Shown here one piece after another: positions 1 to 61,040 of a stretch of DNA of 61,040 nucleotides. Origin of the DNA: a virus (Duplodnaviria; Caudoviricetes); IMG/VR virus record IMGVR_UViG_3300033153_003434, positions 1-61,040 of that record; one strand, written 5' to 3'. The translations under genes and the position numbers were made by a program. Numbering within the stretch: position 1 is the first letter of the stretch; each line of letters begins with the position of its first letter. The notes beneath the pieces were generated by a model that saw only the letters and a list, made by a program, of their open reading frames with translations, had not been told where the DNA came from and did not search any database.

Positions 1-2
1 CT

Positions 3-668
3 GTTAAGAAGTTTGGTAACTTAGAAACAAGGGATGATTATAGTAGTATAGGTGTAGACCCTGGCACATTAACAATAGCTGGTAGGTTTATAACTTATAA
101 GTTTGGTTATTATGATAGTGATAATGAAAAGGTTGCTGTTCCTGAAAACAATGATGATGAAATGGGGACATATGTTACTGATACTACTTTTGATTATAAC
201 TTTACGATACCTCCCCCACAATTTTCATTCGATAGTTATACATATACTGATGAGGGGGCTGTAGAAACAACAATACTACAATGTTTATATACCGTAGCCG
301 ATAGTGATTTGCCAGTTAGTGCTTATGTTGTATATAATTTATCTTGTTATGATATTGATATATTATTAGTAGACGACCCTGAATATACAGGAACTATGTC
401 TATTATGGAAGATAGCTCAAACGGAAAAGCATACTATAGCACTGCAACTATACCAATATCTGGAAGTACAGCATTTTCAAATTCGTTTAATGAATCAACA
501 TTATACATACAAACAATTATATATGAAACGAGTACTAGCGATGTTATTGTTGCAAAATCTGATATTGTATCATTTGAAATTATGGGTGAAGGTAGAACTC
601 CTGGTGAAGGTGGTGGTGGAGGAGGCACACCTGGTGAAGTACCTGGTGGTGGCGCAGACCCTAAATAA
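3..668 (+). CDS. Partial (5'-truncated) acidic virion-type protein with Gly/Pro-rich C-terminal tail
   Basis: Frame is open from position 3 through the 162 ATG to TAA at 668; D/T/Y/S-rich like neighbouring structural genes. Confidence 0.7.
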   Translation, partial: VKKFGNLETRDDYSSIGVDPGTLTIAGRFITYKFGYYDSDNEKVAVPENNDDEMGTYVTDTTFDYNFTIPPPQFSFDSYTYTDEGAVETTILQCLYTVADSDLPVSAYVVYNLSCYDIDILLVDDPEYTGTMSIMEDSSNGKAYYSTATIPISGSTAFSNSFNESTLYIQTIIYETSTSDVIVAKSDIVSFEIMGEGRTPGEGGGGGGTPGEVPGGGADPK

Positions 669-696
669 ATAATAAAATAGGATAAAAAGGATAATT

Positions 697-2733
697 ATGG
701 AAGCTTACAAATTTATAAATGGTATAAGAACCGACACAGTAAACGATTTAAACTATACACGACTAATACATGATAAATTACATGTTGGTTTACTATCAAG
801 AAACACAGAATCGTGGGGTAGTTGTGTGATGACAGGAATAGAATACCCAAGTGACGATGTGGCGGAATTAACAGGTTTAGAAAATGTTGATATTGGTGCA
901 TTAGTTTCTGATGAAAGATATTATGTTGCATTGTTTAGTTCCGATTACAATACAACGTATTCAATATACACTAATGAAGATGACGATTATTATGTGAATC
1001 TGTGGGAAGTTAAAAGAGTTAATAATAAGTGGTTGATGTTTAGCAATCAAGGTATATATATAGATAGTGCCGATGGTTCTGTATCAAGTGGTGATAATTA
1101 TAATGATTATAGAAACTCTATTAATGTTTCAGATAGTAATTATGTAATGAATTTATATAAAATTACATTTGATGATGATACCTTAACAAATGCTAATATT
1201 ACAATATTAACAGATGCTAGTGTCGCTTCGACAGTTGTTGTAACTGGTGATGATGCTATCATAACAATTGCTGCTGATGATTGGAGTAGTGATTTAGTAG
1301 TTGGTGATATGTTTACAATCGCTGGTAGTGTTGGTTGTGATAGTTCACAAATAGTCAAGGATATTGATTATGATGTTACGACAGGCTCAGCAACAACTAT
1401 TACATGTGAAGGAAAAGTCGGTTTAGTAGCAGAAACATTAAGTGAGGTTGATGAAACATTTACAGCCTTTTCAATAACTACAACTGCGGAACTTATCAAC
1501 ACTAACGATTATATAACAATAAGATATAAGAATTCTGATTTAGATTTTTACGATGCAAACAAAACAGTTTACTTAAGTGCGAGTGGTATGGGTTATCCAA
1601 TTGACGATTTTCAAGATTTAGTTTTATTAGAAAACTCAAAAGATAGTACTACTATAAAACTTGTTAATGTTCCTGATAGTACAATCGCCAAATTAAATTC
1701 TGGGGAATTAAACTTAACAGGTAGAATGTTTGATGTTGTAGATTCACAAACAGATGTGGTGATACTTAAGGGTTTAACATACGAAGCAAGTATCACATTA
1801 GACGACACTGCTTTCTTAAAATTTGTATACCCAACACAGAATGGTAATAAAGTTATATTGGCAACAATTGATATTTATGAAAACTATTATCAGATATACC
1901 CAGACTATACAGTAAACCTATTAACAGAAATTATTAGTGATAATACACCTCCAGGTATTGATGTAACACAAGCTATGGATAATTACTTATTAGAAAGTTT
2001 ATTTTTGTTAACTGATGATATTACTAATGGTATGAATGATTTAGAATTCATAACAGAACTTGGGGCTATTTCAGATGTAAATTTTGTTAGTTTAGCAAAT
2101 GAAAGAAATAGACTTTATAGTGGTGCTAATGGTTTTATTCTTGATAATAGTGTGTATATGGGTTCTATTTATGGTGTAGATGGTGTTAATTGGGGGGATA
2201 TAAAAGAATACAACTTAAACAAACTATTATTGAATTGGTCTTTAACAGTTGAAAATTCAGCGACAGCACCAACATCACCAACAGAAAACGATTTATGGTA
2301 TGATACTAATGATAGTACATTAAAAATATTTACAGAAACATTAACAGATGCCGAAGTTGATTCTGCGATTACAGCATCAACGCACATATTAAGAATTGAA
2401 GATGAAGATTGGTCAACAAACATATTAGCTGGTGATACAATAGTATTATCAGGAACGACTAGTAATGATGGTATATATGTTGTTTCAACTTGTACAGCGG
2501 ATTCTCCCGATACTATAATAGTTGTGGATGATGCTATAAATGATTTTGTTGGTGATGAAACATTAGATGCTGTTGATGAAACTTTAGAAGTTTGGAAACC
2601 TATTGATAACGATGTTAGACAAATTGCAATATTTTATATTAATACAGATGACTCAATCACTGATTTAATATACCTTGCAAATATAAATAAGATTAGCATA
2701 ATAGATGATATGAACATACAATTAATAATATAA
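697..2733 (+). CDS. Acidic virion structural protein (baseplate/fibre-associated) with an internally duplicated beta domain
   Basis: 678 aa; repeat DDWSSDLVVGDMFTIAGS / EDWSTNILAGDTIVLSGT; SATAPTSPTENDLWYDT motif typical of phage fibre proteins; AGGA RBS. Confidence 0.6.
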   Translation: MEAYKFINGIRTDTVNDLNYTRLIHDKLHVGLLSRNTESWGSCVMTGIEYPSDDVAELTGLENVDIGALVSDERYYVALFSSDYNTTYSIYTNEDDDYYVNLWEVKRVNNKWLMFSNQGIYIDSADGSVSSGDNYNDYRNSINVSDSNYVMNLYKITFDDDTLTNANITILTDASVASTVVVTGDDAIITIAADDWSSDLVVGDMFTIAGSVGCDSSQIVKDIDYDVTTGSATTITCEGKVGLVAETLSEVDETFTAFSITTTAELINTNDYITIRYKNSDLDFYDANKTVYLSASGMGYPIDDFQDLVLLENSKDSTTIKLVNVPDSTIAKLNSGELNLTGRMFDVVDSQTDVVILKGLTYEASITLDDTAFLKFVYPTQNGNKVILATIDIYENYYQIYPDYTVNLLTEIISDNTPPGIDVTQAMDNYLLESLFLLTDDITNGMNDLEFITELGAISDVNFVSLANERNRLYSGANGFILDNSVYMGSIYGVDGVNWGDIKEYNLNKLLLNWSLTVENSATAPTSPTENDLWYDTNDSTLKIFTETLTDAEVDSAITASTHILRIEDEDWSTNILAGDTIVLSGTTSNDGIYVVSTCTADSPDTIIVVDDAINDFVGDETLDAVDETLEVWKPIDNDVRQIAIFYINTDDSITDLIYLANINKISIIDDMNIQLII

Positions 2734-2742
2734 GGATAAAAA

Positions 2743-3498
2743 ATGACAAAACTAGAAAGAATTTACGAAGAAACATTAAATGAGCAAATGTTAAATGAAA
2801 AGATGTTTAATATCGATAAAGAAAAATTACAACAAGCTATAAACACTATAGCCCCCAAAATACAAGCTAATAAAATAATACAACATGCGAAAAGTTTTAT
2901 GCCGTTTGTAAAAAAATTTACTAATAGTGATGGTAGTGTAAATATGGATAATATACCATTTATGCAATTAAAAGAAAACATATTTAGTGATTTTGCTGAT
3001 TGGTATGAAAATGATGGTGATTGGAATAGTAAAAAACAGTTCTTGGGTAGTATGCTAAAAAAAGTATTTTTATTTCCAGCTTGGTTCATCTCAGAAACTA
3101 TAAGGGTTATAATTAAATGTTTTCAGGGTGGTGACTATACAATATCTGGTATCTTAACTTTATTATTAGCCATGTTTATAACACTTATTGGTTTTTTAGG
3201 TACTGTTATATACAAGCACACGGAACACGGAATAAATGGAATTGATAATGGTATTGTTATATCAAAACCATATAGAGCAGAATTAGATAATATTAGAAAA
3301 ATTAGGGTACAAGTGGGTGATAATATTTTTCACATTCCTAATAACAATATACATATTTGGAGTGTTGATGTAAAAGATGTTAATTCTGATAGAACAGAAC
3401 AATGGATTACCACAGATGAAAATATAAGAAATACAGTAGTAAAAGGTGATACCATTAATATAAATGATTACACTTGGGTGGAAAACAAAAATCGTTAA
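2743..3498 (+). CDS. Hypothetical membrane protein with capsid-targeting-like leader
   Basis: Starts MTKLERIYEETLNE; hydrophobic segment ISGILTLLLAMFITLIGFLGTVIY. Confidence 0.7.
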   Translation: MTKLERIYEETLNEQMLNEKMFNIDKEKLQQAINTIAPKIQANKIIQHAKSFMPFVKKFTNSDGSVNMDNIPFMQLKENIFSDFADWYENDGDWNSKKQFLGSMLKKVFLFPAWFISETIRVIIKCFQGGDYTISGILTLLLAMFITLIGFLGTVIYKHTEHGINGIDNGIVISKPYRAELDNIRKIRVQVGDNIFHIPNNNIHIWSVDVKDVNSDRTEQWITTDENIRNTVVKGDTININDYTWVENKNR

Positions 3499-3542
3499 TA
3501 ATTTAAAACAATTAATAAAATTAATAATATAAGATAAAACAT

Positions 3543-6500
3543 ATGAAAAGATTTGAAAAAGGTGATTTAGTAAAAGTTATTGGTGGTAATCATGCTGGCA
3601 AAACTGGTAAAGTGGTTAAAATAGCAGCTAAAGGTATTAACACTCGTGTGCGTTTCGATGATGGTGGTAGTCATCAATGGATTGGTGCGCCGTTATTAAG
3701 TTTAATAGAAGGTGCAAAGAAACCGAAACAAATATCACAAGAACTGATTGGTGATTATGTAAATAAAATATTTACACTTAATAAATCTATAAAAACACGT
3801 GGTACTGTTAAAAAAACTGGTGTAAAAGAACAATTAATATTGGATAAAGATACTCGTTGTATGATTAAAAGTATTTCAGCCGAATCAGTAGTATGGACAA
3901 CATACTATAAAGGTGCGAGTTGTACTTTTAAAATGACTAATGATGCTGAATTATTTGAAACTTACTTTACAGCAGAACCAGACCCAGACACTGGTGAAAT
4001 TATAAGACCTTTAACTATAGATGATGTTGGTAGAACACTTGTTGCAACACAACACTTGCAAATCTTTGTAAAAGAACTTGATAAGAATATGATTATAGAT
4101 GCTGGTGGTAAAGTTGAAGTTCGAGTAGTTACTGATAAAAAAATTGAAGTATATCATAGTGAAGAAGATGTTAAAATAAAGATTAATAATTTACCTAAAG
4201 AGTTGTCACAATATTTTGAATTTGAGGATGTTGCAGAAAAAAAGAAAGTTAATACAGCAGCAACAATACAACCAGGTGATGTGATAAAATGGTCTAGTAA
4301 TAAGAAGTTTTACGAAGTGATAGAGGTTAAAAGAGTTGGTAATATTATAAATGCAAAGATTAAACCATTCAGACATGATGCCCTTATACCTATTGAAATG
4401 TCATTTACAGATTTTAACAACCAATTTGATATAGCTATGGCTGGTTATAGAAAAAGGAAAAATGAAAAAGAGGCAAAAGAAGCAAAAAATAAAAAAGAAC
4501 AACCTATTAAACTGAAAGTTCGTAGAGAATTTATATCATGTCCTATTTGTAAAGAAGATGATGCTGCAGAAGTTTTTATTGACCAAAGCGGTCAAGTAGT
4601 AGCACCTAGTAAAATAAAACAAATTGCAAGTTATATGTACTCATGTTTCGATTGTGATGAAGAACTTACCGATAAACATATAGGGGTTTATAATTTAAGA
4701 AAAATTAAAAGAAATGATATTTTTTCAGATAAACCAAAATCAACAGGCGAAGAAAATTGGGATAATGTTAAACCTGGTACAACAGTATTATTAAATAATA
4801 AAACATTCAATTATGATAAAGGCACAACCATTATGATAGATAAGGTTGATGTAGGTAGTAGTGTTGGTGGTGCTAATAGTAGGTGGATTGAATTTTCATC
4901 AGAAGACGAATCACACACATGGAGTGGTTTTTACGATATTGAACATTTTAATAAAGATTATACGATAGCATCAATACCTGGAGGGGCTATATACGATTCT
5001 CCTGAAGGTGGGAATGTAATTAACAGTGGTACTGATGACGTTCCGCCAAATAATGCAGATTTCAAATTCAACGAAGGCGATTTAGTAAAACTTAAATTTG
5101 ATTGGTGGGGTTGGAAAAAAGGCGAGGAATTAGTACTTAGTTATATTGGTAAAACACCTAGACACGATGGTAGTTTTTCAGTATTACTACATCCACCAGA
5201 AAATGCATCATTACCAACGACTGTTTATTTAACACCAGAAGACATGGATGATAGATTTGACAAAGGTGTAGGTTTTGATTTACCCGATGATGCCGATGAT
5301 GTTGATGATGATTATGAACAACTTAAGAAAGATTTTGATGGTACTTTTGATAATGATGATAGGGAAATAGTTAAAGGTAAAGAAATTAGTAAGAATGACA
5401 AACTTATATTTGTTAAGAACTATGGTAAAAATTTTAAAATGGGTGACATAGTAACTGTTGAAAAAATTCTTCCTTCTGGTTATGGTGGATGGCAAATAAA
5501 ATTGAAAGGTTATGAAAATTCAATCAATACTAACCCTAATTTAAAAAACAATATATTTAAGTATGTAGATATAGTTCAGAATGTAAAAGATGATGGTGAT
5601 GTGGATGGAAAAGGTAAACCAATCACTAAAGTCGCACAAATGCAACAAGATGAAGTTCTAATTAGAAATAAAAAGAAGTGGGGTAATTGGGATAAAGGCA
5701 CAGTGTTTAAAGTTGTTAAATTTGATAAAGATACACGAAAAGTATTTAAAGGAAAATATAATATAGCAATATATTCTGTAAAACCTAAAAAAGATACAAA
5801 ATATATATACCATATAACCTTAGATGATTTAAAGAAAACTTTTGAAATAGTAAGCGATGAAAAAGTTTCAAGAATTGGTAAAGTAGTACACCCTAAAGAT
5901 TTAAAAGCTGGTGATACAATTAAAACAGTTAAAAGATTTAGAAATATAATGCCAGGAGAAGTATTAAAGGTTGAAGAAGTTCGTGAAGGTAGTTTAGGTT
6001 GGGTATTACATCTATCTAATGATTTCAGAACACTTCAAACAACTGTATCAGATAGTGATTTTAAAAGCTTTGTGTATGCTGATGATTCAGAAAAATCGGA
6101 AGAAGTTAAAGAAAAGAACGACCCAAGTGATATGGGTAAACATATGTTAGCAAAAGATTGGGAAGGTTTTAAAAAAGATGAAATAGTAACTGTTAATAAA
6201 GATAATCGTGATAATGAATATGGTTCTGATTTTGATGTAAAAAATAAAGAAGGTAAAGAAGTTAAACAGAAATGGGTAAGATATGGGGAATTTGACAAAA
6301 TATTTATTCCTATAGGTGCTGATGGAAAACCTGATATTATCAAAACGCCAATTAAAGAAGGTGATTATTTAAAGTTTAAAAAAGAACTTAAAAGAAGAAA
6401 CGGTGATGTCTTAGATACTTCAACACTTTGGAAGGTTGATAGTATTGGTGCTCTTACAAGGGGCGAAGGAAAGCAAACACCTGGTATGAAATTAGAACTT

Positions 6501-7856
6501 AAAAAAGTTCATGGTGGATATTCAAGTTTAAATTGGAATGTTGGACCTGGTGATTTCTTCAAAGAATTTAAAATATCTGAAAATAATTATGATGTGTACG
6601 AGTTATCACTCGGTGATTTAGTAAAATCTAAAAACAAGTTAAAAATTACAAACGATGATGGTAAAGAAACTTTTGCTGAACCAGGCGAAGATTTTACAGT
6701 ACTATTTGTTGGTGTTGATGCTGGTTATAGATATATCATAATGCTTTCTAAAGAGCACCCTAAACATACATACATTTGTGGTTATAACAATAAAGCATTT
6801 AATCATTCATTTGAATTTGTTAAGAAACTTAAAGATGTTACAAAAACAACTACATATGGTAAAACAGAATTAAACATTGGTGATGCTGTTGATGAAGATG
6901 ATGTTGAAGTAGGTGATATAATAAGAACTGAAAAAATATATAAAGGTTTCAGACCTGATGAACTAATTACAGTTAAAAAGAAGAAAAAAGATGGTGCATC
7001 TACAGTATTCACATTTGAAGTAGGTGGACATTCATATAAAGATATTTCAATAAAAAACTTTGGATTCCGTAAACACTTCGTGTATGCTGAAAAACCAAAT
7101 CACGAAAAAAAGAAAACTACTACAACCTATGCCGCTGGTTGGAATGGTAATCGTGGGACTGGTTCACATGCCAGCGGTGGTGCTACTGTGGTTGACATTT
7201 CAATTAAGAAGTTTTTAAATAGTATTGAAGTAGGTGATATTTTAGAAACAATTGGTGAGTTAGAATTATGGATACCTGTTGAAATTAATGGGGTAACTAA
7301 GAAAAGAAATCCTATAACATTCCAAGCAGGTTTACAAATGCTGGTGGTTGAAGCTGGTGCTACAAGAAGTAAACAAGGTAATAAAAGACTTAGAATTATG
7401 CCTAATATAAACTATGAAAAAGTATCAAAAGACCATCAAAACAGTAAATGGTGGTCAGATGAAGAGTTTAAAGAAATGTTTAAGAAAAGTGATGGTAATA
7501 AAGTACCAAATGAAGAAACTGATGATGATGAAACTAATGATGAAAACATTGAAGCTATGTCAAGAGAACAAGCATATGGTAACTCAAACCTTGAATATAT
7601 ACATGTGAGTACAGTTGAAAAGGGGGATACACTTATATCAAAAAGAGTTTTAACCACAAAAAGTTATACACAAGGTAATAAAGAATCGACACACCCAGCA
7701 CACACAAAATTTGTAATTTCACAACTTGGTGCTAATGCTGGCGGTACATATAGGTATATAACATTAAATGTTATAAAAGATGTAGGGGCTGGGACAATTT
7801 CAGGTACTTATAACGATTTACTAATAAATAAAGATTTTTATAAAATTAAAAGTTAA
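3543..7856 (+). CDS. 1437-aa protein of tandem KOW/SH3-like beta-barrel repeats plus one Zn ribbon
   Basis: N-terminal KOW motif FEKGDLVKVIGGNHAGKTGKVVKI; about 14 units beginning with hxxGD-h-like motifs; CPIC...CFDC. Confidence 0.65.
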   Translation: MKRFEKGDLVKVIGGNHAGKTGKVVKIAAKGINTRVRFDDGGSHQWIGAPLLSLIEGAKKPKQISQELIGDYVNKIFTLNKSIKTRGTVKKTGVKEQLILDKDTRCMIKSISAESVVWTTYYKGASCTFKMTNDAELFETYFTAEPDPDTGEIIRPLTIDDVGRTLVATQHLQIFVKELDKNMIIDAGGKVEVRVVTDKKIEVYHSEEDVKIKINNLPKELSQYFEFEDVAEKKKVNTAATIQPGDVIKWSSNKKFYEVIEVKRVGNIINAKIKPFRHDALIPIEMSFTDFNNQFDIAMAGYRKRKNEKEAKEAKNKKEQPIKLKVRREFISCPICKEDDAAEVFIDQSGQVVAPSKIKQIASYMYSCFDCDEELTDKHIGVYNLRKIKRNDIFSDKPKSTGEENWDNVKPGTTVLLNNKTFNYDKGTTIMIDKVDVGSSVGGANSRWIEFSSEDESHTWSGFYDIEHFNKDYTIASIPGGAIYDSPEGGNVINSGTDDVPPNNADFKFNEGDLVKLKFDWWGWKKGEELVLSYIGKTPRHDGSFSVLLHPPENASLPTTVYLTPEDMDDRFDKGVGFDLPDDADDVDDDYEQLKKDFDGTFDNDDREIVKGKEISKNDKLIFVKNYGKNFKMGDIVTVEKILPSGYGGWQIKLKGYENSINTNPNLKNNIFKYVDIVQNVKDDGDVDGKGKPITKVAQMQQDEVLIRNKKKWGNWDKGTVFKVVKFDKDTRKVFKGKYNIAIYSVKPKKDTKYIYHITLDDLKKTFEIVSDEKVSRIGKVVHPKDLKAGDTIKTVKRFRNIMPGEVLKVEEVREGSLGWVLHLSNDFRTLQTTVSDSDFKSFVYADDSEKSEEVKEKNDPSDMGKHMLAKDWEGFKKDEIVTVNKDNRDNEYGSDFDVKNKEGKEVKQKWVRYGEFDKIFIPIGADGKPDIIKTPIKEGDYLKFKKELKRRNGDVLDTSTLWKVDSIGALTRGEGKQTPGMKLELKKVHGGYSSLNWNVGPGDFFKEFKISENNYDVYELSLGDLVKSKNKLKITNDDGKETFAEPGEDFTVLFVGVDAGYRYIIMLSKEHPKHTYICGYNNKAFNHSFEFVKKLKDVTKTTTYGKTELNIGDAVDEDDVEVGDIIRTEKIYKGFRPDELITVKKKKKDGASTVFTFEVGGHSYKDISIKNFGFRKHFVYAEKPNHEKKKTTTTYAAGWNGNRGTGSHASGGATVVDISIKKFLNSIEVGDILETIGELELWIPVEINGVTKKRNPITFQAGLQMLVVEAGATRSKQGNKRLRIMPNINYEKVSKDHQNSKWWSDEEFKEMFKKSDGNKVPNEETDDDETNDENIEAMSREQAYGNSNLEYIHVSTVEKGDTLISKRVLTTKSYTQGNKESTHPAHTKFVISQLGANAGGTYRYITLNVIKDVGAGTISGTYNDLLINKDFYKIKS

Positions 7857-7864
7857 GGAATAAT

Positions 7865-8764
7865 ATGAAAAATATTAATAATATTAATGATGATTACACT
7901 AACATGTTTATCAATGAAGAAGAAGACCTTTTAGAAGCTAAGAATTTCTATTTAGAAGCATCAGATACTTCTATACTTTGTAGATATAACAAATGGAATC
8001 CAAACCCTAAAGAATCACAAGTTAAGTTCTTTAGCAGTTATAAAATGGCTAAGAAGTTTATAACAAAAAACCATTTAGGTATTGTGGATATTAAGGATAG
8101 AGATTTTACAAAGAAAACATTCAACGATAACGAAGCAAGTGATGAACTTAGAGATGGTAGTGGTCCACACGGTAAAGGTAATGGACCTGGTGATGGTCAT
8201 AAAGATGGTAGTGGTTTAAAAGAAGAATCAGAAACTATTAACCCTGTAAGATTTGAAAAATTAATTTACAACGAATTTAACAAATGGATTCAAATGATTG
8301 AATCTAAGTTTGGACAAGGGAGTGGAAGAACTTTAAGAGTTGTTAAAAAAGTTATTAGATTTCTTGGAAATAAACAAGAAAATCAAACAGAACCTATAAA
8401 ACCAGTAGCTGTACGACCTGAACCTATAGAAGAAGCATTTGCACCTAATCAGAACGATGGGGATGTTAAAGTTACTATGGTATTTAAAGCTGGTAAAATG
8501 GTTAACTGGAATTTTGATGGTAAACCTAAAACAAAAGATATGCTTGGTATAACTAAACTAGCTCCTTTCATTAAGAAAAACTTATCGTATAATAAAGAAA
8601 AGAAAGTTTTCATGTGGAAACAAACTGAAAAAGATAATGATGAACAGAAAAAACAATCAAAAGATAAAGAAAAAAGCACTGAACAAGGTACTGAACAAGG
8701 TGATAAGGATAAACAAATTCAAAAAGGTGCAGAACAAAAGTTAACAGAAGCAAGTTATGAATAA
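7865..8764 (+). CDS. Hypothetical protein, probable internal head protein
   Basis: 299 aa; several [IL]xE sites (FINE, LLEA, LKEE, IEEA, LTEA) separating short segments. Confidence 0.6.
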   Translation: MKNINNINDDYTNMFINEEEDLLEAKNFYLEASDTSILCRYNKWNPNPKESQVKFFSSYKMAKKFITKNHLGIVDIKDRDFTKKTFNDNEASDELRDGSGPHGKGNGPGDGHKDGSGLKEESETINPVRFEKLIYNEFNKWIQMIESKFGQGSGRTLRVVKKVIRFLGNKQENQTEPIKPVAVRPEPIEEAFAPNQNDGDVKVTMVFKAGKMVNWNFDGKPKTKDMLGITKLAPFIKKNLSYNKEKKVFMWKQTEKDNDEQKKQSKDKEKSTEQGTEQGDKDKQIQKGAEQKLTEASYE

Positions 8765-9137
8765 AGAACTTTTAGAAAAATATAAATATATGTTAGAAGA
8801 TGACACATTGTTTAATGATGATGTAAGAATATTGAAGTTTTATGACCCTTTATACCAAACAGTTGGTATGGGGCATTTTAAAGAACTTTACAAGCCATCT
8901 GATGTTAAATGGGGTAATCGTATAATCGTTGATGATTATATGGGTATACCAGGCTCGTATGTTGAAATAAAAGGTATTAAATACCACAAGTTGTATTCCG
9001 TTAAAGCCGTCAGTAATCAAACAGGTAATATAACATATGGTTTATCACCTAAAGACCAATATTCAACAAGTCAAACATTTCAAAGGTGTTACCAATTGAT
9101 TAGAACAGAAAACAGAACTGCTATAAAGGATTTATAA
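8757..9137 (+). CDS. Hypothetical protein with leader
   Basis: Starts MNKELLEKYKYMLED; overlaps both neighbours. Confidence 0.6.
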   Translation: MNKELLEKYKYMLEDDTLFNDDVRILKFYDPLYQTVGMGHFKELYKPSDVKWGNRIIVDDYMGIPGSYVEIKGIKYHKLYSVKAVSNQTGNITYGLSPKDQYSTSQTFQRCYQLIRTENRTAIKDL

Positions 9138-9358
9138 TGACAAAACTAACAGAATTATATGAAGAAGTATTAACAGAAAGTAATAATGAAGAACTTAGAA
9201 CAACACTATTTCAAATGTTAGTGGATTACCAAGATGAAAAGGGTTATAAATTTGACGAAGAAATGGATGTAAATGACTTTAAAAATCTTTTAGAACGAGT
9301 ATATAATAAAGGTTTAGATGATGGGTGGGAACAAGGTATGGATGATTCAAGAAAATAA
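9137..9358 (+). CDS. Small acidic protein with capsid-targeting-like leader
   Basis: Starts MTKLTELYEEVLTE; AGGA RBS. Confidence 0.65.
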   Translation: MTKLTELYEEVLTESNNEELRTTLFQMLVDYQDEKGYKFDEEMDVNDFKNLLERVYNKGLDDGWEQGMDDSRK

Positions 9359-9384
9359 CGAAGAAATTAAATTAGAGGATTTAA

Positions 9385-10863
9385 ATGAAAAGATATGAAA
9401 TAGAAGGCACTACAAGTGTAAACAATATTAAAACTGTTTATAACGAACTTGTTAAAAGTATGGATGGATTGGGTTATACTAATCTATTAAGGAATAACTA
9501 TTTTAAGACTAAACTTAGAAACGATGATACTACAAGTGGTGATATTGTATCACAATGGCGCGATAATGAAAACAATATCTCAGAAGCAGAATATAATGGC
9601 ACACATGTTGATGGTACTAATTTTCTATACTTATCAGGTGATAACAATGATGATGTGTTGGGTATTGCTACTGATAATGAAATTTATCAAGAAGTACAAT
9701 TCAACGATGTAGAAAGATTAATGCAAACAGGTGTTTTAAACCTTAAATTATTCTTTATTAAGAATGCGAGTGATAGTGATGATTTGACAATTACGCTAGA
9801 ATCAACAGATGATGATACTGATTGGAGTTCAACTACAACTTTAGGTAGTTATGTTATAGATAGTGAAAGTGTTATTGTAGCAGGTGAATTCACAGATGCC
9901 GAAGCATTTTATTATGCGGGTGGTGACCAAACTTTCGTGTACACACAATATAATATTTCTTACAACTTAATAGATGACCTATTTAGATATGTAGACACAA
10001 CTAACAATTTAAAATTTAGAGTTCTAATTAGCAACCCATCAGGGGCTAGTACAAAATATTTAGTTAACACGTTAGCATACTTCGGTAGAAGTGATGCATC
10101 AAGCTTCGTTAAGAATATTGATGATAACTCAGGAAGTATTCAATATGATGAAACTATTGGTGATTACTACTATACAGCAGATGGTGAGGATAAAATTTAC
10201 TTGAGTAGCGGTAAATATTTCATTACAGTGGGTGATACAGGGCAATACACAACGTTAGAGAGTGCGGTTGCGAGTTTATCAGCAGATTCAGAAGCTCACG
10301 GTAATAGTAGGGTTATGTACATTACAAGCGATTTAGCATTAGAAGCAGATGTGGAAATACCAAGTAATATAACAATCATGGGTAATGGTTATGAATTAGA
10401 TGTTGATGAATTTAAAATAGATATAAGTGGTAGTGATGCTGGTGATAATGCAAAGAAAAATATTAATGTAAATGATTTAAACATTGTTACAGGTGAAAGT
10501 GGTGCTATTACAACAACAGCAATCACGATGGTATATTGTAACAGAGTTAATTTTAATAACTGTACCATAGATGGTAAGTACAAATATAATGGTAATTTGA
10601 TAGATGTTAATTACTGTGATAACTGCACATTAGATTTAAAAGAATTGAAGAATTATGGGTATAATGATGGGGATGATGTTATTGGTTATGGTATTTATAT
10701 GGATAATACAAATAACACAGAAGTTACAATTAATAAGATGATATTAGAAACATCAACAGGAACTAAAAGTGCTACATTATTAATTGGGGTATTTTTAAAT
10801 ACAACTTGTGGTCTTAATGGCGAGAACACAACAACTGTAAATTATTTTAGCGAGACTGTATAA
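9385..10863 (+). CDS. Virion protein with C-terminal right-handed parallel beta-helix (pectin-lyase-like)
   Basis: ITVGDTGQYTTLESAVASL helix-cap motif followed by EIPSNITIMGNG and N/C-ladder repeats. Confidence 0.6.
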   Translation: MKRYEIEGTTSVNNIKTVYNELVKSMDGLGYTNLLRNNYFKTKLRNDDTTSGDIVSQWRDNENNISEAEYNGTHVDGTNFLYLSGDNNDDVLGIATDNEIYQEVQFNDVERLMQTGVLNLKLFFIKNASDSDDLTITLESTDDDTDWSSTTTLGSYVIDSESVIVAGEFTDAEAFYYAGGDQTFVYTQYNISYNLIDDLFRYVDTTNNLKFRVLISNPSGASTKYLVNTLAYFGRSDASSFVKNIDDNSGSIQYDETIGDYYYTADGEDKIYLSSGKYFITVGDTGQYTTLESAVASLSADSEAHGNSRVMYITSDLALEADVEIPSNITIMGNGYELDVDEFKIDISGSDAGDNAKKNINVNDLNIVTGESGAITTTAITMVYCNRVNFNNCTIDGKYKYNGNLIDVNYCDNCTLDLKELKNYGYNDGDDVIGYGIYMDNTNNTEVTINKMILETSTGTKSATLLIGVFLNTTCGLNGENTTTVNYFSETV

Positions 10864-13007
10864 TGACATCTTTAGTATATAAAAATAGTTCGACTAGTGA
10901 TAATAAATTAGTTACTGGTGTTGATATTAATAGTAATAACATTCAGATTAGTACTGGTGGTGGTCTTATGGATGGTTATTTCTTTTACGATGCTAGTTAC
11001 CAGTTTACAACAGCTATTAGTGATACAAACGCATTTGATTATTTCAAAAATATTGGAACATTATTTGCTTGTCACTTCATACCAAGTGCTTTAGATGAAA
11101 CGTACGAATTATTTTACCAACATAATAATAAAGCATCTGATGATGACCAATATATAAAAATATACATTCTTGATGGTGATTTAAAAATAGATATAAAGGG
11201 GCAACAAGGTACAACAGCACACACACTTAATACAAAAACAAATTTTATAGATTCTGATGATTTAAATACGAAAGTTTCTATAATAGTTCATATATATGAT
11301 GACGATTTGGGTGCGTTAGATTGGGTTGTACACAAAAACGGTGAAACATCAGTAGGATATAATGATGATGTACCTTTTACGTTTGATATTACAGACCCAG
11401 GTAGATATATAAAATTTGGACAACTTACTGGTTATGCACATGATTTATATATGACTAATATAATTATTAGAGATTTGGGGTTTACATCTCAACAGAAACG
11501 AGATTATCATAATGGTTCATTATTTACAACATCAAGCGAAATTGTATATTATGGCGGTGGTCAATTCACAGATATCGATAACACCATAGTTTATAATAGT
11601 GGTACTGATAGTTCAGTTGGTGATGCAGATTTAACACAAGGTACTGATAGTGGTAACGAAGATGAGTTCTTTATTGATGAACCTTTGGTAGTCAGTGAAG
11701 TTTCTTACCATAAAATGTTTGATGGGGATATTCATAATAATATAATGACAACTGCTAATATTGGGGCTGATTTACTAACAGATGGTAGTAAACCTAACAA
11801 AACATATACTACTGATTATTTAAATGGTCAAATAAATGAAATAAAAGCCGAAGCACTAACACAAGCATTGGTAGACGAAAACAAATCATTTGGATATACT
11901 ATTAATGATGATTATTGTACCGCTTATTTATGTTGCTTGAAAGGCACAGGTGCTGATGAACTTACTTCTATACAATGTGTGTTTAATAATAGATATTATG
12001 ATTCTACACATGGTTATTGTTCACAAGTAAGACCATGTAACGACTCAACAACATGGACTGCTGTTGATACTGAATATATTGGTTATGAATGGATGAATAA
12101 TTTTCAAAGAAAATGGTTTGGAATGTATAAAGAAAATACTTTAGATAGTCATTTACCAGACAATGCGTATTTTGTTGTTAATTGGGCGGATTACGGAATT
12201 GATAATTCTTATCATACTCGTTATGTAGGGGGTTGGAATTTTTATGCAAATACTGTTGTATATAATAATTATCATCATGTTAATATCTTTGATACACACC
12301 ATACAAATAAGTTCTTTGTAGTTGATAACATTGATAATTCTGTTGTTGCCGATAGACATCCCGATATAAGAGTTTCTAACAATGCAGATGATACAAACTT
12401 TTTCCATCAAATAGGTGCAGATGCTCCATATGTATATGATTCACAAGCAACTGCAAGGACAATAGGTGATTCTATTTTTGATAGGTTGAAAGTTGGTAAA
12501 AGTATTGATGCTAATAGTATGATAATACCCGAAGGTAGATATATGGTTAATATGAATTATTCACAGTTTATGAAAAGAGCTACGACATATCCTTGGGATG
12601 AAATACCTTTCAAAAAAATTGTAACTTTGGGATATTTTATATTTAGAGTAGATACAACGACTAATAAATTTAGTGTGTATGATTATTATATAGATTTCAA
12701 CGATGGTGGTGAATTAGATTTAATGGATGTCGATGTAGACGCACTTGAATGGGCAACCGATGAAAATACTTCTTATAAATTTTTCGATATACCATCAGTA
12801 AGTAATGATTTATATATATTCTCACCAATATATTCTAATGTGATTATTGCTGGTAAAACAGGACATTTCCCAACATTAGTAGACCCTAAAGGTACTAATA
12901 ACAAAGGGTATTATTTTGAAGGTAAAGTACCACTTTTTGAAAATGAAGATAAATTAGTACCAAAAACAACAGCAAGATTTACAATCAAAAAAATAGAGGA
13001 TTTATAA
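10863..13007 (+). CDS. Virion/fibre protein, N-terminal concanavalin-A/LamG-like beta-sandwich likely
   Basis: 714 aa, acidic and aromatic-rich; translationally coupled to upstream gene. Confidence 0.5.
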   Translation: MTSLVYKNSSTSDNKLVTGVDINSNNIQISTGGGLMDGYFFYDASYQFTTAISDTNAFDYFKNIGTLFACHFIPSALDETYELFYQHNNKASDDDQYIKIYILDGDLKIDIKGQQGTTAHTLNTKTNFIDSDDLNTKVSIIVHIYDDDLGALDWVVHKNGETSVGYNDDVPFTFDITDPGRYIKFGQLTGYAHDLYMTNIIIRDLGFTSQQKRDYHNGSLFTTSSEIVYYGGGQFTDIDNTIVYNSGTDSSVGDADLTQGTDSGNEDEFFIDEPLVVSEVSYHKMFDGDIHNNIMTTANIGADLLTDGSKPNKTYTTDYLNGQINEIKAEALTQALVDENKSFGYTINDDYCTAYLCCLKGTGADELTSIQCVFNNRYYDSTHGYCSQVRPCNDSTTWTAVDTEYIGYEWMNNFQRKWFGMYKENTLDSHLPDNAYFVVNWADYGIDNSYHTRYVGGWNFYANTVVYNNYHHVNIFDTHHTNKFFVVDNIDNSVVADRHPDIRVSNNADDTNFFHQIGADAPYVYDSQATARTIGDSIFDRLKVGKSIDANSMIIPEGRYMVNMNYSQFMKRATTYPWDEIPFKKIVTLGYFIFRVDTTTNKFSVYDYYIDFNDGGELDLMDVDVDALEWATDENTSYKFFDIPSVSNDLYIFSPIYSNVIIAGKTGHFPTLVDPKGTNNKGYYFEGKVPLFENEDKLVPKTTARFTIKKIEDL

Positions 13008-13008
13008 T

Positions 13009-13965
13009 ATGAGTAGTTTAATAGTAAAAGTAGATTCATCTTCTACAAATAAAAACATATTTAATTTACCGATAAATGTAAGTGACGATAATTTAGAATT
13101 AACAGCTTATAGTTACATTACAAGTTATAAACAACTTGAAGAAGACTATGCTGTTAATCAAGTATTAACAACAGATGTATTAACAGATGATTACACCGAT
13201 ACTACGGATAATAAAGTGTTAAGTTGTGAAGGTTTTTCTGTTTTCAAAAACCAAATATTAGATATTGTGAATGATTCTATGAATAATCAAGTTGCTTATA
13301 TAGATTATTATAGTACTACCGCCACTTTAGCTAACACATATCTACATAATTGTATGGCTTTAATGGGAGAAGGTGAAGATGATTATAACAGCAATTATTT
13401 TGGATGGGATGATGATTTGTTTGATACCGTTGATACAGCAACTTTATTTGATGTTGCTAATCATTACACTGCTGGAGAAGGCGAATTTGTATTCTTAAAA
13501 ATATTACTAAATGGTGTATATAGAATAAATTATAATTTAACCATAAATGTTGCGAATGATACAACGGAAGAAGCTACAGTTACACCGATTATAAAAATTA
13601 TAAGGGGTGAGAGTAATGGAGACACACCAGCACATCTTATACACCATAATAGAGTTTATGATGACACTTTAGATGTTGGTAGCGAAGACCCAAGAACACA
13701 AGCACAAAATATGTCATATTTAGTTAATGATGAAACAGCCCAAACATTTAGTTTTACAGGGGCGGAAAAATATATATTTACACAATCAGGAAGTACTACA
13801 TTTACATATAATGGAACAATAGATGAATATATTGGAATTTTCTGTGGTGCAACTTTAACAATAAACCCTGCACCTGGTAGTGCTACAATGACATTAGAAG
13901 ATTTTGAAAGTGATGATAAACACTTCCACTTTACAGCAAACATAGAATTCTTAGGAACTGTATAA
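13009..13965 (+). CDS. Virion/fibre protein with C-terminal C1q/TNF-like jelly roll (tentative)
   Basis: NGVYRINYNL motif; N-terminus (MSSLIVKVDSSSTNK) resembles that of the upstream gene (MTSLVYKNSSTSDNK). Confidence 0.5.
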   Translation: MSSLIVKVDSSSTNKNIFNLPINVSDDNLELTAYSYITSYKQLEEDYAVNQVLTTDVLTDDYTDTTDNKVLSCEGFSVFKNQILDIVNDSMNNQVAYIDYYSTTATLANTYLHNCMALMGEGEDDYNSNYFGWDDDLFDTVDTATLFDVANHYTAGEGEFVFLKILLNGVYRINYNLTINVANDTTEEATVTPIIKIIRGESNGDTPAHLIHHNRVYDDTLDVGSEDPRTQAQNMSYLVNDETAQTFSFTGAEKYIFTQSGSTTFTYNGTIDEYIGIFCGATLTINPAPGSATMTLEDFESDDKHFHFTANIEFLGTV

Positions 13966-13968
13966 ATA
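13961..13968 (+). promoter_or_regulatory. T4-type late promoter TATAAATA (tandem copies follow)
   Basis: Exact TATAAATA upstream of the 14006 ORF. Confidence 0.6.
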
Positions 13969-14005
13969 TAAATAATAATATAAATAATAATAAAAAGGAT
14001 ATAAA

Positions 14006-14323
14006 ATGAAAAAACTAACCGAAATGTACAACGAAATAATAAATGAAAAAAGAGAAATATGTCAAATATGTAAACAAAATGTATCAAGAAGGAGTTGTTA
14101 CCTGTGTGGTATATATGTGTGTAATGATTGTAGTGTTGTTTATCATAGCAACGAATTGGGACAAGGACCTAAATTATGTTTAAAATGTGCAGTTGAAAGT
14201 GATAAACACGAAAATGCTGGCGGGTTTGATTATAGAACGGCAACTAAATATACATACACTACTGTAAATGGTGATGAAATAACAATAAATCCAACTAATT
14301 ACCAAATAATAAAAAGGATATAA
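14006..14323 (+). CDS. Small Zn-finger protein with capsid-targeting-like leader
   Basis: MKKLTEMYNEIINE then four CxxC pairs. Confidence 0.7.
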   Translation: MKKLTEMYNEIINEKREICQICKQNVSRRSCYLCGIYVCNDCSVVYHSNELGQGPKLCLKCAVESDKHENAGGFDYRTATKYTYTTVNGDEITINPTNYQIIKRI

Positions 14324-14334
14324 AAGGATATAAA

Positions 14335-15339
14335 ATGAATATAAAAGGTACTGAAATAGAAAATGTTATAATAGACTCAATACGTGAAGTTTTGGGTAAA
14401 TATACCACTATTAGAACTCAATCAGAATGGAAAGATGTTAAATGGGATAAAAAATCAGGTAAAGTTGTAATAGATGGTCAAGAAAGAAAACTTGGTAAAA
14501 CAATAGCACAATTAACAAATTTAAGTCCAGGACCTGATGATTATAAATTAAATAGAATACTTGGTTTAATACAAGCTGGTGGTTTTGAAGAATCAATAGA
14601 AATTAGATTAGAAGATAATGCTACTGATATTTATTCAAGAGCATTTAAGGATTCTAGAATTTCAAGTTGTATGGTTGATAAACCAAACCAAACTTGTTTT
14701 TATGATAATACACCTGATATAAAAATGGCTGCGATGTATGATAAGGCGACTGGTAAAGTTATTGGTAGAGCTATTGTATATGAAGAAGTATTTGGTAAAA
14801 GTGGTAAAAAATATACATTTATGGACCAGGTTTACCCACTTGGTAGAACAAAATATGAAGGTGCATACACAAGATTTCTTCAAGAAAGATATGAAAATGT
14901 GATTAGAAGAAGTAGTGGTTATTCAAGTAATTATAGAACTACTGCAAATGAAGCAATATATTATCCATTAAAGTATGATGCGAGAAAACCAGAAGAATGG
15001 AAATTAGCAAAAATGGATACATTATACTATCTTGTTCAAATGGAAGATGGTAGATATGCTTTAACTGATAGTCATAAAGATTTTGCAAAAGAAAAGGGTA
15101 TATATTATTATGTAATGGGGATGGAAACAAATTATGTAAAACTAAACCCTGTTTATATAAAGAAGTCTAATGATTTTCATAAAGAAATACCAAGAAAAGC
15201 TAAAAGAGGTAGACCAAGAAAGAATCCATACCCACTACCAGAAGGATTATCAGAAGAAGTAATGGAAAAAATTATGGTTGATGAACTTCTTGAAACAGAT
15301 GAAACAAAATTATTTGATGTATACGGGAATATGCTATAA
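14335..15339 (+). CDS. Cys-GNAT-like (PcfJ-like) family paralog 1, with AT-hook
   Basis: SSCM, IGRAIVY, FMDQVYP, KMDTL motifs shared with the 37-44 kb cluster; KRGRPRK near C-terminus. Confidence 0.65.
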   Translation: MNIKGTEIENVIIDSIREVLGKYTTIRTQSEWKDVKWDKKSGKVVIDGQERKLGKTIAQLTNLSPGPDDYKLNRILGLIQAGGFEESIEIRLEDNATDIYSRAFKDSRISSCMVDKPNQTCFYDNTPDIKMAAMYDKATGKVIGRAIVYEEVFGKSGKKYTFMDQVYPLGRTKYEGAYTRFLQERYENVIRRSSGYSSNYRTTANEAIYYPLKYDARKPEEWKLAKMDTLYYLVQMEDGRYALTDSHKDFAKEKGIYYYVMGMETNYVKLNPVYIKKSNDFHKEIPRKAKRGRPRKNPYPLPEGLSEEVMEKIMVDELLETDETKLFDVYGNML

Positions 15340-15349
15340 AAATACTATC

Positions 15350-15373
15350 AAGGCAGGTTGAAAAACCTGCTTT
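15350..15373 (+). terminator. Probable intrinsic terminator hairpin
   Basis: aggcaggtt-gaaa-aacctgcttt just after the stop codon. Confidence 0.55.
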
Positions 15374-15388
15374 AGATAAATATATTCT

Positions 15389-15396
15389 TATAAATA
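15389..15396 (+). promoter_or_regulatory. Late promoter TATAAATA for the terminase operon
   Basis: Exact motif upstream of the AGGAG RBS of the 15423 ORF. Confidence 0.65.
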
Positions 15397-15422
15397 AAGA
15401 TATAAACAAACAGGAGAATACA

Positions 15423-15809
15423 ATGGAAAGTAACACTTATCAATTGATAATTGAAATACTTGAGCCCTCAACTAATACATTACTATTCAGTAAAATAGAG
15501 CCAAGTATATCCAAATTTAGCATCAGAAGGGAATTAATAAGCGATATCAATACATTTGATAAAGTATTGGATATTAAAAACGAATACTTAACACAAGAAA
15601 ACAGAGAACTACATCAATCTGATAGACATTGGTACAACTATACAAGTTTTGAGGATAAAGAATCTAATGAACTTATTCATTTAGATGTTGATGATTTAGG
15701 TGCTTTTTCAGGTGAAGATAAAATGTCTTTTGTTAATTGTCATGTTGTAATTAGAAGTAATAAAGATGGGAGTATATTATATGAGTTCGGAGAAAAAGAA
15801 GAAAAATAA
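15423..15809 (+). CDS. Hypothetical protein upstream of terminase
   Basis: 128-aa ORF with AGGAG RBS. Confidence 0.65.
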   Translation: MESNTYQLIIEILEPSTNTLLFSKIEPSISKFSIRRELISDINTFDKVLDIKNEYLTQENRELHQSDRHWYNYTSFEDKESNELIHLDVDDLGAFSGEDKMSFVNCHVVIRSNKDGSILYEFGEKEEK

Positions 15810-16380
15810 AGACACAGATTTAATACCAATTGAAGAATTAGCTGGTTTAAATTCTGATGTCAAAGATATATTAGATGGTGGTGATTATTCATCAGAAATT
15901 CTAGATTTAGAACGCCAACTCGTTATAGTGAAAGAAAAAGAGCAAGAATCATTAACCCCAGTTAAATATGATAAAACTAACGAATTAGAAACAAAAACAC
16001 CATTTACTACAGATGAAGTATTTAGGGATTATGTTGAAATTCGTGATAGTGTTAGAGCTACTAATCAAAGTTTAAAAGATTTGATAGCAAGTGTGCCGTT
16101 AGAGGGTGGGATGTTGAAACCAATAATGTTACAAACGATATCACAATTATATCGTACACTACATGCTAACATGAAGTTGTGGATGGAAATGCACAAAGAT
16201 ATTAGAAATAATATGTCAGATGCGCCAGTATTAACCCCAGGTCAACAAGTTAAAGAGCAACATAACACATTTAACTTCACAGGAACAACAAGTGATGTAA
16301 TTGACCGTATGAATAATGGTGTTAAAAATGTAACAGGTATAGGTGCGGAAACTGTAGAAGCAGAGGTAATAGATGACTAA
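15781..16380 (+). CDS. terS: Terminase small subunit (T4 gp16-like)
   Basis: Overlaps terL start; helical core DYVEIRDSV and C-terminal HNTFNFTGTTSDV strand typical of gp16 homologs; GGAG RBS before the 15781 ATG. Confidence 0.7.
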   Translation: MSSEKKKKNKDTDLIPIEELAGLNSDVKDILDGGDYSSEILDLERQLVIVKEKEQESLTPVKYDKTNELETKTPFTTDEVFRDYVEIRDSVRATNQSLKDLIASVPLEGGMLKPIMLQTISQLYRTLHANMKLWMEMHKDIRNNMSDAPVLTPGQQVKEQHNTFNFTGTTSDVIDRMNNGVKNVTGIGAETVEAEVIDD

Positions 16381-18751
16381 GAGTGCAACGTTTGACAGAG
16401 ACTATAGTGTTCTTGATGTAACACATGATATACATGGTAAGAAAATAAAAACCTATTTGAAATATGACAAAGTTAAAGCTGCAAATGTTAAAATTGGTTT
16501 TACAAAAGAAATGGAAGATGAAGTTCATAGATGTGGTACAGATTTGCTGTATTATGCCGAAAACTATTTCTATCATGTTCACCCTGATGAAGGTATGAAG
16601 AAAATTGACTTATACCCACATCAAAGGAAACAACTACCATCATTACAAAATGAAAGATTTAATATTTTCCTACAATCAAGACAGTCGGGAAAATGTGTTG
16701 ATTATAATACAACAATAGTAATTAGAAATAAATATAACCATGAAGAACAATATGTAAAGATTGGTAAATTTTATGATAAAATATACAACTCACAAAATAG
16801 TCGTCATTTGCCTATTGCAAGAGATGAACGAAAGTTTGTGGATTTAATTCGTAATGAAGATTTTGAAGTTTATACAGATACAGGTTGGCAACTATTTAGA
16901 GGAATAGGTAAAACTATACCTTACAAGAAATGGGAAATTAAAACAACAGGTCATAAACTAATATGTGCTGATGACCATTTATTATTTGTCGGTGAAAGTA
17001 AACGAATAATAAAAGCTAAACGATTACAAGTTGGTGATGCTATTACAACAAAGAAAGGAACTGAAAAAATAGTTTCTATTAAGAAGCTCAGAGATAAGAA
17101 ACCTATGTTTGATTTATTAAATGTTGAAAATGGTAAAAGATATTTCACGAATGGTTTATTAAGTCATAATTCGACAGTTGTGTCTATTTTCTGTACTTGG
17201 TATGCAATATTCAATAAAAATAAAACAGTTGTTATTATTAGTAGGGATAGGGAATCTGCAGCTGATGTACTTGAAAAGATTAAACTAAGTATTGAAAACT
17301 TACCATTTGGATTACAATGTGGTCTACGAGAGTGGAATAAATCACGTATTGACTTTGATAATGGTAGTAAAATTATTGTTAAGTCGAATGCTCGTGGTGC
17401 AACTGGTAATGTTTTATTGGTTGATGAGGCAGCATTCGTAAAAGGTTGGTCTGAGTTCTCTCAAAGTACACTACCAATTCTTGCAGTATCTAAGGATTCA
17501 AGATTAATGCTTGTATCTACACCAAATGGTAAGAACCACTTCCACGATTATTGGTGGAAAGCAAACCTTGAAGATGGTCACCCACTTAAAAAGAATAAAA
17601 AATTTGTTCCACACTTTGTACCTTGGGATGCAGTTCCAGGTCGTGACCAAGCATGGAAAGATGATATGCTTGAACTACTTGGTGGTGAAATTCGTAGTTC
17701 TGGTGGTGAAGATACCGCAGAAGCAAAATTTGAACGTGAATTCAATTGTAAATTTGATAGTAAGCTTGGTTCATTGTTACATGCTGATACATTAAGTTGG
17801 TTATCTGCAATATATAAAGAACCTTTAAAAGTTGACGAATTATACGAGCCTGAACACCCAAGTAAATTTTACAAACTTTTCGACCATAAAGAAAATATAC
17901 AAATATTCGCACATCCTGAAAAAGACCACAAATATGTAATTGGTGTAGATACGAGTACGAACACCGATACTGGCGAGGGTGATGAAACTTCGTTCCAAGT
18001 GTTAGATATTACATCTATCCCAATTAAACAAGTGGCAACATTTGAAGCTATATACGATATTCATTATAGAATGTTCCCATATATATTAGAAGTGTTAGGA
18101 TATTATTATAATGAAGCTTGGATATTTACTGAGAATAATGAGGGTGCGGGTCGGGAAACCAATAGAACCCTTGAAGATTTAGGATACGAACATCTTTATT
18201 GGGAAAATCTCACACTCGCAGGTTTCAGAACTACACAGAAAACTAAACGATTGGGGTGTAAGAATTTAAAACTAATAGCAGATAATTTTAATTTAGAAAT
18301 TTATGATATTGGAACGACTGGTCAATTAGGAAACTTTGTAAGGAAGAAAAATAGTTATGGTGGTGATGGTACAGAAGCTGATGATAAGGTTATGGCATTA
18401 ATTGCAGGGCTATTCTTTTTAATGATAGATGATGATGTTATGCTTGGAAACATTTTTGGTGATTCCGATATGGCAAATCATCATATGATATTTCAGAAAA
18501 TTATAAATAAAGGTAAGAATAGAAAAAACCAAAAATTTGAAGAAATTGCATCTATTCTTAATTCGCAAGATGCTATCGATATTTTACTTCGTGATGACCC
18601 TAGTGTTATCGAAGAAAGGATAATGCGAAACATGAACATGATAGATGAAAAGAAAACGGGTAAGAAATTTGACATATTCGATTTAATGGAAGAAGATATT
18701 AGAGAAATGGAAACTGCTTTGGGTATTAAAGATGAATATATACCATTTTAA
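16373..18751 (+). CDS. terL: Terminase large subunit (T4 gp17-like), intein-containing
   Basis: LYPHQ Q-motif, SRQSGK/ST Walker A, LLVDEAAF Walker B, VSTPNG coupling motif, IGVD and DDKVMAL nuclease motifs. Confidence 0.95.
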   Translation: MTKSATFDRDYSVLDVTHDIHGKKIKTYLKYDKVKAANVKIGFTKEMEDEVHRCGTDLLYYAENYFYHVHPDEGMKKIDLYPHQRKQLPSLQNERFNIFLQSRQSGKCVDYNTTIVIRNKYNHEEQYVKIGKFYDKIYNSQNSRHLPIARDERKFVDLIRNEDFEVYTDTGWQLFRGIGKTIPYKKWEIKTTGHKLICADDHLLFVGESKRIIKAKRLQVGDAITTKKGTEKIVSIKKLRDKKPMFDLLNVENGKRYFTNGLLSHNSTVVSIFCTWYAIFNKNKTVVIISRDRESAADVLEKIKLSIENLPFGLQCGLREWNKSRIDFDNGSKIIVKSNARGATGNVLLVDEAAFVKGWSEFSQSTLPILAVSKDSRLMLVSTPNGKNHFHDYWWKANLEDGHPLKKNKKFVPHFVPWDAVPGRDQAWKDDMLELLGGEIRSSGGEDTAEAKFEREFNCKFDSKLGSLLHADTLSWLSAIYKEPLKVDELYEPEHPSKFYKLFDHKENIQIFAHPEKDHKYVIGVDTSTNTDTGEGDETSFQVLDITSIPIKQVATFEAIYDIHYRMFPYILEVLGYYYNEAWIFTENNEGAGRETNRTLEDLGYEHLYWENLTLAGFRTTQKTKRLGCKNLKLIADNFNLEIYDIGTTGQLGNFVRKKNSYGGDGTEADDKVMALIAGLFFLMIDDDVMLGNIFGDSDMANHHMIFQKIINKGKNRKNQKFEEIASILNSQDAIDILLRDDPSVIEERIMRNMNMIDEKKTGKKFDIFDLMEEDIREMETALGIKDEYIPF
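16694..17170 (+). mobile_element. Mini-intein (159 aa, no homing endonuclease) in TerL Walker A
   Basis: Begins CVDYNT directly after GK; block B ICADDHLL; ends YFTNGLLSHN followed by Ser. Confidence 0.92.
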
Positions 18752-18761
18752 AAAAGGATAA

Positions 18762-18989
18762 ATGATGACAAACTTAAATAATTTATATGAAGAAGCATTA
18801 GCAGAAGGAACTGGTAGAATAACAGCCGAAGATTTAAATCTACTTCACGATTTAAAAATTTTAAAAAGTAGAATTTTACAAGAATTTGGAAACGATGACC
18901 ATCTCGCAGATAGATTTCACGAAATAGAAATAAGAATGGTCGATTTGTTTGGATATAGTAATAAAGTTGATAAAAATAGACGTTCTTAA
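18762..18989 (+). CDS. Small protein with capsid-targeting-like leader
   Basis: MTNLNNLYEEALAE; AGGA RBS. Confidence 0.65.
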   Translation: MMTNLNNLYEEALAEGTGRITAEDLNLLHDLKILKSRILQEFGNDDHLADRFHEIEIRMVDLFGYSNKVDKNRRS

Positions 18990-19008
18990 ATTTAAATTAG
19001 GATAAATT

Positions 19009-19338
19009 GTGAATATAGAACTATCAAGAAACTTAAGCATTTTGTGGAACGAACTAAAGATTAAGAAAGAAGATTGTTCCGATACAGAAAAAGAAATTAA
19101 AAAACACTTAAAGAAACTTAAAACTTTCAAAGAAGTATATGTTGAAAGAGTTAGTGATAAAAAATTACAATTAATATTCGCCAATGATGAAGATTTATTT
19201 GGTACTAATTATAAAATAGATTTAAATAACAACCATATAATAAAAAGTAGATATGGTTTTATTGTTATGGAATATGATTGGAAAGGTAAGTTACCAAAAT
19301 TAATAGAAAAGATAGTTATAATGGAAAGTGAAGAATAA
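19009..19338 (+). CDS. Hypothetical protein
   Basis: 109-aa ORF, GTG start after AGGA. Confidence 0.6.
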   Translation: MNIELSRNLSILWNELKIKKEDCSDTEKEIKKHLKKLKTFKEVYVERVSDKKLQLIFANDEDLFGTNYKIDLNNNHIIKSRYGFIVMEYDWKGKLPKLIEKIVIMESEE

Positions 19339-19351
19339 TATAGGATAAATA

Positions 19352-21715
19352 ATGGGATTAGAACAAAGACCAGGAATTACAATAACGGAAAATTTGATAT
19401 CATCTGTGGATGACACAAATCCTTACATACCAACAGTAGCTTTTTTATCTGCTGAAAGGGGTGTGGGTAATAAAAATACTACTGTAACAGACCAAGTAGA
19501 TTTTATTAACAAATTTGGATATCCTACTGAATATAATTATAAAACTTGGTATAATATATATGAATATTTAAGATATACTAACTATATAAACGTTATGCGT
19601 GTTGTTGACGCTGACACCTATCAAAATTATGGTATAGAATTTGGAATGTACTTTGATGGGGATAGCAACTTGCAAGTTTTAAATCGTGTGGAATTAACAA
19701 ATTATTATAATGACGATATAGCAATTAACACATTACAAAATTATACAATTGATAATGCACATACAGAATATACAGTTATAAACAGAGAAGCTACACAAAC
19801 ACAAGATATAGCAGTAAGTTTTTGTACGACAGAAGATGAATATGATAGTTCTATTACAACAGAAAATGATATTATACTAATTGAAGATGTTTGGGATGAT
19901 ATACCAACACAACTTCTAAGTGGAATGGAACTCCACCAAGTATACATATTAAATACCGATGGTACATATACTATTAAAGCAATCTCATATTTAACAGATG
20001 AAGACATACAAGAAGTATTAACAGTTGAAGATGTAAGTGGTAATTATTTAACACAAATAAAAATAACTAATAATAGTGAATTGTGGGATGGTGGAAGTTT
20101 TGCACATACTTCATTATATTTTAGAGATACTAAAAAAAGCGAATTAAATAACGAACCATTTGGTATTAGTGGTGTTTATGGTTCTAGTGGTATACCAGTT
20201 GGTGATGATGCTGAAAGTGGGGATACTGATATTTATATAGTATTAACTGAAAATGTATCACTATACGATACTACAGGAAAAGTGATATTTTATGATAAAG
20301 ATGTTGATATTACAGCAACGAGTGTGGCACAAGGTTATTTAAAATCCGAAGAATTATATATTACTATAACAGGTGGCGATTTAAGTTATGCTGATAGTGC
20401 CGACACATACGAATATGTTGCTAATGGTGGTACCAGTGGGTTGGGTTATCCTACATGTACAAGAATCGTATACGATAGTAAAATACAAAATAGTACCGAT
20501 ATTAAAACATATAGACAACTTGTACAAGATGTAGACTTTAATAAGAATTTTATTTTCTTGGTGTTTAAAAAGTATTCTGGTAAGTTTTCTTTAATGGAAG
20601 TATATGAAGTTGCCAAAGAAAGAGATACATCAATACACGCTATGTATAAACGAAATTATTGTGAAGATGTCATTAATCAAAATTCAAAATATGTTTATTT
20701 TGTTAAAACACCAGATTATATATATTTAGATACGGTAACAAGTAACAACTCCATAACAGAATTAGTATTAGAAGCAGATAACGATACTACTGATTTTACA
20801 GATTTAAATACATATTCAACTTTTGAAACCGCTACGAATTTCTATAGAAACACTGATAATATTTCTTTTAAGTATCTATTAGGAATAGAACTTAATGATG
20901 GTACAAATAATAATATGAACTTAGCACCTTTAATTGCAAACGATAGAAAAGATTGTATCGCAATTTTAAGTCCTTGGAATGAAAATGATTATCTTTCTAC
21001 CTATAATACAATGACATCAACTATTCTACACGATTTTGGTATTAAATACAATCCTATATATGTTGCCGAAAATAACACATACACAATTGTTTATGATAAT
21101 ATGAAAATGATTTATTCTGAATTTTTAGAAGAATTTATATGGGTACCTACAATTGGTGATGTTGCTGGTATATATGTGGTGGAAGATACCGTGAGTGTTT
21201 ATTCTGCTTGTGCTGGGTACAGAACACAACCAATTAAGAATGTATTAAAAATGTTACATACCGATGTATCAGATGATAATAGAGATTTATTAAGTTATAA
21301 CAGTATAAACCACATAATTAAAAATTATGAAAATAATGAATTCTATCTATATGATATTTTGATGTATCATGATAAAGATGTTCTTACAAAAAGATTAAAC
21401 ATTAGACGAACAATAAATGAATTTAAATACAGATTAAGATTATTATTAAAACCATACATATACGAATTCAATAGCTATAATTTAAGACAAGAAGTTTCTA
21501 CAAGTATAAACACTACAATTTTAAATATGATAGATGCTGGGGCTTTATACGATGGTTATGCTATATGTGATGGTTCAAATAATTCACCAAACACTATAAA
21601 TCAGAATGAATTACATATACAGATAGCATTACAGCCTACACAGGTTATAAGGCAAATTCATATTGAAATAAATATTGAAAAACAAACGCTTAATATTAGC
21701 GAAGCGGAGTTATAA
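19352..21715 (+). CDS. gp18: Tail sheath protein paralog A (T4 gp18-like)
   Basis: RPGITITE start, FGYPTEYNY, VMRVV, DRKDCIAILSP, WVPTIGDVAG, RLNIRR, ICDGSNNSPNTINQNEL. Confidence 0.9.
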   Translation: MGLEQRPGITITENLISSVDDTNPYIPTVAFLSAERGVGNKNTTVTDQVDFINKFGYPTEYNYKTWYNIYEYLRYTNYINVMRVVDADTYQNYGIEFGMYFDGDSNLQVLNRVELTNYYNDDIAINTLQNYTIDNAHTEYTVINREATQTQDIAVSFCTTEDEYDSSITTENDIILIEDVWDDIPTQLLSGMELHQVYILNTDGTYTIKAISYLTDEDIQEVLTVEDVSGNYLTQIKITNNSELWDGGSFAHTSLYFRDTKKSELNNEPFGISGVYGSSGIPVGDDAESGDTDIYIVLTENVSLYDTTGKVIFYDKDVDITATSVAQGYLKSEELYITITGGDLSYADSADTYEYVANGGTSGLGYPTCTRIVYDSKIQNSTDIKTYRQLVQDVDFNKNFIFLVFKKYSGKFSLMEVYEVAKERDTSIHAMYKRNYCEDVINQNSKYVYFVKTPDYIYLDTVTSNNSITELVLEADNDTTDFTDLNTYSTFETATNFYRNTDNISFKYLLGIELNDGTNNNMNLAPLIANDRKDCIAILSPWNENDYLSTYNTMTSTILHDFGIKYNPIYVAENNTYTIVYDNMKMIYSEFLEEFIWVPTIGDVAGIYVVEDTVSVYSACAGYRTQPIKNVLKMLHTDVSDDNRDLLSYNSINHIIKNYENNEFYLYDILMYHDKDVLTKRLNIRRTINEFKYRLRLLLKPYIYEFNSYNLRQEVSTSINTTILNMIDAGALYDGYAICDGSNNSPNTINQNELHIQIALQPTQVIRQIHIEINIEKQTLNISEAEL

Positions 21716-21717
21716 TT

Positions 21718-21725
21718 TATAAATA
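21718..21725 (+). promoter_or_regulatory. Late promoter TATAAATA
   Basis: Exact motif in intergenic gap. Confidence 0.6.
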
Positions 21726-21746
21726 ATAATATAAAAGGATTTTGAT

Positions 21747-21941
21747 ATGAGTTTAAAAGAGCAATATAAAATATTAAATGGTGATGAAGTCGAGCAAATT
21801 GATGAAGAATTACAAAGTTTTGGTTTTAGAGTTAATATAGTTGGTGATGCTGATGAATTATCACAAATTGAAAACTATTTAAAACAGGTTAAAGACAGAT
21901 TTAAGGGTATTCAACACATAAACATACATAAGATTATATAA
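21747..21941 (+). CDS. Small hypothetical protein with leader
   Basis: MSLKEQYKILNGDEVEQIDEE; AGGA RBS. Confidence 0.6.
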   Translation: MSLKEQYKILNGDEVEQIDEELQSFGFRVNIVGDADELSQIENYLKQVKDRFKGIQHINIHKII

Positions 21942-23203
21942 TGGGTGTATTAGATTATTTAAGAGGTAAAGGGGTTAATGTTAAAACAGAAGAACCCGAA
22001 GAAGACGATAGAGATTATACAGCAGTTAATCTTCCTGATGATATTCGTGATGAATTAGATTTAATCATGGCTGAGCTAAAAGAAAAATCTGAAAGGTCAG
22101 AAGCCGAAAAGAAAACTAATACTGTAACTACGACAACGAATTCAAAGGATGATGAATACAACGAAAAATCACACTTTCCTACAAAAGAATATGATGTTGA
22201 TTTTGTAGATTGCCCTAAATGTAAAAAAGAGAAAACTATAACACTGCACATAAATAAAGAAACTGGTTTAATCAATGACGATGAATTTGGTTATAATAAA
22301 GAATGTTATAGTTGTAATTACTCACTATCAGATGTTGAAGTTGATGGTTTTAATGACATATTACAAGAAATAAAAGATGACGAAGTAGGCGATTTTTTCG
22401 ATAATAAGAATCAAGAAACTTTATTTAATGACGATGAAGAAGAAGAAGTGGAAGAAGGTGGTTCTAAATCTGATGTTGACGATGAAGATTTTGATAATGT
22501 CGGAATGATTACATGTCCTTACTGCGATACTAAGTATTCAGTATTAGTATATAAAAATCAAGATGATACTATTATACCTGGTGCTTATAATTGTGATAAT
22601 TGTGGGGAGTATGTAGACCCTGATTATATGGATGATTTTAATTTATCAGTTAGAAAAAATAAAGAAGCAGCAAAAACTAATAAGACACAAAGAAACCATA
22701 ACAATGCTAACACTATACAAACATACGATTATAAATGTCCAAAGTGTAATGAATATGCTATTACAGGCACTATAGAAACCATAAACGGAGTTACTAAGGG
22801 TGTAGAGTATGAACGTTGTAAAAATTGTAATTATACATATGATAATGATAATAATGATAACAATGTTGATGATGCCGAAGAAAAGGTAGAAGAAAATGAT
22901 ATTTTAAAACCATATACATTTGTTAAAATACAAGAAACCAATTCAGCTATGCGAAACAATTATAAACAATATAATAATTCTGTAGGAATTGTTATGTCTG
23001 TTAGTGCTGATAAAAAAGAGTATAGATTATGGATATTAAAAGATGGTAAGATTAACAGCGCTGTTTCATGGTTTCCAAGAGAAAATTTAGTAAAAACACC
23101 ATTACAAGACAAAAAACGAGCACAAGACTTTGTAGATGCATATGGAAAATCAAATGCAGATAGTATAAGAAGAAAGGTTGGTAGAGATACAACATTTATA
23201 TAA
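21941..23203 (+). CDS. Acidic protein with three Zn ribbons and a C-terminal SH3-like segment
   Basis: CPKC..CYSC, CPYC..CDNC, CPKC..CKNC. Confidence 0.65.
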   Translation: MGVLDYLRGKGVNVKTEEPEEDDRDYTAVNLPDDIRDELDLIMAELKEKSERSEAEKKTNTVTTTTNSKDDEYNEKSHFPTKEYDVDFVDCPKCKKEKTITLHINKETGLINDDEFGYNKECYSCNYSLSDVEVDGFNDILQEIKDDEVGDFFDNKNQETLFNDDEEEEVEEGGSKSDVDDEDFDNVGMITCPYCDTKYSVLVYKNQDDTIIPGAYNCDNCGEYVDPDYMDDFNLSVRKNKEAAKTNKTQRNHNNANTIQTYDYKCPKCNEYAITGTIETINGVTKGVEYERCKNCNYTYDNDNNDNNVDDAEEKVEENDILKPYTFVKIQETNSAMRNNYKQYNNSVGIVMSVSADKKEYRLWILKDGKINSAVSWFPRENLVKTPLQDKKRAQDFVDAYGKSNADSIRRKVGRDTTFI

Positions 23204-23206
23204 ATA
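23199..23206 (+). promoter_or_regulatory. Late promoter TATAAATA
   Basis: Exact motif upstream of sheath paralog B. Confidence 0.6.
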
Positions 23207-23237
23207 ACAATAACAAGATAATAATAGGAGTTAAAAT

Positions 23238-25541
23238 ATGACAACTAAACATTATGCACCAAGTATGACTTTTACAGAAAGTGAAGTAAGACTTCCTACA
23301 AGAGGTACTGTCGGTGTAACTAAAACAGGTATGTTACTTCCTGCAAGTAAAGGACCTGGTAATATTCCAATTAATATAAGAAGCGAAAGTGAATTATATG
23401 AAACTTTTGGATATCCAACGGAATATAATTATAAAGATTGGTTTAATGCTGCGGGATACTTAAAATATGCGAGTGAATTGTATGTTATAAGACCTGTAAA
23501 TACTGATTGGACTACTGCGGGTATCGCAATTAAGAATGATGGCGGAACAATAACAATTGAAGAAGGCGATAGAGCTGGTTTATACAACGAAGACAAAGCG
23601 GAATACACATTAGATAATTTAGGCACTACTATAACAGCAACAGATTACTTAATAGAATTTAATGCAAAATCTATAACAACAAGTGACGAAATTGCGGTTG
23701 CGGTGGTATCTAAAGATGATGTTAGCTCTTCTGACCTTTATTGGGGGGCACCAATATTTACAGAAACAGCAACTTATATAAATCAATTATATAATGAGGC
23801 TGATGGTGTAGAAACAATAGATGTAACTTTAGTTGCGGCTACAGCAACAACAGCGGCTTATTACACAGCAACAATCGGTGGAGTTGCTACTACTACAATT
23901 ACACATGGTTATACAGTTGTAGAAGCGGTTACAGGTGATGTATATGCTTTAGACACAAATGATTCTAGTGGTCCTGGCGACGCAACATTTGTAGACACAT
24001 CTAGGGCAGTAGTAGCTGGTACTAGCGGTACTATCGTATATGTAGAAGATGGTGTTAATAATAAATTTGGGTATTTATCAGATTTAGTGGAAGGTGCTTG
24101 TACTCTTACAGCGGTAGCAGATGGAAACGATATTGAATACCAACCACCTTTTAATAGTGTATTAACAGCGAAAAACGTAACATTGGGTATTACAGACTAT
24201 GTAGTGCCACAATACTTAGGAAGTTCACTTTATGGAACTGACAAGCTTCCTGTAAGTTTCTCAGACGTTATAAAACCAAAACCTGATTTCCTAAGATTAG
24301 AACTTGGTGTTGTAGTTCTTAAAAAAGACACCCAAGGATATTGGCAACTTGCTGAAACATTTGTAGGTAGTTGGGATGCATCTGCAAAAACTACAAGTGG
24401 TTTATCAAAACATATTAAAAGTGTGATTAATAGAGATAGTAAGTATGTTTATTGCCATGCTATTGATTATAACTCATATACAGGTTACGATTATGATTTC
24501 ACTACAAAGGATTTCTCAGTTAGAGATATGATTTTAAACGATAACGATGCAGCAGAATATTCAGCACCTTGGTCGGGCTCGACTGAGTGGAACGGTACTA
24601 ATATGTCTTCAATAGCAACTGGTGCTCTTGGTACAACTGTATTAGAAACATCAGCAGAAATATTTGGATTAAATGGTTTAATGAACCCTGATATACTTCT
24701 TGGTTTTAACAATGGTAGAATAGCAGGTTACTTAGACACAATGCCGATTATCGCAGAACAAACAGGAATGAGTGTTTCGCTTGTTTCACTTTGGAATAAT
24801 GAAAGCGCTGTTGGTGGTACCGAAGAATCATTAAACTTCTCGGTGATTAACACACTTGGTAACGACAGAGACGATACATCAATTGGGGCTTTAACAGAAT
24901 TTAATTCATATACAATGTCATTTGGTCAGATGAAATATTTCTATGATAAATATAATGATAAGTATAGATGGATTCCTATTGTAGGTGATATGGCAGGTAT
25001 GCTAACAAGAAATGATACTATAAATGGACCGCAATCTGCTATGGCAGGTTACAGAAGAGGTGAATGGAACAACTTCGCCAAACTATTCACAAAAGGTACA
25101 TATGACCAAGATGAACTTAGTAAGAATGGTATTAACCAAATAATTTATGATTATACAGATGATAATTGGATTCTGTTTGAATTTATGACAAACACACAAC
25201 AAGACCTTATTGTTAAGGAAGCCAATGTTAGAAGAATGATAATTTATATTAAACAGTTCTTGAAAAATGTTCTTAAAGGAAATTACTTTGAGTTCAATAA
25301 TAGAGACACCAGAGATATAACACTTTATAGAATTCAATACTTATTTGAAGAATTAAAGAAAAATGGTGGATTGTACGATTACCTATTAACATGTGATGAA
25401 ACTAATAACACTTCTGAAAGAATCAACAACAACGAATTCGTTCTTGATGTTAGACTTCAACCAAACAGAGTTATTAAACACATCATCGTTAACATTGTTA
25501 ATTACGATATGGGTATTTCAATCCAAGAGTTAAGCGAGTGA
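23238..25541 (+). CDS. gp18: Tail sheath protein paralog B (T4 gp18-like)
   Basis: FGYPTEYNYKDWFNAAGYL, YDKYNDKYRWIPIVGDMAG, ANVRR, TCDETNNTSERINNNEF. Confidence 0.92.
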   Translation: MTTKHYAPSMTFTESEVRLPTRGTVGVTKTGMLLPASKGPGNIPINIRSESELYETFGYPTEYNYKDWFNAAGYLKYASELYVIRPVNTDWTTAGIAIKNDGGTITIEEGDRAGLYNEDKAEYTLDNLGTTITATDYLIEFNAKSITTSDEIAVAVVSKDDVSSSDLYWGAPIFTETATYINQLYNEADGVETIDVTLVAATATTAAYYTATIGGVATTTITHGYTVVEAVTGDVYALDTNDSSGPGDATFVDTSRAVVAGTSGTIVYVEDGVNNKFGYLSDLVEGACTLTAVADGNDIEYQPPFNSVLTAKNVTLGITDYVVPQYLGSSLYGTDKLPVSFSDVIKPKPDFLRLELGVVVLKKDTQGYWQLAETFVGSWDASAKTTSGLSKHIKSVINRDSKYVYCHAIDYNSYTGYDYDFTTKDFSVRDMILNDNDAAEYSAPWSGSTEWNGTNMSSIATGALGTTVLETSAEIFGLNGLMNPDILLGFNNGRIAGYLDTMPIIAEQTGMSVSLVSLWNNESAVGGTEESLNFSVINTLGNDRDDTSIGALTEFNSYTMSFGQMKYFYDKYNDKYRWIPIVGDMAGMLTRNDTINGPQSAMAGYRRGEWNNFAKLFTKGTYDQDELSKNGINQIIYDYTDDNWILFEFMTNTQQDLIVKEANVRRMIIYIKQFLKNVLKGNYFEFNNRDTRDITLYRIQYLFEELKKNGGLYDYLLTCDETNNTSERINNNEFVLDVRLQPNRVIKHIIVNIVNYDMGISIQELSE

Positions 25542-26266
25542 TAATGATTTTCGATAAAAAATGTAAAATATGTGGTAGTTCTTTTTCTTCTGATAAAAGG
25601 GCTACCGCTTATTGTTCGGAAAACTGCAAGACAGTATTTTATAATAATAGATTAAAGAAAACCAAAGAAACAAATCTTAAAAAATATGGATGTGAAAATC
25701 CTTATCAAAATGAAGAAATAAAGAAAAAATGTAGAAAAATTAAAAAAGAAAGATATGGCGATGAACATTTTGTAAATGTTAAAAAACGACAACAGACAAA
25801 TCTTAAAAAATATGGGGTTAGTAGTTATTCCAAAACTAAAGAATATAAAAATAAATGTATTAAAACAAGTTTGGAAAAATACGGAACTGAATATCCAATG
25901 CAATCAAAAGATATAAATAAAAAATCTATGGTCAATGCTTGTAATTTTAAAGAATATATATTACCAAGCGGTAAAATTGTAAAAATTCAAGGTTATGAGA
26001 ATAAAGCATTAGATGAATTATTTAAAAATGGATATAAAGAAGAAGACGTTTTAATGGATAGATTAGATGTCCCAAAAATAAGATACACCGATAAAAACGG
26101 AAAAAGACGATTATACTATCCCGACATATACATAAAAAGTGAAAATAAAATTATAGAAGTTAAAAGCGAATATACATATAATTATAATTTAAATACGAAT
26201 TTATTAAAAGAAAAAGCATGTATTAATAACGGATTCAACTTTGAATTTAAAATATATTATAAATAA
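25538..26266 (+). CDS. Free-standing PD-(D/E)XK homing-type endonuclease with KYG repeats
   Basis: Zn finger CKIC..YCSENC; repeated TNLKKYG; YYPDIYI..IIEVKS catalytic motif. Confidence 0.8.
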   Translation: MIMIFDKKCKICGSSFSSDKRATAYCSENCKTVFYNNRLKKTKETNLKKYGCENPYQNEEIKKKCRKIKKERYGDEHFVNVKKRQQTNLKKYGVSSYSKTKEYKNKCIKTSLEKYGTEYPMQSKDINKKSMVNACNFKEYILPSGKIVKIQGYENKALDELFKNGYKEEDVLMDRLDVPKIRYTDKNGKRRLYYPDIYIKSENKIIEVKSEYTYNYNLNTNLLKEKACINNGFNFEFKIYYK

Positions 26267-26293
26267 AGACGGATGAAAACCATAACATAGACG

Positions 26294-26335
26294 AGAAAAA
26301 CCCCAAGCATAATAGTTTGGGGTTTTTCTTTTCTT
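26294..26335. terminator. Bidirectional terminator between convergent gene blocks
   Basis: agaaaaaccccaagc-ataata-gtttggggtttttct with flanking A and T tracts. Confidence 0.75.
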
Positions 26336-26340
26336 TTTCT

Positions 26341-27093
26341 TTATCTACTAAATAAACTTTTCTTTTTTATTGGTTCCCCACGTTCATCGGCTCTTGTAGG
26401 CATACCATAATTTTCAGCATACTTAATACATAATGTACCGATTTTTCGCATTTCGTTTTTTGCATTTTCATCATCAAGATTGTAAATATTCTTTTTCAAC
26501 CTATTAAGATGTTCTTCTATATCAATAGCAATTTGTGGAAATGAGCATATATCTTTACCCCATTTATTATCCTGATATTCTCTTTCTTTATCAAATGCAT
26601 CATAAATATCTTTTCTATCCATATTGATACCATTTACTAATTCATAAATTTTGGCTTCATTAAGATAAACATCTACCCAAGAAAAATCAGCTGTCCATTC
26701 TTTACCACTTCTTTTTTTCCATATATTAATAGATTCTTCAATATATGCCAATGCTTCTTCTTCCATCATACCATTAATTTTAATAAGTTGGTCTATTACC
26801 ACATCTTGTTTGCCGTTATTACGAGCCATATAGGTGTGTTTTACCCTATGACAATCAGCACAAATAGGAATAACCCCTGTAAGTGTTACCTTTCTTTTCC
26901 TTTCATTAAAATCCCATATTTCGTGGCATTCAGAATGTTCATCATTTTTACCACAATTAGCACAAGTGTTGTTGGAATCTCTTTGTGATTTTCTTTTCAC
27001 GATGCCCCAATCTCTTTTAGATAGTCTTTTCAACAAACTACCATTATTTATGCTTTGTGGTATTAATTCGATTGTTAATCTTAAATCGTTCAT
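26341..27093 (-). CDS. HNH-type nuclease domain fused to a short MazG/dUTPase-like helical domain
   Basis: CANC..ECHEIW..CADCH; C-terminal EREYQDNKWG..EE..NEMRKIGTLC. Confidence 0.6.
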   Translation of the reverse strand: MNDLRLTIELIPQSINNGSLLKRLSKRDWGIVKRKSQRDSNNTCANCGKNDEHSECHEIWDFNERKRKVTLTGVIPICADCHRVKHTYMARNNGKQDVVIDQLIKINGMMEEEALAYIEESINIWKKRSGKEWTADFSWVDVYLNEAKIYELVNGINMDRKDIYDAFDKEREYQDNKWGKDICSFPQIAIDIEEHLNRLKKNIYNLDDENAKNEMRKIGTLCIKYAENYGMPTRADERGEPIKKKSLFSR

Positions 27094-27539
27094 TAAATCC
27101 CCCTTTTCATATTATCTAATATTCTTTGTAGAACTTCAATATTATCTTTAATGTTTTCAACATCAAAATGTTCTTCTTGTATTCTTCTTTTTTCTGACCA
27201 CATTTTTAAGTCACCCAAATTATAAAAAATTGGTATTCCGAGTTTATTTGCTAATTCTTCTTCTTGTGAAGCTCCATCACTCTCACCATTTTTAATTCTT
27301 AACACACAATCACACACAGGCAACCATTCAAAATCTAATTCTAACCACACCTTTCCAGGTTGTGGGTATATTTGGTCTTGCCAATGGTTTAATAGTGGTG
27401 TAAATGGTGCAAACCCTAAATTAATAAGGTCATCACTAACTTTTAACGATGTAAGTGCGTTTTCGAGCTTTTGTCTCCCATCCGTAATTTTACCACCATC
27501 TGTATACCCACTTGCAACGTATACTTTTAATTTCTTCAT
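27093..27539 (-). CDS. Nucleoside 2-deoxyribosyltransferase-like / DUF4406-like protein
   Basis: KVYVASGYT, APFTP, CDCVL, ESDGASQEEELANKLGIPIF motif pattern. Confidence 0.7.
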   Translation of the reverse strand: MKKLKVYVASGYTDGGKITDGRQKLENALTSLKVSDDLINLGFAPFTPLLNHWQDQIYPQPGKVWLELDFEWLPVCDCVLRIKNGESDGASQEEELANKLGIPIFYNLGDLKMWSEKRRIQEEHFDVENIKDNIEVLQRILDNMKRGI

Positions 27540-27934
27540 TGTAAATCCTCCTCTTCTTGATTTAACATATCACTACTATCTGAATCAGTAATGTTTAATA
27601 TTTTTGAATTTTTCCAACATTGTATTAAATTCTTTCCAATATTGATAAATCCATAAAATAGAAATTTTATAAACCTTGGTATTTGCATAGGTACATATCT
27701 AACTTGTTTAGCATAAGACATAATTATAATTATTTCTATTATTAATATTGGTGATGTCATTAACAACCCGCCAAAAAATACTTGTACCATATCATCAGGA
27801 TGTGCAATTTTAGGTCTTAACAAAAACCCCATAGCAAAAGAATGACAAATGACATATATTATTATCATACAAATTGCAAAAAACCTTGGATATATATTAT
27901 AAAACATTTTAATAAATTTAAATAATCTACTCAT
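27536..27934 (-). CDS. Hypothetical membrane protein (about 2 TM)
   Basis: Two long hydrophobic segments; coupled to neighbours. Confidence 0.6.
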   Translation of the reverse strand: MSRLFKFIKMFYNIYPRFFAICMIIIYVICHSFAMGFLLRPKIAHPDDMVQVFFGGLLMTSPILIIEIIIIMSYAKQVRYVPMQIPRFIKFLFYGFINIGKNLIQCWKNSKILNITDSDSSDMLNQEEEDLQ

Positions 27935-28550
27935 TAATACTCCTTTCTTCTTTGTTTAAATAATAACTAATTTTTTCATTATCATTTTTGAAACCTTTTT
28001 TAAGTATCTTGTAATCATTGTATATAAATCTAATTCTTTTAGTTGTTTTACTGTAAATATTTTCTATTTTATACCAATATTTCTCATATATACTAGCCCA
28101 TATTCCTACGATTATGAATATACCTCCGCCAAACGAAATAATCCTCATACCATAACTTAACCATAACAATTCTAAGGACTCGGTATAAAAGATATGAGAT
28201 GTAAATAACATAAAAATATTACCAAATAGGAAAACAATTGTTAATATAAGTATAGGATAAAAAATATTGTCGTGGTCATAAGACAAATCTTCAAAAGTTG
28301 TTTCTTTCCACCATGTTTTAAACATTTTAAATATAGTTTTAAATTTAATTTTTAATAGTTTTCTAAATATTGGAAATATTAATATATGGTCAACAACTGT
28401 TAAAGCTATTCCAAAAAATATACTTATGATTATTAAACCTGGACCATCCCATTGGTGTGGTTCTAAGGTTAACACAAAAATCCAAGCTATTATACTCGCT
28501 TGTGCCATTGTTATTAAAAATAGTTTTAACGATTTCATTTTTTCCACCAT
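27927..28550 (-). CDS. Hypothetical membrane protein (about 4 TM)
   Basis: Four hydrophobic segments. Confidence 0.6.
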   Translation of the reverse strand: MVEKMKSLKLFLITMAQASIIAWIFVLTLEPHQWDGPGLIIISIFFGIALTVVDHILIFPIFRKLLKIKFKTIFKMFKTWWKETTFEDLSYDHDNIFYPILILTIVFLFGNIFMLFTSHIFYTESLELLWLSYGMRIISFGGGIFIIVGIWASIYEKYWYKIENIYSKTTKRIRFIYNDYKILKKGFKNDNEKISYYLNKEERSINE

Positions 28551-28744
28551 CTTCTTAATTTTTTAAGTCTTTTCAATTCTATCTTTTCAAATATATTTAA
28601 ATAATTTTTTCTATCTTCAAATGCTTTGATAGTATCTTGAACAGATACATCTAATGCTTCGTCACCTTTTAAATCTAACCATCTAAACAATAGATATATA
28701 AATGATAAAACTATAAAATATATTAACCAATTATACCATTCCAT
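28535..28744 (-). CDS. Small membrane protein
   Basis: Likely start MEWYNWLIYFIVLSFIYLLF after GGAG RBS. Confidence 0.55.
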   Translation of the reverse strand: MEWYNWLIYFIVLSFIYLLFRWLDLKGDEALDVSVQDTIKAFEDRKNYLNIFEKIELKRLKKLRRWWKK

Positions 28745-29034
28745 TATAACAACTCCGTAATATCTTCTATAGCAAACACACAAATATCATCATGTTCTAT
28801 AAGTTCATAAACTCTACACATATTATCATAATCACACACCTCACAATAATGGTCTCCTTCTAAATCTGCAATTTTTAGCATGAATTTTTCGTGGGCTTTT
28901 ACATCCCCACTTTTTGTTTCTTTTAATTTTTCATCTTTCCAATCTATAAGTTCGTGTAATAGATGGTCTAAATCTTCGTGTTTATAATTTCTAAACATTT
29001 CACGAATTTCTTCCATTTCTTTATTAGCCATCAT
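28744..29034 (-). CDS. Hypothetical protein with C-terminal Cys cluster
   Basis: AAGGAGG RBS; first gene after the leftward promoter. Confidence 0.65.
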   Translation of the reverse strand: MMANKEMEEIREMFRNYKHEDLDHLLHELIDWKDEKLKETKSGDVKAHEKFMLKIADLEGDHYCEVCDYDNMCRVYELIEHDDICVFAIEDITELL

Positions 29035-29064
29035 TTCCTCCTTTTTAATTAATGATTACAACAC

Positions 29065-29093
29065 AATATATACACTTTTTTACAGAATGTCAA
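29065..29093 (-). promoter_or_regulatory. Sigma70-type promoter for the leftward island
   Basis: Minus strand TTGACA-17 nt-TATATT. Confidence 0.75.
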
Positions 29094-29102
29094 GTATTAT
29101 TT

Positions 29103-29205
29103 AATATGGTCGCTGAGTCCGCAGGTCACACAATTGTGAGCATCCCATTAACAAGGGTTACGCTATGCCAGTGCACTGACCCCCTGATACTGTATAAACC
29201 ATATC
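29103..29205 (-). ncRNA. Candidate structured small RNA of unknown family
   Basis: GC-rich intergenic island closed by a terminal stem (atatggt/accatat), directly downstream of its own promoter. Confidence 0.45.
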
Positions 29206-29209
29206 AACC

Positions 29210-29238
29210 AATATAACACTTTTTTGTTATAATGTCAA
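29210..29238 (-). promoter_or_regulatory. Sigma70-type promoter upstream of the candidate sRNA
   Basis: Minus strand TTGACA-17 nt-TATATT. Confidence 0.7.
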
Positions 29239-29276
29239 GTAATTTATAAAATTTGTGGTTATTTTTTTAGTAATTT

Positions 29277-29294
29277 TATAAATAAATATAAATA
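29277..29294 (+). promoter_or_regulatory. Tandem late promoters TATAAATA x2
   Basis: Motifs at 29277 and 29287. Confidence 0.65.
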
Positions 29295-29317
29295 ACAATA
29301 TAACAAGGAAATTACTA

Positions 29318-29782
29318 ATGGAATCGTTATTTGAAAAATATATGGACACTGTTACCAAAAAGCCCGAAAATAAAGGTAAAATATTCGAAGGTGTAAAAGC
29401 AGAAGAACTATACGAAGATTATGGTGGTGAATCAGTAGAAAGAATAATTACAGCAATAGCATCACAATTTTTTATAAATGGTAATGCTGCTATTAACAAT
29501 GGCGAACCATATTTAAAAAATTCATACCATTACGATGCGGAATTAGCAAAAATGTGTAAAAAAGCTAAAAACCCAGAAGAATTAAAAGGTATTATAATAA
29601 AGTATATAAGAACAAAAGGTAAGAAATATACAAATCTAACACTACAAGATTTAAAATGGGTTAAACATGGTGGATGGAATCACATTTTTGCAGAAGTTAA
29701 TGATGATTACGGTGATACCCCAGTACTTTCAAAAGAACAAGAAGACGCATTTTTAGATAATTACCATAAAAGATTTAAATAA
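29318..29782 (+). CDS. Hypothetical protein with leader
   Basis: MESLFEKYMD..IFEG..LYED. Confidence 0.65.
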   Translation: MESLFEKYMDTVTKKPENKGKIFEGVKAEELYEDYGGESVERIITAIASQFFINGNAAINNGEPYLKNSYHYDAELAKMCKKAKNPEELKGIIIKYIRTKGKKYTNLTLQDLKWVKHGGWNHIFAEVNDDYGDTPVLSKEQEDAFLDNYHKRFK

Positions 29783-29800
29783 TTAAAATAAGGATATAAA

Positions 29801-30544
29801 ATGAGTAAATTTTTAACCGAAATGTACAATGATAACTACTGTACAGAAGACAAAACAATCAACAGTATGGTTGAAAATTGGGATACTGCTGATTACGATA
29901 AAAGAACATGGATTTTAAACTACTTGGGCGAATCTGTTTATGGTAATATAGAATCTACATATAAACAACTAAACCCAAAACTTCGTTTAAAAGTTGATAA
30001 TTTAATTGTTGACTTAAAAGAACATCAAAACACTAAATCTGTTAATGAAGAATTTCAAGGTGGTGTAGATTTCGAAGCTGATGACATACAACCATTGGAT
30101 GATTTCGAAGATGAACAAATAGTCGATGATGAATTTAATAACGACCAAATAGTCGGTGGTGATTTTAATGATGATTACGAAGACCTTCCATACGAAGAAA
30201 ATGATGCCGATATGAACATGGATGATGAGTACGAAGAAATCGATGTTGTCTATGATGATAATGTTGATGATATGGATGAAATCGATGTTGAGCAGGAAAT
30301 TGACACCTATAATGCAGAATACCAAGAAAATGGTGATGCTGAATATGATGATGAAGTTGGTTTACAACAAGTTGACAATGAAGAATTTTATGAAATTGAT
30401 GATGAAGTTGATGAAGTTGATGAAGTTGATGAAGTTGATGAATTCGAAGAAGATGATATGGAATATTATGATGAAATGGGTGACGATACATTTATCGATA
30501 ATGATATGGAAGACGATGAAGAAGATGAAGAATTAGGTGGGTAA
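29801..30544 (+). CDS. Extremely acidic protein (head core/internal protein or DNA mimic)
   Basis: C-terminal about 165 aa dominated by D/E with no K or R; leader MSKFLTEMY. Confidence 0.7.
   Translation: MSKFLTEMYNDNYCTEDKTINSMVENWDTADYDKRTWILNYLGESVYGNIESTYKQLNPKLRLKVDNLIVDLKEHQNTKSVNEEFQGGVDFEADDIQPLDDFEDEQIVDDEFNNDQIVGGDFNDDYEDLPYEENDADMNMDDEYEEIDVVYDDNVDDMDEIDVEQEIDTYNAEYQENGDAEYDDEVGLQQVDNEEFYEIDDEVDEVDEVDEVDEFEEDDMEYYDEMGDDTFIDNDMEDDEEDEELGG
30401..30442 (+). repeat. In-frame tandem repeat (GATGAAGTT)x4 encoding DEV
   Basis: Read directly from sequence. Confidence 0.9.
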
Positions 30545-30557
30545 CAATCGGATTTAA

Positions 30558-31478
30558 ATGGAATTATTAAATAGAAATACTATAAGTTGTGAAATATGTG
30601 GTTTGGTGTGCAAATCTTTTAATGGTTTATCACACCATATCATAAAAACTCACAAACAAACACCATTAGAATATTACGATGTGTATATATTATGTGATGA
30701 TTCTAATTTGTGTATATATTGTAAGAAACCCGTAAAATTTACAAGTTTAAAAAATGGTTATAAACAACAATGTAAAACAGAATCTTGCAGATTGTTAAAA
30801 TATAAAAAAACTTGTCGTGAAAAATATGGTGTTGATAATTCATTCAAATCTGAAAAAATTAAAAACATCATTAAAGAAAAATTAAAGAAAAATTATGGTG
30901 TTGATAATCCGACAAAAAATAAAAATATTATGGATAAAATTAAAAAAACAAAAAAAGAAAAACACGGTAATGAAAATTACAATAATATAGAAAAACAAAA
31001 AAACACTATAAGAGAAAGATATAAAGTTACACATTATTCAAATACTAAAGAATATAAAGAAAAATGTCAAAAAACATCAATGATGAGATATGGCACAAAA
31101 CACCCAATGCAAAATGAAGAAATATTTAACAATTGTATGAAATCTTCTTATAATTGGAAATTGTATGTTCTTCCATCAGGAAAAGAAATTAAAACACAGG
31201 GATACGAAAACAAATTTTTAGATGAATATTTTGAAAATGGTGGAAAAGAAGAAAATGTAGTTATACACCCGACACAAGATATAATCGGAAAAATATGGTA
31301 TAAAAATAAAGGAAATTTACACAAATATTATCCTGATTTTTATATTAAAAATACAAACACTATAATTGAAGTTAAAAGCACTTATACTTTTGATAAAGAT
31401 AAAAATGTAAATTTACTAAAAGAAAAATCTTGTTTAACTAACGGTTTTAATTTTGAATTTAGGATATATAATAAATGA
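30558..31478 (+). CDS. Free-standing PD-(D/E)XK homing-type endonuclease, paralog of 25538..26266
   Basis: C2H2 finger CEIC..HIIKTH; KYG repeats; YYPDFYI..IIEVKS; near-identical C-terminus NLLKEKxCxxNGFNFEFxIYxK. Confidence 0.8.
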   Translation: MELLNRNTISCEICGLVCKSFNGLSHHIIKTHKQTPLEYYDVYILCDDSNLCIYCKKPVKFTSLKNGYKQQCKTESCRLLKYKKTCREKYGVDNSFKSEKIKNIIKEKLKKNYGVDNPTKNKNIMDKIKKTKKEKHGNENYNNIEKQKNTIRERYKVTHYSNTKEYKEKCQKTSMMRYGTKHPMQNEEIFNNCMKSSYNWKLYVLPSGKEIKTQGYENKFLDEYFENGGKEENVVIHPTQDIIGKIWYKNKGNLHKYYPDFYIKNTNTIIEVKSTYTFDKDKNVNLLKEKSCLTNGFNFEFRIYNK

Positions 31479-33310
31479 ATTTAGAAAACAGAAATACTAT
31501 AAGTTTTTTACATAGTTATTGGGGGGAATCTAATAAAGCCATCACTATATCTAATCGTTATGAATTGATTAGCAACTTTGGTTTACCCCAAAGCGAAAAC
31601 TACCAACAATGGTACAATGCGTACAACTACTTGAAATATCAAGATAGTATAGATATTGTTAGACCGCTTTCTATTTTAGTTGAAAATAAAAAATTAGATT
31701 TTACAGAGAACTTAGTTCCTGTTGCGGATAGTGTTGGTACTTTCTATAACACAGAAGTAGCTGATTTAGATACTATAGAACAAGGAAGTAGCGAAGGGTT
31801 TACAGTTATTGAGAAATATTGTAATAGTACTGAAAGTTTGGCTGTTGTGATATGTTCAAGTGCAACAACTTGGAAAAATCCAATAACAGATGAATATGTA
31901 GATATTGTAATTAGTAAATCTATAACAGACCCATCTGCTATTATTGCCCCCGATGATGGGGATACTTATATAGTGGGTGTTGGTGGTATTGGTGTTTGGT
32001 TTGGTGAAGATGGTAAATTAGCTGTTTGGGATGATGATAACACATTATGGACATTTGTAAGTACAACCGAAGGCAGTAGTTACTACATAACTACCGAAAC
32101 ATCCGAATTTTACAAAGATGGTAGTACTTTTGTTGAAAGAGATACAACCTTAGATTATATAGACCATGACGACCATACATACATTCGTCAAACATATACT
32201 TCAATACAAGACTCTGATGGGGTTGTAAAAAATTGTAATCAACTTATGACAACCTCTCCAAATTTTAGTAATGACGAATTTGCAATTTTTGTATTCAAAT
32301 TAAATTCTTTAGATTTATATGATTTGGTAGAACGATATACATGTAGTACTGATAGTACATCAATTATATATTACGATGATGTTATAAATGGTACTTCTAA
32401 TTACATATACCTAAAACATTTTGAAGGTGTATATGATAACACTGGATTTTCTCTAATGAGTAATATGTTAGTGTTCGATGATGCGCCTGTAGATTTCTTA
32501 AATGTTTTACCTGCTAATTATAAAACGATAATAGATACCATAGATTTTAACGATTATAATATAGTTATAAATTGTGAAATTGATAGCAGTCAAGCATATA
32601 TACCAACTGCTTGTATAGATACAACATGTTTATGTATTACAACTGCTTGGAGTGAATATGATACAACAACTGATTTAATAAATGATTTTGGTATATATTC
32701 AGATGCTTCTACAGGATACACTATTTTTGATAAAAACAATTTAATTATAGGTAATTGGAAAAAACAAACAGATACCTATAATGACACAAAACGAGTTCAA
32801 TCTTTTGGTGGGGATGTTGCGGGATATATTTTAGACGATGTAAAACAACCTGATTGGGATAATTGTCAAGAACTTATAATGTTTGGTTTTGAAGATATAG
32901 TATCTCTTCGTGAAAATAAAATCAATTTAGCATTAAATTATAACGATTATAAGAATTTTTTCACAACAGAGCAATACATACCTAAATTTAAATATGGTTA
33001 TAATGTATTAATTCATCATAAAATAGAAAAAGCTGTCGGTGAAATTATAAATAATAGTGATAACAGGTATAAACCACCATTTGAACGATATAAGGATAGG
33101 ATACAAGTTCCTATAAACAATTATCTAAATGGTTTAATTGGGATTGATATAGATAATTACACACTAAGTATAACATTAGATGATGAAAATGTTATAACAA
33201 TTACAATAAGTGTATCATATTACATGTTAATAGAAAACATCATAGTAAACTTTACAGCGACTATTGGCAATTTGAGTGAAACTATGTATATGTACTACAA
33301 AGATAAATAA
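31475..33310 (+). CDS. gp18: Divergent tail sheath paralog C with DUF2793-like insertion
   Basis: FGLPQSENYQQWYNAYNYLKY, IVRP, DTYNDTKRVQSFGGDVAG; eroded C-terminal domain; insert PDDGDTYIVGVGGIGVWFGEDGKLAVW. Confidence 0.75.
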   Translation: MNLENRNTISFLHSYWGESNKAITISNRYELISNFGLPQSENYQQWYNAYNYLKYQDSIDIVRPLSILVENKKLDFTENLVPVADSVGTFYNTEVADLDTIEQGSSEGFTVIEKYCNSTESLAVVICSSATTWKNPITDEYVDIVISKSITDPSAIIAPDDGDTYIVGVGGIGVWFGEDGKLAVWDDDNTLWTFVSTTEGSSYYITTETSEFYKDGSTFVERDTTLDYIDHDDHTYIRQTYTSIQDSDGVVKNCNQLMTTSPNFSNDEFAIFVFKLNSLDLYDLVERYTCSTDSTSIIYYDDVINGTSNYIYLKHFEGVYDNTGFSLMSNMLVFDDAPVDFLNVLPANYKTIIDTIDFNDYNIVINCEIDSSQAYIPTACIDTTCLCITTAWSEYDTTTDLINDFGIYSDASTGYTIFDKNNLIIGNWKKQTDTYNDTKRVQSFGGDVAGYILDDVKQPDWDNCQELIMFGFEDIVSLRENKINLALNYNDYKNFFTTEQYIPKFKYGYNVLIHHKIEKAVGEIINNSDNRYKPPFERYKDRIQVPINNYLNGLIGIDIDNYTLSITLDDENVITITISVSYYMLIENIIVNFTATIGNLSETMYMYYKDK

Positions 33311-33336
33311 AAAATTAAAATTACAAGGAGCTTATA

Positions 33337-34014
33337 ATGGCTGATACTATTAATAATTGGACTACAGAAGGTGACGGATGGGGTGAAGGATTTAACCCTG
33401 ATAAGTTCATACAACTACAAAACTTTAAAAAAGTTTTTAAAAACGGTACAAGAAAGAACAGATTTATGTTAGATTTTAAATATGTTACTTTTGGATGGGC
33501 TACAGAATTATTCCAAGCAGAGAATGGTAGCGCTGCGGGTGAATTAAAATTCTTAGTTGAATCTGCATCACTTCCAGGAAAATCTGTAAAGTCAATTGAA
33601 AGAGAATTTCAAGGAATGAAAACCTACTATGCTGGTGATTACGACCCACCTTCAGGATTTAGTGTTACATTCTTATCAGATATTGGCGGAAAAGCATACA
33701 GTTTCTGTGAATCATGGCTTAACGCAAAGAAAAATAACCTTACAAACACATATGGTTCTAAAGATTCGATTGAATTTCCTTTAGTAGCATGGCAAACTGA
33801 CGACCAAGGTGATGTTGTTGGTGCATGGATGATGTTTGGGTGTGTTATTAACGATTTGAGTAGCATTGATAAATCACAAGGAACAGGTGATTTCGAAACT
33901 TTCCAAGCAACATTTGATTGCGAATTTAGAGAAGTAATGTGGGGTAGTGGTGATGCTTTATTAGCAGCTGTGCCAACATTCTTAAACTTATACACTGCGA
34001 GTAGCATAGTATAA
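33337..34014 (+). CDS. gp19: Tail tube protein (T4 gp19-like)
   Basis: GTRKNRF, FLVESASLPG, FQGMKTYYAGD, FETFQATF; lies between sheath genes. Confidence 0.85.
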   Translation: MADTINNWTTEGDGWGEGFNPDKFIQLQNFKKVFKNGTRKNRFMLDFKYVTFGWATELFQAENGSAAGELKFLVESASLPGKSVKSIEREFQGMKTYYAGDYDPPSGFSVTFLSDIGGKAYSFCESWLNAKKNNLTNTYGSKDSIEFPLVAWQTDDQGDVVGAWMMFGCVINDLSSIDKSQGTGDFETFQATFDCEFREVMWGSGDALLAAVPTFLNLYTASSIV

Positions 34015-34056
34015 AAACTTCTCTGAAATATTAAAGATTAACAAAGGATATTATTT

Positions 34057-36540
34057 ATGAAATATGCAAGTAGCATTGAATTTAATGAAAAAAATGTAAA
34101 GGCTGTTCAAAGAGGTAGTGCCGAGCTAGACACTACCATTGGTATGCTTTTAAAAGCAAACTTTGGACCATCTGAAACATTAGTAGAAATCACATCAGAA
34201 TCCGAGTTGGTGGAAACGTTTGGATATCCTACTGAATATAACTACTTAGATTGGTTTAACGCTGCAGGATTTCTAAAACACTCTTCATCATTACATGTGG
34301 TAAGACCACTTTCAAGTATAACAAGTGCTAAAAATGCTTGTTTAATATTTGGAGATGGAGCACAACCTGGTGATAGTACAGCTACTAAACTATATAATGA
34401 ACAAACAGCAAACTTATCGTTAGAAGATAGCACAATAACACCTATCGATTCTGGCAAATTAAACATTTATAATAAATGGGCTGGTAATTTAAACGATATA
34501 TCAATAATGATGTGTACTTCTGAAACTGAATGGACTGAAAGTATTTCTGGTAGAGATGTATTTGACGAAACTATAGCTTTAGAATCTACTATATATACAA
34601 GAAGTACATTACCAACAATTGTAGAAGTTGTTGAAGGTGTAACGATTTCACATTTCAAAAACAAAGACAAAGTTGTTGTAGCAACACCTACAATAACTGG
34701 CGATGCTGTAGTTGAAATGGGATACTATATATATTATGCTAATTATACAACTACAACAACTGCTGAATGGGTAGCAACTACAAACCAAATAACTGATGAT
34801 GATAGAGTATTCGTAACTAGTAAAAATTTAGCTTATACATTCGACCACACATTTACAAGCGCAACTGCATTTAATAATTATTTAACCGATACAACAGAAG
34901 AAATTTATGCTAGTGAAGTAGCATTACCCGATGAAAGTGATTATAATTATAACGATAGAGTTCTTGTGAGAACTAATGATACACCTGATGTGTTTACTGT
35001 ATGGTATAATAATGAAGGTACTTGGACAACAACAGGAACAACTTTAGCAAATGCTGATAAGATATTTGAAATAAAAACACACAGCTATTCCGATTTGACT
35101 ATAGGTACTGGCGGTGGTGCTGGTACTGATACTTTAACTTTTACGCCTGATGCTGTAAGTGAAATTGATAATGCTGATAGCATGACACAAGATACAGATA
35201 TTACAATTTCAGATGAAATTTTAATTAAGAAAGATGCTAATGGTATAATTACAAATTCTGTGGTTAAATATATGGATGTAGGAATGTATAATAAAAGTGA
35301 TTACAGCCCTTTAACATATAGAGACATATTACCAACAAAACCAGATTTTGCACATAATGAGATTGGTTTAGTAGTTCTTAGAACAACTAGAGATGGTTGG
35401 TATCATGTAGAAGAAACATTTGTTAATTCGTTAACAAGTACTTCATTAAAAACTAACAGCAAATCAAATTATATAAGTACCAATGTAAACAATTATTCTA
35501 ATTTAATTTATATGAAAGCAAGTTCAGGTTTAAACACTTATGATTATATTCCAGATTTGTATAATAGTGTTTACTATACTAATATAGAACTTACAAGTAC
35601 TGACGATGTCGATTATTCTAACATAACAGATTACACAACACTATACAATGTTGCTACTGGAGTTTTTGGTAAAAATGGATATTTCCAACCTGAAATTTTA
35701 ATAGGTTATGATTGTGGTGATTCAACACTTAATAGTGGATACCTTGATGCAATGTCTTTAATAGCAGAAGATACTGGAATGTCTTTAGCTGTTGTTGGGG
35801 CTACAAGGTCAACACCAGGTCAAACAGAAACAGAAGCAAACGATGAAATTATCGAGAACTTAGGTAATGATAGAGATAACACATCATTTGGTGGATTAAC
35901 AGAATTCAACACTTATACATTCCCTATTGGTACTATGAAGAAATTCTATGACCAATATAACGATAAATATCGTTGGTTATCTGTAAATGGTGATGTAGCT
36001 GGTATGATGGCATATAACGATGCTATAAACGGACCACAATCAGCAGTTGCTGGTTATAATAGAGGTGAATTTACGAACTATGCACGAATGTTGTTTGATG
36101 CAAGAATAAACCAAAACTCTTTAAGTAGAAATGGTATAAATGCTATTATTAAAGAGGTTGATGATGGTAACTACTATTTGTTTGAATATTTAACAAACAC
36201 TACTATGGATGAAATTACAAAAGAAGCCAATGTTAGAAGAATGGTCATCAAATTTAAACATTTACTTAAAAATATATTAAAAGGTAATTTCTTTGAGTTT
36301 AACAATAGAGAAACCAGAGATATCACACTATACCAAATATCTGGAATATTTGAAAAATATAAAGCAAATGGTGGTTTACATGATTATAAACTTATTTGTG
36401 ATGAAACTAATAATACGGCTGAAAGAATAAATGCTAATGAGTTTTATCTGGATATACGACTACAACCTAACAGATTAATTAAACATATTACAATCAATAT
36501 CATAAATTATGATATGGGTTTAAATATTAAAGAACTATAA
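34057..36540 (+). CDS. gp18: Tail sheath protein paralog D (T4 gp18-like), closest to paralog B
   Basis: FGYPTEYNYLDWFNAAGFL, YDQYNDKYRW, ANVRR, ICDETNNTAERINANEF. Confidence 0.92.
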   Translation: MKYASSIEFNEKNVKAVQRGSAELDTTIGMLLKANFGPSETLVEITSESELVETFGYPTEYNYLDWFNAAGFLKHSSSLHVVRPLSSITSAKNACLIFGDGAQPGDSTATKLYNEQTANLSLEDSTITPIDSGKLNIYNKWAGNLNDISIMMCTSETEWTESISGRDVFDETIALESTIYTRSTLPTIVEVVEGVTISHFKNKDKVVVATPTITGDAVVEMGYYIYYANYTTTTTAEWVATTNQITDDDRVFVTSKNLAYTFDHTFTSATAFNNYLTDTTEEIYASEVALPDESDYNYNDRVLVRTNDTPDVFTVWYNNEGTWTTTGTTLANADKIFEIKTHSYSDLTIGTGGGAGTDTLTFTPDAVSEIDNADSMTQDTDITISDEILIKKDANGIITNSVVKYMDVGMYNKSDYSPLTYRDILPTKPDFAHNEIGLVVLRTTRDGWYHVEETFVNSLTSTSLKTNSKSNYISTNVNNYSNLIYMKASSGLNTYDYIPDLYNSVYYTNIELTSTDDVDYSNITDYTTLYNVATGVFGKNGYFQPEILIGYDCGDSTLNSGYLDAMSLIAEDTGMSLAVVGATRSTPGQTETEANDEIIENLGNDRDNTSFGGLTEFNTYTFPIGTMKKFYDQYNDKYRWLSVNGDVAGMMAYNDAINGPQSAVAGYNRGEFTNYARMLFDARINQNSLSRNGINAIIKEVDDGNYYLFEYLTNTTMDEITKEANVRRMVIKFKHLLKNILKGNFFEFNNRETRDITLYQISGIFEKYKANGGLHDYKLICDETNNTAERINANEFYLDIRLQPNRLIKHITINIINYDMGLNIKEL

Positions 36541-36548
36541 GGATAAAC

Positions 36549-37064
36549 ATGAAAACGATTTACACTATAAAATGTAATGAATGCGGTACAGTTCTTCCAG
36601 AAAACGAAATCAACATGTTGGCAGAAGATTATGGTCAATGTAATGATTGTTTTTATAAAAAGAACACACAATGCGATTTTTGTAGAGAATTCGTAATGAA
36701 TGAAAATGCCAACGAAGTTAATGTAAAAAAAGACCTTTACGATTTGTGTAATTGGTGTTTTGAAAACGAAGATTGGGATTCTTATCTTTCTGGCGATATA
36801 TTATCAGAAGGTTTTGAAAATGACCCTGATTACAACGATTATACCGAATTTGATGCAGAAGTAGTATATGACGACGATGACGACGACTTAGATAACCCTG
36901 ATTATTATCATTATAACGATGATGACGATGATGATGAAGAAGAAGAAATCGAGGAAGAAGAAGTTGAAAAAACACTTTATAAACCAGAACCTGATAAAAT
37001 CGAAGAAGCTATTAATGGGTATATAGATAGTGACCTTTTAGATGAAGAAGAGGGTGTTCGATAA
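36549..37064 (+). CDS. Double Zn-finger protein with acidic tail
   Basis: CNEC..CNDC..CDFC..CNWC then D/E tracts. Confidence 0.65.
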   Translation: MKTIYTIKCNECGTVLPENEINMLAEDYGQCNDCFYKKNTQCDFCREFVMNENANEVNVKKDLYDLCNWCFENEDWDSYLSGDILSEGFENDPDYNDYTEFDAEVVYDDDDDDLDNPDYYHYNDDDDDDEEEEIEEEEVEKTLYKPEPDKIEEAINGYIDSDLLDEEEGVR

Positions 37065-37103
37065 TATAAATAATTTTTATTTATAAGTAGAATATTTATG
37101 TAA

Positions 37104-37136
37104 AAAACAGCCCTCATAATATAGGGTTGTTTTATT
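37104..37136 (+). terminator. Probable terminator hairpin
   Basis: aaaacagccct-cataatat-agggttgtttt. Confidence 0.55.
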
Positions 37137-37153
37137 AAAAATTGAGGATAAAA

Positions 37154-38038
37154 ATGAAAAAGAAATCATTATTAGAAAGCTACACTACAATGCTAACCGA
37201 AAGTGTGGTAACTTTAGATAAAGAAATAGAAGAATTGTTAAATAGATATAGTAAAGAAATTGATGCTATAACTGTAGTTCCCCCAGAACATAAAAATTTT
37301 ACGAGTTGTAAACTTACAGATGCTAACGGAAAATTAGAACTTATTGATGTTAACGACAAAGCTTTACGACAAAATGTTGGTAAAATTTTAAAAAAATTAT
37401 ATCCTGATATAGATGTGGTTGGTGATAAAATAGTTCAAAAATTAATTTTAGATTTAAAACAGTTATCAACAAATACTTTAGAATCACAAATGAAAAAGTA
37501 TGGTGTGGATGTAACTGTTTATGATAATATTGCAGAATGGTATAAAAAATGTGCCGATACTGCTAACATAACTTCTTGTGTGACAGGTAGAGAAGATAAA
37601 ACCTTATCTTCATATACAAAAGACCCAAATATTCAAATAGCTATTATGACAGACCTTAAAACTGGTGAGCTTATTGGTAGAGCATTATTATGGCATAATG
37701 TTGAAGATACTGAAAGTAAAAACTTTAATACTTTATTGGATAGAACTTATCCAGGTGGTGATACAAACATACACGAAAAGTTTGAAACATGGGGTAAAAT
37801 TAACAAATATTGGGTTAGAACACGATTAACACATGGTGAATATCAAATAATAGATAATAAAACTATGAAATTAAGATTTAGATTTGAATTAAAACCAGAA
37901 GATATAAAACATGTGCCATATATGGATACTTTTAGAAATTTATATAAAAGTACTAACTACGATAATTTAATTGGAACAAATTATAGAACAAATAATAGAA
38001 ATTGGTGGGCTGATAACACAGTATTGAGGGTTGGATAA
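37154..38038 (+). CDS. Cys-GNAT-like family paralog 2
   Basis: Leader MKKKSLLESYTTMLTE; TSCV, IGRALLWH, LLDRTYP, PYMDTF; ATG at 37154 after GAGGA. Confidence 0.75.
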   Translation: MKKKSLLESYTTMLTESVVTLDKEIEELLNRYSKEIDAITVVPPEHKNFTSCKLTDANGKLELIDVNDKALRQNVGKILKKLYPDIDVVGDKIVQKLILDLKQLSTNTLESQMKKYGVDVTVYDNIAEWYKKCADTANITSCVTGREDKTLSSYTKDPNIQIAIMTDLKTGELIGRALLWHNVEDTESKNFNTLLDRTYPGGDTNIHEKFETWGKINKYWVRTRLTHGEYQIIDNKTMKLRFRFELKPEDIKHVPYMDTFRNLYKSTNYDNLIGTNYRTNNRNWWADNTVLRVG

Positions 38039-38040
38039 TT

Positions 38041-39594
38041 ATGTATGATTTACATGGTAATATATTAAATGAAGCAGGTGGTAATGTACCGTTTGTAGAC
38101 ATTGAAATAAGAGAAGTGTTGGAAAAATTCGGATTGAAGTATATGTCTGCTGATACTGACATAGTATCCATTAAAGTTACAGATGCAGAAGGTAAATTTG
38201 ATGTTACGAGAGTTAACAAAGTTGGAAAAGAAATAACTCAGAGAGTTAAAAAGTTTGGTGGTTTATTAACCGAATTATTCCCTGGTCTTGATGTTGTTGG
38301 TGACCCTACTATACAAAAAATGATAAACGAACTTAGAACAGTTTCAAATAAAATAGTTCTAAGGGAAGATTTTGAAATTCATGATGATATCACAAAATGG
38401 TATAGAGAACTTAAAAAAATAGATAAACATGTTTTTCATTCGTGTATTACTGGAAGGGAACAACTATTAGAACCAATTGAAAACGAGCCAAATATTCAAA
38501 TAGTTATAATGAACGATAAAAAAACAGGTAAACCTAAAGGCAGAGCCTTATTATTTCACAAAGTTCAGGATGCAGACACCAAAGAAGTTAATTCTTATCT
38601 TGAAAGATGTTATCCTAATAATGACGAATATGTAAAAAATGAATATATAAAATGGGCTAAACTTGAAGGATTTTGGTATAGAACTTATCAAGGTGCTAGA
38701 ACCGAAGATATATCAAAGATATCAGGTAAAGAAATGAAGCTCAGGTTTATGTTTGAAAAACCAATAGAAGAAATTCCATATCTTCCATATATGGATACCT
38801 TTAGAAACCTATGGGTTTTTAATGGTAAAAATAGAAATTATATAATAGCCACAAATTATAAAACTAAAAGTGCTCAATGGTGGTCAGATAACGAAAGAGG
38901 TTCTGATTTATCAAAACCTGGAAAAATAGCACAAGATTTTAGAGTTGTTAATAATTGGGTAGATGATAGAAGAGCACCTGACCCACCGCAACCACGAAGA
39001 GATGATGCTGTTTTTTTAGGTGATTGTCGATGGTGTGAAAGAAGTATTTACGATGATATGAATTATTACAACATTGCGTATGATGGTAATGATAGATTAA
39101 TGTGTGGTAATTGTTATGATGATTATGGTTTTCATTGTGATAGTTGTGATGAATATTTATCAAGAGATGATGCTGTTACGGTAAACCCCAACACTGGTAA
39201 TAGCATGTTAAAATGTTATACTTGTGCTGATAATGCTAATGATATAAAAAAATGTAGATGGTGTAGTAACTTTTATACTATAAACAACTTACACACCACA
39301 GACAATGACCATCTAGTGTGTGACTATTGTGCAACTAGAAGAAGAAGGAGGGGTAATGTGCATGTTGAAAAGTGTAAGGATTGTAATAAATATATCGAAG
39401 TTGATAGAAACAAACCAGTAAAAGAAGCGGGTATCAGACTATTAACCAGCAAAAAAAATGGTAATCAATATAGTTATTGTGATGATTGTATGATTAATAA
39501 TCATCAACCAGACGAATTTTATGAATTTAACGAAGATACGGTTAATAATTATAAAAAAGGCAAAAAACCAGATAGAGACCTTAATGATTGGTAG
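38041..39594 (+). CDS. Cys-GNAT-like family paralog 3 with poly-Zn-ribbon tail
   Basis: HSCI, GRALLFH, LERCYP, PYMDTF; eight CxxC pairs. Confidence 0.75.
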   Translation: MYDLHGNILNEAGGNVPFVDIEIREVLEKFGLKYMSADTDIVSIKVTDAEGKFDVTRVNKVGKEITQRVKKFGGLLTELFPGLDVVGDPTIQKMINELRTVSNKIVLREDFEIHDDITKWYRELKKIDKHVFHSCITGREQLLEPIENEPNIQIVIMNDKKTGKPKGRALLFHKVQDADTKEVNSYLERCYPNNDEYVKNEYIKWAKLEGFWYRTYQGARTEDISKISGKEMKLRFMFEKPIEEIPYLPYMDTFRNLWVFNGKNRNYIIATNYKTKSAQWWSDNERGSDLSKPGKIAQDFRVVNNWVDDRRAPDPPQPRRDDAVFLGDCRWCERSIYDDMNYYNIAYDGNDRLMCGNCYDDYGFHCDSCDEYLSRDDAVTVNPNTGNSMLKCYTCADNANDIKKCRWCSNFYTINNLHTTDNDHLVCDYCATRRRRRGNVHVEKCKDCNKYIEVDRNKPVKEAGIRLLTSKKNGNQYSYCDDCMINNHQPDEFYEFNEDTVNNYKKGKKPDRDLNDW

Positions 39595-39599
39595 TAACT

Positions 39600-39607
39600 T
39601 ATAAATA
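39600..39607 (+). promoter_or_regulatory. Late promoter TATAAATA
   Basis: Exact motif in intergenic gap. Confidence 0.6.
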
Positions 39608-39633
39608 ATAATAAACAAATGAGATTATAAATT

Positions 39634-41301
39634 ATGAAAAGAAAAGATATTAAAATGTTTGATAGGTTTCTATTTGAAAACCTACTAAAAGAAAGTTATA
39701 ACCTTTATGAAGCTTTAGAGATATCTAACGAAATTAGTAAAATTCTTCAAAGATACGGTTATGATATTCCTACCGATGTTGATATTCAAAAAATTGAACC
39801 ATCTAAACAAGATAATATGTTTGATGTTACTATTATTGATAAACAAGGTAGAGAAAAAAAGCAACAGAAAAAAATTACAAAACTTTTAAAACAACTATAT
39901 CCATCTATAGATTTAACAGGTAGTACAGAAGTGCAAACACTTATTAATGAATTAAGACTTGTAACTGGTGCTAAACAAGAAAGATATAAATTTGAAATTT
40001 ATGATGATGTTGCACATTGGTATAAAAAACTTAAAAATGAATATGGGGTTGGTTCTTGTGTTGTTGATGGTGGCAGAGTTGAATCGGGAGAAACTGACAG
40101 ACTTTTAAGAGGAATTGAAAAACTTCCAGAATTACAAATTGTAGTACTGTGGGATAACGAAAAGAAAACATATATAGGTAGAGCATTATTATGGCATGGT
40201 GTAACTGGCGCAGGTAAAAAAACATATCTCGATAGAACATATCCTGGTTCAAGTGAACCAATTCATTCTATATATATTAATTGGGCTGAAAAACAAGGTT
40301 ATAATTATAGAACTAGTATGAATCATGACGGTTATCAAAACATAAATAATAAAACCCAAAGAATTAAATTTAATTGTGGTAAAATTATTGACGAAGATAT
40401 CGTAACACTTCCATATATGGATACATTTAGATGGTGTACAGTACACCCTAAAACAGGGAAAATGTGGTTTATGAATTATAAACCAAGTTCTTCTATTACG
40501 ACAGTACATAAATTAGGTGCACCTGCTGGTGTAACTGTTTACACAAAACCAACTTGTGACCTTTGCGGTAAAGCACTTAAAAGAACACAAGAAATACATC
40601 ACACAGCACAATATAAAAGAGTTTGTAATGAATGTTTTGCAAATTTCCATAATTGTAAATTTTGTGATAGAAATTATAAAACAAATGGTAAAATTGATGA
40701 ATTAAACAGACATGATAACATGACTGAATTATCAACTGGTGGTTATAGTTATATATGTAGAAACTGTGCAAGTAAACGATTTAAACAATGTGCCAAATGT
40801 GGTAAATATGATTTCAAAAAGGAATATCGTGAATTTATCAATAAGAATGGTCAAACACAATATATCTGTGCTGAGGATGCTGAAAAACATGGTGTAGAAA
40901 CATGTGGTGAATGTAATGCTTACTCAGAAAATATAAAAACAGTTGTAGTTGGTGGTGATAAACATTTTGTTTGTAATAAATGTGGTGATAAATTTATAGA
41001 ATGTAGAAATTGTCATAATTATTTCTATGGTAACGATTTGTGGTATTCTAATAATTATCTATTTACATCTTGTTTCTGCGACCCTTGTTTCCAAGAAGCA
41101 GGTAAAGCATATAAAAAGAAATATGGTGATGACTTCTACAATGAAAATATTAAAAATGGTTTTACATTCTTTGATGATTTAGACGAAGATAATAAAAATA
41201 CTATTAGAAAGAAAAGTGTTGTGAAGGAAGGTAGTTATAAAACATATAATGATGTATATACAACTATATTAGCGGAAATGAGTGAACATGGACAGCTATA
41301 A
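39634..41301 (+). CDS. Cys-GNAT-like family paralog 4 with poly-Zn-ribbon tail
   Basis: GSCV, IGRALLWH, LDRTYP, PYMDTF; about ten CxxC-type pairs. Confidence 0.75.
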   Translation: MKRKDIKMFDRFLFENLLKESYNLYEALEISNEISKILQRYGYDIPTDVDIQKIEPSKQDNMFDVTIIDKQGREKKQQKKITKLLKQLYPSIDLTGSTEVQTLINELRLVTGAKQERYKFEIYDDVAHWYKKLKNEYGVGSCVVDGGRVESGETDRLLRGIEKLPELQIVVLWDNEKKTYIGRALLWHGVTGAGKKTYLDRTYPGSSEPIHSIYINWAEKQGYNYRTSMNHDGYQNINNKTQRIKFNCGKIIDEDIVTLPYMDTFRWCTVHPKTGKMWFMNYKPSSSITTVHKLGAPAGVTVYTKPTCDLCGKALKRTQEIHHTAQYKRVCNECFANFHNCKFCDRNYKTNGKIDELNRHDNMTELSTGGYSYICRNCASKRFKQCAKCGKYDFKKEYREFINKNGQTQYICAEDAEKHGVETCGECNAYSENIKTVVVGGDKHFVCNKCGDKFIECRNCHNYFYGNDLWYSNNYLFTSCFCDPCFQEAGKAYKKKYGDDFYNENIKNGFTFFDDLDEDNKNTIRKKSVVKEGSYKTYNDVYTTILAEMSEHGQL

Positions 41302-43801
41302 ACATCTAAATGAAAATTATTCAATAGATGGTAAAATATTACACATTTTAATAGATTATGGTTATAATAATCCTAAATTAGACGATATTATAGCCTTAGA
41401 ACTTACAGAAACACCTGGTGTATTAGCAATCACTACTAAAGATAAACAAGGTAGAGAAAGAAAAATACTACAAAAATCTATAGGTAGAATTTTAAGAAAT
41501 TTATTTCCTGATATAGATTTAGTTGGTGATGAAAAAGTTCAACAAATGATTAATGCTATTAAACTCCTATCAAATACAAAAGAAAGCGATTATTATGTTA
41601 AAATTTATAATAATATTACAGAATGGTATATGAAACTCGCAGGTCATGGTATAACTAGTTGTGTTAATGATAGTAAAAGAGAAGATGTTATTCTAAGAAC
41701 TATGGATAGCAACAAAAATATTAAAATAGCTGTAATGTATAATCAAAGCGATGATAAACCAATAGGTAGAGCTTTGATATGGTATAATGTACAAGGTTTA
41801 AACAAACCTTTCCTTGATAGAACCTACCCAGAAAATAAAACACATATTAACCAAAAATATCATAAATGGGGTAAAGAACATGGTTATGCTGTAAGAGATA
41901 GCAACCATTGGATGAATACCCAAGAAATTGATGGTCATTCAAATAAACTAATGTATTTCGATTTTAAAATACCCGAAGAAGCTGTTAAAGTACTCCCATA
42001 TATGGATACCTTTAAATATGGTAAACAAAGTAAAGGTAGTTTTAAATTATATAATAATATGGTTAAAGGATATGAATATATATTTGATAATATAAGGGGT
42101 ACTTATATCGGGGGTTATGAGTATACAGATTTTAAAACAACCCATAAAGGTTTAAAAGCATTTGGTGCTTGTCCTATGTGTCATGATATTGTTAACTATA
42201 CTGATGAATATATTATAAGGTCTGAATGGGATGGTATCAATACCTATAATAATGAATATATACACGAGTATTGTAAATCAGACGAGCTTAAAAAATGTGA
42301 TGGTTGTGATAAATATATGATGCCTTATGATATAGGGTATAAAGATGGTAAATTATACTGTCCACAATGTCAAGTTACCAAGTTTGGTGGTAAAATAGAT
42401 GAATGCGTTGCTTGTAGTGGTAATTGCTTAATAAACGAAAGTATTTGTGAAGTATGTTATGGTCAGGGAACGATTGTTCATACATACGCCTTAAATGAAG
42501 CCGTAGAGGCTAATGAAAGATTTGAAACTATTTTAAAAAATTATGGTTATGAAATGCCTAAAGAATCTATAATTAAAAGAATAGAAATTACACATTCCCC
42601 TGGTGCATTTCTTGTTTACACTACTGACAATAAAGGTAACGAAAATATGCAAGTTCAACGAAGAGTTGGAAGAATATTAAAAATGTTATTCCCAGGTATT
42701 CAAACAGATGGTAGTGATAGAGAAGTAAGGTATATGATAGAAGATTTACAACAACTATCAGTAGATTCGGAAGAAAGCCCTTACACATTATCATTAATGG
42801 ATGATGTATTTGAAGGTTATCGTAAAGCACATCTAAGAGGTGTTCAAAGTTGTGTGACTTGGAATGGTAGATTAGATAGTGGGTTAACAGAAGTTATGAT
42901 GACTGATTTAAACAGATGTGCTAAATGTAAGTTATTAGTAGCTAATGATAAAAATGATGAAAATCCAGTAGTCGCTAGAGCTTTAGTATGGGAAGATGTT
43001 AAATTAGTTAAATCAGATGGCACAACAGAAGAAACAACTTTGATAGATAGAATATACCCATTTGATAATACAACTAATTCTATGTATAGATTATATGCGC
43101 GAAGAAGAAATTGGACTGTTATGGATAGTGTGCCATCCAGTGCACATGTATTATTTGATACAGAATTAAAAAATTATAGTGTATTTCCGTATATGGATAC
43201 ACTTAACCGTGGTGTGTTTTTAGACGGAACACTTCATTTAATGAATAAAGGAAGTATAAGTATAGATGGTAAAACTATAGAAGCTACCGAAGGACCGTTT
43301 GTAAATCAAATGGGTGCTTTTAAAAATGATGAAATACGAGAAAAACTAACTGATAGATTTATAGAACAAGAAAGTTGTGTGCAGTGTGGGGATTATTTCT
43401 CAGAAGATGATATGATTAACGATACTTTTAACGATGAATTATACTGTCAAGGATGTGCTAATAAGGTTTTAACAGAATGTCCTGAATGTGATAAATGGTG
43501 TCATACCAATGAAGCAACAACTGTATATCCTGATTATGTAGATGTGTGTCCTGATTGTATAGATGATTATAGTGAATGTGGTGAATGTAATAAATATTAC
43601 GATAGTGACGATATGGTTGAATTTGAAGATGCAAATTACAGATATGAACATGTGTGTGAAAATTGTGCTGATGATGTGGGGTTTGAATGTTCACATTGTG
43701 GTAGTTGGTGGAGTAATAATCAAAAAAATGAAACAGATGACGGAACACTTTGTAATGAGTGTTGGAACGAATGGATAGCTCAACAAGAAGATGAGGAATA
43801 A
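41282..43801 (+). CDS. Cys-GNAT-like family paralog 5: tandem fusion of two catalytic-like domains, each with Zn ribbons
   Basis: TSCV/GRALIW/LDRTYP/PYMDTF, then after ALNE a second QSCV/ARALVW/IDRIYP/PYMDTL unit. Confidence 0.75.
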   Translation: MNMDSYKHLNENYSIDGKILHILIDYGYNNPKLDDIIALELTETPGVLAITTKDKQGRERKILQKSIGRILRNLFPDIDLVGDEKVQQMINAIKLLSNTKESDYYVKIYNNITEWYMKLAGHGITSCVNDSKREDVILRTMDSNKNIKIAVMYNQSDDKPIGRALIWYNVQGLNKPFLDRTYPENKTHINQKYHKWGKEHGYAVRDSNHWMNTQEIDGHSNKLMYFDFKIPEEAVKVLPYMDTFKYGKQSKGSFKLYNNMVKGYEYIFDNIRGTYIGGYEYTDFKTTHKGLKAFGACPMCHDIVNYTDEYIIRSEWDGINTYNNEYIHEYCKSDELKKCDGCDKYMMPYDIGYKDGKLYCPQCQVTKFGGKIDECVACSGNCLINESICEVCYGQGTIVHTYALNEAVEANERFETILKNYGYEMPKESIIKRIEITHSPGAFLVYTTDNKGNENMQVQRRVGRILKMLFPGIQTDGSDREVRYMIEDLQQLSVDSEESPYTLSLMDDVFEGYRKAHLRGVQSCVTWNGRLDSGLTEVMMTDLNRCAKCKLLVANDKNDENPVVARALVWEDVKLVKSDGTTEETTLIDRIYPFDNTTNSMYRLYARRRNWTVMDSVPSSAHVLFDTELKNYSVFPYMDTLNRGVFLDGTLHLMNKGSISIDGKTIEATEGPFVNQMGAFKNDEIREKLTDRFIEQESCVQCGDYFSEDDMINDTFNDELYCQGCANKVLTECPECDKWCHTNEATTVYPDYVDVCPDCIDDYSECGECNKYYDSDDMVEFEDANYRYEHVCENCADDVGFECSHCGSWWSNNQKNETDDGTLCNECWNEWIAQQEDEE

Positions 43802-43802
43802 C

Positions 43803-44294
43803 ATGAAAAAGAAGATATTTGAAAAGTATGAAGAAATAATGGATAATTACTATGATAATATGTCAGATGAAGATATTATCAGAGAACAATATGGTAATGG
43901 GTATAGTAGTAGTGGTTGTTGTACTAATCTCGAACTGTTTGAAGCTTATTCAAGCCTTTTAATTGAAAAGTTGAAGGGTGATATAGAAAACAAAGAGTTT
44001 AGCGATAATGGGGGGTATTACGGGGGTGTATACAAAGGTAAGAAGTTCTCTGCTGGGTATTCTACACAAAACTTCGGTAAACAAATAGAAAACAAAGATG
44101 AATTGGAAATGAATCAAAAATATAATATATATGTTGAACATCACGATATGTGGCTTATGGGTTATAGATTAAAAGCTGCTGGTATCGGAATGTATAGATT
44201 TAAATATGATAATAAATCAGAAACTGAGAAATTTAACATAAAAAGACTTTACAACAACATAAAAAAAGGTTATATTATATCATATTCAAATTAA
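43803..44294 (+). CDS. Hypothetical protein with long leader
   Basis: MKKKIFEKYEE..IIRE..LFEA..LLIE; GAGGA RBS. Confidence 0.6.
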   Translation: MKKKIFEKYEEIMDNYYDNMSDEDIIREQYGNGYSSSGCCTNLELFEAYSSLLIEKLKGDIENKEFSDNGGYYGGVYKGKKFSAGYSTQNFGKQIENKDELEMNQKYNIYVEHHDMWLMGYRLKAAGIGMYRFKYDNKSETEKFNIKRLYNNIKKGYIISYSN

Positions 44295-44329
44295 TTTTGT
44301 ACCTAAATCAAAAAAAATGAAAAAAAGAC

Positions 44330-44358
44330 TTGACAAAGAACTGATAATGTGTTATCTT
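44330..44358 (+). promoter_or_regulatory. Sigma70-type promoter
   Basis: TTGACA-17 nt-TATCTT with upstream A-tract. Confidence 0.7.
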
Positions 44359-44456
44359 AAAGATGACAATCGGATGACAAGTTTATTTAATAATAGATTT
44401 AGAAGGGAAATTTTTTAAGTAACAACACAAACAAAACTTTAAATAAGATAATACAA

Positions 44457-45020
44457 ATGAGTAAGAAGACATCGAACATATCTCCAATAGTACAAAACTC
44501 AATAACTAAAGAGAAACTTTCAAAAGCAAATGCTTATATGGAACAAGAGTTAGACTCTCTTGAACCAACACATAATTTTGATGCTACAGAATATGGAAAA
44601 GTTATCGTTCACGAATATGTAAAGAAAGACGGTGTTATACATATTATAGATAATAGTGGTGAAAATTTCAGGGTTTATGAAATCCTACCAAATGGTTCTT
44701 ATTCAATGAAAAGTACTAATGATGGTGATGTTTCAAAAACAAATGGTGATGATTTAATTATAGTAAACGGTAAACTTACAATAAAAACAAATGGAGATAA
44801 ACTATCTATTAATGTGGATGGTGGAGATTCTCCTGTTATGGAGAGAGCAGTATCATTTGATAAACTAAAAGATAAGTTAGAAGAAATAATAACAAACATA
44901 ACCACATTTGGGTTATCAGCGTCACCAGGCAGTCCTATAACATATACGACTATGCCACCAATAACTATAACAGAAAATGATATTTGTTATGATAATATAG
45001 AAATAAACAAAAACGCATAA
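44457..45020 (+). CDS. T4 gp5 C-terminal-like baseplate spike fragment
   Basis: YGKVIVHEY..GVIHIIDNSGENFRVYEILPNGSY followed by 8-residue xxNGD beta-helix repeats; no OB-fold or lysozyme domain. Confidence 0.6.
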   Translation: MSKKTSNISPIVQNSITKEKLSKANAYMEQELDSLEPTHNFDATEYGKVIVHEYVKKDGVIHIIDNSGENFRVYEILPNGSYSMKSTNDGDVSKTNGDDLIIVNGKLTIKTNGDKLSINVDGGDSPVMERAVSFDKLKDKLEEIITNITTFGLSASPGSPITYTTMPPITITENDICYDNIEINKNA

Positions 45021-45027
45021 TAGATTT

Positions 45028-45047
45028 TATAAATAATGATATAAATA
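45028..45047 (+). promoter_or_regulatory. Tandem late promoters TATAAATA x2
   Basis: Motifs at 45028 and 45040. Confidence 0.65.
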
Positions 45048-45075
45048 AATAATAATTAAATTATAAGGAAACAAA

Positions 45076-45591
45076 ATGATTAACAACAGAGATAGAAATA
45101 GTCTTAGAGAGTTTTACGAAAAAACTCATCCTACAAAGAAAGTTTCAGAAGCATATGATGATGCTAAAACAGAATTTTCAGAACCACATGCAATTCAAAA
45201 CCTTAAAGGTGAAAAAGTTCTTGGAATTCAAGTAGGTAATAAAACATATTACTTTACAGCAGATGTAGGTAAAAAGTATATCGCTTCTATGCAGAAAGTT
45301 ATTGATAACTTAGGTGGAGATAGCGGTCAAGACTTTGAAGATGAAGACGAAGATGAGTTTGGTGGTGAATTCTCACCAGAAGATGAAGAAAATATGCAAA
45401 GAAACCCTGCTATAATGGGTGAAGGTATTCTTAGAGAAGCTTATACTAAAGCTGCTACAGAAATAGCATATAATGAAGAAGGTAAAAGATTAAAACTTCA
45501 TTTTATTAATTTAGATGATAACATGTCTAAACTATTAAAATCTAAGTTTGGCAAGTATTATGATGAAGTAACTGATATTATACATCTATAA
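45076..45591 (+). CDS. Probable internal head protein
   Basis: SLREFYE, VSEAY, ILREAY putative processing sites; late promoter. Confidence 0.6.
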   Translation: MINNRDRNSLREFYEKTHPTKKVSEAYDDAKTEFSEPHAIQNLKGEKVLGIQVGNKTYYFTADVGKKYIASMQKVIDNLGGDSGQDFEDEDEDEFGGEFSPEDEENMQRNPAIMGEGILREAYTKAATEIAYNEEGKRLKLHFINLDDNMSKLLKSKFGKYYDEVTDIIHL

Positions 45592-45596
45592 AAACC

Positions 45597-45625
45597 TTGA
45601 CATTTTCAAAAACATTGTTTATATT
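45597..45625 (+). promoter_or_regulatory. Sigma70-type promoter
   Basis: TTGACA-17 nt-TATATT. Confidence 0.7.
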
Positions 45626-45660
45626 GTCAATGTAACCGAAAATTAAAAGGGAGATTAAAA

Positions 45661-45900
45661 ATGAAAAGTATGAGAATTGTAACAGTAATAGATATTAAAG
45701 ACCTTAGAAGCTTCAAATTGTCAGACAACATGATTTGTGTTCTTGATGATGGTGCTGTAGCTTCAAACTTAGAATTTGACAGTAGCGATGAAGCATTTGT
45801 AGAATTAGAATCAATTCTTGATGCTGTAAGAAGAGGTAAGGATAGAGTAATAATCAGTACCATACAAAAAATAGAAGATAAAAATGAGTCTAAAGACTAA
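45661..45900 (+). CDS. Hypothetical protein
   Basis: 79-aa ORF with GGGAG RBS. Confidence 0.6.
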   Translation: MKSMRIVTVIDIKDLRSFKLSDNMICVLDDGAVASNLEFDSSDEAFVELESILDAVRRGKDRVIISTIQKIEDKNESKD

Positions 45901-46744
45901 AATATTTTTAACTATATTAATAATACTGGTAGGTGTCGTAACTTGCCAGTATTTTTATAATAAGAATTTAAAAGAAGACCTTCATAACTCTGCTATGAAG
46001 ATTTCTGTTCTAGAGCAAAACCAACATGCTTTAAATGATTCTATTGCTTTTAAGTCTGATAGTGTTGCCGTACTTCATTCGTTTATAGGCGAACAAGAAG
46101 AATTGAATAAATCATTAGACAAACTCTATAATGATATTAAAAACACTACCGACCAAAATATTAAACGTCTTCGTGACCAAGTAGGTTTACTCGAAGGTGA
46201 AATTACATTTAAAGAAAAAGTTATAGACAGTTTGTTGGTTAATACTGACCATGCAGAAGTTACAGATAGCACTATTATGGTACCAGTTTTATATCATAAT
46301 ACGGATATGGGATTGAAGATTGATGCTTACACTGTCGGTAATTTTGTGGATAAAACTGCATATGTTCATTGGAATGAAATTAAAGTTACACTCCCTAAAT
46401 TACGAATAGGTTTGGTTTACGAATCATCCGACAGTACTATTGTTGCTATGATAGAATCTAATAAAGAAATCACAAAATTCAAAACTGTCATGTCTGACGA
46501 TTTATACAAATTGATTATAAACAACACAAGTCCGAAAAAGACATGGTTAAATTATATTGGTATTGTATCTGAATTAGAAGTTGTTGCCGAACCATATTTA
46601 AATCTTATGGCATTTGGTGAGTATAAAGACTTCTATATATTATACGGAAAGAGATTTGATGTTTATGAAAAATTATCTAATAAAGATATTTATAGATTCG
46701 GTTATAAAATGAGTTTAAAGAAAATTACAAGTTGGATACGATGA
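45884..46744 (+). CDS. Membrane-anchored coiled-coil protein (possible spanin)
   Basis: N-terminal TM IFLTILIILVGVVTC, coiled coil, beta-rich C-terminus. Confidence 0.5.
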   Translation: MSLKTKIFLTILIILVGVVTCQYFYNKNLKEDLHNSAMKISVLEQNQHALNDSIAFKSDSVAVLHSFIGEQEELNKSLDKLYNDIKNTTDQNIKRLRDQVGLLEGEITFKEKVIDSLLVNTDHAEVTDSTIMVPVLYHNTDMGLKIDAYTVGNFVDKTAYVHWNEIKVTLPKLRIGLVYESSDSTIVAMIESNKEITKFKTVMSDDLYKLIINNTSPKKTWLNYIGIVSELEVVAEPYLNLMAFGEYKDFYILYGKRFDVYEKLSNKDIYRFGYKMSLKKITSWIR

Positions 46745-46992
46745 AAGAATATGATGATATATTAAAAGAAGAAAGAAGGCAAGGTGACACTATTACAAAA
46801 TATTTCATTTGTGATAGACACAGACGAAATATCGATGCTGAATATATGTTTAGTTTTATGTTACACAAATCAAAACCATTTCATTATTTCGATACTAAGG
46901 AAGAAGCAGAAGAAGCTATGAGAAAAGGTTTTTATGATGATTCAGATTATAGTGTTATTAGTGTAGTGTTAACAGATACAAGATTTGATTAA
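46741..46992 (+). CDS. Small protein with leader
   Basis: MKEYDDILKEE; FDTKEEAEEA motif. Confidence 0.55.
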   Translation: MKEYDDILKEERRQGDTITKYFICDRHRRNIDAEYMFSFMLHKSKPFHYFDTKEEAEEAMRKGFYDDSDYSVISVVLTDTRFD

Positions 46993-47003
46993 AAAGGATT
47001 TAA

Positions 47004-47687
47004 ATGAATAAAATTACAAATATATATAATGAAACGGTTAATGAAGAAAACCATATATATACTGTGAATGAATATAGTGAGTTTCATTTATTTGAAGCTT
47101 CTTTTGGTAGAATTAATGACCATACTAAAAAAGGTTATATTATAATGACTGCTTTTAGAAGGGAAAACACTTTAGAATATAATATGAGTCATAATGATGA
47201 CCTTAAGGAAGATTTAAAAGACCTCGCATTGGGTTATTTCGAAATTGATGGTGCATATGAAGAAAAGGATATTGATATTAATGACGATAATATAACAAAA
47301 ACGGGTGATGTGCATAATGAAATTTCACTGTTTATTCCGTATAGAGATGTGTATACATATGATGAATTTAAAAATATTGCTATGGATTTAGCTAAAAGAT
47401 ATAAACAACAATCGGTTGCATATTCAGAAGGCGAAGGACAACCAATATATGAATTATATCAAAATGGTAAATTATTAATTATCGGGCATAAAATAACATT
47501 TGATAAAGTTTTCGATGATGAAAAATCTGGTTATATACCTAATAATAACGACAAAACTATATATCATATTTATTCTCAGTTGAGAAGTGGTAGACATAGC
47601 GGTAGAAGATTTGTTATAGAAGGTGTACGAATACCTAATGGTGCAGACCAATCTTATAATTTTAAAATTAATAATCAATTATGGTAA
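47004..47687 (+). CDS. Probable S-adenosylmethionine lyase (T3 SAMase-like) with capsid-targeting-like leader
   Basis: IIMTAFR..NMS..L..GAYEE..NEISL..LAKRYKQQSV matches the order and spacing of T3 SAMase motifs as recalled (VSAFR..NMS..GCYRE..EEKTV..LACNEWEQDCV). Confidence 0.7.
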   Translation: MNKITNIYNETVNEENHIYTVNEYSEFHLFEASFGRINDHTKKGYIIMTAFRRENTLEYNMSHNDDLKEDLKDLALGYFEIDGAYEEKDIDINDDNITKTGDVHNEISLFIPYRDVYTYDEFKNIAMDLAKRYKQQSVAYSEGEGQPIYELYQNGKLLIIGHKITFDKVFDDEKSGYIPNNNDKTIYHIYSQLRSGRHSGRRFVIEGVRIPNGADQSYNFKINNQLW

Positions 47688-47720
47688 AATAAAATATATT
47701 ACATATTTTTAAGAAAGTGC

Positions 47721-47749
47721 TTGACAAGAGCACTTTTTTTGTCTATCTT
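47721..47749 (+). promoter_or_regulatory. Sigma70-type promoter overlapping a terminator-like hairpin
   Basis: TTGACA-17 nt-TATCTT inside aaagtgctt-gaca-agagcacttttttt. Confidence 0.65.
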
Positions 47750-47776
47750 TAACATATACATTATTTAGGAGTAACA

Positions 47777-48415
47777 ATGAGTAAAATAACAATTGTCGAT
47801 GCTGACAATAAATTCCTTTTAACCAGTTTCGGTAAAGGTATTTACATGCGTTTGTGGGCTGATTATACTAATAAGGAATACTATAAAGATTATACTTATG
47901 ATAATTCATACAAGCGAATAATTTTAGCAGGTAAGATGGCATCAGGAAAAGATTACCTTAGAAATAAATTAGTGGAACAAGGATTTAAAAAAGATATATC
48001 GTACACATCAAGACCTATAAGGGAAAATGAAGTAGAAGGTAACGATTATTATTTTATAACAACTAATAAATTTCAAGAAATGATAAAGAACCAAGAGTTT
48101 TTTGAATATACAGAATTCTGTGGTTGGTATTATGGAACAACAAGAGAAGCTTGGGATAGCTGTAATGTGTTTATTATGAATCCTTATGGTTTAAATCATT
48201 TAAAAGATAAAGATAAAAAACAATCGTTAATATTATATTTAGATGTACCTTTAGATATAAGGTTAAAAAGATTAGAAAAACGAGTTATGGGGTATGATAA
48301 CATTGAAAGAAGAATTAGTACAGACTTTCACGATTTTATTGGTTTACCTTATACTTATAAATTAAAAGACTTAAAAATAACAAAATTAAATTTCCCTGGT
48401 GATTGGGATAAATAA
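47777..48415 (+). CDS. gmk: Guanylate kinase
   Basis: P-loop GKMASGKD; TSRPIRENEVEGNDYYFI and YYGT GMP-binding signature. Confidence 0.9.
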   Translation: MSKITIVDADNKFLLTSFGKGIYMRLWADYTNKEYYKDYTYDNSYKRIILAGKMASGKDYLRNKLVEQGFKKDISYTSRPIRENEVEGNDYYFITTNKFQEMIKNQEFFEYTEFCGWYYGTTREAWDSCNVFIMNPYGLNHLKDKDKKQSLILYLDVPLDIRLKRLEKRVMGYDNIERRISTDFHDFIGLPYTYKLKDLKITKLNFPGDWDK

Positions 48416-48428
48416 ACAGGAGTAATAG

Positions 48429-48605
48429 ATGGAATTAAGTGATAATCTTAAAAAACGATTAAAAAGTGATATAACACCACAATGGTGGGATGATACTGGT
48501 TATGTTATTTATTGTGATTTAGCTCATAAATTAATCGAAAAAGGATTTACGGAAGATGATGCCATAGAATTTCTTAGAATGGCATATAGTGCAACATCAA
48601 TTTAA
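48429..48605 (+). CDS. Small hypothetical protein (58 aa, below ORF-track cutoff)
   Basis: AGGAG RBS; MELSDNLKKRL...SATSI*. Confidence 0.6.
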   Translation: MELSDNLKKRLKSDITPQWWDDTGYVIYCDLAHKLIEKGFTEDDAIEFLRMAYSATSI

Positions 48606-48617
48606 TAAGGATATATA

Positions 48618-48890
48618 ATGACAGAAGGAAAAAGATTACAAATGATACAACAATCTTTAACACAAGAAAGAATACCAATATGTGTTGTGTATGTTTTAGA
48701 AAGAGAAAAGAAAATATATCACATAGCAGGTGTGGATAAACCACCTTCACAAGAATTATTGAATGATGTAGAATTGGGTTTACGAAGAAGTGTTGATTGG
48801 GAATTGATAAAACCAGTATTATCAGAATTAAAAGTAGATATTGTTAAAACTGATATATTAGCAGAAACATATAAAGAATACATACTATAG
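48618..48890 (+). CDS. Hypothetical protein
   Basis: 90-aa ORF, AGGA RBS. Confidence 0.6.
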   Translation: MTEGKRLQMIQQSLTQERIPICVVYVLEREKKIYHIAGVDKPPSQELLNDVELGLRRSVDWELIKPVLSELKVDIVKTDILAETYKEYIL

Positions 48891-48899
48891 GAGTAAAAA

Positions 48900-49205
48900 A
48901 TGAGTGATGGCGTAACAGATTCTAATAGAGAATTTGAAAAAACAAAAAAAGAAACAATTGATGAGAGAGACAAATTAAAAGAAAAATTAGAAAATATCAT
49001 CAAAGAACAACAAGACAAAATTGAAAGTTTGAATAAAATAAACGGTGATAGAAATGGTTTAATTTTATATTTTGTTAATAATTATTTGAGATATCCTACT
49101 GAAAGAGGTTTTAAACAATTAACAACAGTTCTCGAAGCTGATTTTATGGATGTGAGTCTTAAAAAAATGAAACAAGAACAGGATAATTTAAAGAAAGAAC
49201 AATAA
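48900..49205 (+). CDS. Hypothetical coiled-coil protein
   Basis: 101-aa ORF, AGGAG RBS. Confidence 0.6.
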   Translation: MSDGVTDSNREFEKTKKETIDERDKLKEKLENIIKEQQDKIESLNKINGDRNGLILYFVNNYLRYPTERGFKQLTTVLEADFMDVSLKKMKQEQDNLKKEQ

Positions 49206-49210
49206 AAGAC

Positions 49211-49239
49211 TTGACATTCTGATTTATTTGTTTTATATT
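49211..49239 (+). promoter_or_regulatory. Sigma70-type promoter
   Basis: TTGACA-17 nt-TATATT; ATG lies 7 nt downstream of the -10 box (likely leaderless mRNA). Confidence 0.7.
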
Positions 49240-49246
49240 GTTCTGT

Positions 49247-49690
49247 ATGAATGATGAAAATAAAAATATTGATGTTACCAAAATAATCACAGCTTTTAAA
49301 CAAGTTTTTGGTTATTTTGGTTTTTCTATTTTATGGCTTAAAGATAAAATTGTAAGTATATGGAACTGGTTTACTGGGTATCCTGATAGACTGTTTGCTT
49401 TTTTTATAACATTATTTATAAGTATATTCGTTATTGGCATTCCATTAGCTATTACATGGGATAATATGGAAGAAATCGACCATTATGATTATGAAAGAAT
49501 TGAAAAAATGTTAATAAAATATCCTAAAATAAAACCATTAGTAAAAGAATGTTTCGAGAATGATGGTTATATATCTGAATGGGAAGAAGGTACAATACGT
49601 GATGTTTATAAGGTTGAAGAAGATAGATTAGAAGAAATAGAATTACAAAAACAAAGAAATATAATACAAAAACGATTAACAGGAGGCTAA
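49247..49690 (+). CDS. Membrane protein, paralog of 50147..50491
   Basis: TM segment then YERIEK..YPKIKPLV..NDGYISEWE. Confidence 0.6.
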   Translation: MNDENKNIDVTKIITAFKQVFGYFGFSILWLKDKIVSIWNWFTGYPDRLFAFFITLFISIFVIGIPLAITWDNMEEIDHYDYERIEKMLIKYPKIKPLVKECFENDGYISEWEEGTIRDVYKVEEDRLEEIELQKQRNIIQKRLTGG

Positions 49691-49691
49691 A

Positions 49692-50147
49692 ATGAATGAC
49701 AAGGTTTTACTTGATAAGGAATACGTTACAAAAATAACGATGTGTGTAGACGATGGTGGAAAAGCTAATGAACATTATAAGTGGGTCGAAAAAGGAAACC
49801 ACGATGACCGAGTGAAAGTATATTTTAAAACTTTTTTTGGTAAGGAAGATTGGAAATGGGGTATTGGTGATGTTGCCCATGATGATGGTTGGTATTATAA
49901 TGATTGGAATAACGATACAAAATTTAAAAGTGATAGTTTTAAAACAGATGAAGAATTTTTAAAATTCATTGGTATAAAAGAGCATTATATTAAAGATAAT
50001 ATATTATACACAAAACCTACATTAACACTTATAATAAAACATGAAGGAAATAACGAAACACATGTATATTACTTTGATACGATGAAAGAATTAAATGAAC
50101 GAATGGTTGTTATACAAGATAACTTTAAAAATTTAGTGGTAGTGTAA
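49692..50147 (+). CDS. Hypothetical protein
   Basis: 151-aa ORF, AGGAGG RBS. Confidence 0.65.
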   Translation: MNDKVLLDKEYVTKITMCVDDGGKANEHYKWVEKGNHDDRVKVYFKTFFGKEDWKWGIGDVAHDDGWYYNDWNNDTKFKSDSFKTDEEFLKFIGIKEHYIKDNILYTKPTLTLIIKHEGNNETHVYYFDTMKELNERMVVIQDNFKNLVVV

Positions 50148-50491
50148 TGGTACTTAGAATACCTGAATGGAAAGATATTAAAAAATGGTTTGATGATAAT
50201 GTAGATATTATACCTTTTATACTTAGTATAGTTACTATAATAGGTTTAATTTTATTAATAATTACATTTATAACTAATTGTAATAGTAGACAATACAGAA
50301 GTATAAAACCTTCCATGTATGATACAGTTGAAGAGTGGGTCGATGAAACACCCTCATTAAAAGCTATGGTATTGGAAAAATTATCAAACGATACAATTAC
50401 ATATCGTGAATATAATGATATAAAAGCTGAAAAGTGGAGACTTGATAAAATACACAAAGCGTTGAATATGAAGGAAAAATTAAGGAAATAA
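50147..50491 (+). CDS. Membrane protein, paralog of 49247..49690
   Basis: TM segment then YDTVEE..TPSLKAMV..NDTITYREY. Confidence 0.6.
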   Translation: MVLRIPEWKDIKKWFDDNVDIIPFILSIVTIIGLILLIITFITNCNSRQYRSIKPSMYDTVEEWVDETPSLKAMVLEKLSNDTITYREYNDIKAEKWRLDKIHKALNMKEKLRK

Positions 50492-50503
50492 AGGCGGTTT
50501 ATT

Positions 50504-52699
<2,196 letters not shown>

Positions 52700-52707
52700 G
52701 AGAAAAT

Positions 52708-53079
52708 ATGGCTAAATCTAAGGATTTTGGTGGTTATTATGGTACTGATTATATATCAGCACCTAAAATTTATGAATCGATAGAAGATGAGAAAAAGGTT
52801 TGGAATAGCAAAAAAGCTACCCCGTTAACAGAGGTATATAACGAAATAATTTCAGATTTTCATCATAGTAAACTTAGAAAAACTGACCCTAAAACTATTC
52901 TTACTCTAGAAGATATAGTAGGAAATGTTAAAGTTGCGAGTGGGAAAGGTGAAACAAAATGGGTTATAGAAAGAGAATTTAAGAAAGATGTTATAATTCC
53001 TAACACAGATGTTAAAATTCAAAACTTTGATGATATTAAAGAAAAAATTAGAACCGCACCATGGGAGTTAATGTTATAA
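52708..53079 (+). CDS. Hypothetical protein
   Basis: AGGAG RBS; internal LTEVYNEII motif resembling the leaders. Confidence 0.6.
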   Translation: MAKSKDFGGYYGTDYISAPKIYESIEDEKKVWNSKKATPLTEVYNEIISDFHHSKLRKTDPKTILTLEDIVGNVKVASGKGETKWVIEREFKKDVIIPNTDVKIQNFDDIKEKIRTAPWELML

Positions 53080-53507
53080 TGTTAGAAGTAAAAGATTATG
53101 AAGATGGTTATCATATACGATTATATGATGCTAAAGAAGGTGGTAATATTGATATAAAACATTCTGATGGTTGGAAAAATGTAGGTAAAACTATAAAAAG
53201 TAAAGACCTTAAATATATGGATGTTATATTTCAGAAACCTATGAAAGAACATCTTAGAATAAAAGGTAGTTGGGGTGTTAATCAGCTTTTAGTTAATTAT
53301 TTGAAAAGGTTTTCAAAAGATACGACTATAAACATTTATATAGAGTGTTTAGAAAAAAATAAAATATATAAAGCACCACTTGAACAAATTTTAAAATATG
53401 GGGAATTTTACCAAGCAAATGGTTGGGATAAACAATTACATATAAAATTATATGATTGGGAAATAGTTAATGATTTTCAAATAGTTGATTATTCTATTGA
53501 CATTTAA
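53079..53507 (+). CDS. Hypothetical protein
   Basis: Likely start MLEVKD overlapping the upstream stop (TAATG). Confidence 0.6.
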   Translation: MLEVKDYEDGYHIRLYDAKEGGNIDIKHSDGWKNVGKTIKSKDLKYMDVIFQKPMKEHLRIKGSWGVNQLLVNYLKRFSKDTTINIYIECLEKNKIYKAPLEQILKYGEFYQANGWDKQLHIKLYDWEIVNDFQIVDYSIDI

Positions 53508-53525
53508 GAAAAAATTGTGTATATT
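53497..53525 (+). promoter_or_regulatory. Sigma70-type promoter
   Basis: TTGACA-17 nt-TATATT. Confidence 0.6.
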
Positions 53526-53610
53526 ATGATTATGAAAAAGATAAAATTTGACATATTAAGTGATAACTTTTATAAATAAGTATATAAGACTTAATTATAG
53601 GAGTTTAAAA

Positions 53611-54471
53611 ATGAAGAAGCATAATATTGTATATCAGATAACTAATTTGATTAATGGTAAAATATACATTGGGGTTCATACTACAAATAAAATAAAAGAT
53701 AATTATATGGGTAGTAGCAAAAAAATGAAAAATGATATCAAAAAGTATGGAAAGAATAATTTTAAAAAAGAAATTCTTTTTAATTTTGATTCTAAAGAAG
53801 AAATGTTTGATATAGAAGAAAAAATTGTTAATGAAGAATTTATTCAAAGAAAAGATACCTACAATCAACACACTGGTGGAAAAGGTGGGTGGGAACATAA
53901 TATCGGGTGGGTGTGTGTAAAAGATAAAAATGGTTGTAAATATAGAATTAGAAATGACGACCCAAGATATTTAAGCGGTGTATTAGTACATCATTTAAAA
54001 GGTACTGTAACAGTAAAAGATAAAAATGGTAATACAATGAGAGTTTCTACAAATGACCCAAGATATATAAATGGTGAATTGGTTCATAACTTAAAAGGAA
54101 CTATAACATCAAAGGATAAAGAAGGAAATATATCTCAGGTTTCTAAAGACGACCCGAGATATTTAAGTGGTGAATTAGTTAGTGTTATTAAAGGAACTGT
54201 TAGAGTTAAAGATGAAAATGGTGCGTGTATTAGTGTATCTACTGACGACCCGAGATATTTATCAGGCGAATTGGTATTTGTTAATACAAATAGAAAACAA
54301 ACAGAAAAAACAAAAAAAGCAATTGGAATAAAAAATAGAAAAAATAATTTAGGTATGATATGGATATTAAATAAAGAAACAAATGAAAAGAAAAGAATAA
54401 AAAAAGAAAAACTTCAAGAATGGATATATAAAGGTTGGATAAAAGGTAGAAAAATTAAAAAAAAGACTTGA
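53611..54471 (+). CDS. GIY-YIG (Seg-like) homing endonuclease with four C-terminal repeats
   Basis: IVYQITNLINGKIYIGVH..YMGS..KYG..FKKEIL..E..YN; repeats VKDKNG..DDPRYLSGELV; TATAAATA at 53571 and AGGAG RBS. Confidence 0.88.
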   Translation: MKKHNIVYQITNLINGKIYIGVHTTNKIKDNYMGSSKKMKNDIKKYGKNNFKKEILFNFDSKEEMFDIEEKIVNEEFIQRKDTYNQHTGGKGGWEHNIGWVCVKDKNGCKYRIRNDDPRYLSGVLVHHLKGTVTVKDKNGNTMRVSTNDPRYINGELVHNLKGTITSKDKEGNISQVSKDDPRYLSGELVSVIKGTVRVKDENGACISVSTDDPRYLSGELVFVNTNRKQTEKTKKAIGIKNRKNNLGMIWILNKETNEKKRIKKEKLQEWIYKGWIKGRKIKKKT

Positions 54472-54496
54472 CTATTGATAATTAAAAGGTTATATT
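54468..54496 (+). promoter_or_regulatory. Sigma70-type promoter
   Basis: TTGACT-17 nt-TATATT; ATG lies 6 nt downstream of the -10 box (likely leaderless). Confidence 0.65.
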
Positions 54497-54502
54497 TATG
54501 GT

Positions 54503-55333
54503 ATGAATATAGACATCCTTTCGGATATACATATCGACTTTTGGGTTAAGAGTGCTCAGAGAACAGGAAAGCATAAACGCTTTATAGAGCAAAGAATACA
54601 ACCAAAATCTGATAATATTATAATAGCTGGAGATATTTCTCATGGTATGAAAAGTGGTATAGCTTTCTTAAAACAACTTAAAAACTTTTATAAACGAGTT
54701 ATAGTTGTTTTTGGTAATCATGATTATTATATGCCACACTCAGAAAAAGATAGATATCTAAACTATAAAGAAAAAATGATAGACTATGAAAACAAACTTA
54801 GAGAACTTGGTATAGATATCCTTACAGGTCAAACTATAGATGTAGATGGTGTTAAGATATTTGGAACTGGTATGTGGTATGATTTCAGTTATGCTGAAAA
54901 ATTGAGAAATGGTATTTCAGACTTTGTTATAGGTCATAACTGGGATAGTGGTATGAATGATGCTAATTGGATAAAAGGTTTAAAAGGTGAACACCCACTT
55001 ATTAGCTATCAAAATAATTTAGAACTTTTCAATGTGGAGTATGATAAACTTATGGGTGATGAATTCATTTTAGCAGATATAATAGTTTCACACATACCAC
55101 CACTAAATGAAAAAAAGTATTTTGAAGAAAGATTCCAATATGATTTACTTACAGGGTGTTTTGCTTTTAATGGTATGAATTTAGTAGATATTACAACTGC
55201 TAAACATTGGATTTATGGACACCAACATAGAATATCAGAACAGGAAGTATCAGGAACTAAAATGATATGTAATGCTTTAGGTTATCCTAACCATGATAAA
55301 AATAATGCTAAAACTTTAACTTTGGAGATATAA
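54503..55333 (+). CDS. Calcineurin-like metallophosphoesterase
   Basis: SDIH, AGD, GNHD, SHIPP, GHQH motifs. Confidence 0.9.
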   Translation: MNIDILSDIHIDFWVKSAQRTGKHKRFIEQRIQPKSDNIIIAGDISHGMKSGIAFLKQLKNFYKRVIVVFGNHDYYMPHSEKDRYLNYKEKMIDYENKLRELGIDILTGQTIDVDGVKIFGTGMWYDFSYAEKLRNGISDFVIGHNWDSGMNDANWIKGLKGEHPLISYQNNLELFNVEYDKLMGDEFILADIIVSHIPPLNEKKYFEERFQYDLLTGCFAFNGMNLVDITTAKHWIYGHQHRISEQEVSGTKMICNALGYPNHDKNNAKTLTLEI

Positions 55334-55584
55334 TGGTTTATAATAATTTAAAAAATATAGATACCGCTACTATAACTGGTAGGGGTTTAATACTTCTTAT
55401 AGATTTACGTGTTAATGGTTTAATAGATTCTGATTATACAGAAGATACAATAATTAAAAAAGGTGACCATATAAAATATGAAGATGATATGTATTTAGTT
55501 AGAGGTGTGGAGTGTATGAGTACTTTTGCAGGTTTTAGAAGAAATATAGGTTGTTTAGTTAGAAAATTAAAAAGGGCGGAATAA
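55333..55584 (+). CDS. Hypothetical protein (small beta-barrel; ITGRG motif)
   Basis: 83-aa ORF coupled to upstream gene. Confidence 0.55.
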   Translation: MVYNNLKNIDTATITGRGLILLIDLRVNGLIDSDYTEDTIIKKGDHIKYEDDMYLVRGVECMSTFAGFRRNIGCLVRKLKRAE

Positions 55585-55585
55585 A

Positions 55586-55729
55586 ATGAGTAAGGAACAA
55601 AAATATACATGTTCAAATCCAGTACCAATTTTAAAATGTGAACATTTAAAAGATATATGTATTTGTACCAAAAAAGAAAAATGTTTTTATAAAATGAATT
55701 GGTCTAAAATAAACAATAGGGGTAAATAA
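55586..55729 (+). CDS. Small Cys-rich protein (47 aa)
   Basis: MSKEQKYTCSNP...NRGK*, fills the gap between coupled genes. Confidence 0.5.
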   Translation: MSKEQKYTCSNPVPILKCEHLKDICICTKKEKCFYKMNWSKINNRGK

Positions 55730-55923
55730 TGAATAAAATGGTAGTTATTGGTAGAACGGGTGATAAAACCTGCTATTTGAACGTTGATAGAGATGAAGCA
55801 TTAGAACGTTATTATAAAGATAGGGGAATTACCACAGATGTAGTCAAACAAGAAGTGGATGATGAATATGTGCGAGAATATACCTTTGATGATGAATTTG
55901 CTGCTTATGAAGTGTGGGGTTAA
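55729..55923 (+). CDS. Hypothetical protein
   Basis: 64-aa ORF, TAATG coupling. Confidence 0.6.
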   Translation: MNKMVVIGRTGDKTCYLNVDRDEALERYYKDRGITTDVVKQEVDDEYVREYTFDDEFAAYEVWG

Positions 55924-55924
55924 T

Positions 55925-56095
55925 ATGGAACAAGGTATGGTGTTTGACTTACACCAAGATGGACAAGAAACAAAAAGAGTTATGGCGATGAACAATAACG
56001 ATGTTGTTGATTTGAAAACTCTTAAGATAATAAAAAATATAGATGAAGATAATGAAATCGGTGATATTATACACTGGGATATATTAGAATATTAA
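55925..56095 (+). CDS. Hypothetical protein
   Basis: Likely start MEQGMVFDLHQ directly after upstream stop. Confidence 0.5.
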   Translation: MEQGMVFDLHQDGQETKRVMAMNNNDVVDLKTLKIIKNIDEDNEIGDIIHWDILEY

Positions 56096-56096
56096 A

Positions 56097-56390
56097 ATGG
56101 AAAATGTTATGAAATTACCAATAAATTATGATGATACTCATTGGACTATAAGAAAAAGAGTAAGAGAACAATATGTAGAAAACCAAAACGGTAAATGTTG
56201 GTTTTGTGGTAATAATTTAGATGATGCCCCTACAGAAGAAATTGAGGAAGCTTATATAAACAGACGTTTGTTTCCATTGCATTTTTTCGATACTCCAATA
56301 CATTTACATCATAATCATGATACAGGAATGACAATAGGTGCAATACATTGTAGGTGTAACGCATACTTATGGCAATATAAAGGAGAATAA
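56097..56390 (+). CDS. Endonuclease VII-like (His-Me finger) small protein
   Basis: QNGKCWFC..LHHNHDTGMTIGAIHCRCN. Confidence 0.75.
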   Translation: MENVMKLPINYDDTHWTIRKRVREQYVENQNGKCWFCGNNLDDAPTEEIEEAYINRRLFPLHFFDTPIHLHHNHDTGMTIGAIHCRCNAYLWQYKGE

Positions 56391-56406
56391 AATTAAAGGT
56401 GGTGAT

Positions 56407-56688
56407 ATGAAGAAAAGTTTTATAGTAAAACGTGGCGAAAAAATGGGTTACGATGGTAAAAGTTATGAACAAGGTTTTTTGGATACTTTTGGTGATGTTT
56501 ATGAAAATTGTATTATTAATGGTTTAGATATAACAGGAAAAATTGTAGCAGTGTTGATGAATACTGACGGTATTCTTCAATATAATGTTAGATACCTTTT
56601 AAATGGAGATTTCATAACTAATTGGTTATATGATTATGAAATAGAGATATACTACTTAAAAAAAGAAACAGGAGAAAAAAATGTTTAA
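56407..56688 (+). CDS. Hypothetical protein
   Basis: Start MKKSFIVKRG after GGTGGTG RBS. Confidence 0.55.
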   Translation: MKKSFIVKRGEKMGYDGKSYEQGFLDTFGDVYENCIINGLDITGKIVAVLMNTDGILQYNVRYLLNGDFITNWLYDYEIEIYYLKKETGEKNV

Positions 56689-57148
56689 TGACACGTTCGA
56701 TGCTGTAATAACAGCAGTATCAGCAGGAACAAAGAATGTAAAGAATGAAGAAGGAACTAAAGAAGTTAGGGCGGTTTGTAAATTTAAATTGGAAACATCA
56801 GCAATAGACTACGATTCTATTACAGAATTTGACACAAGTGTTGGTGCTACTATATTAAATATACAACCAATGCCTTTTAAAATGGTTGATTTTGGCGACA
56901 TGAGTGTGTATGGTATGGGTGTTGACTTGTTTGGAATGGATGATGAAACACAATTAGCATCGGAAGCACCAGACGCTACTTATATTAATGTAAATATAAA
57001 AAATCTTAGAGTAAAGAATGATAATGATATACCAATTTTTACTTTTAGTTTGGAAATGCCAATAGAAACATCTACAAAATTCTTGTTTAATAACATGAAA
57101 AAAGATGTAATGTTCAAGTTTTTTAAGGCTAATGTGAAAAAAAGTTAA
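56681..57148 (+). CDS. Hypothetical beta-rich protein
   Basis: 155-aa ORF, AGGAG RBS. Confidence 0.65.
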   Translation: MFNDTFDAVITAVSAGTKNVKNEEGTKEVRAVCKFKLETSAIDYDSITEFDTSVGATILNIQPMPFKMVDFGDMSVYGMGVDLFGMDDETQLASEAPDATYINVNIKNLRVKNDNDIPIFTFSLEMPIETSTKFLFNNMKKDVMFKFFKANVKKS

Positions 57149-57156
57149 AAAAAGAC

Positions 57157-57185
57157 TTGACTTTGGTTTAAAAATTGGTTAGATT
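57157..57185 (+). promoter_or_regulatory. Sigma70-type promoter for the RNA cluster
   Basis: TTGACT-17 nt-TAGATT. Confidence 0.65.
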
Positions 57186-57249
57186 GTATTCAGTTCGTTG
57201 AAATAGAAAAATTATCAGATAAAAGAAAGTATAATAATGCCTCCTTTAA

Positions 57250-57302
57250 GGGATACACACAGCAATACCTTTTCTAACAGACAAAAAGAAAAAAGTATCC
57301 CG
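57250..57302 (+). ncRNA. ACAGCAA-stem RNA element, copy 1
   Basis: GGGATAC-ac-ACAGCAA...GTATCCC-G. Confidence 0.6.
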
Positions 57303-57311
57303 TAACTATTT

Positions 57312-57397
57312 GGTGTTGTCGTCTAATGGAAGGGCTAACACCCGAGGACCCTACGGTTTTCATCCGAGAGATGCAGGTTCGAATCCTGCCAACATCA
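57312..57397 (+). tRNA. tRNA-Glu(UUC)-like with enlarged D-loop
   Basis: Acceptor GGTGTTG/CAACATC; loop TTTTCAT; T arm GCAGG-TTCGAAT-CCTGC. Confidence 0.7.
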
Positions 57398-57439
57398 CAA
57401 ATAGGCATTATTATAATACCTTATAACCTCCTTTTATAA

Positions 57440-57502
57440 GGAAAACACACAGCAAACAAAAACTCTTGCCTACAAAGCAAAAATAGTTAATATTGTTTTC
57501 CG
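57440..57502 (+). ncRNA. ACAGCAA-stem RNA element, copy 2
   Basis: GGAAAAC-ac-ACAGCAA...GTTTTCC-G; internal hairpin TTGC-CTACAAA-GCAA. Confidence 0.6.
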
Positions 57503-57514
57503 TTAAGTTATAAA

Positions 57515-57589
57515 AGACTGCACACAGCAAACACATTATATTTAATTAGATAAATAAAATAATAAAATAATAATAATAATTGCAGTCTG
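57515..57589 (+). ncRNA. ACAGCAA-stem RNA element, copy 3
   Basis: AGACTGC-ac-ACAGCAA...GCAGTCT-G. Confidence 0.6.
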
Positions 57590-57617
57590 AACTAATATTA
57601 AAAGTTAATATAAAAAA

Positions 57618-57740
57618 AGGGTGAAAACCCTGGGTTCCTACACTAGTAGGTGGTGATTACTGACCGAAAGGTTTGTGAGACCCGTTTTGCCAATTTCGTT
57701 AAAAATTGGTTGGTGGAGATGGGGTAAGCGATTATCCCCA
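57618..57740 (+). ncRNA. Candidate multi-hairpin structured RNA, unknown family
   Basis: GC-rich; hairpins cctac/gtagg, acc-gaaa-ggt, ccaattt/aaattgg, tgggg/cccca. Confidence 0.45.
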
Positions 57741-57779
57741 CTTTTACATGCCTGATAATTTTTATAAATAAGAATATAT

Positions 57780-57855
57780 TGCGGGGTAGACCAGTTGGTT
57801 AAGTCGGTAGCCTCATAAGCTACGCATTTCAGGGGTTCGAATCCCTTTCCCGCAA
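57780..57855 (+). tRNA. tRNA with CAU anticodon (Met or Ile2)
   Basis: Acceptor TGCGGGG/TCCCGCA; GTAGC-CTCATAA-GCTAC; TTCGAAT T-loop; TATAAATA at 57763. Confidence 0.9.
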
Positions 57856-57881
57856 CTAAGAACTAATAACAAGGATTAAAA

Positions 57882-58022
57882 ATGAAGAAAACTAAAAAAC
57901 CTAATATTCTAAAAGAAGTAGTTGGTGAACCAACTAAAGGTAGAATACTAAACGAATCAGAAGAAAAAGTTGTAGATAGAAACAAGAAAAAGAAAATAAT
58001 TAAAGAAAAGAAAACAACTTAA
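57882..58022 (+). CDS. 46-aa basic peptide with three [IL]xE motifs
   Basis: AGGA RBS; MKKTKKPNILKEVVGEPTKGRILNESEE...IIKEKKTT*. Confidence 0.55.
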   Translation: MKKTKKPNILKEVVGEPTKGRILNESEEKVVDRNKKKKIIKEKKTT

Positions 58023-58135
58023 ACAAAAACAATTATAAATAAAGGTATATGATGAAAAATAGTAAAACATATTATAGTGAAGCGGAGAACACAATGTAAG
58101 AGTTTTGTCTATTTATTTTATACCAAAAATTTATT

Positions 58136-58165
58136 AAAGCTCTGAACATTTCAGGGCTTTTTTTT
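58136..58165 (+). terminator. Intrinsic terminator after a 16-codon ORF, upstream of tRNA-Ser
   Basis: aaagctctgaa-cat-ttcagggcttt followed by T tract. Confidence 0.7.
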
Positions 58166-58183
58166 ATTTGGGGCTGTAATAAA

Positions 58184-58268
58184 GGAAGAACGGAAATAGG
58201 TGTATCACACTCCCTGCTAAGGAGTCACTCGTGAAAGCGAGTTGAGGGTTCGACCCCCTCTTCTTCCT
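58184..58268 (+). tRNA. tRNA-Ser(GCU)
   Basis: Acceptor GGAAGAA/TTCTTCC; ACTCC-CTGCTAA-GGAGT; long variable arm; T arm GAGGG/CCCTC. Confidence 0.88.
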
Positions 58269-58296
58269 CAAATTGAAATAGAATTATAATTATAAT

Positions 58297-58379
58297 TGGT
58301 AGGTATGCAAGTAGTCAAAGCAATCGGTCTGTAAAACCGCCGCCTTCGGGATTCGTGGGTGCATGTCCCACCCTACCAA
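58297..58379 (+). tRNA. tRNA-Tyr(GUA) with atypical T-loop
   Basis: Acceptor TGGTAGG/CCTACCA; CGGT-CTGTAAA-ACCG; variable arm; T-loop TGCATGT. Confidence 0.8.
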
Positions 58380-58385
58380 CAAATC

Positions 58386-58476
58386 GGGGATAAAGGGTAC
58401 TGATGGAAGTACTTTATTCTGACAAGAATAAAAACAGCAATTAAAAATTAAGTGGGTTCGATTCCCACTATCTCCG
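58386..58476 (+). tRNA. Atypical tRNA-like RNA (GAC-containing 8-nt loop, G3:U70, ACAGCAA in variable region)
   Basis: GGGGATA/TATCTCC acceptor; D stem GTAC/GTAC; TTATT-CTGACAAG-AATAA; T arm GTGGG-TTCGATT-CCCAC. Confidence 0.6.
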
Positions 58477-58495
58477 CTAATAATTAAAATAATAC

Positions 58496-58524
58496 TTGAC
58501 ATTATACAAATAAAGTCTTATATT
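58496..58524 (+). promoter_or_regulatory. Sigma70-type promoter
   Basis: TTGACA-17 nt-TATATT. Confidence 0.72.
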
Positions 58525-58555
58525 GTTATAGTTAATTGAAATAGAATGAATATAA

Positions 58556-58649
58556 GGGATACTTACAGCAAACAAAACAAGTGCTATTGGTTAGCAATCT
58601 TTCTTAAAAAAAGACTAAACGGTTCAATTCCGTGTTATATAGTATCCCG
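58556..58649 (+). ncRNA. ACAGCAA-stem RNA element, copy 4, enclosing D-, anticodon(UAA)- and T-arm-like hairpins
   Basis: GGGATAC-tt-ACAGCAA..TGCTA-TTGGT-TAGCA..TCTTT-CTTAAAA-AAAGA..ACGG-TTCAATT-CCGT..GTATCCC-G. Confidence 0.7.
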
Positions 58650-58656
58650 ACTTTAT

Positions 58657-58729
58657 GCTCCCATCTTATAACTGGTTAGTAAATGCGGTTTTCATCCGCA
58701 TAATCGGAGTTCGAGCCTCCGTGGGAGTA
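58657..58729 (+). tRNA. tRNA-Glu(UUC)
   Basis: Acceptor GCTCCCA/TGGGAGT; TGCGG-TTTTCAT-CCGCA; T arm CGGAG-TTCGAGC-CTCCG. Confidence 0.88.
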
Positions 58730-58735
58730 CACATG

Positions 58736-58772
58736 AAATAACCAAGATATACAACACATCTTGGTTATTTTT
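58736..58772 (+). terminator. Terminator hairpin after tRNA-Glu
   Basis: aaataaccaagat/atcttggttattt 13-bp stem plus T tract. Confidence 0.65.
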
Positions 58773-58870
58773 GTTCGTTAATATATATTATTTTTAAGAA
58801 ACTTTAAATCATTAAGTAACCTAATGGTTCAATTTTATAAATAAGTATATAAACTATTTAAGGATTGAAA

Positions 58871-59965
58871 ATGAAGTGTAAAAAATGTGGTATAGAAAAT
58901 GATGGTTCTTTTGGTTCAGGAAAGTTTTGTTCGAGAAAATGTGCTAATAGTAGAACTTGGACAGACGAAGATAAACTAAAAAAAAGTATATCTGCTAAGA
59001 ATTCCGAAAAGGTTAAGAAAGCCAATAACATAAACGTAATTCTCCGAATAGGAAAACAATCAGTAGAACGAATAATCAAACACTGCCCTATTTGTGGGAA
59101 AGAATTTAAAAGAATACCATCTAAAGAATCTGTATATTGTTCTAAAAAATGTTGTAATAAAAATTCAGGTGGTTATAGAGAAGGAAGCGGTAGAAGTAAA
59201 TCAGGATATTATAATGGGGTTTATTGTGGTTCTACATATGAATTGGTTTGGATAATATATAGATTAGACCACGATTTAACAGCTAATAGGTTTGATGGTT
59301 ATATATTATACGGTAAAGATAATAGAAAATATTTTCCTGATTTTATAGATGATGATACCGTTATAGAAATAAAAGGTTATGTTACCGAAAAAACCAAACA
59401 TATAATAGAACAAAAGAAAAAAGCAGTGTTGAGAGAAGGATATGATTATAAAATTCTTTTTAAAGTAGATTTAAAGGATATGTTTAAATGGGTTAAAGAT
59501 AATTATGATTATAAAAGACTTGCTGAATTGTATGATGATTATAAACCTAAATACGAATATGTTTGTTTAACTTGTGGTGTAAAATTTAGTGTAGATAAAA
59601 AAAGAAAAACCGAAAGAGTTTTTTGTTCTAAAAAGTGTATAAGACCTATTAATACTAAAGTTCTTAATGGGTTAAAAGGTAAAACATACGAAGAAGTGTT
59701 TGGTGAAGAAAAAGCTAAAGAAATAAAGAAAAAATTATGTGAATCAATTAAAAAAGAAAGAATTTTACATCCGAGAAAATGTTTAGAAGAAACAAAAGAA
59801 AAAATTAGACAAAAACTTATCGTCACACATATAAATAATTGTAAACAATGCGGTGTAGAATTTACAACAAATGGTGATAGAAAAAGAAAAAAGTTGTGTG
59901 ATAATTGCGGGTTTAAATATACTAATAAAAAATATATTAAAAAAGAGCTTGACATTATGATGTAA
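58871..59965 (+). CDS. Multi-Zn-finger PD-(D/E)XK homing-type endonuclease within the tRNA cluster
   Basis: CKKC..FCSRKC, CPIC..YCSKKC, STYE..YFPDF..IEIKG, further CxxC fingers; TATAAATA at 58836. Confidence 0.78.
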   Translation: MKCKKCGIENDGSFGSGKFCSRKCANSRTWTDEDKLKKSISAKNSEKVKKANNINVILRIGKQSVERIIKHCPICGKEFKRIPSKESVYCSKKCCNKNSGGYREGSGRSKSGYYNGVYCGSTYELVWIIYRLDHDLTANRFDGYILYGKDNRKYFPDFIDDDTVIEIKGYVTEKTKHIIEQKKKAVLREGYDYKILFKVDLKDMFKWVKDNYDYKRLAELYDDYKPKYEYVCLTCGVKFSVDKKRKTERVFCSKKCIRPINTKVLNGLKGKTYEEVFGEEKAKEIKKKLCESIKKERILHPRKCLEETKEKIRQKLIVTHINNCKQCGVEFTTNGDRKRKKLCDNCGFKYTNKKYIKKELDIMM

Positions 59966-59977
59966 AATGCTTATATT
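59949..59977 (+). promoter_or_regulatory. Sigma70-type promoter
   Basis: TTGACA-17 nt-TATATT upstream of tRNA and tmRNA. Confidence 0.72.
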
Positions 59978-59991
59978 GTTAATGTTATATC

Positions 59992-60065
59992 GCGGGTGTA
60001 GAGTAGTGGTCAAACTCATCAGATTTTCATTCTGGGAAGCGGGGGTTCGAATCCCCTCACTCGTA
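59992..60065 (+). tRNA. tRNA with UUC anticodon (Glu) on a dissimilar body
   Basis: Acceptor GCGGGTG/CACTCGT; D stem GAGT/ACTC; TCAGA-TTTTCAT-TCTGG; GGGG-TTCGAAT-CCCC. Confidence 0.82.
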
Positions 60066-60146
60066 CTAAGGCTAAGTAACTCCTCTTCTTATGAATGAAA
60101 CTTAGCTAATGTTCTTTGAAATAGAAATTAATCCTAATTAAAAATT

Positions 60147-60503
60147 GGGGGTGTTCAGGATTCGACAGATTTGAACGAAGTATGATAAATCACTTCGAAG
60201 CTTGAGGGTAGCTTCGTTAATATAACCCTCACATAAGATAAATGCAAATTATTCTTATCAAATGGCTGCCTAAAAGGTGGCTCAATCTTTATAATAGTAT
60301 TCGCTTCCCGCTATGTAAAAGATTGCCGTAAGAGGAAGATAGCTAACTAAATTTTCATGTTTAATATTTAGCGAACTTTTAAAACATGACGTCTGAGGAA
60401 ATTTGCTCGTTTAACAAACTTGGGCTGTAAAGGAAATGAGATATGAGTGTAGAGTTTACATATAACGCATATTTGGACACGGGTTCAATTCCCGTCACCT
60501 CCA
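60147..60503 (+). ncRNA. ssrA: tmRNA, predicted tag ANYSYQMAA*
   Basis: 5' GGGGGTG..GGATTCGAC; acceptor with G3:U70 (GGGGGTG/CACCTCC-A); tag ORF 60244..60273; 3' GGACACGGGTTCAATTCCCGT. Confidence 0.92.
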
Positions 60504-60523
60504 CAACTATATAAACTATGGAA

Positions 60524-60577
60524 GGAAAGCATACAGCAATTAAATGGTTAAGAAGTTCGATACTTTAACGCTTTCCG
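60524..60577 (+). ncRNA. ACAGCAA-stem RNA element, copy 5, with T-loop-like hairpin
   Basis: GGAAAGC-at-ACAGCAA..AAG-TTCGATA-CTT..GCTTTCC-G. Confidence 0.62.
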
Positions 60578-60599
60578 TTTTATTTTTATAAATAATAGT

Positions 60600-61040
60600 A
60601 TGAAAAGTTTTAGTTTATTAGATGATTACAGTGTAATACTTGAAGATTTTTATGATGTTGTTAAACATAAAAAGAAATGGCACGATTTAGAACGACCAAA
60701 TATAAAATCTAAAATAGTAGATGATGATGGTATCAGGCAAAATATATTCAACTTGGTTGATTTTGCGTATAAAAAATCTTTAAATGCACCACATGTTGGT
60801 GTAAAAAGTTCTAATGATGTGTTAGGTTCTGGTTATGATTATTGGGAAGCTATAGATGTAGATGATAGACCTGATGCCGATGCTGTTGTTTTTGGTCATA
60901 GACGATATGGTATAAAAATATCAGGAATAGGGCATAATGGTAATATTATGGCTATACGATATTTATTAGACAAATTAGTGAAAATATTAAGTAAAAAAGG
61001 ATATTGGATAGAAGCATCGTTAAAAGTTGCTAAAGCTCTA
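60600..61040 (+). CDS. Partial (3'-truncated) protein with leader, possibly GNAT-like fold
   Basis: TATAAATA at 60587; MKSFSLLDDYSVILED..LVDFAY..GIGHNG..LSKKGYWIEAS; open to window end. Confidence 0.6.
   Translation, partial: MKSFSLLDDYSVILEDFYDVVKHKKKWHDLERPNIKSKIVDDDGIRQNIFNLVDFAYKKSLNAPHVGVKSSNDVLGSGYDYWEAIDVDDRPDADAVVFGHRRYGIKISGIGHNGNIMAIRYLLDKLVKILSKKGYWIEASLKVAKAL

Follow-up and report, generated by a model that had tools for sequence, protein, structure and literature searches.

An open reading frame at 47004..47687 of a 61,040-nucleotide stretch of phage DNA (the window, by which we mean the whole stretch analysed) raises the question of whether an enzyme that splits S-adenosylmethionine (SAM) could be carried in a phage head and enter the cell together with the DNA. 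The sequence-only reading had proposed that this frame encodes a probable SAM lyase with a packaging leader, and that the product is an anti-restriction enzyme possibly delivered from the capsid. The frame is present exactly as quoted there, and its parts are collected in Table 1 with the other features discussed below.

Table 1. Positions of the genes, signals and protein segments discussed, numbered along the window.
Feature	Position	Strand	Description
Tagged gene, MTKLERIYEETLNE...	2743..3498	+	251 aa; cargo unrelated to the lyase; TATAAATA 54 bases upstream
Tagged gene, MTKLTELYEEVLTE...	9137..9358	+	73 aa, acidic
Tagged gene, MKKLTEMYNEIINE...	14006..14323	+	105 aa, Cys-rich; three TATAAATA boxes 20-38 bases upstream
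Tagged gene, (M)MTNLNNLYEEALAE...	18762..18989	+	75 aa; immediately follows the large terminase gene
Sigma-70-like promoter, TTGACA-17-TATATT	45597..45625	+	11/12 consensus match only
Ribosome-binding site, AAGGA	46994..46998	+	5 bases before the ATG of 47004
SAM-lyase-family ORF	47004..47687	+	227 aa
Codons 1-14	47004..47045	+	MNKITNIYNETVNE; phage-specific N-terminal tag, putative capsid-targeting propeptide ending V-N-E
Codons 15-31	47046..47096	+	Linker and subfamily-conserved YSEFHLFE
Codons 32-170	47097..47513	+	SAM-lyase core: N-terminal helix and PII-like alpha/beta sandwich
Key codons	G83 47250-47252; Y85 47256-47258; E106 47319-47321; S108 47325-47327; Q135 47406-47408	+	
Codons 171-227 and stop	47514..47687	+	C-terminal extension, subfamily motif YS-L--G------F-[FI]EG---P
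Intrinsic-terminator-like hairpin	47711..47739	+	12 pairs, then T run; closes the unit
Gp23-type (T4-type) major capsid protein	50504..52699	+	731 aa, large insertions; PF07068 51.7 bits; phrog_138

Judged from profile comparisons and a modelled fold, the product of the 47004 frame is a member of the SAM-lyase family (PF23780; T3 SAMase / Svi3-3). Pfam PF23780 matched the 227-aa protein at 28.2 bits (cutoff 28; E 2.1e-6; residues 46-161 on positions 1-105 of the 133-position profile) and the DNA of the window gene at 28.1 bits, while phmmer against 1.84 billion representatives returned 212 relatives at E<=1e-3. A family alignment and profile were made from 108 members of 150-240 aa; PF23780 matched 105 of these aligned relatives (best E 9.3e-18), and the two best PDB matches of the 108-member profile were T3 SAMase (7ock_L, E 3.3e-8) and Svi3-3 (6zm9, E 1.4e-3). 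On these scores, membership in PF23780 is borderline for the single protein and firm for its family. Because the single-protein Pfam score lies only just at threshold and a single-sequence PDB search with the query gave nothing beyond chance-level matches (ThreeFoil, E 0.017), the family assignment rests on the profile combined with the fold. A tblastn search with the query against 50,697 GenBank phage records gave no match at E<=0.01, blastn of window positions 44000-50000 found only a 92-base guanylate-kinase match, and viral-contig searches for related loci with the protein and with a two-sequence alignment produced 21 and 136 pattern matches, respectively, none of which was confirmed. A further homologous-protein search recovered one relative with the single query and 12 with the family profile. 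The motif order of T3 SAMase given in the sequence-only reading proved correct in the profile alignment to the solved T3 enzyme 7ock_L, with ..SAFR..N(M)..H.. lying opposite T3 VSAFRSNLCDEVNMSRH, G-x-Y opposite T3 GCY, the invariant Glu opposite T3 E68, and Y-x-Q-[DEQ]-S-V opposite T3 EQDCV.

The solved SAM lyases are homotrimers with active sites at the subunit interfaces. The AlphaFold model of the query has a mean pLDDT of 75.8; averaged in blocks of 10 residues, residues 31-170 reach 78-98, except for 62 in the 91-100 loop. The Foldseek comparison with T3 SAMase and Svi3-3 structures that had been suggested along with the original proposal placed T3 SAM lyase or Svi3-3 chains at all of ranks 1-7 (best 8bb1_E, E 5.2e-5, TM 0.69 on the target). 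VIA-align gave 7ock_L as the sole chain with Z>=8 among 48,161 (Z 12.7, rmsd 2.8 A, 139/152 residues), followed by 6zm9_A at Z 7.9, with the next unrelated chain at 6.1; identity in the structural alignments to T3 SAMase was only 11-16%. Within the family, G83 is Gly in 104/108 members, Y85 is Tyr, Trp or Phe in 100/108, and E106, S108 and Q135 are conserved in 106, 103 and 106 of the 108, respectively. These five residues fall on Svi3-3 G56, Y58, E69, S71 and Q104 in HMM alignments, and the Svi3-3 study describes the latter as conserved SAM-binding residues, with E69 essential and the Tyr of G-x-Y packing on the sulfonium (PMC7877911). The position after the invariant Gln is Gln136 in the query and Asp or Glu in 98/108 relatives; according to the same study, an E105Q change in Svi3-3 lowered activity threefold (PMC7877911). 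At 20 residues, the loop between Y85 and E106 of the query is twice as long as that of T3 and Svi3-3 (10), and model confidence is lower there. The C-terminal extension (171-227) also has lower model confidence, yet can be superposed on the C-terminal portion of T3 SAMase as far as model residue 209. The PF23780 match, the family profile, the fold match to T3 SAMase and the retained key residues thus bear out the identification as a probable SAM lyase, and SAM splitting is the putative activity of the 47004 product.

The source phage is an uncultivated T4-like myovirus. Its Gp23-type capsid protein places it in the T4 head-assembly class, and the window also carries T4-type terminase, sheath and tube genes. 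Neither a Peptidase_S77 prohead protease (PF03420) nor a T4 portal (PF07230) was found in the record, which is an incomplete fragment (CheckV estimate 50%), so that their absence does not count as a negative. A PF03420 search of five other tag-bearing records (G001-G005), including the 84%-complete G002, was negative, and 14 control genomes were equally blank, which leaves this search with no positive control.

The N-terminus of the 47004 product is not peculiar to this enzyme. A 14-residue tag is common to five ORFs of the window (2743, 9137, 14006, 18762 and 47004), starting 0-1 residues from the Met in all five, with the consensus M-x-K-[LI]-x-x-h-Y-x-E-x-h-x-E and the core Y-x-E-h-h-x-E. 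A degenerate DNA pattern of the tag gave four exact matches in the window, where 100 shuffles led to an expectation of 0.00. With a tag PSSM, the five tagged N-termini scored 42-48, the next N-terminus 22.6 and the best of 15,889 internal positions 31.6; since this PSSM was built from the five tagged ORFs themselves, the shuffled DNA pattern serves as the independent control. The cargoes behind the tags are mutually unrelated (no BLASTP pair below E 0.2), and AAAGGAT-type sites precede all five genes at equal distance. The 9137 gene lies inside a run of large unannotated plus-strand ORFs. The codons of the tag vary between the window copies, indicating selection on the peptide and not on the RNA. 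In the lyase, the tag is disordered in the AlphaFold model, and it is missing from the lyase homologues, whose alignments begin at about residues 19-28. Four of the five window copies end in L/I-x-E and that of 47004 in V-N-E. The leader seen in the sequence-only reading is therefore real and beyond chance, although it turned out to be composite, with residues 1-14 forming the phage-specific tag and residues 24-31 (YSEFHLFE) conserved across the lyase subfamily. As to packaging, a modular 14-residue tag on five unrelated cargoes, with the shape of the T4 capsid targeting sequence (CTS) and in the presence of a Gp23-type capsid protein, supports that earlier proposal in so far as the tag would be expected to direct its cargoes to the head.

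The same tag occurs in a second low-GC T4-like fragment, G001, where four gene starts are tagged compared with none for a reversed-pattern control, on unrelated cargoes, and all four tags end in L-x-E. Over the nine tags of the window and G001, position -3 is always L, I or V, and E invariably occupies position -1. We considered G001 as a close relative with orthologous tagged genes and rejected this, as only 3 of 65 window ORFs have a match there and all three are homing endonucleases; the grounds for kinship are therefore GC content, the tag and gene classes. The cargoes of G001 resemble those of the window over the tag alone, and no PF23780 lyase was found in G001-G004. A 'peptidase' beside two tagged G001 genes was dropped as a candidate prohead protease, being M28/M42-like. 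A scan of viral contigs with the tag DNA pattern returned 100 stretches, each on its own contig. Roughly half of them fall inside an unrelated conserved ORF, as an internal motif (MRKLGDIYEELF...), and about twenty resemble true gene starts on low-GC contigs. The DNA pattern of the tag lacks specificity outside this phage lineage.

Residues 15-31 could hold a second processing site. YSEFHLFE ends in an [LIV]-x-E-[SA] motif, with position 29 being L, I or V in 89/108 and position 31 being E in 86/108 members of the family alignment, and residues 20-30 have pLDDT below 50, so that L29-F30-E31|A32 is a possible second maturation site. By contrast, a regex search found h-x-E before the first helix kept with merely 3-8 residues ahead of it in 8 of 111 motif-bearing proteins, and because the motif persists in members with almost no N-terminal extension it is probably structural at the family level. 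HLFE, at which the sequence-only reading had ended the leader, lies in a disordered segment ending in L-F-E|A; as proteins nearly without an extension also retain the motif, HLFE may have a structural role, either alongside cleavage or in its place.

Transcription signals leave the timing of the lyase gene ambiguous. The sigma-70-like promoter sits in an intergenic gap ahead of a four-gene run (45661 / 45884 / 46741 / 47004), and the gene spacing of -17, -4 and +11 bases in this run, which spans 45661-47687, suggests one transcription unit ending at the downstream hairpin. The loop of that hairpin holds a TTGACA box for the next gene, a guanylate kinase. The TATAAATA box is of T4-late type and is enriched between genes, with 15 of 25 plus-strand copies being intergenic while intergenic DNA makes up 7.8% of the sequence. 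We found no such box directly behind which the lyase gene or its promoter-headed unit would lie; an upstream copy, at 45035-45047, could read through into the lyase unit because no convincing terminator lies between them. We gave up using promoters to assign early or late expression, as sigma-70-like boxes also precede the run that holds the capsid gene.

A published precedent bears indirectly on packaging. In 2023, gp6 of Synechococcus phage S-CREM2, annotated as a 'SAM hydrolase', was found with 19 peptides in the proteome of virions purified on CsCl. Its entry into the host together with the DNA was proposed in the same study, which does not discuss a targeting leader or cleavage site of gp6 (PMC10665884). 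In our comparison, gp6 aligns with the lyase family at an hhalign probability of 99.0% (E 8.9e-18, 162 columns) and matches PF23780 at 70.1 bits. The novelty that the sequence-only reading had assumed is accordingly lower, as a SAM hydrolase from this subfamily had already been described in virions (PMC10665884).

Given the shared tag, its T4-CTS form and the Gp23-type capsid protein, the best reading is packaging followed by injection: the 47004 product would be a SAM lyase made as a tagged precursor, packaged in the head and ejected with the DNA, and we put the chance that this is right at about even. The precursor would have three parts, namely a lineage-specific tag (1-14), a disordered linker (15-31) ending in [LIV]-x-E, and the lyase domain (32-227). 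By analogy with the T4 CTS, the precursor may dock through its tag in the prohead's scaffolding core, after which a gp21-type prohead protease would cut after Glu14 and/or Glu31, leaving a mature enzyme that stays in the head until it is ejected with the DNA. An enzyme of this type splits SAM into 5'-methylthioadenosine and homoserine lactone, which would starve SAM-dependent host defences such as type I restriction-modification and BREX, and ejection with the DNA would allow SAM breakdown to start ahead of any phage gene transcription.

The same gene could instead encode a SAM lyase of the ordinary cytoplasmic kind known from T3, expressed from the 45597-45625 promoter and never packaged, with its 14-residue N-terminus serving, for example, as a tag for interaction or assembly that has nothing to do with the head, or as a signal for translation or stability. 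We regard this as rather unlikely. It accommodates the sigma-70-like promoter that heads the unit with no TATAAATA box directly upstream, which fits early expression, and T3 SAMase is described as expressed first on infection (PMC8406200); nor does the record contain a protease or portal linking the tag to head assembly. However, the box at 45035-45047 could supply read-through into the unit, and four of the five tagged genes are counted as lying behind TATAAATA boxes (2743 and 14006) or after structural genes (18762 after the terminase, 9137 in its ORF run). The tag also resembles the T4 CTS in form and position, its codon differences speak for selection on a peptide instead of an RNA signal, and S-CREM2 virions physically contain an enzyme of this subfamily.

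Two further explanations concern what the enzyme acts on rather than how it is delivered. A lyase of the same fold acting on SAM-AMP, the second messenger of type III-B CRISPR, would, packaged or otherwise, be an anti-CRISPR in the manner of the candidate AcrIIIB4. The SAM-AMP lyases indeed have the fold, the Glu and the Gln in common with SAM lyases, and a phage-encoded one cleaves SAM-AMP and not SAM (PMC12255297); the unusually long Y85-E106 loop of the query falls in the T-loop region, where the two enzyme types differ. We nevertheless consider this improbable, since the family profile matches T3 SAMase and Svi3-3 and no SAM-AMP lyase at E<=1, the SAM-AMP lyase chain 9gad_F appears at Foldseek rank 26 (E 0.31, probability 0.47) as opposed to ranks 1-7 for SAM lyases, and the query has the G-x-Y motif of SAM lyases. 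Similarity, in sequence and model alike, thus appears to favour SAM lyases clearly, with the caveat that substrate is not readable from similarity alone. Alternatively, a weak or inactive enzyme might mainly bind and inactivate host SAM synthetase (MetK), so that SAM falls through blocked synthesis. Here the solved relative closest in both sequence and fold is T3 SAMase, in structures of its complex with MetK (7ock, 8bb1), model residues 35-209 superpose on it through the C-terminal part, and Gln occupies position 136, where an acidic residue is usual. This proposal too strikes us as a poor bet: the strictly conserved ligand-binding residues are all intact, E105Q costs only threefold in Svi3-3, and stoichiometric inhibition is ill-suited to a capsid dose, which for T4 CTS fusions is 20-200 per particle (PMC9026906). 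Binding of MetK would in any case leave room for catalysis, as T3 SAMase both cleaves SAM and forms heteropolymers with MetK.

A wider reading can be outlined, which, taken as a whole, we hold tentatively and lean against. It takes the lyase subfamily with the h-x-E-S-S-L-S-R helix to be widespread, unrecognised internal head proteins of the T4 superfamily, so that injected SAM lyases would be common in T4-like phages, covering cyanophages, Campylobacter CP220-like phages and the source lineage. The conserved [LIV]-x-E|[SA] before the helix would be a prohead-protease maturation site, the short N-termini would be true CTSs, and the source phage would have put its own 14-residue tag ahead of an ancestral targeting sequence. 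Short MK-[FY]--[FY][LIV]-E N-termini do occur in many members (S-CREM2 gp6, Paraglaciecola virus gp48, P0113, P0073 and P0039), and an S-WAM1-type protein is present in 363 GenBank records (cyanophages). Cultured phages with genes of this subfamily include S-CREM2 (gp6), Paraglaciecola Antarctic GD virus 1 (gp48) and Campylobacter phage CP220 (gp189). Counter-defence proteins preloaded in a capsid act before the incoming DNA is attacked, for which T4 provides a precedent in inhibitors that bind type IV nucleases; a preloaded SAM-removing enzyme would blunt several SAM-dependent systems together (type I and III restriction-modification, BREX). The tag marks nine cargoes on two fragments of an uncultivated T4-like lineage as likely to be ejected, and connects the T4 capsid targeting sequence with the N-termini of a large SAM-lyase subfamily, offering a sequence-level rationale for the hitherto unexplained SAM hydrolase in the S-CREM2 virion. 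These results extend current understanding and overturn none of it, a virion SAM hydrolase and its proposed injection being already known.

Compared with known systems, the enzyme is closest to T3 SAMase (gp0.3; PDB 7OCK, 8BB1), which is both its best profile match and its best structural match; SAFR...N...H, G-x-Y, the catalytic Glu (T3 E68) and Q-[DEQ]-x-V are common to the two. T3 itself is a podovirus and assembles its head by another system. Its SAMase has 152 aa without an N-terminal tag, whereas the query begins with a leader of 31 residues, followed by an additional helix (34-41), and has the longer Y85-E106 loop. Svi3-3 (PDB 6ZM9, 6ZMG, 6ZNB) is the second-best profile match and also a fold match; its G56, Y58, E69, S71, Q104 and S106 correspond to query G83, Y85, E106, S108, Q135 and S137, while its E105 is Gln136 and its Ser50 is Gly77 (Gly in 95/108 family members) in the query, and unlike the query it lacks a leader. 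The SAM-AMP lyases (C. botulinum CorA-associated, PDB 9GAD; phage candidate AcrIIIB4) are described as having a PII-like trimeric fold with catalytic Glu and Gln, substrate-specific residues W64, C66, T110, T112 and Y122, and, for the phage enzyme, a fusion behind an N-terminal domain (PMC12255297).

As to the tag, T4 IPII and IPIII begin MKTYQEFIAE|A and IPI begins MKTFKEFTS...ITE|A, and the T4 capsid targeting sequence MKTYQEFIAE shares the Y-x-E-h-h-x-E core with the query tag, which at 14 residues has four extra N-terminal ones (M-x-K-[LI]-...). T4 IPI*, IPII, IPIII and Alt resemble the tagged proteins of the window in that a short N-terminal tag with an aliphatic-x-Glu end is borne by unrelated proteins of one genome. 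T4 gp21 is reported to cut after L/I-x-E and a 10-residue CTS to suffice for packaging (PMC9026906), and T4 CTS cargoes are given as anti-restriction factors injected with the DNA (PMC3012670, PMC9026906, PMC12373910). The T4 internal proteins have no cargo homology to the query: they inhibit type IV (GmrSD) nucleases by binding, whereas the query cargo is a metabolic enzyme. S-CREM2 gp6, on the other hand, is like the query a member of the same subfamily with the E-S-S-L-S-R helix from a T4-like phage; at 414 aa it is longer than the query (227 aa), its C-terminal half being long, basic and of low complexity, and its short N-terminus, MKDFDSFLEE, has the T4-CTS form of the 10-mer type, where the query tag is a 14-mer.

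Searched alone, the predicted lyase encoded by the 47004 ORF gave a borderline match to the Pfam family PF23780 (S-AdoMet_lyase; 28.2 bits, gathering score 28; E 2.1e-6; residues 46-161), and no meaningful match came from searching PDB sequences with this one protein. By phmmer, 212 relatives were found among 1.84 billion representatives at E<=1e-3, with 37 at E<=1e-10. An alignment (A2) was made from the 108 relatives of 150-240 residues among the best 150 matches, leaving out the other 42, which were longer multi-domain forms or fragments. PF23780 was matched individually by 105 of the 108 A2 members, and the A2 profile placed T3 SAMase (7ock_L, E 3.3e-8) and Svi3-3 (6zm9, E 1.4e-3) at the top of 177,635 distinct PDB sequences, all other matches having E>0.1. 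An AlphaFold2 model built from A2 (mean pLDDT 75.8) showed 10-residue block means of 78-98 across residues 31-170, except for 62 at the 91-100 loop; the block means of residues 1-30 were 40-53, and residues 1-7 and 20-30 fell below 50. The sequence-only reading had proposed a SAM lyase, to be checked against T3 SAMase and Svi3-3 structures, and Foldseek against the PDB ranked chains of exactly these two enzymes at positions 1-7 (best 8bb1_E, E 5.2e-5, TM 0.69 on target). An aligner independent of Foldseek gave 7ock_L as the sole chain at Z>=8 among 48,161 (Z 12.7, rmsd 2.8 A, 139/152 residues), with Svi3-3 next (Z 7.9) and unrelated folds appearing from 6.1 downward. Although the lone match is borderline, the PF23780 matches of the relatives and the A2 profile matches make the assignment firm, and the protein almost certainly belongs to the SAM-lyase family.

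Only three residues are strictly conserved across proven SAMases, and the conserved ligand-binding set of Svi3-3 comprises Gly56, Tyr58, Glu69 and Gln104; in addition, Ser71 touches the ribose, and the carboxylate is held by the Glu105 and Ser106 backbone (PMC7877911). In the same study, Svi3-3 activity was abolished by E69Q and E69A, and was reduced fivefold by Y58F and threefold by E105Q. When these positions were mapped through the HMM alignments from the A2 profile PDB search (see table), the lyase departed from Svi3-3 only at Gln136, the same change as the threefold-costly E105Q. Its Y85-E106 loop has 20 residues, twice the length in T3 SAMase and Svi3-3, and was modelled with less confidence. 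The lyase probably acts on SAM. The same fold is found in type III CRISPR SAM-AMP lyases and in a phage enzyme that cleaves SAM-AMP, not SAM (PMC12255297), and substrate specificity is not readable from similarity, so that the lyase might act on SAM-AMP instead. By similarity, T3 SAMase stands much nearer to the lyase's family than these enzymes do: the C. botulinum SAM-AMP lyase appeared only at Foldseek rank 26 (E 0.31) and was absent from the A2 profile search of PDB sequences (E<=1), and we regard SAM-AMP cleavage as a minor rival to SAM cleavage.

Features of the window, lyase residues equivalent to Svi3-3 positions, and tags of the second fragment G001
Feature	Position	Strand	Details
Lyase ORF	47004-47687	+	227 residues, as quoted in the sequence-only reading
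Ribosome-binding site AAGGA			five bases 5' of lyase ATG
Terminator-like hairpin	47711-47739		12 pairs plus T run
Sigma-70-like box TTGACA-17-TATATT	45597-45625		heads lyase four-gene run
Tagged ORF	2743		N-terminus MTKLERIYEETLNE
Tagged ORF	9137		N-terminus MTKLTELYEEVLTE
Tagged ORF	14006		N-terminus MKKLTEMYNEIINE
Tagged ORF	18762		MTNLNNLYEEALAE, counted from second Met
Gp23-type major capsid protein	50504-52699		PF07068, 51.7 bits
T4-type large terminase	16373-18751		792 aa
Three full-length tail-sheath paralogues	19352, 23238, 34057		within 19352-36540
Fourth sheath-like gene	31475		carries DUF2793 domain
Two DUF7487 homing endonucleases	25544, 30558		interleaved with sheath genes
Svi3-3 Gly56	lyase G83		Gly in 104/108 family members
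Svi3-3 Tyr58	lyase Y85		Y 53, W 39, F 8 (of 108)
Svi3-3 Glu69 (= T3 E68)	lyase E106		kept in 106/108
Svi3-3 Ser71	lyase S108		kept in 103/108
Svi3-3 Gln104	lyase Q135		kept in 106/108
Svi3-3 Glu105	lyase Q136		D 59, E 39, Q 4 (of 108)
Svi3-3 Ser106	lyase S137		S 49, A 27, G 18 (of 108)
G001 tags			MEKLETLYEETLKE, MNNLYRLYEELLKE, MTNLQELYEEVLNE, MSKINDIYKQLLSE; cargoes of 96, 190, 83, 174 residues

The first 14 residues of the lyase, MNKITNIYNETVNE, recur on four other ORFs of the window. A loose core regex, Y-x-[ED]-x-h-x-E, matched 11 times in six frames, five of the matches sitting 7-8 from the Met of the five tagged ORFs, and a degenerate 14-codon DNA pattern matched four times against 0.00 expected from 100 dinucleotide-preserving shuffles. 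A tag PSSM gave the five ORFs scores of 42-48; the next-best N-terminus reached 22.6, and the highest-scoring internal position, out of 15,889, reached 31.6. These values describe separation and not independent significance because the PSSM was made from these five ORFs. Given that the five proteins are unrelated past the tag (best pairwise BLASTP E 0.21) and that the copies use differing synonymous codons, conservation is at the peptide level and the cargoes are interchangeable. Alignments to lyase homologues begin only at about residues 19-28 of the query, indicating that this phage has added the tag on its own.

Two further ORFs of the window carry related sequences. The top internal PSSM score belongs to a Met-less tag copy, ATPLTEVYNEIISD, at residue 36 of ORF 52708-53079 (123 aa), directly 3' of the capsid gene; this ORF may have a miscalled start, or it may derive from a tagged gene by decay or fusion. 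ORF 46741-46992 (83 aa), directly upstream of the lyase, begins MKEYDDILKE, which, unlike the 14-mer, has the 10-mer form of the T4 capsid targeting sequence (CTS; Y at 4, L-K-E at 8-10), and its product could be a sixth packaged cargo.

Scanning IMG/VR with the tag DNA pattern yielded 100 stretches, each on a different contig; about half fell on a motif inside a conserved ORF with no relation to the tagged genes, and about twenty resembled true gene starts, in low-GC contigs. One such fragment, G001 (61,978 bases, 30.2% G+C), has four tagged gene starts, compared with none for a reversed-pattern control, and its cargoes resemble window proteins over the tag only. G001 carries T4-type replication, baseplate and neck genes. 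Of the 65 window ORFs it shares just 3, each a homing endonuclease. It looks as though it supplies the complementary portion of a similar genome, and it is not proven to be a close relative. Within the 190-residue tagged Cys-rich protein of G001 (C1:3881-4450, minus strand), a further tag-like copy, VLRLYENILNED, lies about 100 residues from the start, which would fit a fusion of two tagged cargoes.

A different layer lies behind the tag. Lyase residues 24-31 (YSEFHLFE) are part of a segment conserved across the subfamily, followed by a first helix reading E-S-S-L-S-R-V-W-Q-H in most members. Just before this helix, among the 108 aligned proteins, L/I/V occupies position 29 in 89, Glu position 31 in 86 and S/A/T position 32 in 75, giving an L/I/V-x-E with the form of the L/I-x-E site of the T4 prohead protease gp21 (PMC9026906). 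When h-x-E was located by regex in 111 family proteins, 20 had just 10-13 residues up to and including the motif Glu, among them the T4-like MKTFSEFVNE|ASLGR, MKRFTEFLNE|TTLSR and MNTFEKYLCE|ASFGR. Relatives in GenBank phages begin MKTFSEFLGE|SGLSR (Paraglaciecola Antarctic GD virus 1 gp48) and MKDFDSFLEE (S-CREM2 gp6), while T4 IPII and IPIII begin MKTYQEFIAE|A and IPI MKTFKEFTS...ITE|A. In the T4 10-mer, residues 4 and 7 control targeting and 8 and 10 processing (PMC9026906); these positions are F/Y, F/Y, L/I/V and E in the T4-like lyase-family N-termini. By contrast, 8 of the 111 have only 3-8 residues before the Glu (MNE|TKLGR, MFLQE|SSLSR) and retain h-x-E, indicating that across the family the motif has at least in part a structural role. 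The leader proposed in the sequence-only reading is real, and it consists of two layers; the suggested cut after HLFE is plausible, with support no better than for a cut after VNE14.

The IMG/VR virus record, which the window covers in full (61,040 bases, 29.7% G+C, classed linear, about 50% complete), is, from its gene content, a fragment of a T4-like myovirus, which also encodes a tail tube gene and several homing endonucleases; neither a prohead protease nor a portal was found in this incomplete record. The capsid protein (731 aa) matches the Gp23 models only over short stretches (residues 87-128 and 396-443) and has a (PE)n run, indicating large insertions. The large terminase has a sub-threshold Intein_splicing match before its ATPase domain (residues 159-236, 28.4 bits, cutoff 35.8), which may be an intein or a remnant. 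The stretch 57780-60504 holds a cluster of tRNA genes (one each for Met, Ser and Leu, and two for Glu) together with two odd ARAGORN predictions: a 'tRNA-???' whose anticodon has four bases (gaca), at 58386-58477, and, at 60147-60504, a tmRNA with tag peptide ANYSYQMAA*.

Four closely spaced genes (45661, 45884, 46741, 47004; spacings -17, -4, +11) form a run that ends with the lyase, the preceding stop codon lying 11 bases upstream of it. The closest copies of TATAAATA, the T4 late-promoter box, lie one gene further upstream of the run, at 45035-45047. This box is enriched in intergenic DNA, with 15 of 25 plus-strand copies within the intergenic 7.8% of the window and 1 of 5 on the minus strand, and it stands upstream of sheath gene 23238, of the two tagged genes 2743 and 14006, and of gene 15423, which itself precedes the terminase genes; tagged gene 18762 is directly 3' of the terminase. 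Near-perfect TTGACA-17-TATATT boxes occupy intergenic gaps (-10 hexamers ending at 45625, 49239, 53525, 58524 and 59977); a minus-strand box, with its end at 29065, falls within a dubious 54-aa ORF. The two kinds of box suggest two T4-like promoter classes. Given that similar sigma-70-like boxes also precede the run holding the capsid gene, they support no conclusion on timing, and lyase synthesis could be early, late via read-through, or both.

An E. coli-sized cell has a SAM pool of order 1e5 molecules. A T4 head takes up 20-200 copies of a CTS fusion (PMC9026906), about 370 copies have been reported for LacI (PMC10229621), and Svi3-3 turns over 9.5 SAM per second (PMC7877911). At that rate, 100 injected subunits would cleave about 1,000 SAM per second and, given slow resynthesis, would deplete the pool in minutes. 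Such depletion would be useful and not instantaneous, so that lyase made early from the sigma-70-like promoter could add to the injected enzyme. The observation is confirmed and the hedged proposal of a SAM lyase with a packaging leader is supported, its functional side being inferred from homology and packaging from the tag and its likeness to the T4 CTS; we lean towards tag-directed capsid packaging of the lyase, and consider the whole chain evenly balanced.

Tblastn of the lyase found no match in GenBank phages. Its relative P0113 matched the Paraglaciecola virus and 8 records of Campylobacter phages from the CP220 group (Eucampyvirinae), and P0008 matched 6 cyanophage records. A protein of Synechococcus phage S-WAM1, whose C-terminal domain matches PF23780 (33.3 bits), matched 363 cyanophage and marine-virus records, and its gene is located between the small terminase gene and further structural-region genes. 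This very lysine-rich protein (P090810_099, L004 2053-3471, 472 aa) has the lyase domain as its C-terminal third, immediately preceded by a CTS-like KSFKEFLEE; a lyase-only form is present in other cyanophages. Longer relatives (P0004, P0018, P0020, P0039, P0085 / P0002, P0013, P0014, P0044, P0092) show two architectures. The first is an apparent tandem of a lyase-like N-terminus with a second, C-terminal lyase domain; in the other, the lyase comes after a conserved, unassigned N-terminal domain (..YWISPKG..H...V...P..FG.....).

Virions of the T4-like cyanophage S-CREM2, purified on CsCl, contained the product of ORF6, an 'S-adenosyl methionine hydrolase' (19 peptides, 26.3% coverage). The authors suggest that the entry of this protein into the host at infection may shield phage DNA from restriction-modification; their paper does not discuss a targeting leader (PMC10665884). 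This gp6 belongs to the same subfamily as the lyase (hhalign 99.0%, E 8.9e-18, 162 columns; PF23780 70.1 bits). All three T4 internal proteins are injected anti-restriction factors that are recognised through an N-terminal signal (PMC12373910, PMC3012670). A virion-associated enzyme of this subfamily is thus already known, as are CTS-tagged anti-restriction cargoes, textbook for T4. In the literature searched, no paper was found linking SAM lyases with a capsid targeting sequence, and what is added here to these known systems is a newly defined, lineage-specific tag and a connection of SAM lyases with targeting sequences of the T4 type.

Follow-up and report, generated by a model that had tools for sequence, protein, structure and literature searches.

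The five intergenic elements described here, together with the tRNA-shaped RNA at 58386-58477, belong to a family of small RNAs that is widespread in phages and has gone unannotated. They lie in a 61,040-nucleotide stretch of viral DNA (IMGVR_UViG_3300033153_003434, hereafter the window). What is constant in these RNAs is a module: a 7-bp helix, P1, whose 3' strand is immediately followed by a G and whose 5' strand is immediately followed by two nucleotides and the heptamer ACAGCAA. Beyond the module, the RNAs carry a cargo that varies. Some have none at all; in others it is an anticodon-arm-like hairpin, a complete cloverleaf or a permuted tRNA-like domain of the YrlA type. The two topologies of the family are circular permutations of each other: either the RNA ends lie in P1, or P1 is capped by a loop beginning with G inside a tRNA-like gene. 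We put at roughly 70% the probability that the module is the platform of a Ro60-like DUF2828 ring and that the family works in the manner of Y RNAs.

Table 1. Elements of the RNA family and neighboring features in the window.
Feature	Position	Strand	Description or evidence
Open-form element 1	57250-57302	+	P1 GGGATAC/GTATCCC, then AC, ACAGCAA; R1 38.4 bits
Open-form element 2	57440-57502	+	P1 GGAAAAC/GTTTTCC; R1 32.8 bits
Open-form element 3	57515-57589	+	P1 AGACTGC/GCAGTCT; R1 52.9 bits (R1 seed copy)
Open-form element 4	58556-58649	+	P1 GGGATAC/GTATCCC, then TT, ACAGCAA; R1 36.0 bits
Open-form element 5	60524-60577	+	P1 GGAAAGC/GCTTTCC; R1 28.6 bits
Sixth member, capped form	58386-58477	+	ARAGORN 'tRNA-??? 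(gaca)'; hairpin scan; fold
RNA gene cluster containing the elements	57157-60506	+	tRNAs, tmRNA, promoter-like sites, ORF
Promoter-like site, weaker (9/12)	57157-57185		Consensus scan
Promoter-like site, strong (11/12)	58496-58524		Consensus scan
Promoter-like site, strong (11/12)	59949-59977		Consensus scan
tRNAs	57312-57397, 57780-57856, 58184-58269, 58297-58379, 58657-58730, 59992-60066		
tmRNA	60147-60506		
HNH-endonuclease-like ORF	58865-59965		

A script check found all five elements on the + strand at the positions given by the first-pass annotation, and all five share a layout of AA, the 7-nt stem, two nucleotides, ACAGCAA, an interior, the perfect Watson-Crick complement of the stem and a G. 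The window contains 21 copies of the heptamer where 6.4 would be expected, a count reached in none of 100 shuffles. Stem and G accompany the heptamer at only five of these sites; the site at 13388 has a chance complement, but there it is followed by T rather than G. When every position of the window was taken as a mock site, a perfect complement plus G was found within range at 0.26% of them, and against this background of the window itself the five positive sites have a P of 2.3e-9. These results indicated that the five-element pattern is real. Three of the window stems have an A-U at pair 3, which is G-C in 99 of the 102 gene-linked copies discussed below.

What the stem encloses differs from copy to copy. 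The 29-nt interior of element 1 holds a 6-bp hairpin and that of element 3 is A+T-rich, and neither contains a tRNA part. Element 2 has a 4-bp hairpin with the 7-nt loop CUACAAA, and element 5, which starts 18 nt past the tmRNA, encloses one weak T-arm-like hairpin. The interior of element 4 is cloverleaf-like, with a D-like arm, a UAA anticodon arm and a T arm in the normal order, and ARAGORN calls a tRNA-Leu(taa) within it (58572-58641), the sole such tRNA-Leu call among the open copies. The earlier claim that the interiors hold tRNA parts is sound for element 4 and for the loop of element 2, but the T-like hairpin ascribed to element 5 is weak, and a tRNA-like domain is absent in elements 1, 2, 3 and 5. 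None of the five open copies matched any Rfam family, tRNA (RF00005) included, at E <= 10.

The first-pass annotation listed five elements and missed a sixth member. This RNA is shaped like a tRNA, with an acceptor stem, a D-like arm and a T arm, and has a capped-hairpin module in place of the anticodon arm. The module runs from TTATTCT (58414-58420) through the loop GACA (58421-58424) and AGAATAA (58425-58431) to AA and ACAGCAA (58434-58440), so that the complement, TTATTCT, stands upstream of the heptamer and the helix is capped by the GACA loop. It is the module of the five elements in permuted topology. The Rfam tRNA score of this RNA, 27.7 bits, is under the cut-off of 29.

The elements had been placed behind strong promoters; the surrounding cluster contains two strong promoter-like sites and a weaker one, and only element 4 is directly behind a strong one. 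As had been reported, no Ro60 gene is visible: searches of the 61 kb with PF11443, PF05731 and A5 gave no match, and the window has no Ro60, TROVE or DUF2828 gene. The record is rated 50% complete, so that the window is half a genome; the partner gene of this particular phage would be a DUF2828 gene that probably lies in the missing half.

We built a covariance model (R1) from eight copies of other contigs and one window copy (element 3). R1 recovered all five window elements, four of them non-seed, with the next-best match in the window at 14.9 bits, and also retrieved sets of 41 and 102 copies from other phage contigs. The stem covariation proposed from the five copies is upheld in both sets: P1 is paired in 99.6% of cells with 6/7 pairs changed on both sides among the 41 copies, and in 100% of cells with 7/7 pairs changed on both sides among the 102. 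The covariation score of P1 was reached in none of 500 shuffles, and slid registers pair at 30-60%. Pair 1 is often G-U (26 of 40 distinct rows in the first set, 30 of 92 in the second), in keeping with an RNA read off the + strand. In every copy the heptamer is either ACAGCAA or differs from it at a single base. At the 13 loci examined, the copies lie within tRNA clusters, on the tRNA strand and often 1-7 nt from a tRNA end. Of 123 distinct open copies, 55 have an anticodon-arm-like hairpin, where 7.8 would be expected and none of 200 shuffles gave more than 17; the commonest loops are those that mimic UUU (12) and UGA (9). A T-loop-like motif is present in 18 of the 123, so the term 'tRNA mimic' used before fits part of the family only. 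In the long relatives, a T arm, a capped acceptor and a D arm make up a YrlA-type tRNA-like domain.

The first-pass annotation had chosen co-occurrence with TROVE/DUF2828 as a check, and in relatives this proved positive, with DUF2828 adjoining on the same strand. Sampling from the RNA side, we found DUF2828 in 11 of 14 element-bearing contigs (10 above the Pfam cut-off), including all four rated at least 90% complete, and in 2 of 17 control contigs, one of which proved to have R1 matches. A Fisher test of 12/3 against 1/15 gave p = 3.9e-5, a rough value, since some contigs are near-identical and phage relatedness is ignored. The element-bearing fragments without a DUF2828 gene were G007 (56% complete), G009 (48%) and G012 (3%), and two others, G004 and G005, have the gene at a great distance from their copies. 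Sampling from the protein side, we found 102 R1 matches in 49 of 80 DUF2828 loci, all 102 on the strand of the gene. By strict pattern, ACAGCAA occurs at these loci 390 times on the + strand vs 65 on the - strand, the open form 149 vs 5 and the capped form 46 vs 0; either form is present in 66 of the 80 loci, and the remaining 14 have neither.

Named phages show the same association. The three genome-wide R1 matches of Listeria phage LMTA-94 and the two of Mycobacterium phage OhShagHennessy all abut the DUF2828 gene. ARAGORN finds no tRNA at the mycobacteriophage locus, which indicates that the link is to the gene and goes beyond tRNA clusters. In Escherichia phage fjerdesal, pattern matches lie between tRNAs directly downstream of a 'vWFA protein' gene; R1 without filters gives one weak match there (21.3 bits, E 0.046), and the whole-record R1 search gave none at E <= 0.5. 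Among named phages, 705 records contain a DUF2828 protein, under labels such as 'RNA-binding protein', 'vWFA protein' or 'hypothetical', and a 9-sequence alignment keeps the DxSxS motif. The fold model of DUF2828 (pLDDT 76.9) had Ro60/TROVE structures as all of its 10 best Foldseek PDB matches (E 2e-7 to 1e-4), with 9KOP and 9L5Y, the Ro60 of phage phiLo, at the top.

Ro60 and Y RNAs form a conserved, poorly understood RNA quality-control pair. The earlier Y-RNA-like (YrlA-type) reading of the elements is supported by the DUF2828 adjacency, the Ro60-like fold model and sub-threshold matches to YrlA. These matches come from the Rfam model RF02553, which scored two long relatives at 39.8 bits (E 2.9e-5) and 35.1 bits (E 6.9e-4), short of its gathering score of 69 bits, and found none in the window region at E <= 10. 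The alignment covers the T arm, capped acceptor and D arm and begins after the position of GNCGAAN0-1G, a motif that is absent here and in whose stead ACAGCAA stands. A match to a described Rfam family had been named as a loss of novelty; this applies weakly, to the long relatives, and to none of the five window copies.

Known Y RNAs are described as lying near rsr on the same strand (PMC4201824). The new family resembles YrlA (RF02553; PMC4201824) in its paired ends beside a short conserved motif, in having several different copies per genome, in the tRNA-like domain of its long members and, in relatives, in being encoded a few kb from a Ro60-fold gene on the same strand. It differs from YrlA in carrying ACAGCAA after a 7-bp helix with a 3' G instead of GNCGAAN0-1G, in its putative partner, DUF2828 (PF11443) instead of Pfam TROVE, in the shortness of most copies, which have no tRNA-like domain, and in the occurrence of a capped permuted form inside tRNA-shaped genes. 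Another close case is Thermus phage phiLo, where, according to the report on its Ro60, Yrl1 and Yrl2 lie just upstream of the gene, carry CGAA and need a stem plus a short motif to be bound (PMC12135203; PDB 9KOP, 9L5Y). Both are small phage RNAs near a Ro60-fold gene with a stem and a short motif, but the phiLo RNAs have CGAA and measured binding, whereas the new family has ACAGCAA and binding that we infer. Bas63 gp130, from a Felixounavirus, is described as a Ro60-like protein that is encoded directly upstream of tRNA genes and counters the ppl defence (preprint 10.1101/2024.10.10.617714). In gene order, this layout is like that of fjerdesal. The authors guessed that some of the Bas63 tRNA genes are Y RNAs, and their statement identifies no RNA (10.1101/2024.10.10.617714); the candidates here are instead unannotated elements between the tRNAs. 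In phage T4, the stable RNAs C and D are small non-tRNA RNAs within a tRNA cluster and are matured alongside the tRNAs, and in this description they resemble the new family. To our knowledge, they have no Ro60-like partner.

The elements could also be processing or stability modules of the tRNA clusters, in which P1 and the G mimic an acceptor stem and discriminator for RNase P/Z or another host factor and DUF2828 is a mere co-resident. The array-like spacing of copies 1-7 nt from tRNA ends, the 7-bp stem followed by one conserved base, and the presence of copies in four fragments that lack a DUF2828 gene, the window being one of them, speak for this. However, the helix, the G and ACAGCAA are found again in capped hairpins in the interior of an RNA, where an RNA end is impossible, and G comes first in the loop of 42 of the 46 capped hairpins, so that it is no discriminator there. 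Moreover, the mycobacteriophage copies abut the DUF2828 gene at a locus without ARAGORN tRNAs, all genome-wide matches in two named phages adjoin that gene, and we know of no RNase P/Z determinant that is an invariant single-stranded heptamer. We consider this account unlikely.

The gene linkage itself could reflect operators, that is, sites in the DUF2828 mRNA leader that the protein, or some other factor, binds to regulate DUF2828 synthesis, with no free Y-like RNAs. Congruently, 86 of the 102 matches lie upstream of the gene, and at 26 loci a copy ends within 300 nt of it. Genomes nevertheless hold several diverged copies, some 1-6 kb from the gene, after it or, in G005, more than 20 kb off; many copies have tRNA-like cargo or sit inside tRNA-shaped genes, and the six in the window have no DUF2828 gene nearby, all of which makes operators distinctly improbable. 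A further reading is a free-standing decoy role, in which the anticodon-arm-like interiors absorb host anticodon nucleases or tRNA-modifying enzymes and the module serves for folding or stability only. The excess of such hairpins and their UUU and UGA loops favor it, but more than half of the copies lack one, elements 1 and 3 included, conservation lies in the module and not in the cargo, and the linkage to the DUF2828 gene is left unexplained; we regard decoys as very unlikely. That the elements have no RNA function, being tRNA pseudogenes in decay or repeats that act at the DNA level in recombination or homing, is scarcely credible. The homing-endonuclease-like genes in and near the clusters and the resemblance of the interiors to tRNA debris might point that way, but compensatory changes hold P1 paired in nearly all copies as the interiors drift, G-U pairs and the almost complete strand bias (149 vs 5, 46 vs 0) fit RNA and not duplex DNA sites, and the motif persists among phages with DUF2828 proteins that share no more than about 30-35% identity.

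We return to the Y-RNA-like reading, in which the partner of the elements is most likely a Ro60-like ring protein, as it is for Y RNAs. The elements would be transcribed and then processed in tRNA fashion, and P1 would be the protein site within a module that is a putative binding platform for the phage DUF2828 ring, a TROVE-like ring with a vWA/MIDAS domain. Bound to the ring as Y RNAs are, the RNAs may use their tRNA-like cargo during infection to gate it or to link it with other RNA enzymes or targets, with a possible downstream role in RNA quality control or repair, or in counter-defence. In a bolder and less probable reading, large phages would own a kit of adaptor RNAs in which the module docks on the DUF2828 ring and the cargo, be it a mimic of a particular anticodon arm, a whole tRNA body or nothing, aims it at different host tRNA-targeting defence enzymes or at damaged tRNAs. 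Such arrays would amount to a system for anti-defence or RNA repair that can be programmed, and these RNAs would be required for the ppl counter-defence reported for Bas63 gp130.

A defined family of RNA partners for DUF2828 would fill unannotated gaps in phage tRNA clusters. It would also explain why some phage tRNA calls are odd or 'intron-containing', among them 58386-58477 and, in Aeromonas phage PX29, a tRNA-Leu of 117 nt. It directs experiments to phages in culture that infect E. coli K-12 or M. smegmatis, and provides definite sequences for mutation where there had been a published guess that a defence-countering Ro60-like phage protein uses Y RNAs. With its two circularly permuted forms, the module is a natural experiment in RNA architecture of an unusual kind, and the family offers a testable approach to the question of why tRNA look-alikes are found in large phages.

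All five intergenic elements of the first-pass annotation were confirmed at the positions it had given, and they have a common layout: AA, a 7-nt stem, two nucleotides, ACAGCAA, a 29-70-nt interior, a strand perfectly complementary to the stem, and a G. We call the 7-bp end helix P1, and P1 together with the G after its 3' strand and the two bases and ACAGCAA after its 5' strand the module; an RNA that ends in P1 is an open copy. ACAGCAA is enriched in the window (21 sites vs 6.4 expected) and is accompanied by the stem and G at 5 of these 21 sites, i.e. at the five elements only (P = 2.3e-9, with all window positions as mock sites, 0.26% of which qualify). Three of the stems deviate from the commonest base pair at position 3. 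The tRNA parts previously read in the interiors held for copy 4, which is fully cloverleaf-like, and for copy 2, with its anticodon-like loop; the T-like hairpin of copy 5 is weak, and the interiors of copies 1 and 3 have no tRNA-like part. In Rfam, the five copies had no match at either the gathering threshold or E <= 10. A match to the Dictyostelium Class I RNA (18 bits, E 8.4), which has a stem-plus-motif design in common with the elements, was rejected as chance.

The window has a G+C content of 29.7% and the genes of a tailed phage, among them a large terminase, a gp23-like capsid protein and two sheath-like proteins. The latter are encoded by two distinct genes in one fragment (19352-21715 and 34057-36540, + strand; PHROG 23, E 3e-34 and 1e-46). 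The RNA gene cluster occupies 57150-60600 on the + strand and comprises a tmRNA and six tRNAs predicted by ARAGORN and/or Rfam; the 366-codon ORF inside it has no Pfam match and, judging from sequence similarity, probably encodes a homing endonuclease. An 86-nt tRNA-like gene at 57312-57397 (+), missed by ARAGORN (Rfam, 41.4 bits), folds with additional base pairs linking the D and T regions and has no ACAGCAA module. Between element 3 and the tRNA-Met, the G+C-richer intergenic stretch 57618-57750 (+) folds well (-44.7 kcal/mol, z -3.2) and is possibly a further small RNA; its sole Rfam match was a weak one to wcaG (24 bits, E 0.16). The 11-mer TTGAAATAGAA is confined to the cluster (57198, 58273, 58536 and 60116, + strand; 4 copies vs 0.32 expected, a number reached in 0/100 shuffles). 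Two of its copies lie ~12 nt downstream of promoter-like -10 boxes, and the 11-mer may signal a start site or processing.

Features of the window and the capped tRNA-Leu of a named phage
Feature	Position	Strand	Evidence or remark
Copy 1, open form	57250-57302	+	
Copy 2, open form	57440-57502	+	
Copy 3, open form	57515-57589	+	
Copy 4, open form	58556-58649	+	
Copy 5, open form	60524-60577	+	
Sixth copy, capped form	58386-58477 (ACAGCAA 58434-58440)	+	ARAGORN 'tRNA-??? (gaca)', hairpin scan, fold
tmRNA	60147-60506	+	Rfam 144.7 bits; phage-encoded; tag peptide ANYSYQMAA
366-codon ORF within tRNA cluster	58865-59965	+	phage HNH endonuclease families (PHROG 1271, E 5e-15)
GIY-YIG gene	53560-54471		directly upstream of cluster
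Endonuclease VII-like gene	56097-56390		directly upstream of cluster
Aeromonas phage PX29 (NC_023688.1) tRNA-Leu, capped form	locus L246, 7913-8029 (117 nt)		capped P1 hairpin + ACAGCAA

To find the family beyond the window, viral contigs were searched with a degenerate pattern that covered only the 5' half and left out the 3' complement, and 119 stretches were retrieved. A script run on 123 sequences located the 3' complement and G at 58 of 457 ACAGCAA sites, about 44 of them consensus-like by eye and often several in one contig. Two MAFFT alignments, A1 and A2, were discarded because they broke up the 3' stem; a third (A3), of nine copies of near-equal length, eight from other contigs and one from the window, was used to build R1, a covariance model that covers only the 7-bp helix and its flanking sequence. 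R1 recovered five of the five window copies (28.6-52.9 bits; next best window match, 14.9 bits) and found 41 copies in 100 sources. In these 41, P1 was paired in 99.6% of cells, with changes on both sides at 6/7 pairs, and in 102 copies from DUF2828 loci (see below) in 100% of cells, with covariation at 7/7 pairs; both alignments are biased towards pairing because they were fitted to the model, and the seed-independent pattern counts agree. The covariation score of the 41 copies was reached by 0/500 shuffles, slid registers paired at 33-60%, and G-U was common at the first P1 pair. None of the 102 copies departs from CAGC or lacks the 3' G, partly an effect of how the model was built. We are almost certain that the RNA family is real. 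A conserved second helix inside P1 was not supported: 57% of 115 copies had a helix of 5 bp or more vs 44% of shuffled ones (maximum 53%), and its register was not fixed.

At 13 examined loci the copies lie in phage tRNA clusters and share the strand of the tRNAs, the nearest tRNA end being frequently 1-7 nt away, and on whole contigs they are grouped at one or two places. A related contig also has a sub-threshold match to HEARO RNA in its tRNA cluster (L014, 10956-11120; 51.7 bits, cut-off 83). Neither the 56681-57148 ORF nor the capsid protein led to relatives when used singly to scan viral contigs, and the 60600-61040 ORF led to two distant loci that have neither tRNAs nor elements. For a continuation of the window, its exact 3'-end pattern had no match in metagenome contigs, and a protein scan gave only a 1.2-kb contig. 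The nearest named phage, Cellulophaga phage phi4:1, shares a lone match, a 79%-identical tRNA-Glu, and its tRNA cluster holds no ACAGCAA element.

The module also exists in a second topology. In several 114-118-nt 'tRNAs' beside elements, matched by the Rfam tRNA model, the D arm is separated from the anticodon or T side by an insertion that reads, in order, a 3'-type P1 strand, a short loop beginning with G, a 5'-type strand, two bases and ACAGCAA or a one-base variant. One such capped form is a sixth copy in the window. Another is the tRNA-Leu of phage PX29, annotated as a join of two pieces, whose 'intron' is probably the capped module. A longer tRNA-like gene with a long insertion was seen at locus L188 (124-317, 194 nt; Rfam tRNA, 43.2 bits). 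Strict counts in 80 DUF2828 loci gave 46 capped forms on the gene strand vs 0 on the opposite one (the loop's first base being G in 42/46) and 149 open forms vs 5, one or other form being present at 66/80 loci. In long open copies the T arm comes first, then an acceptor stem with a short linker as its cap and, in some copies, an encoded CCA, and finally the D arm. This order of parts, taken with the capped insertions, indicates that the two forms are circular permutations of one design, in which P1 stands at the place of the anticodon stem. Since the G is kept either as the RNA's last base or as the loop's first, it would be read by a partner rather than act as a processing signal.

The cargo was counted in 123 distinct consensus-like open copies of 38-135 nt (median 66). 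An anticodon-arm-like hairpin occurred in 55 (shuffled interiors: mean 7.8, maximum 17), with UUU (12) and UGA (9) the anticodons most often mimicked, and a T-loop-like motif in 18 (shuffled mean 0.2).

A candidate partner came from two complete contigs, where a gene of ~500 codons in mid-array encodes DUF2828 (PF11443), DUF7788 and vWA domains (Pfam). The co-occurrence with DUF2828, proposed as a test in the first-pass annotation, was observed from both sides, in counts that all ignore phage relatedness. From the RNA side, the gene was present in 11/14 element-bearing contigs (a set in which G012-G014 carry near-identical copies, and with G004, below the cut-off, among the 11), including 4/4 rated at least 90% complete, and was absent from three fragmentary ones. 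Of 17 controls, contigs with chance matches to the same search pattern, two had it, one of which also has R1 matches (Fisher's test, 12/3 vs 1/15: p = 3.9e-5, a rough value uncorrected for relatedness). From the protein side, the 80 loci, collected by protein similarity only, yielded 102 R1 matches across 49 of them, 102/102 on the gene's strand and 86/102 upstream of it; in 26 loci a copy ended within 300 nt of the gene.

DUF2828 was detected by tblastn in 705 named phage records; cellular genomes yielded only two loci. In Listeria phage LMTA-94 all three genome-wide R1 matches lie directly upstream of the DUF2828 gene, which is followed 1.3 kb downstream by an RtcB-type ligase gene. Both genome-wide R1 matches of Mycobacterium phage OhShagHennessy lie directly downstream of an 'RNA-binding protein' gene, at a locus where ARAGORN found no tRNA; the copies there adjoin the DUF2828 gene, which argues that the copies are tied to the gene itself rather than simply to tRNA clusters. 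Escherichia phage fjerdesal (Felixounavirus) has ACAGCAA/TCAGCAA pattern matches between tRNAs just after a 'vWFA protein' gene; R1 gave a single weak match there with filters off (21.3 bits, E 0.046) and none at E <= 0.5 in the whole record. A partner gene for the window's phage was not seen in the 61-kb fragment, which covers the entire record and is rated 50% complete; that the 60600-61040 ORF might begin a DUF2828 gene was rejected for lack of BLASTP similarity.

The DxSxS motif is invariant in an alignment of nine DUF2828 proteins. The top ten PDB matches of a DUF2828 AlphaFold model (mean pLDDT 76.9, pTM 0.73) in Foldseek were all Ro60/TROVE, including Ro60 of Thermus phage phiLo, frog and human and Deinococcus Rsr (E 2e-7 to 1e-4, ~520-590 aligned columns, TM-score by target 0.35-0.61), and vWA/MIDAS domains ranked after them. 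A PDB sequence search with DUF2828 returned none of these Ro60/TROVE or vWA matches.

Two long relatives matched Rfam YrlA (RF02553) below its cut-off of 69 bits (39.8 bits, E 2.9e-5; 35.1 bits, E 6.9e-4), in an alignment that begins directly 3' of the ACAGCAA-type motif and spans the T arm, capped acceptor, D arm and closing stem. According to PMC4201824, YrlA has a motif of its own, GNCGAAN0-1G, which is absent from the phage family, and the survey was confined to genomes with an annotated TROVE protein. A stem and CGAA are described as the means by which a phage Ro60 binds two upstream RNAs (PMC12135203), and a Ro60-like Bas63 protein encoded upstream of tRNA genes as countering the ppl defence, Y RNAs at that locus being only a guess of that preprint (10.1101/2024.10.10.617714). 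We found no published description of this RNA family in a search that stopped short of the phage tables in the supplement of Chen et al. 2014, and no literature on DUF2828 in connection with phage RNA or on ACAGCAA with phage and tRNA.

The Y-RNA-like reading of the first-pass annotation is thus supported by the DUF2828 linkage, the Ro60-like predicted fold and the sub-threshold YrlA matches of the long relatives, and we give a Y-RNA-like partnership with DUF2828 a probability of roughly 0.7. The RNAs are most likely Y-RNA analogues, in which the conserved module would most likely be the docking site for a Ro60-like DUF2828 ring. Such a complex may serve in RNA quality control, in host-nuclease capture, in counter-defence or in RNA repair, the last a candidate because of the RtcB gene nearby in one phage.
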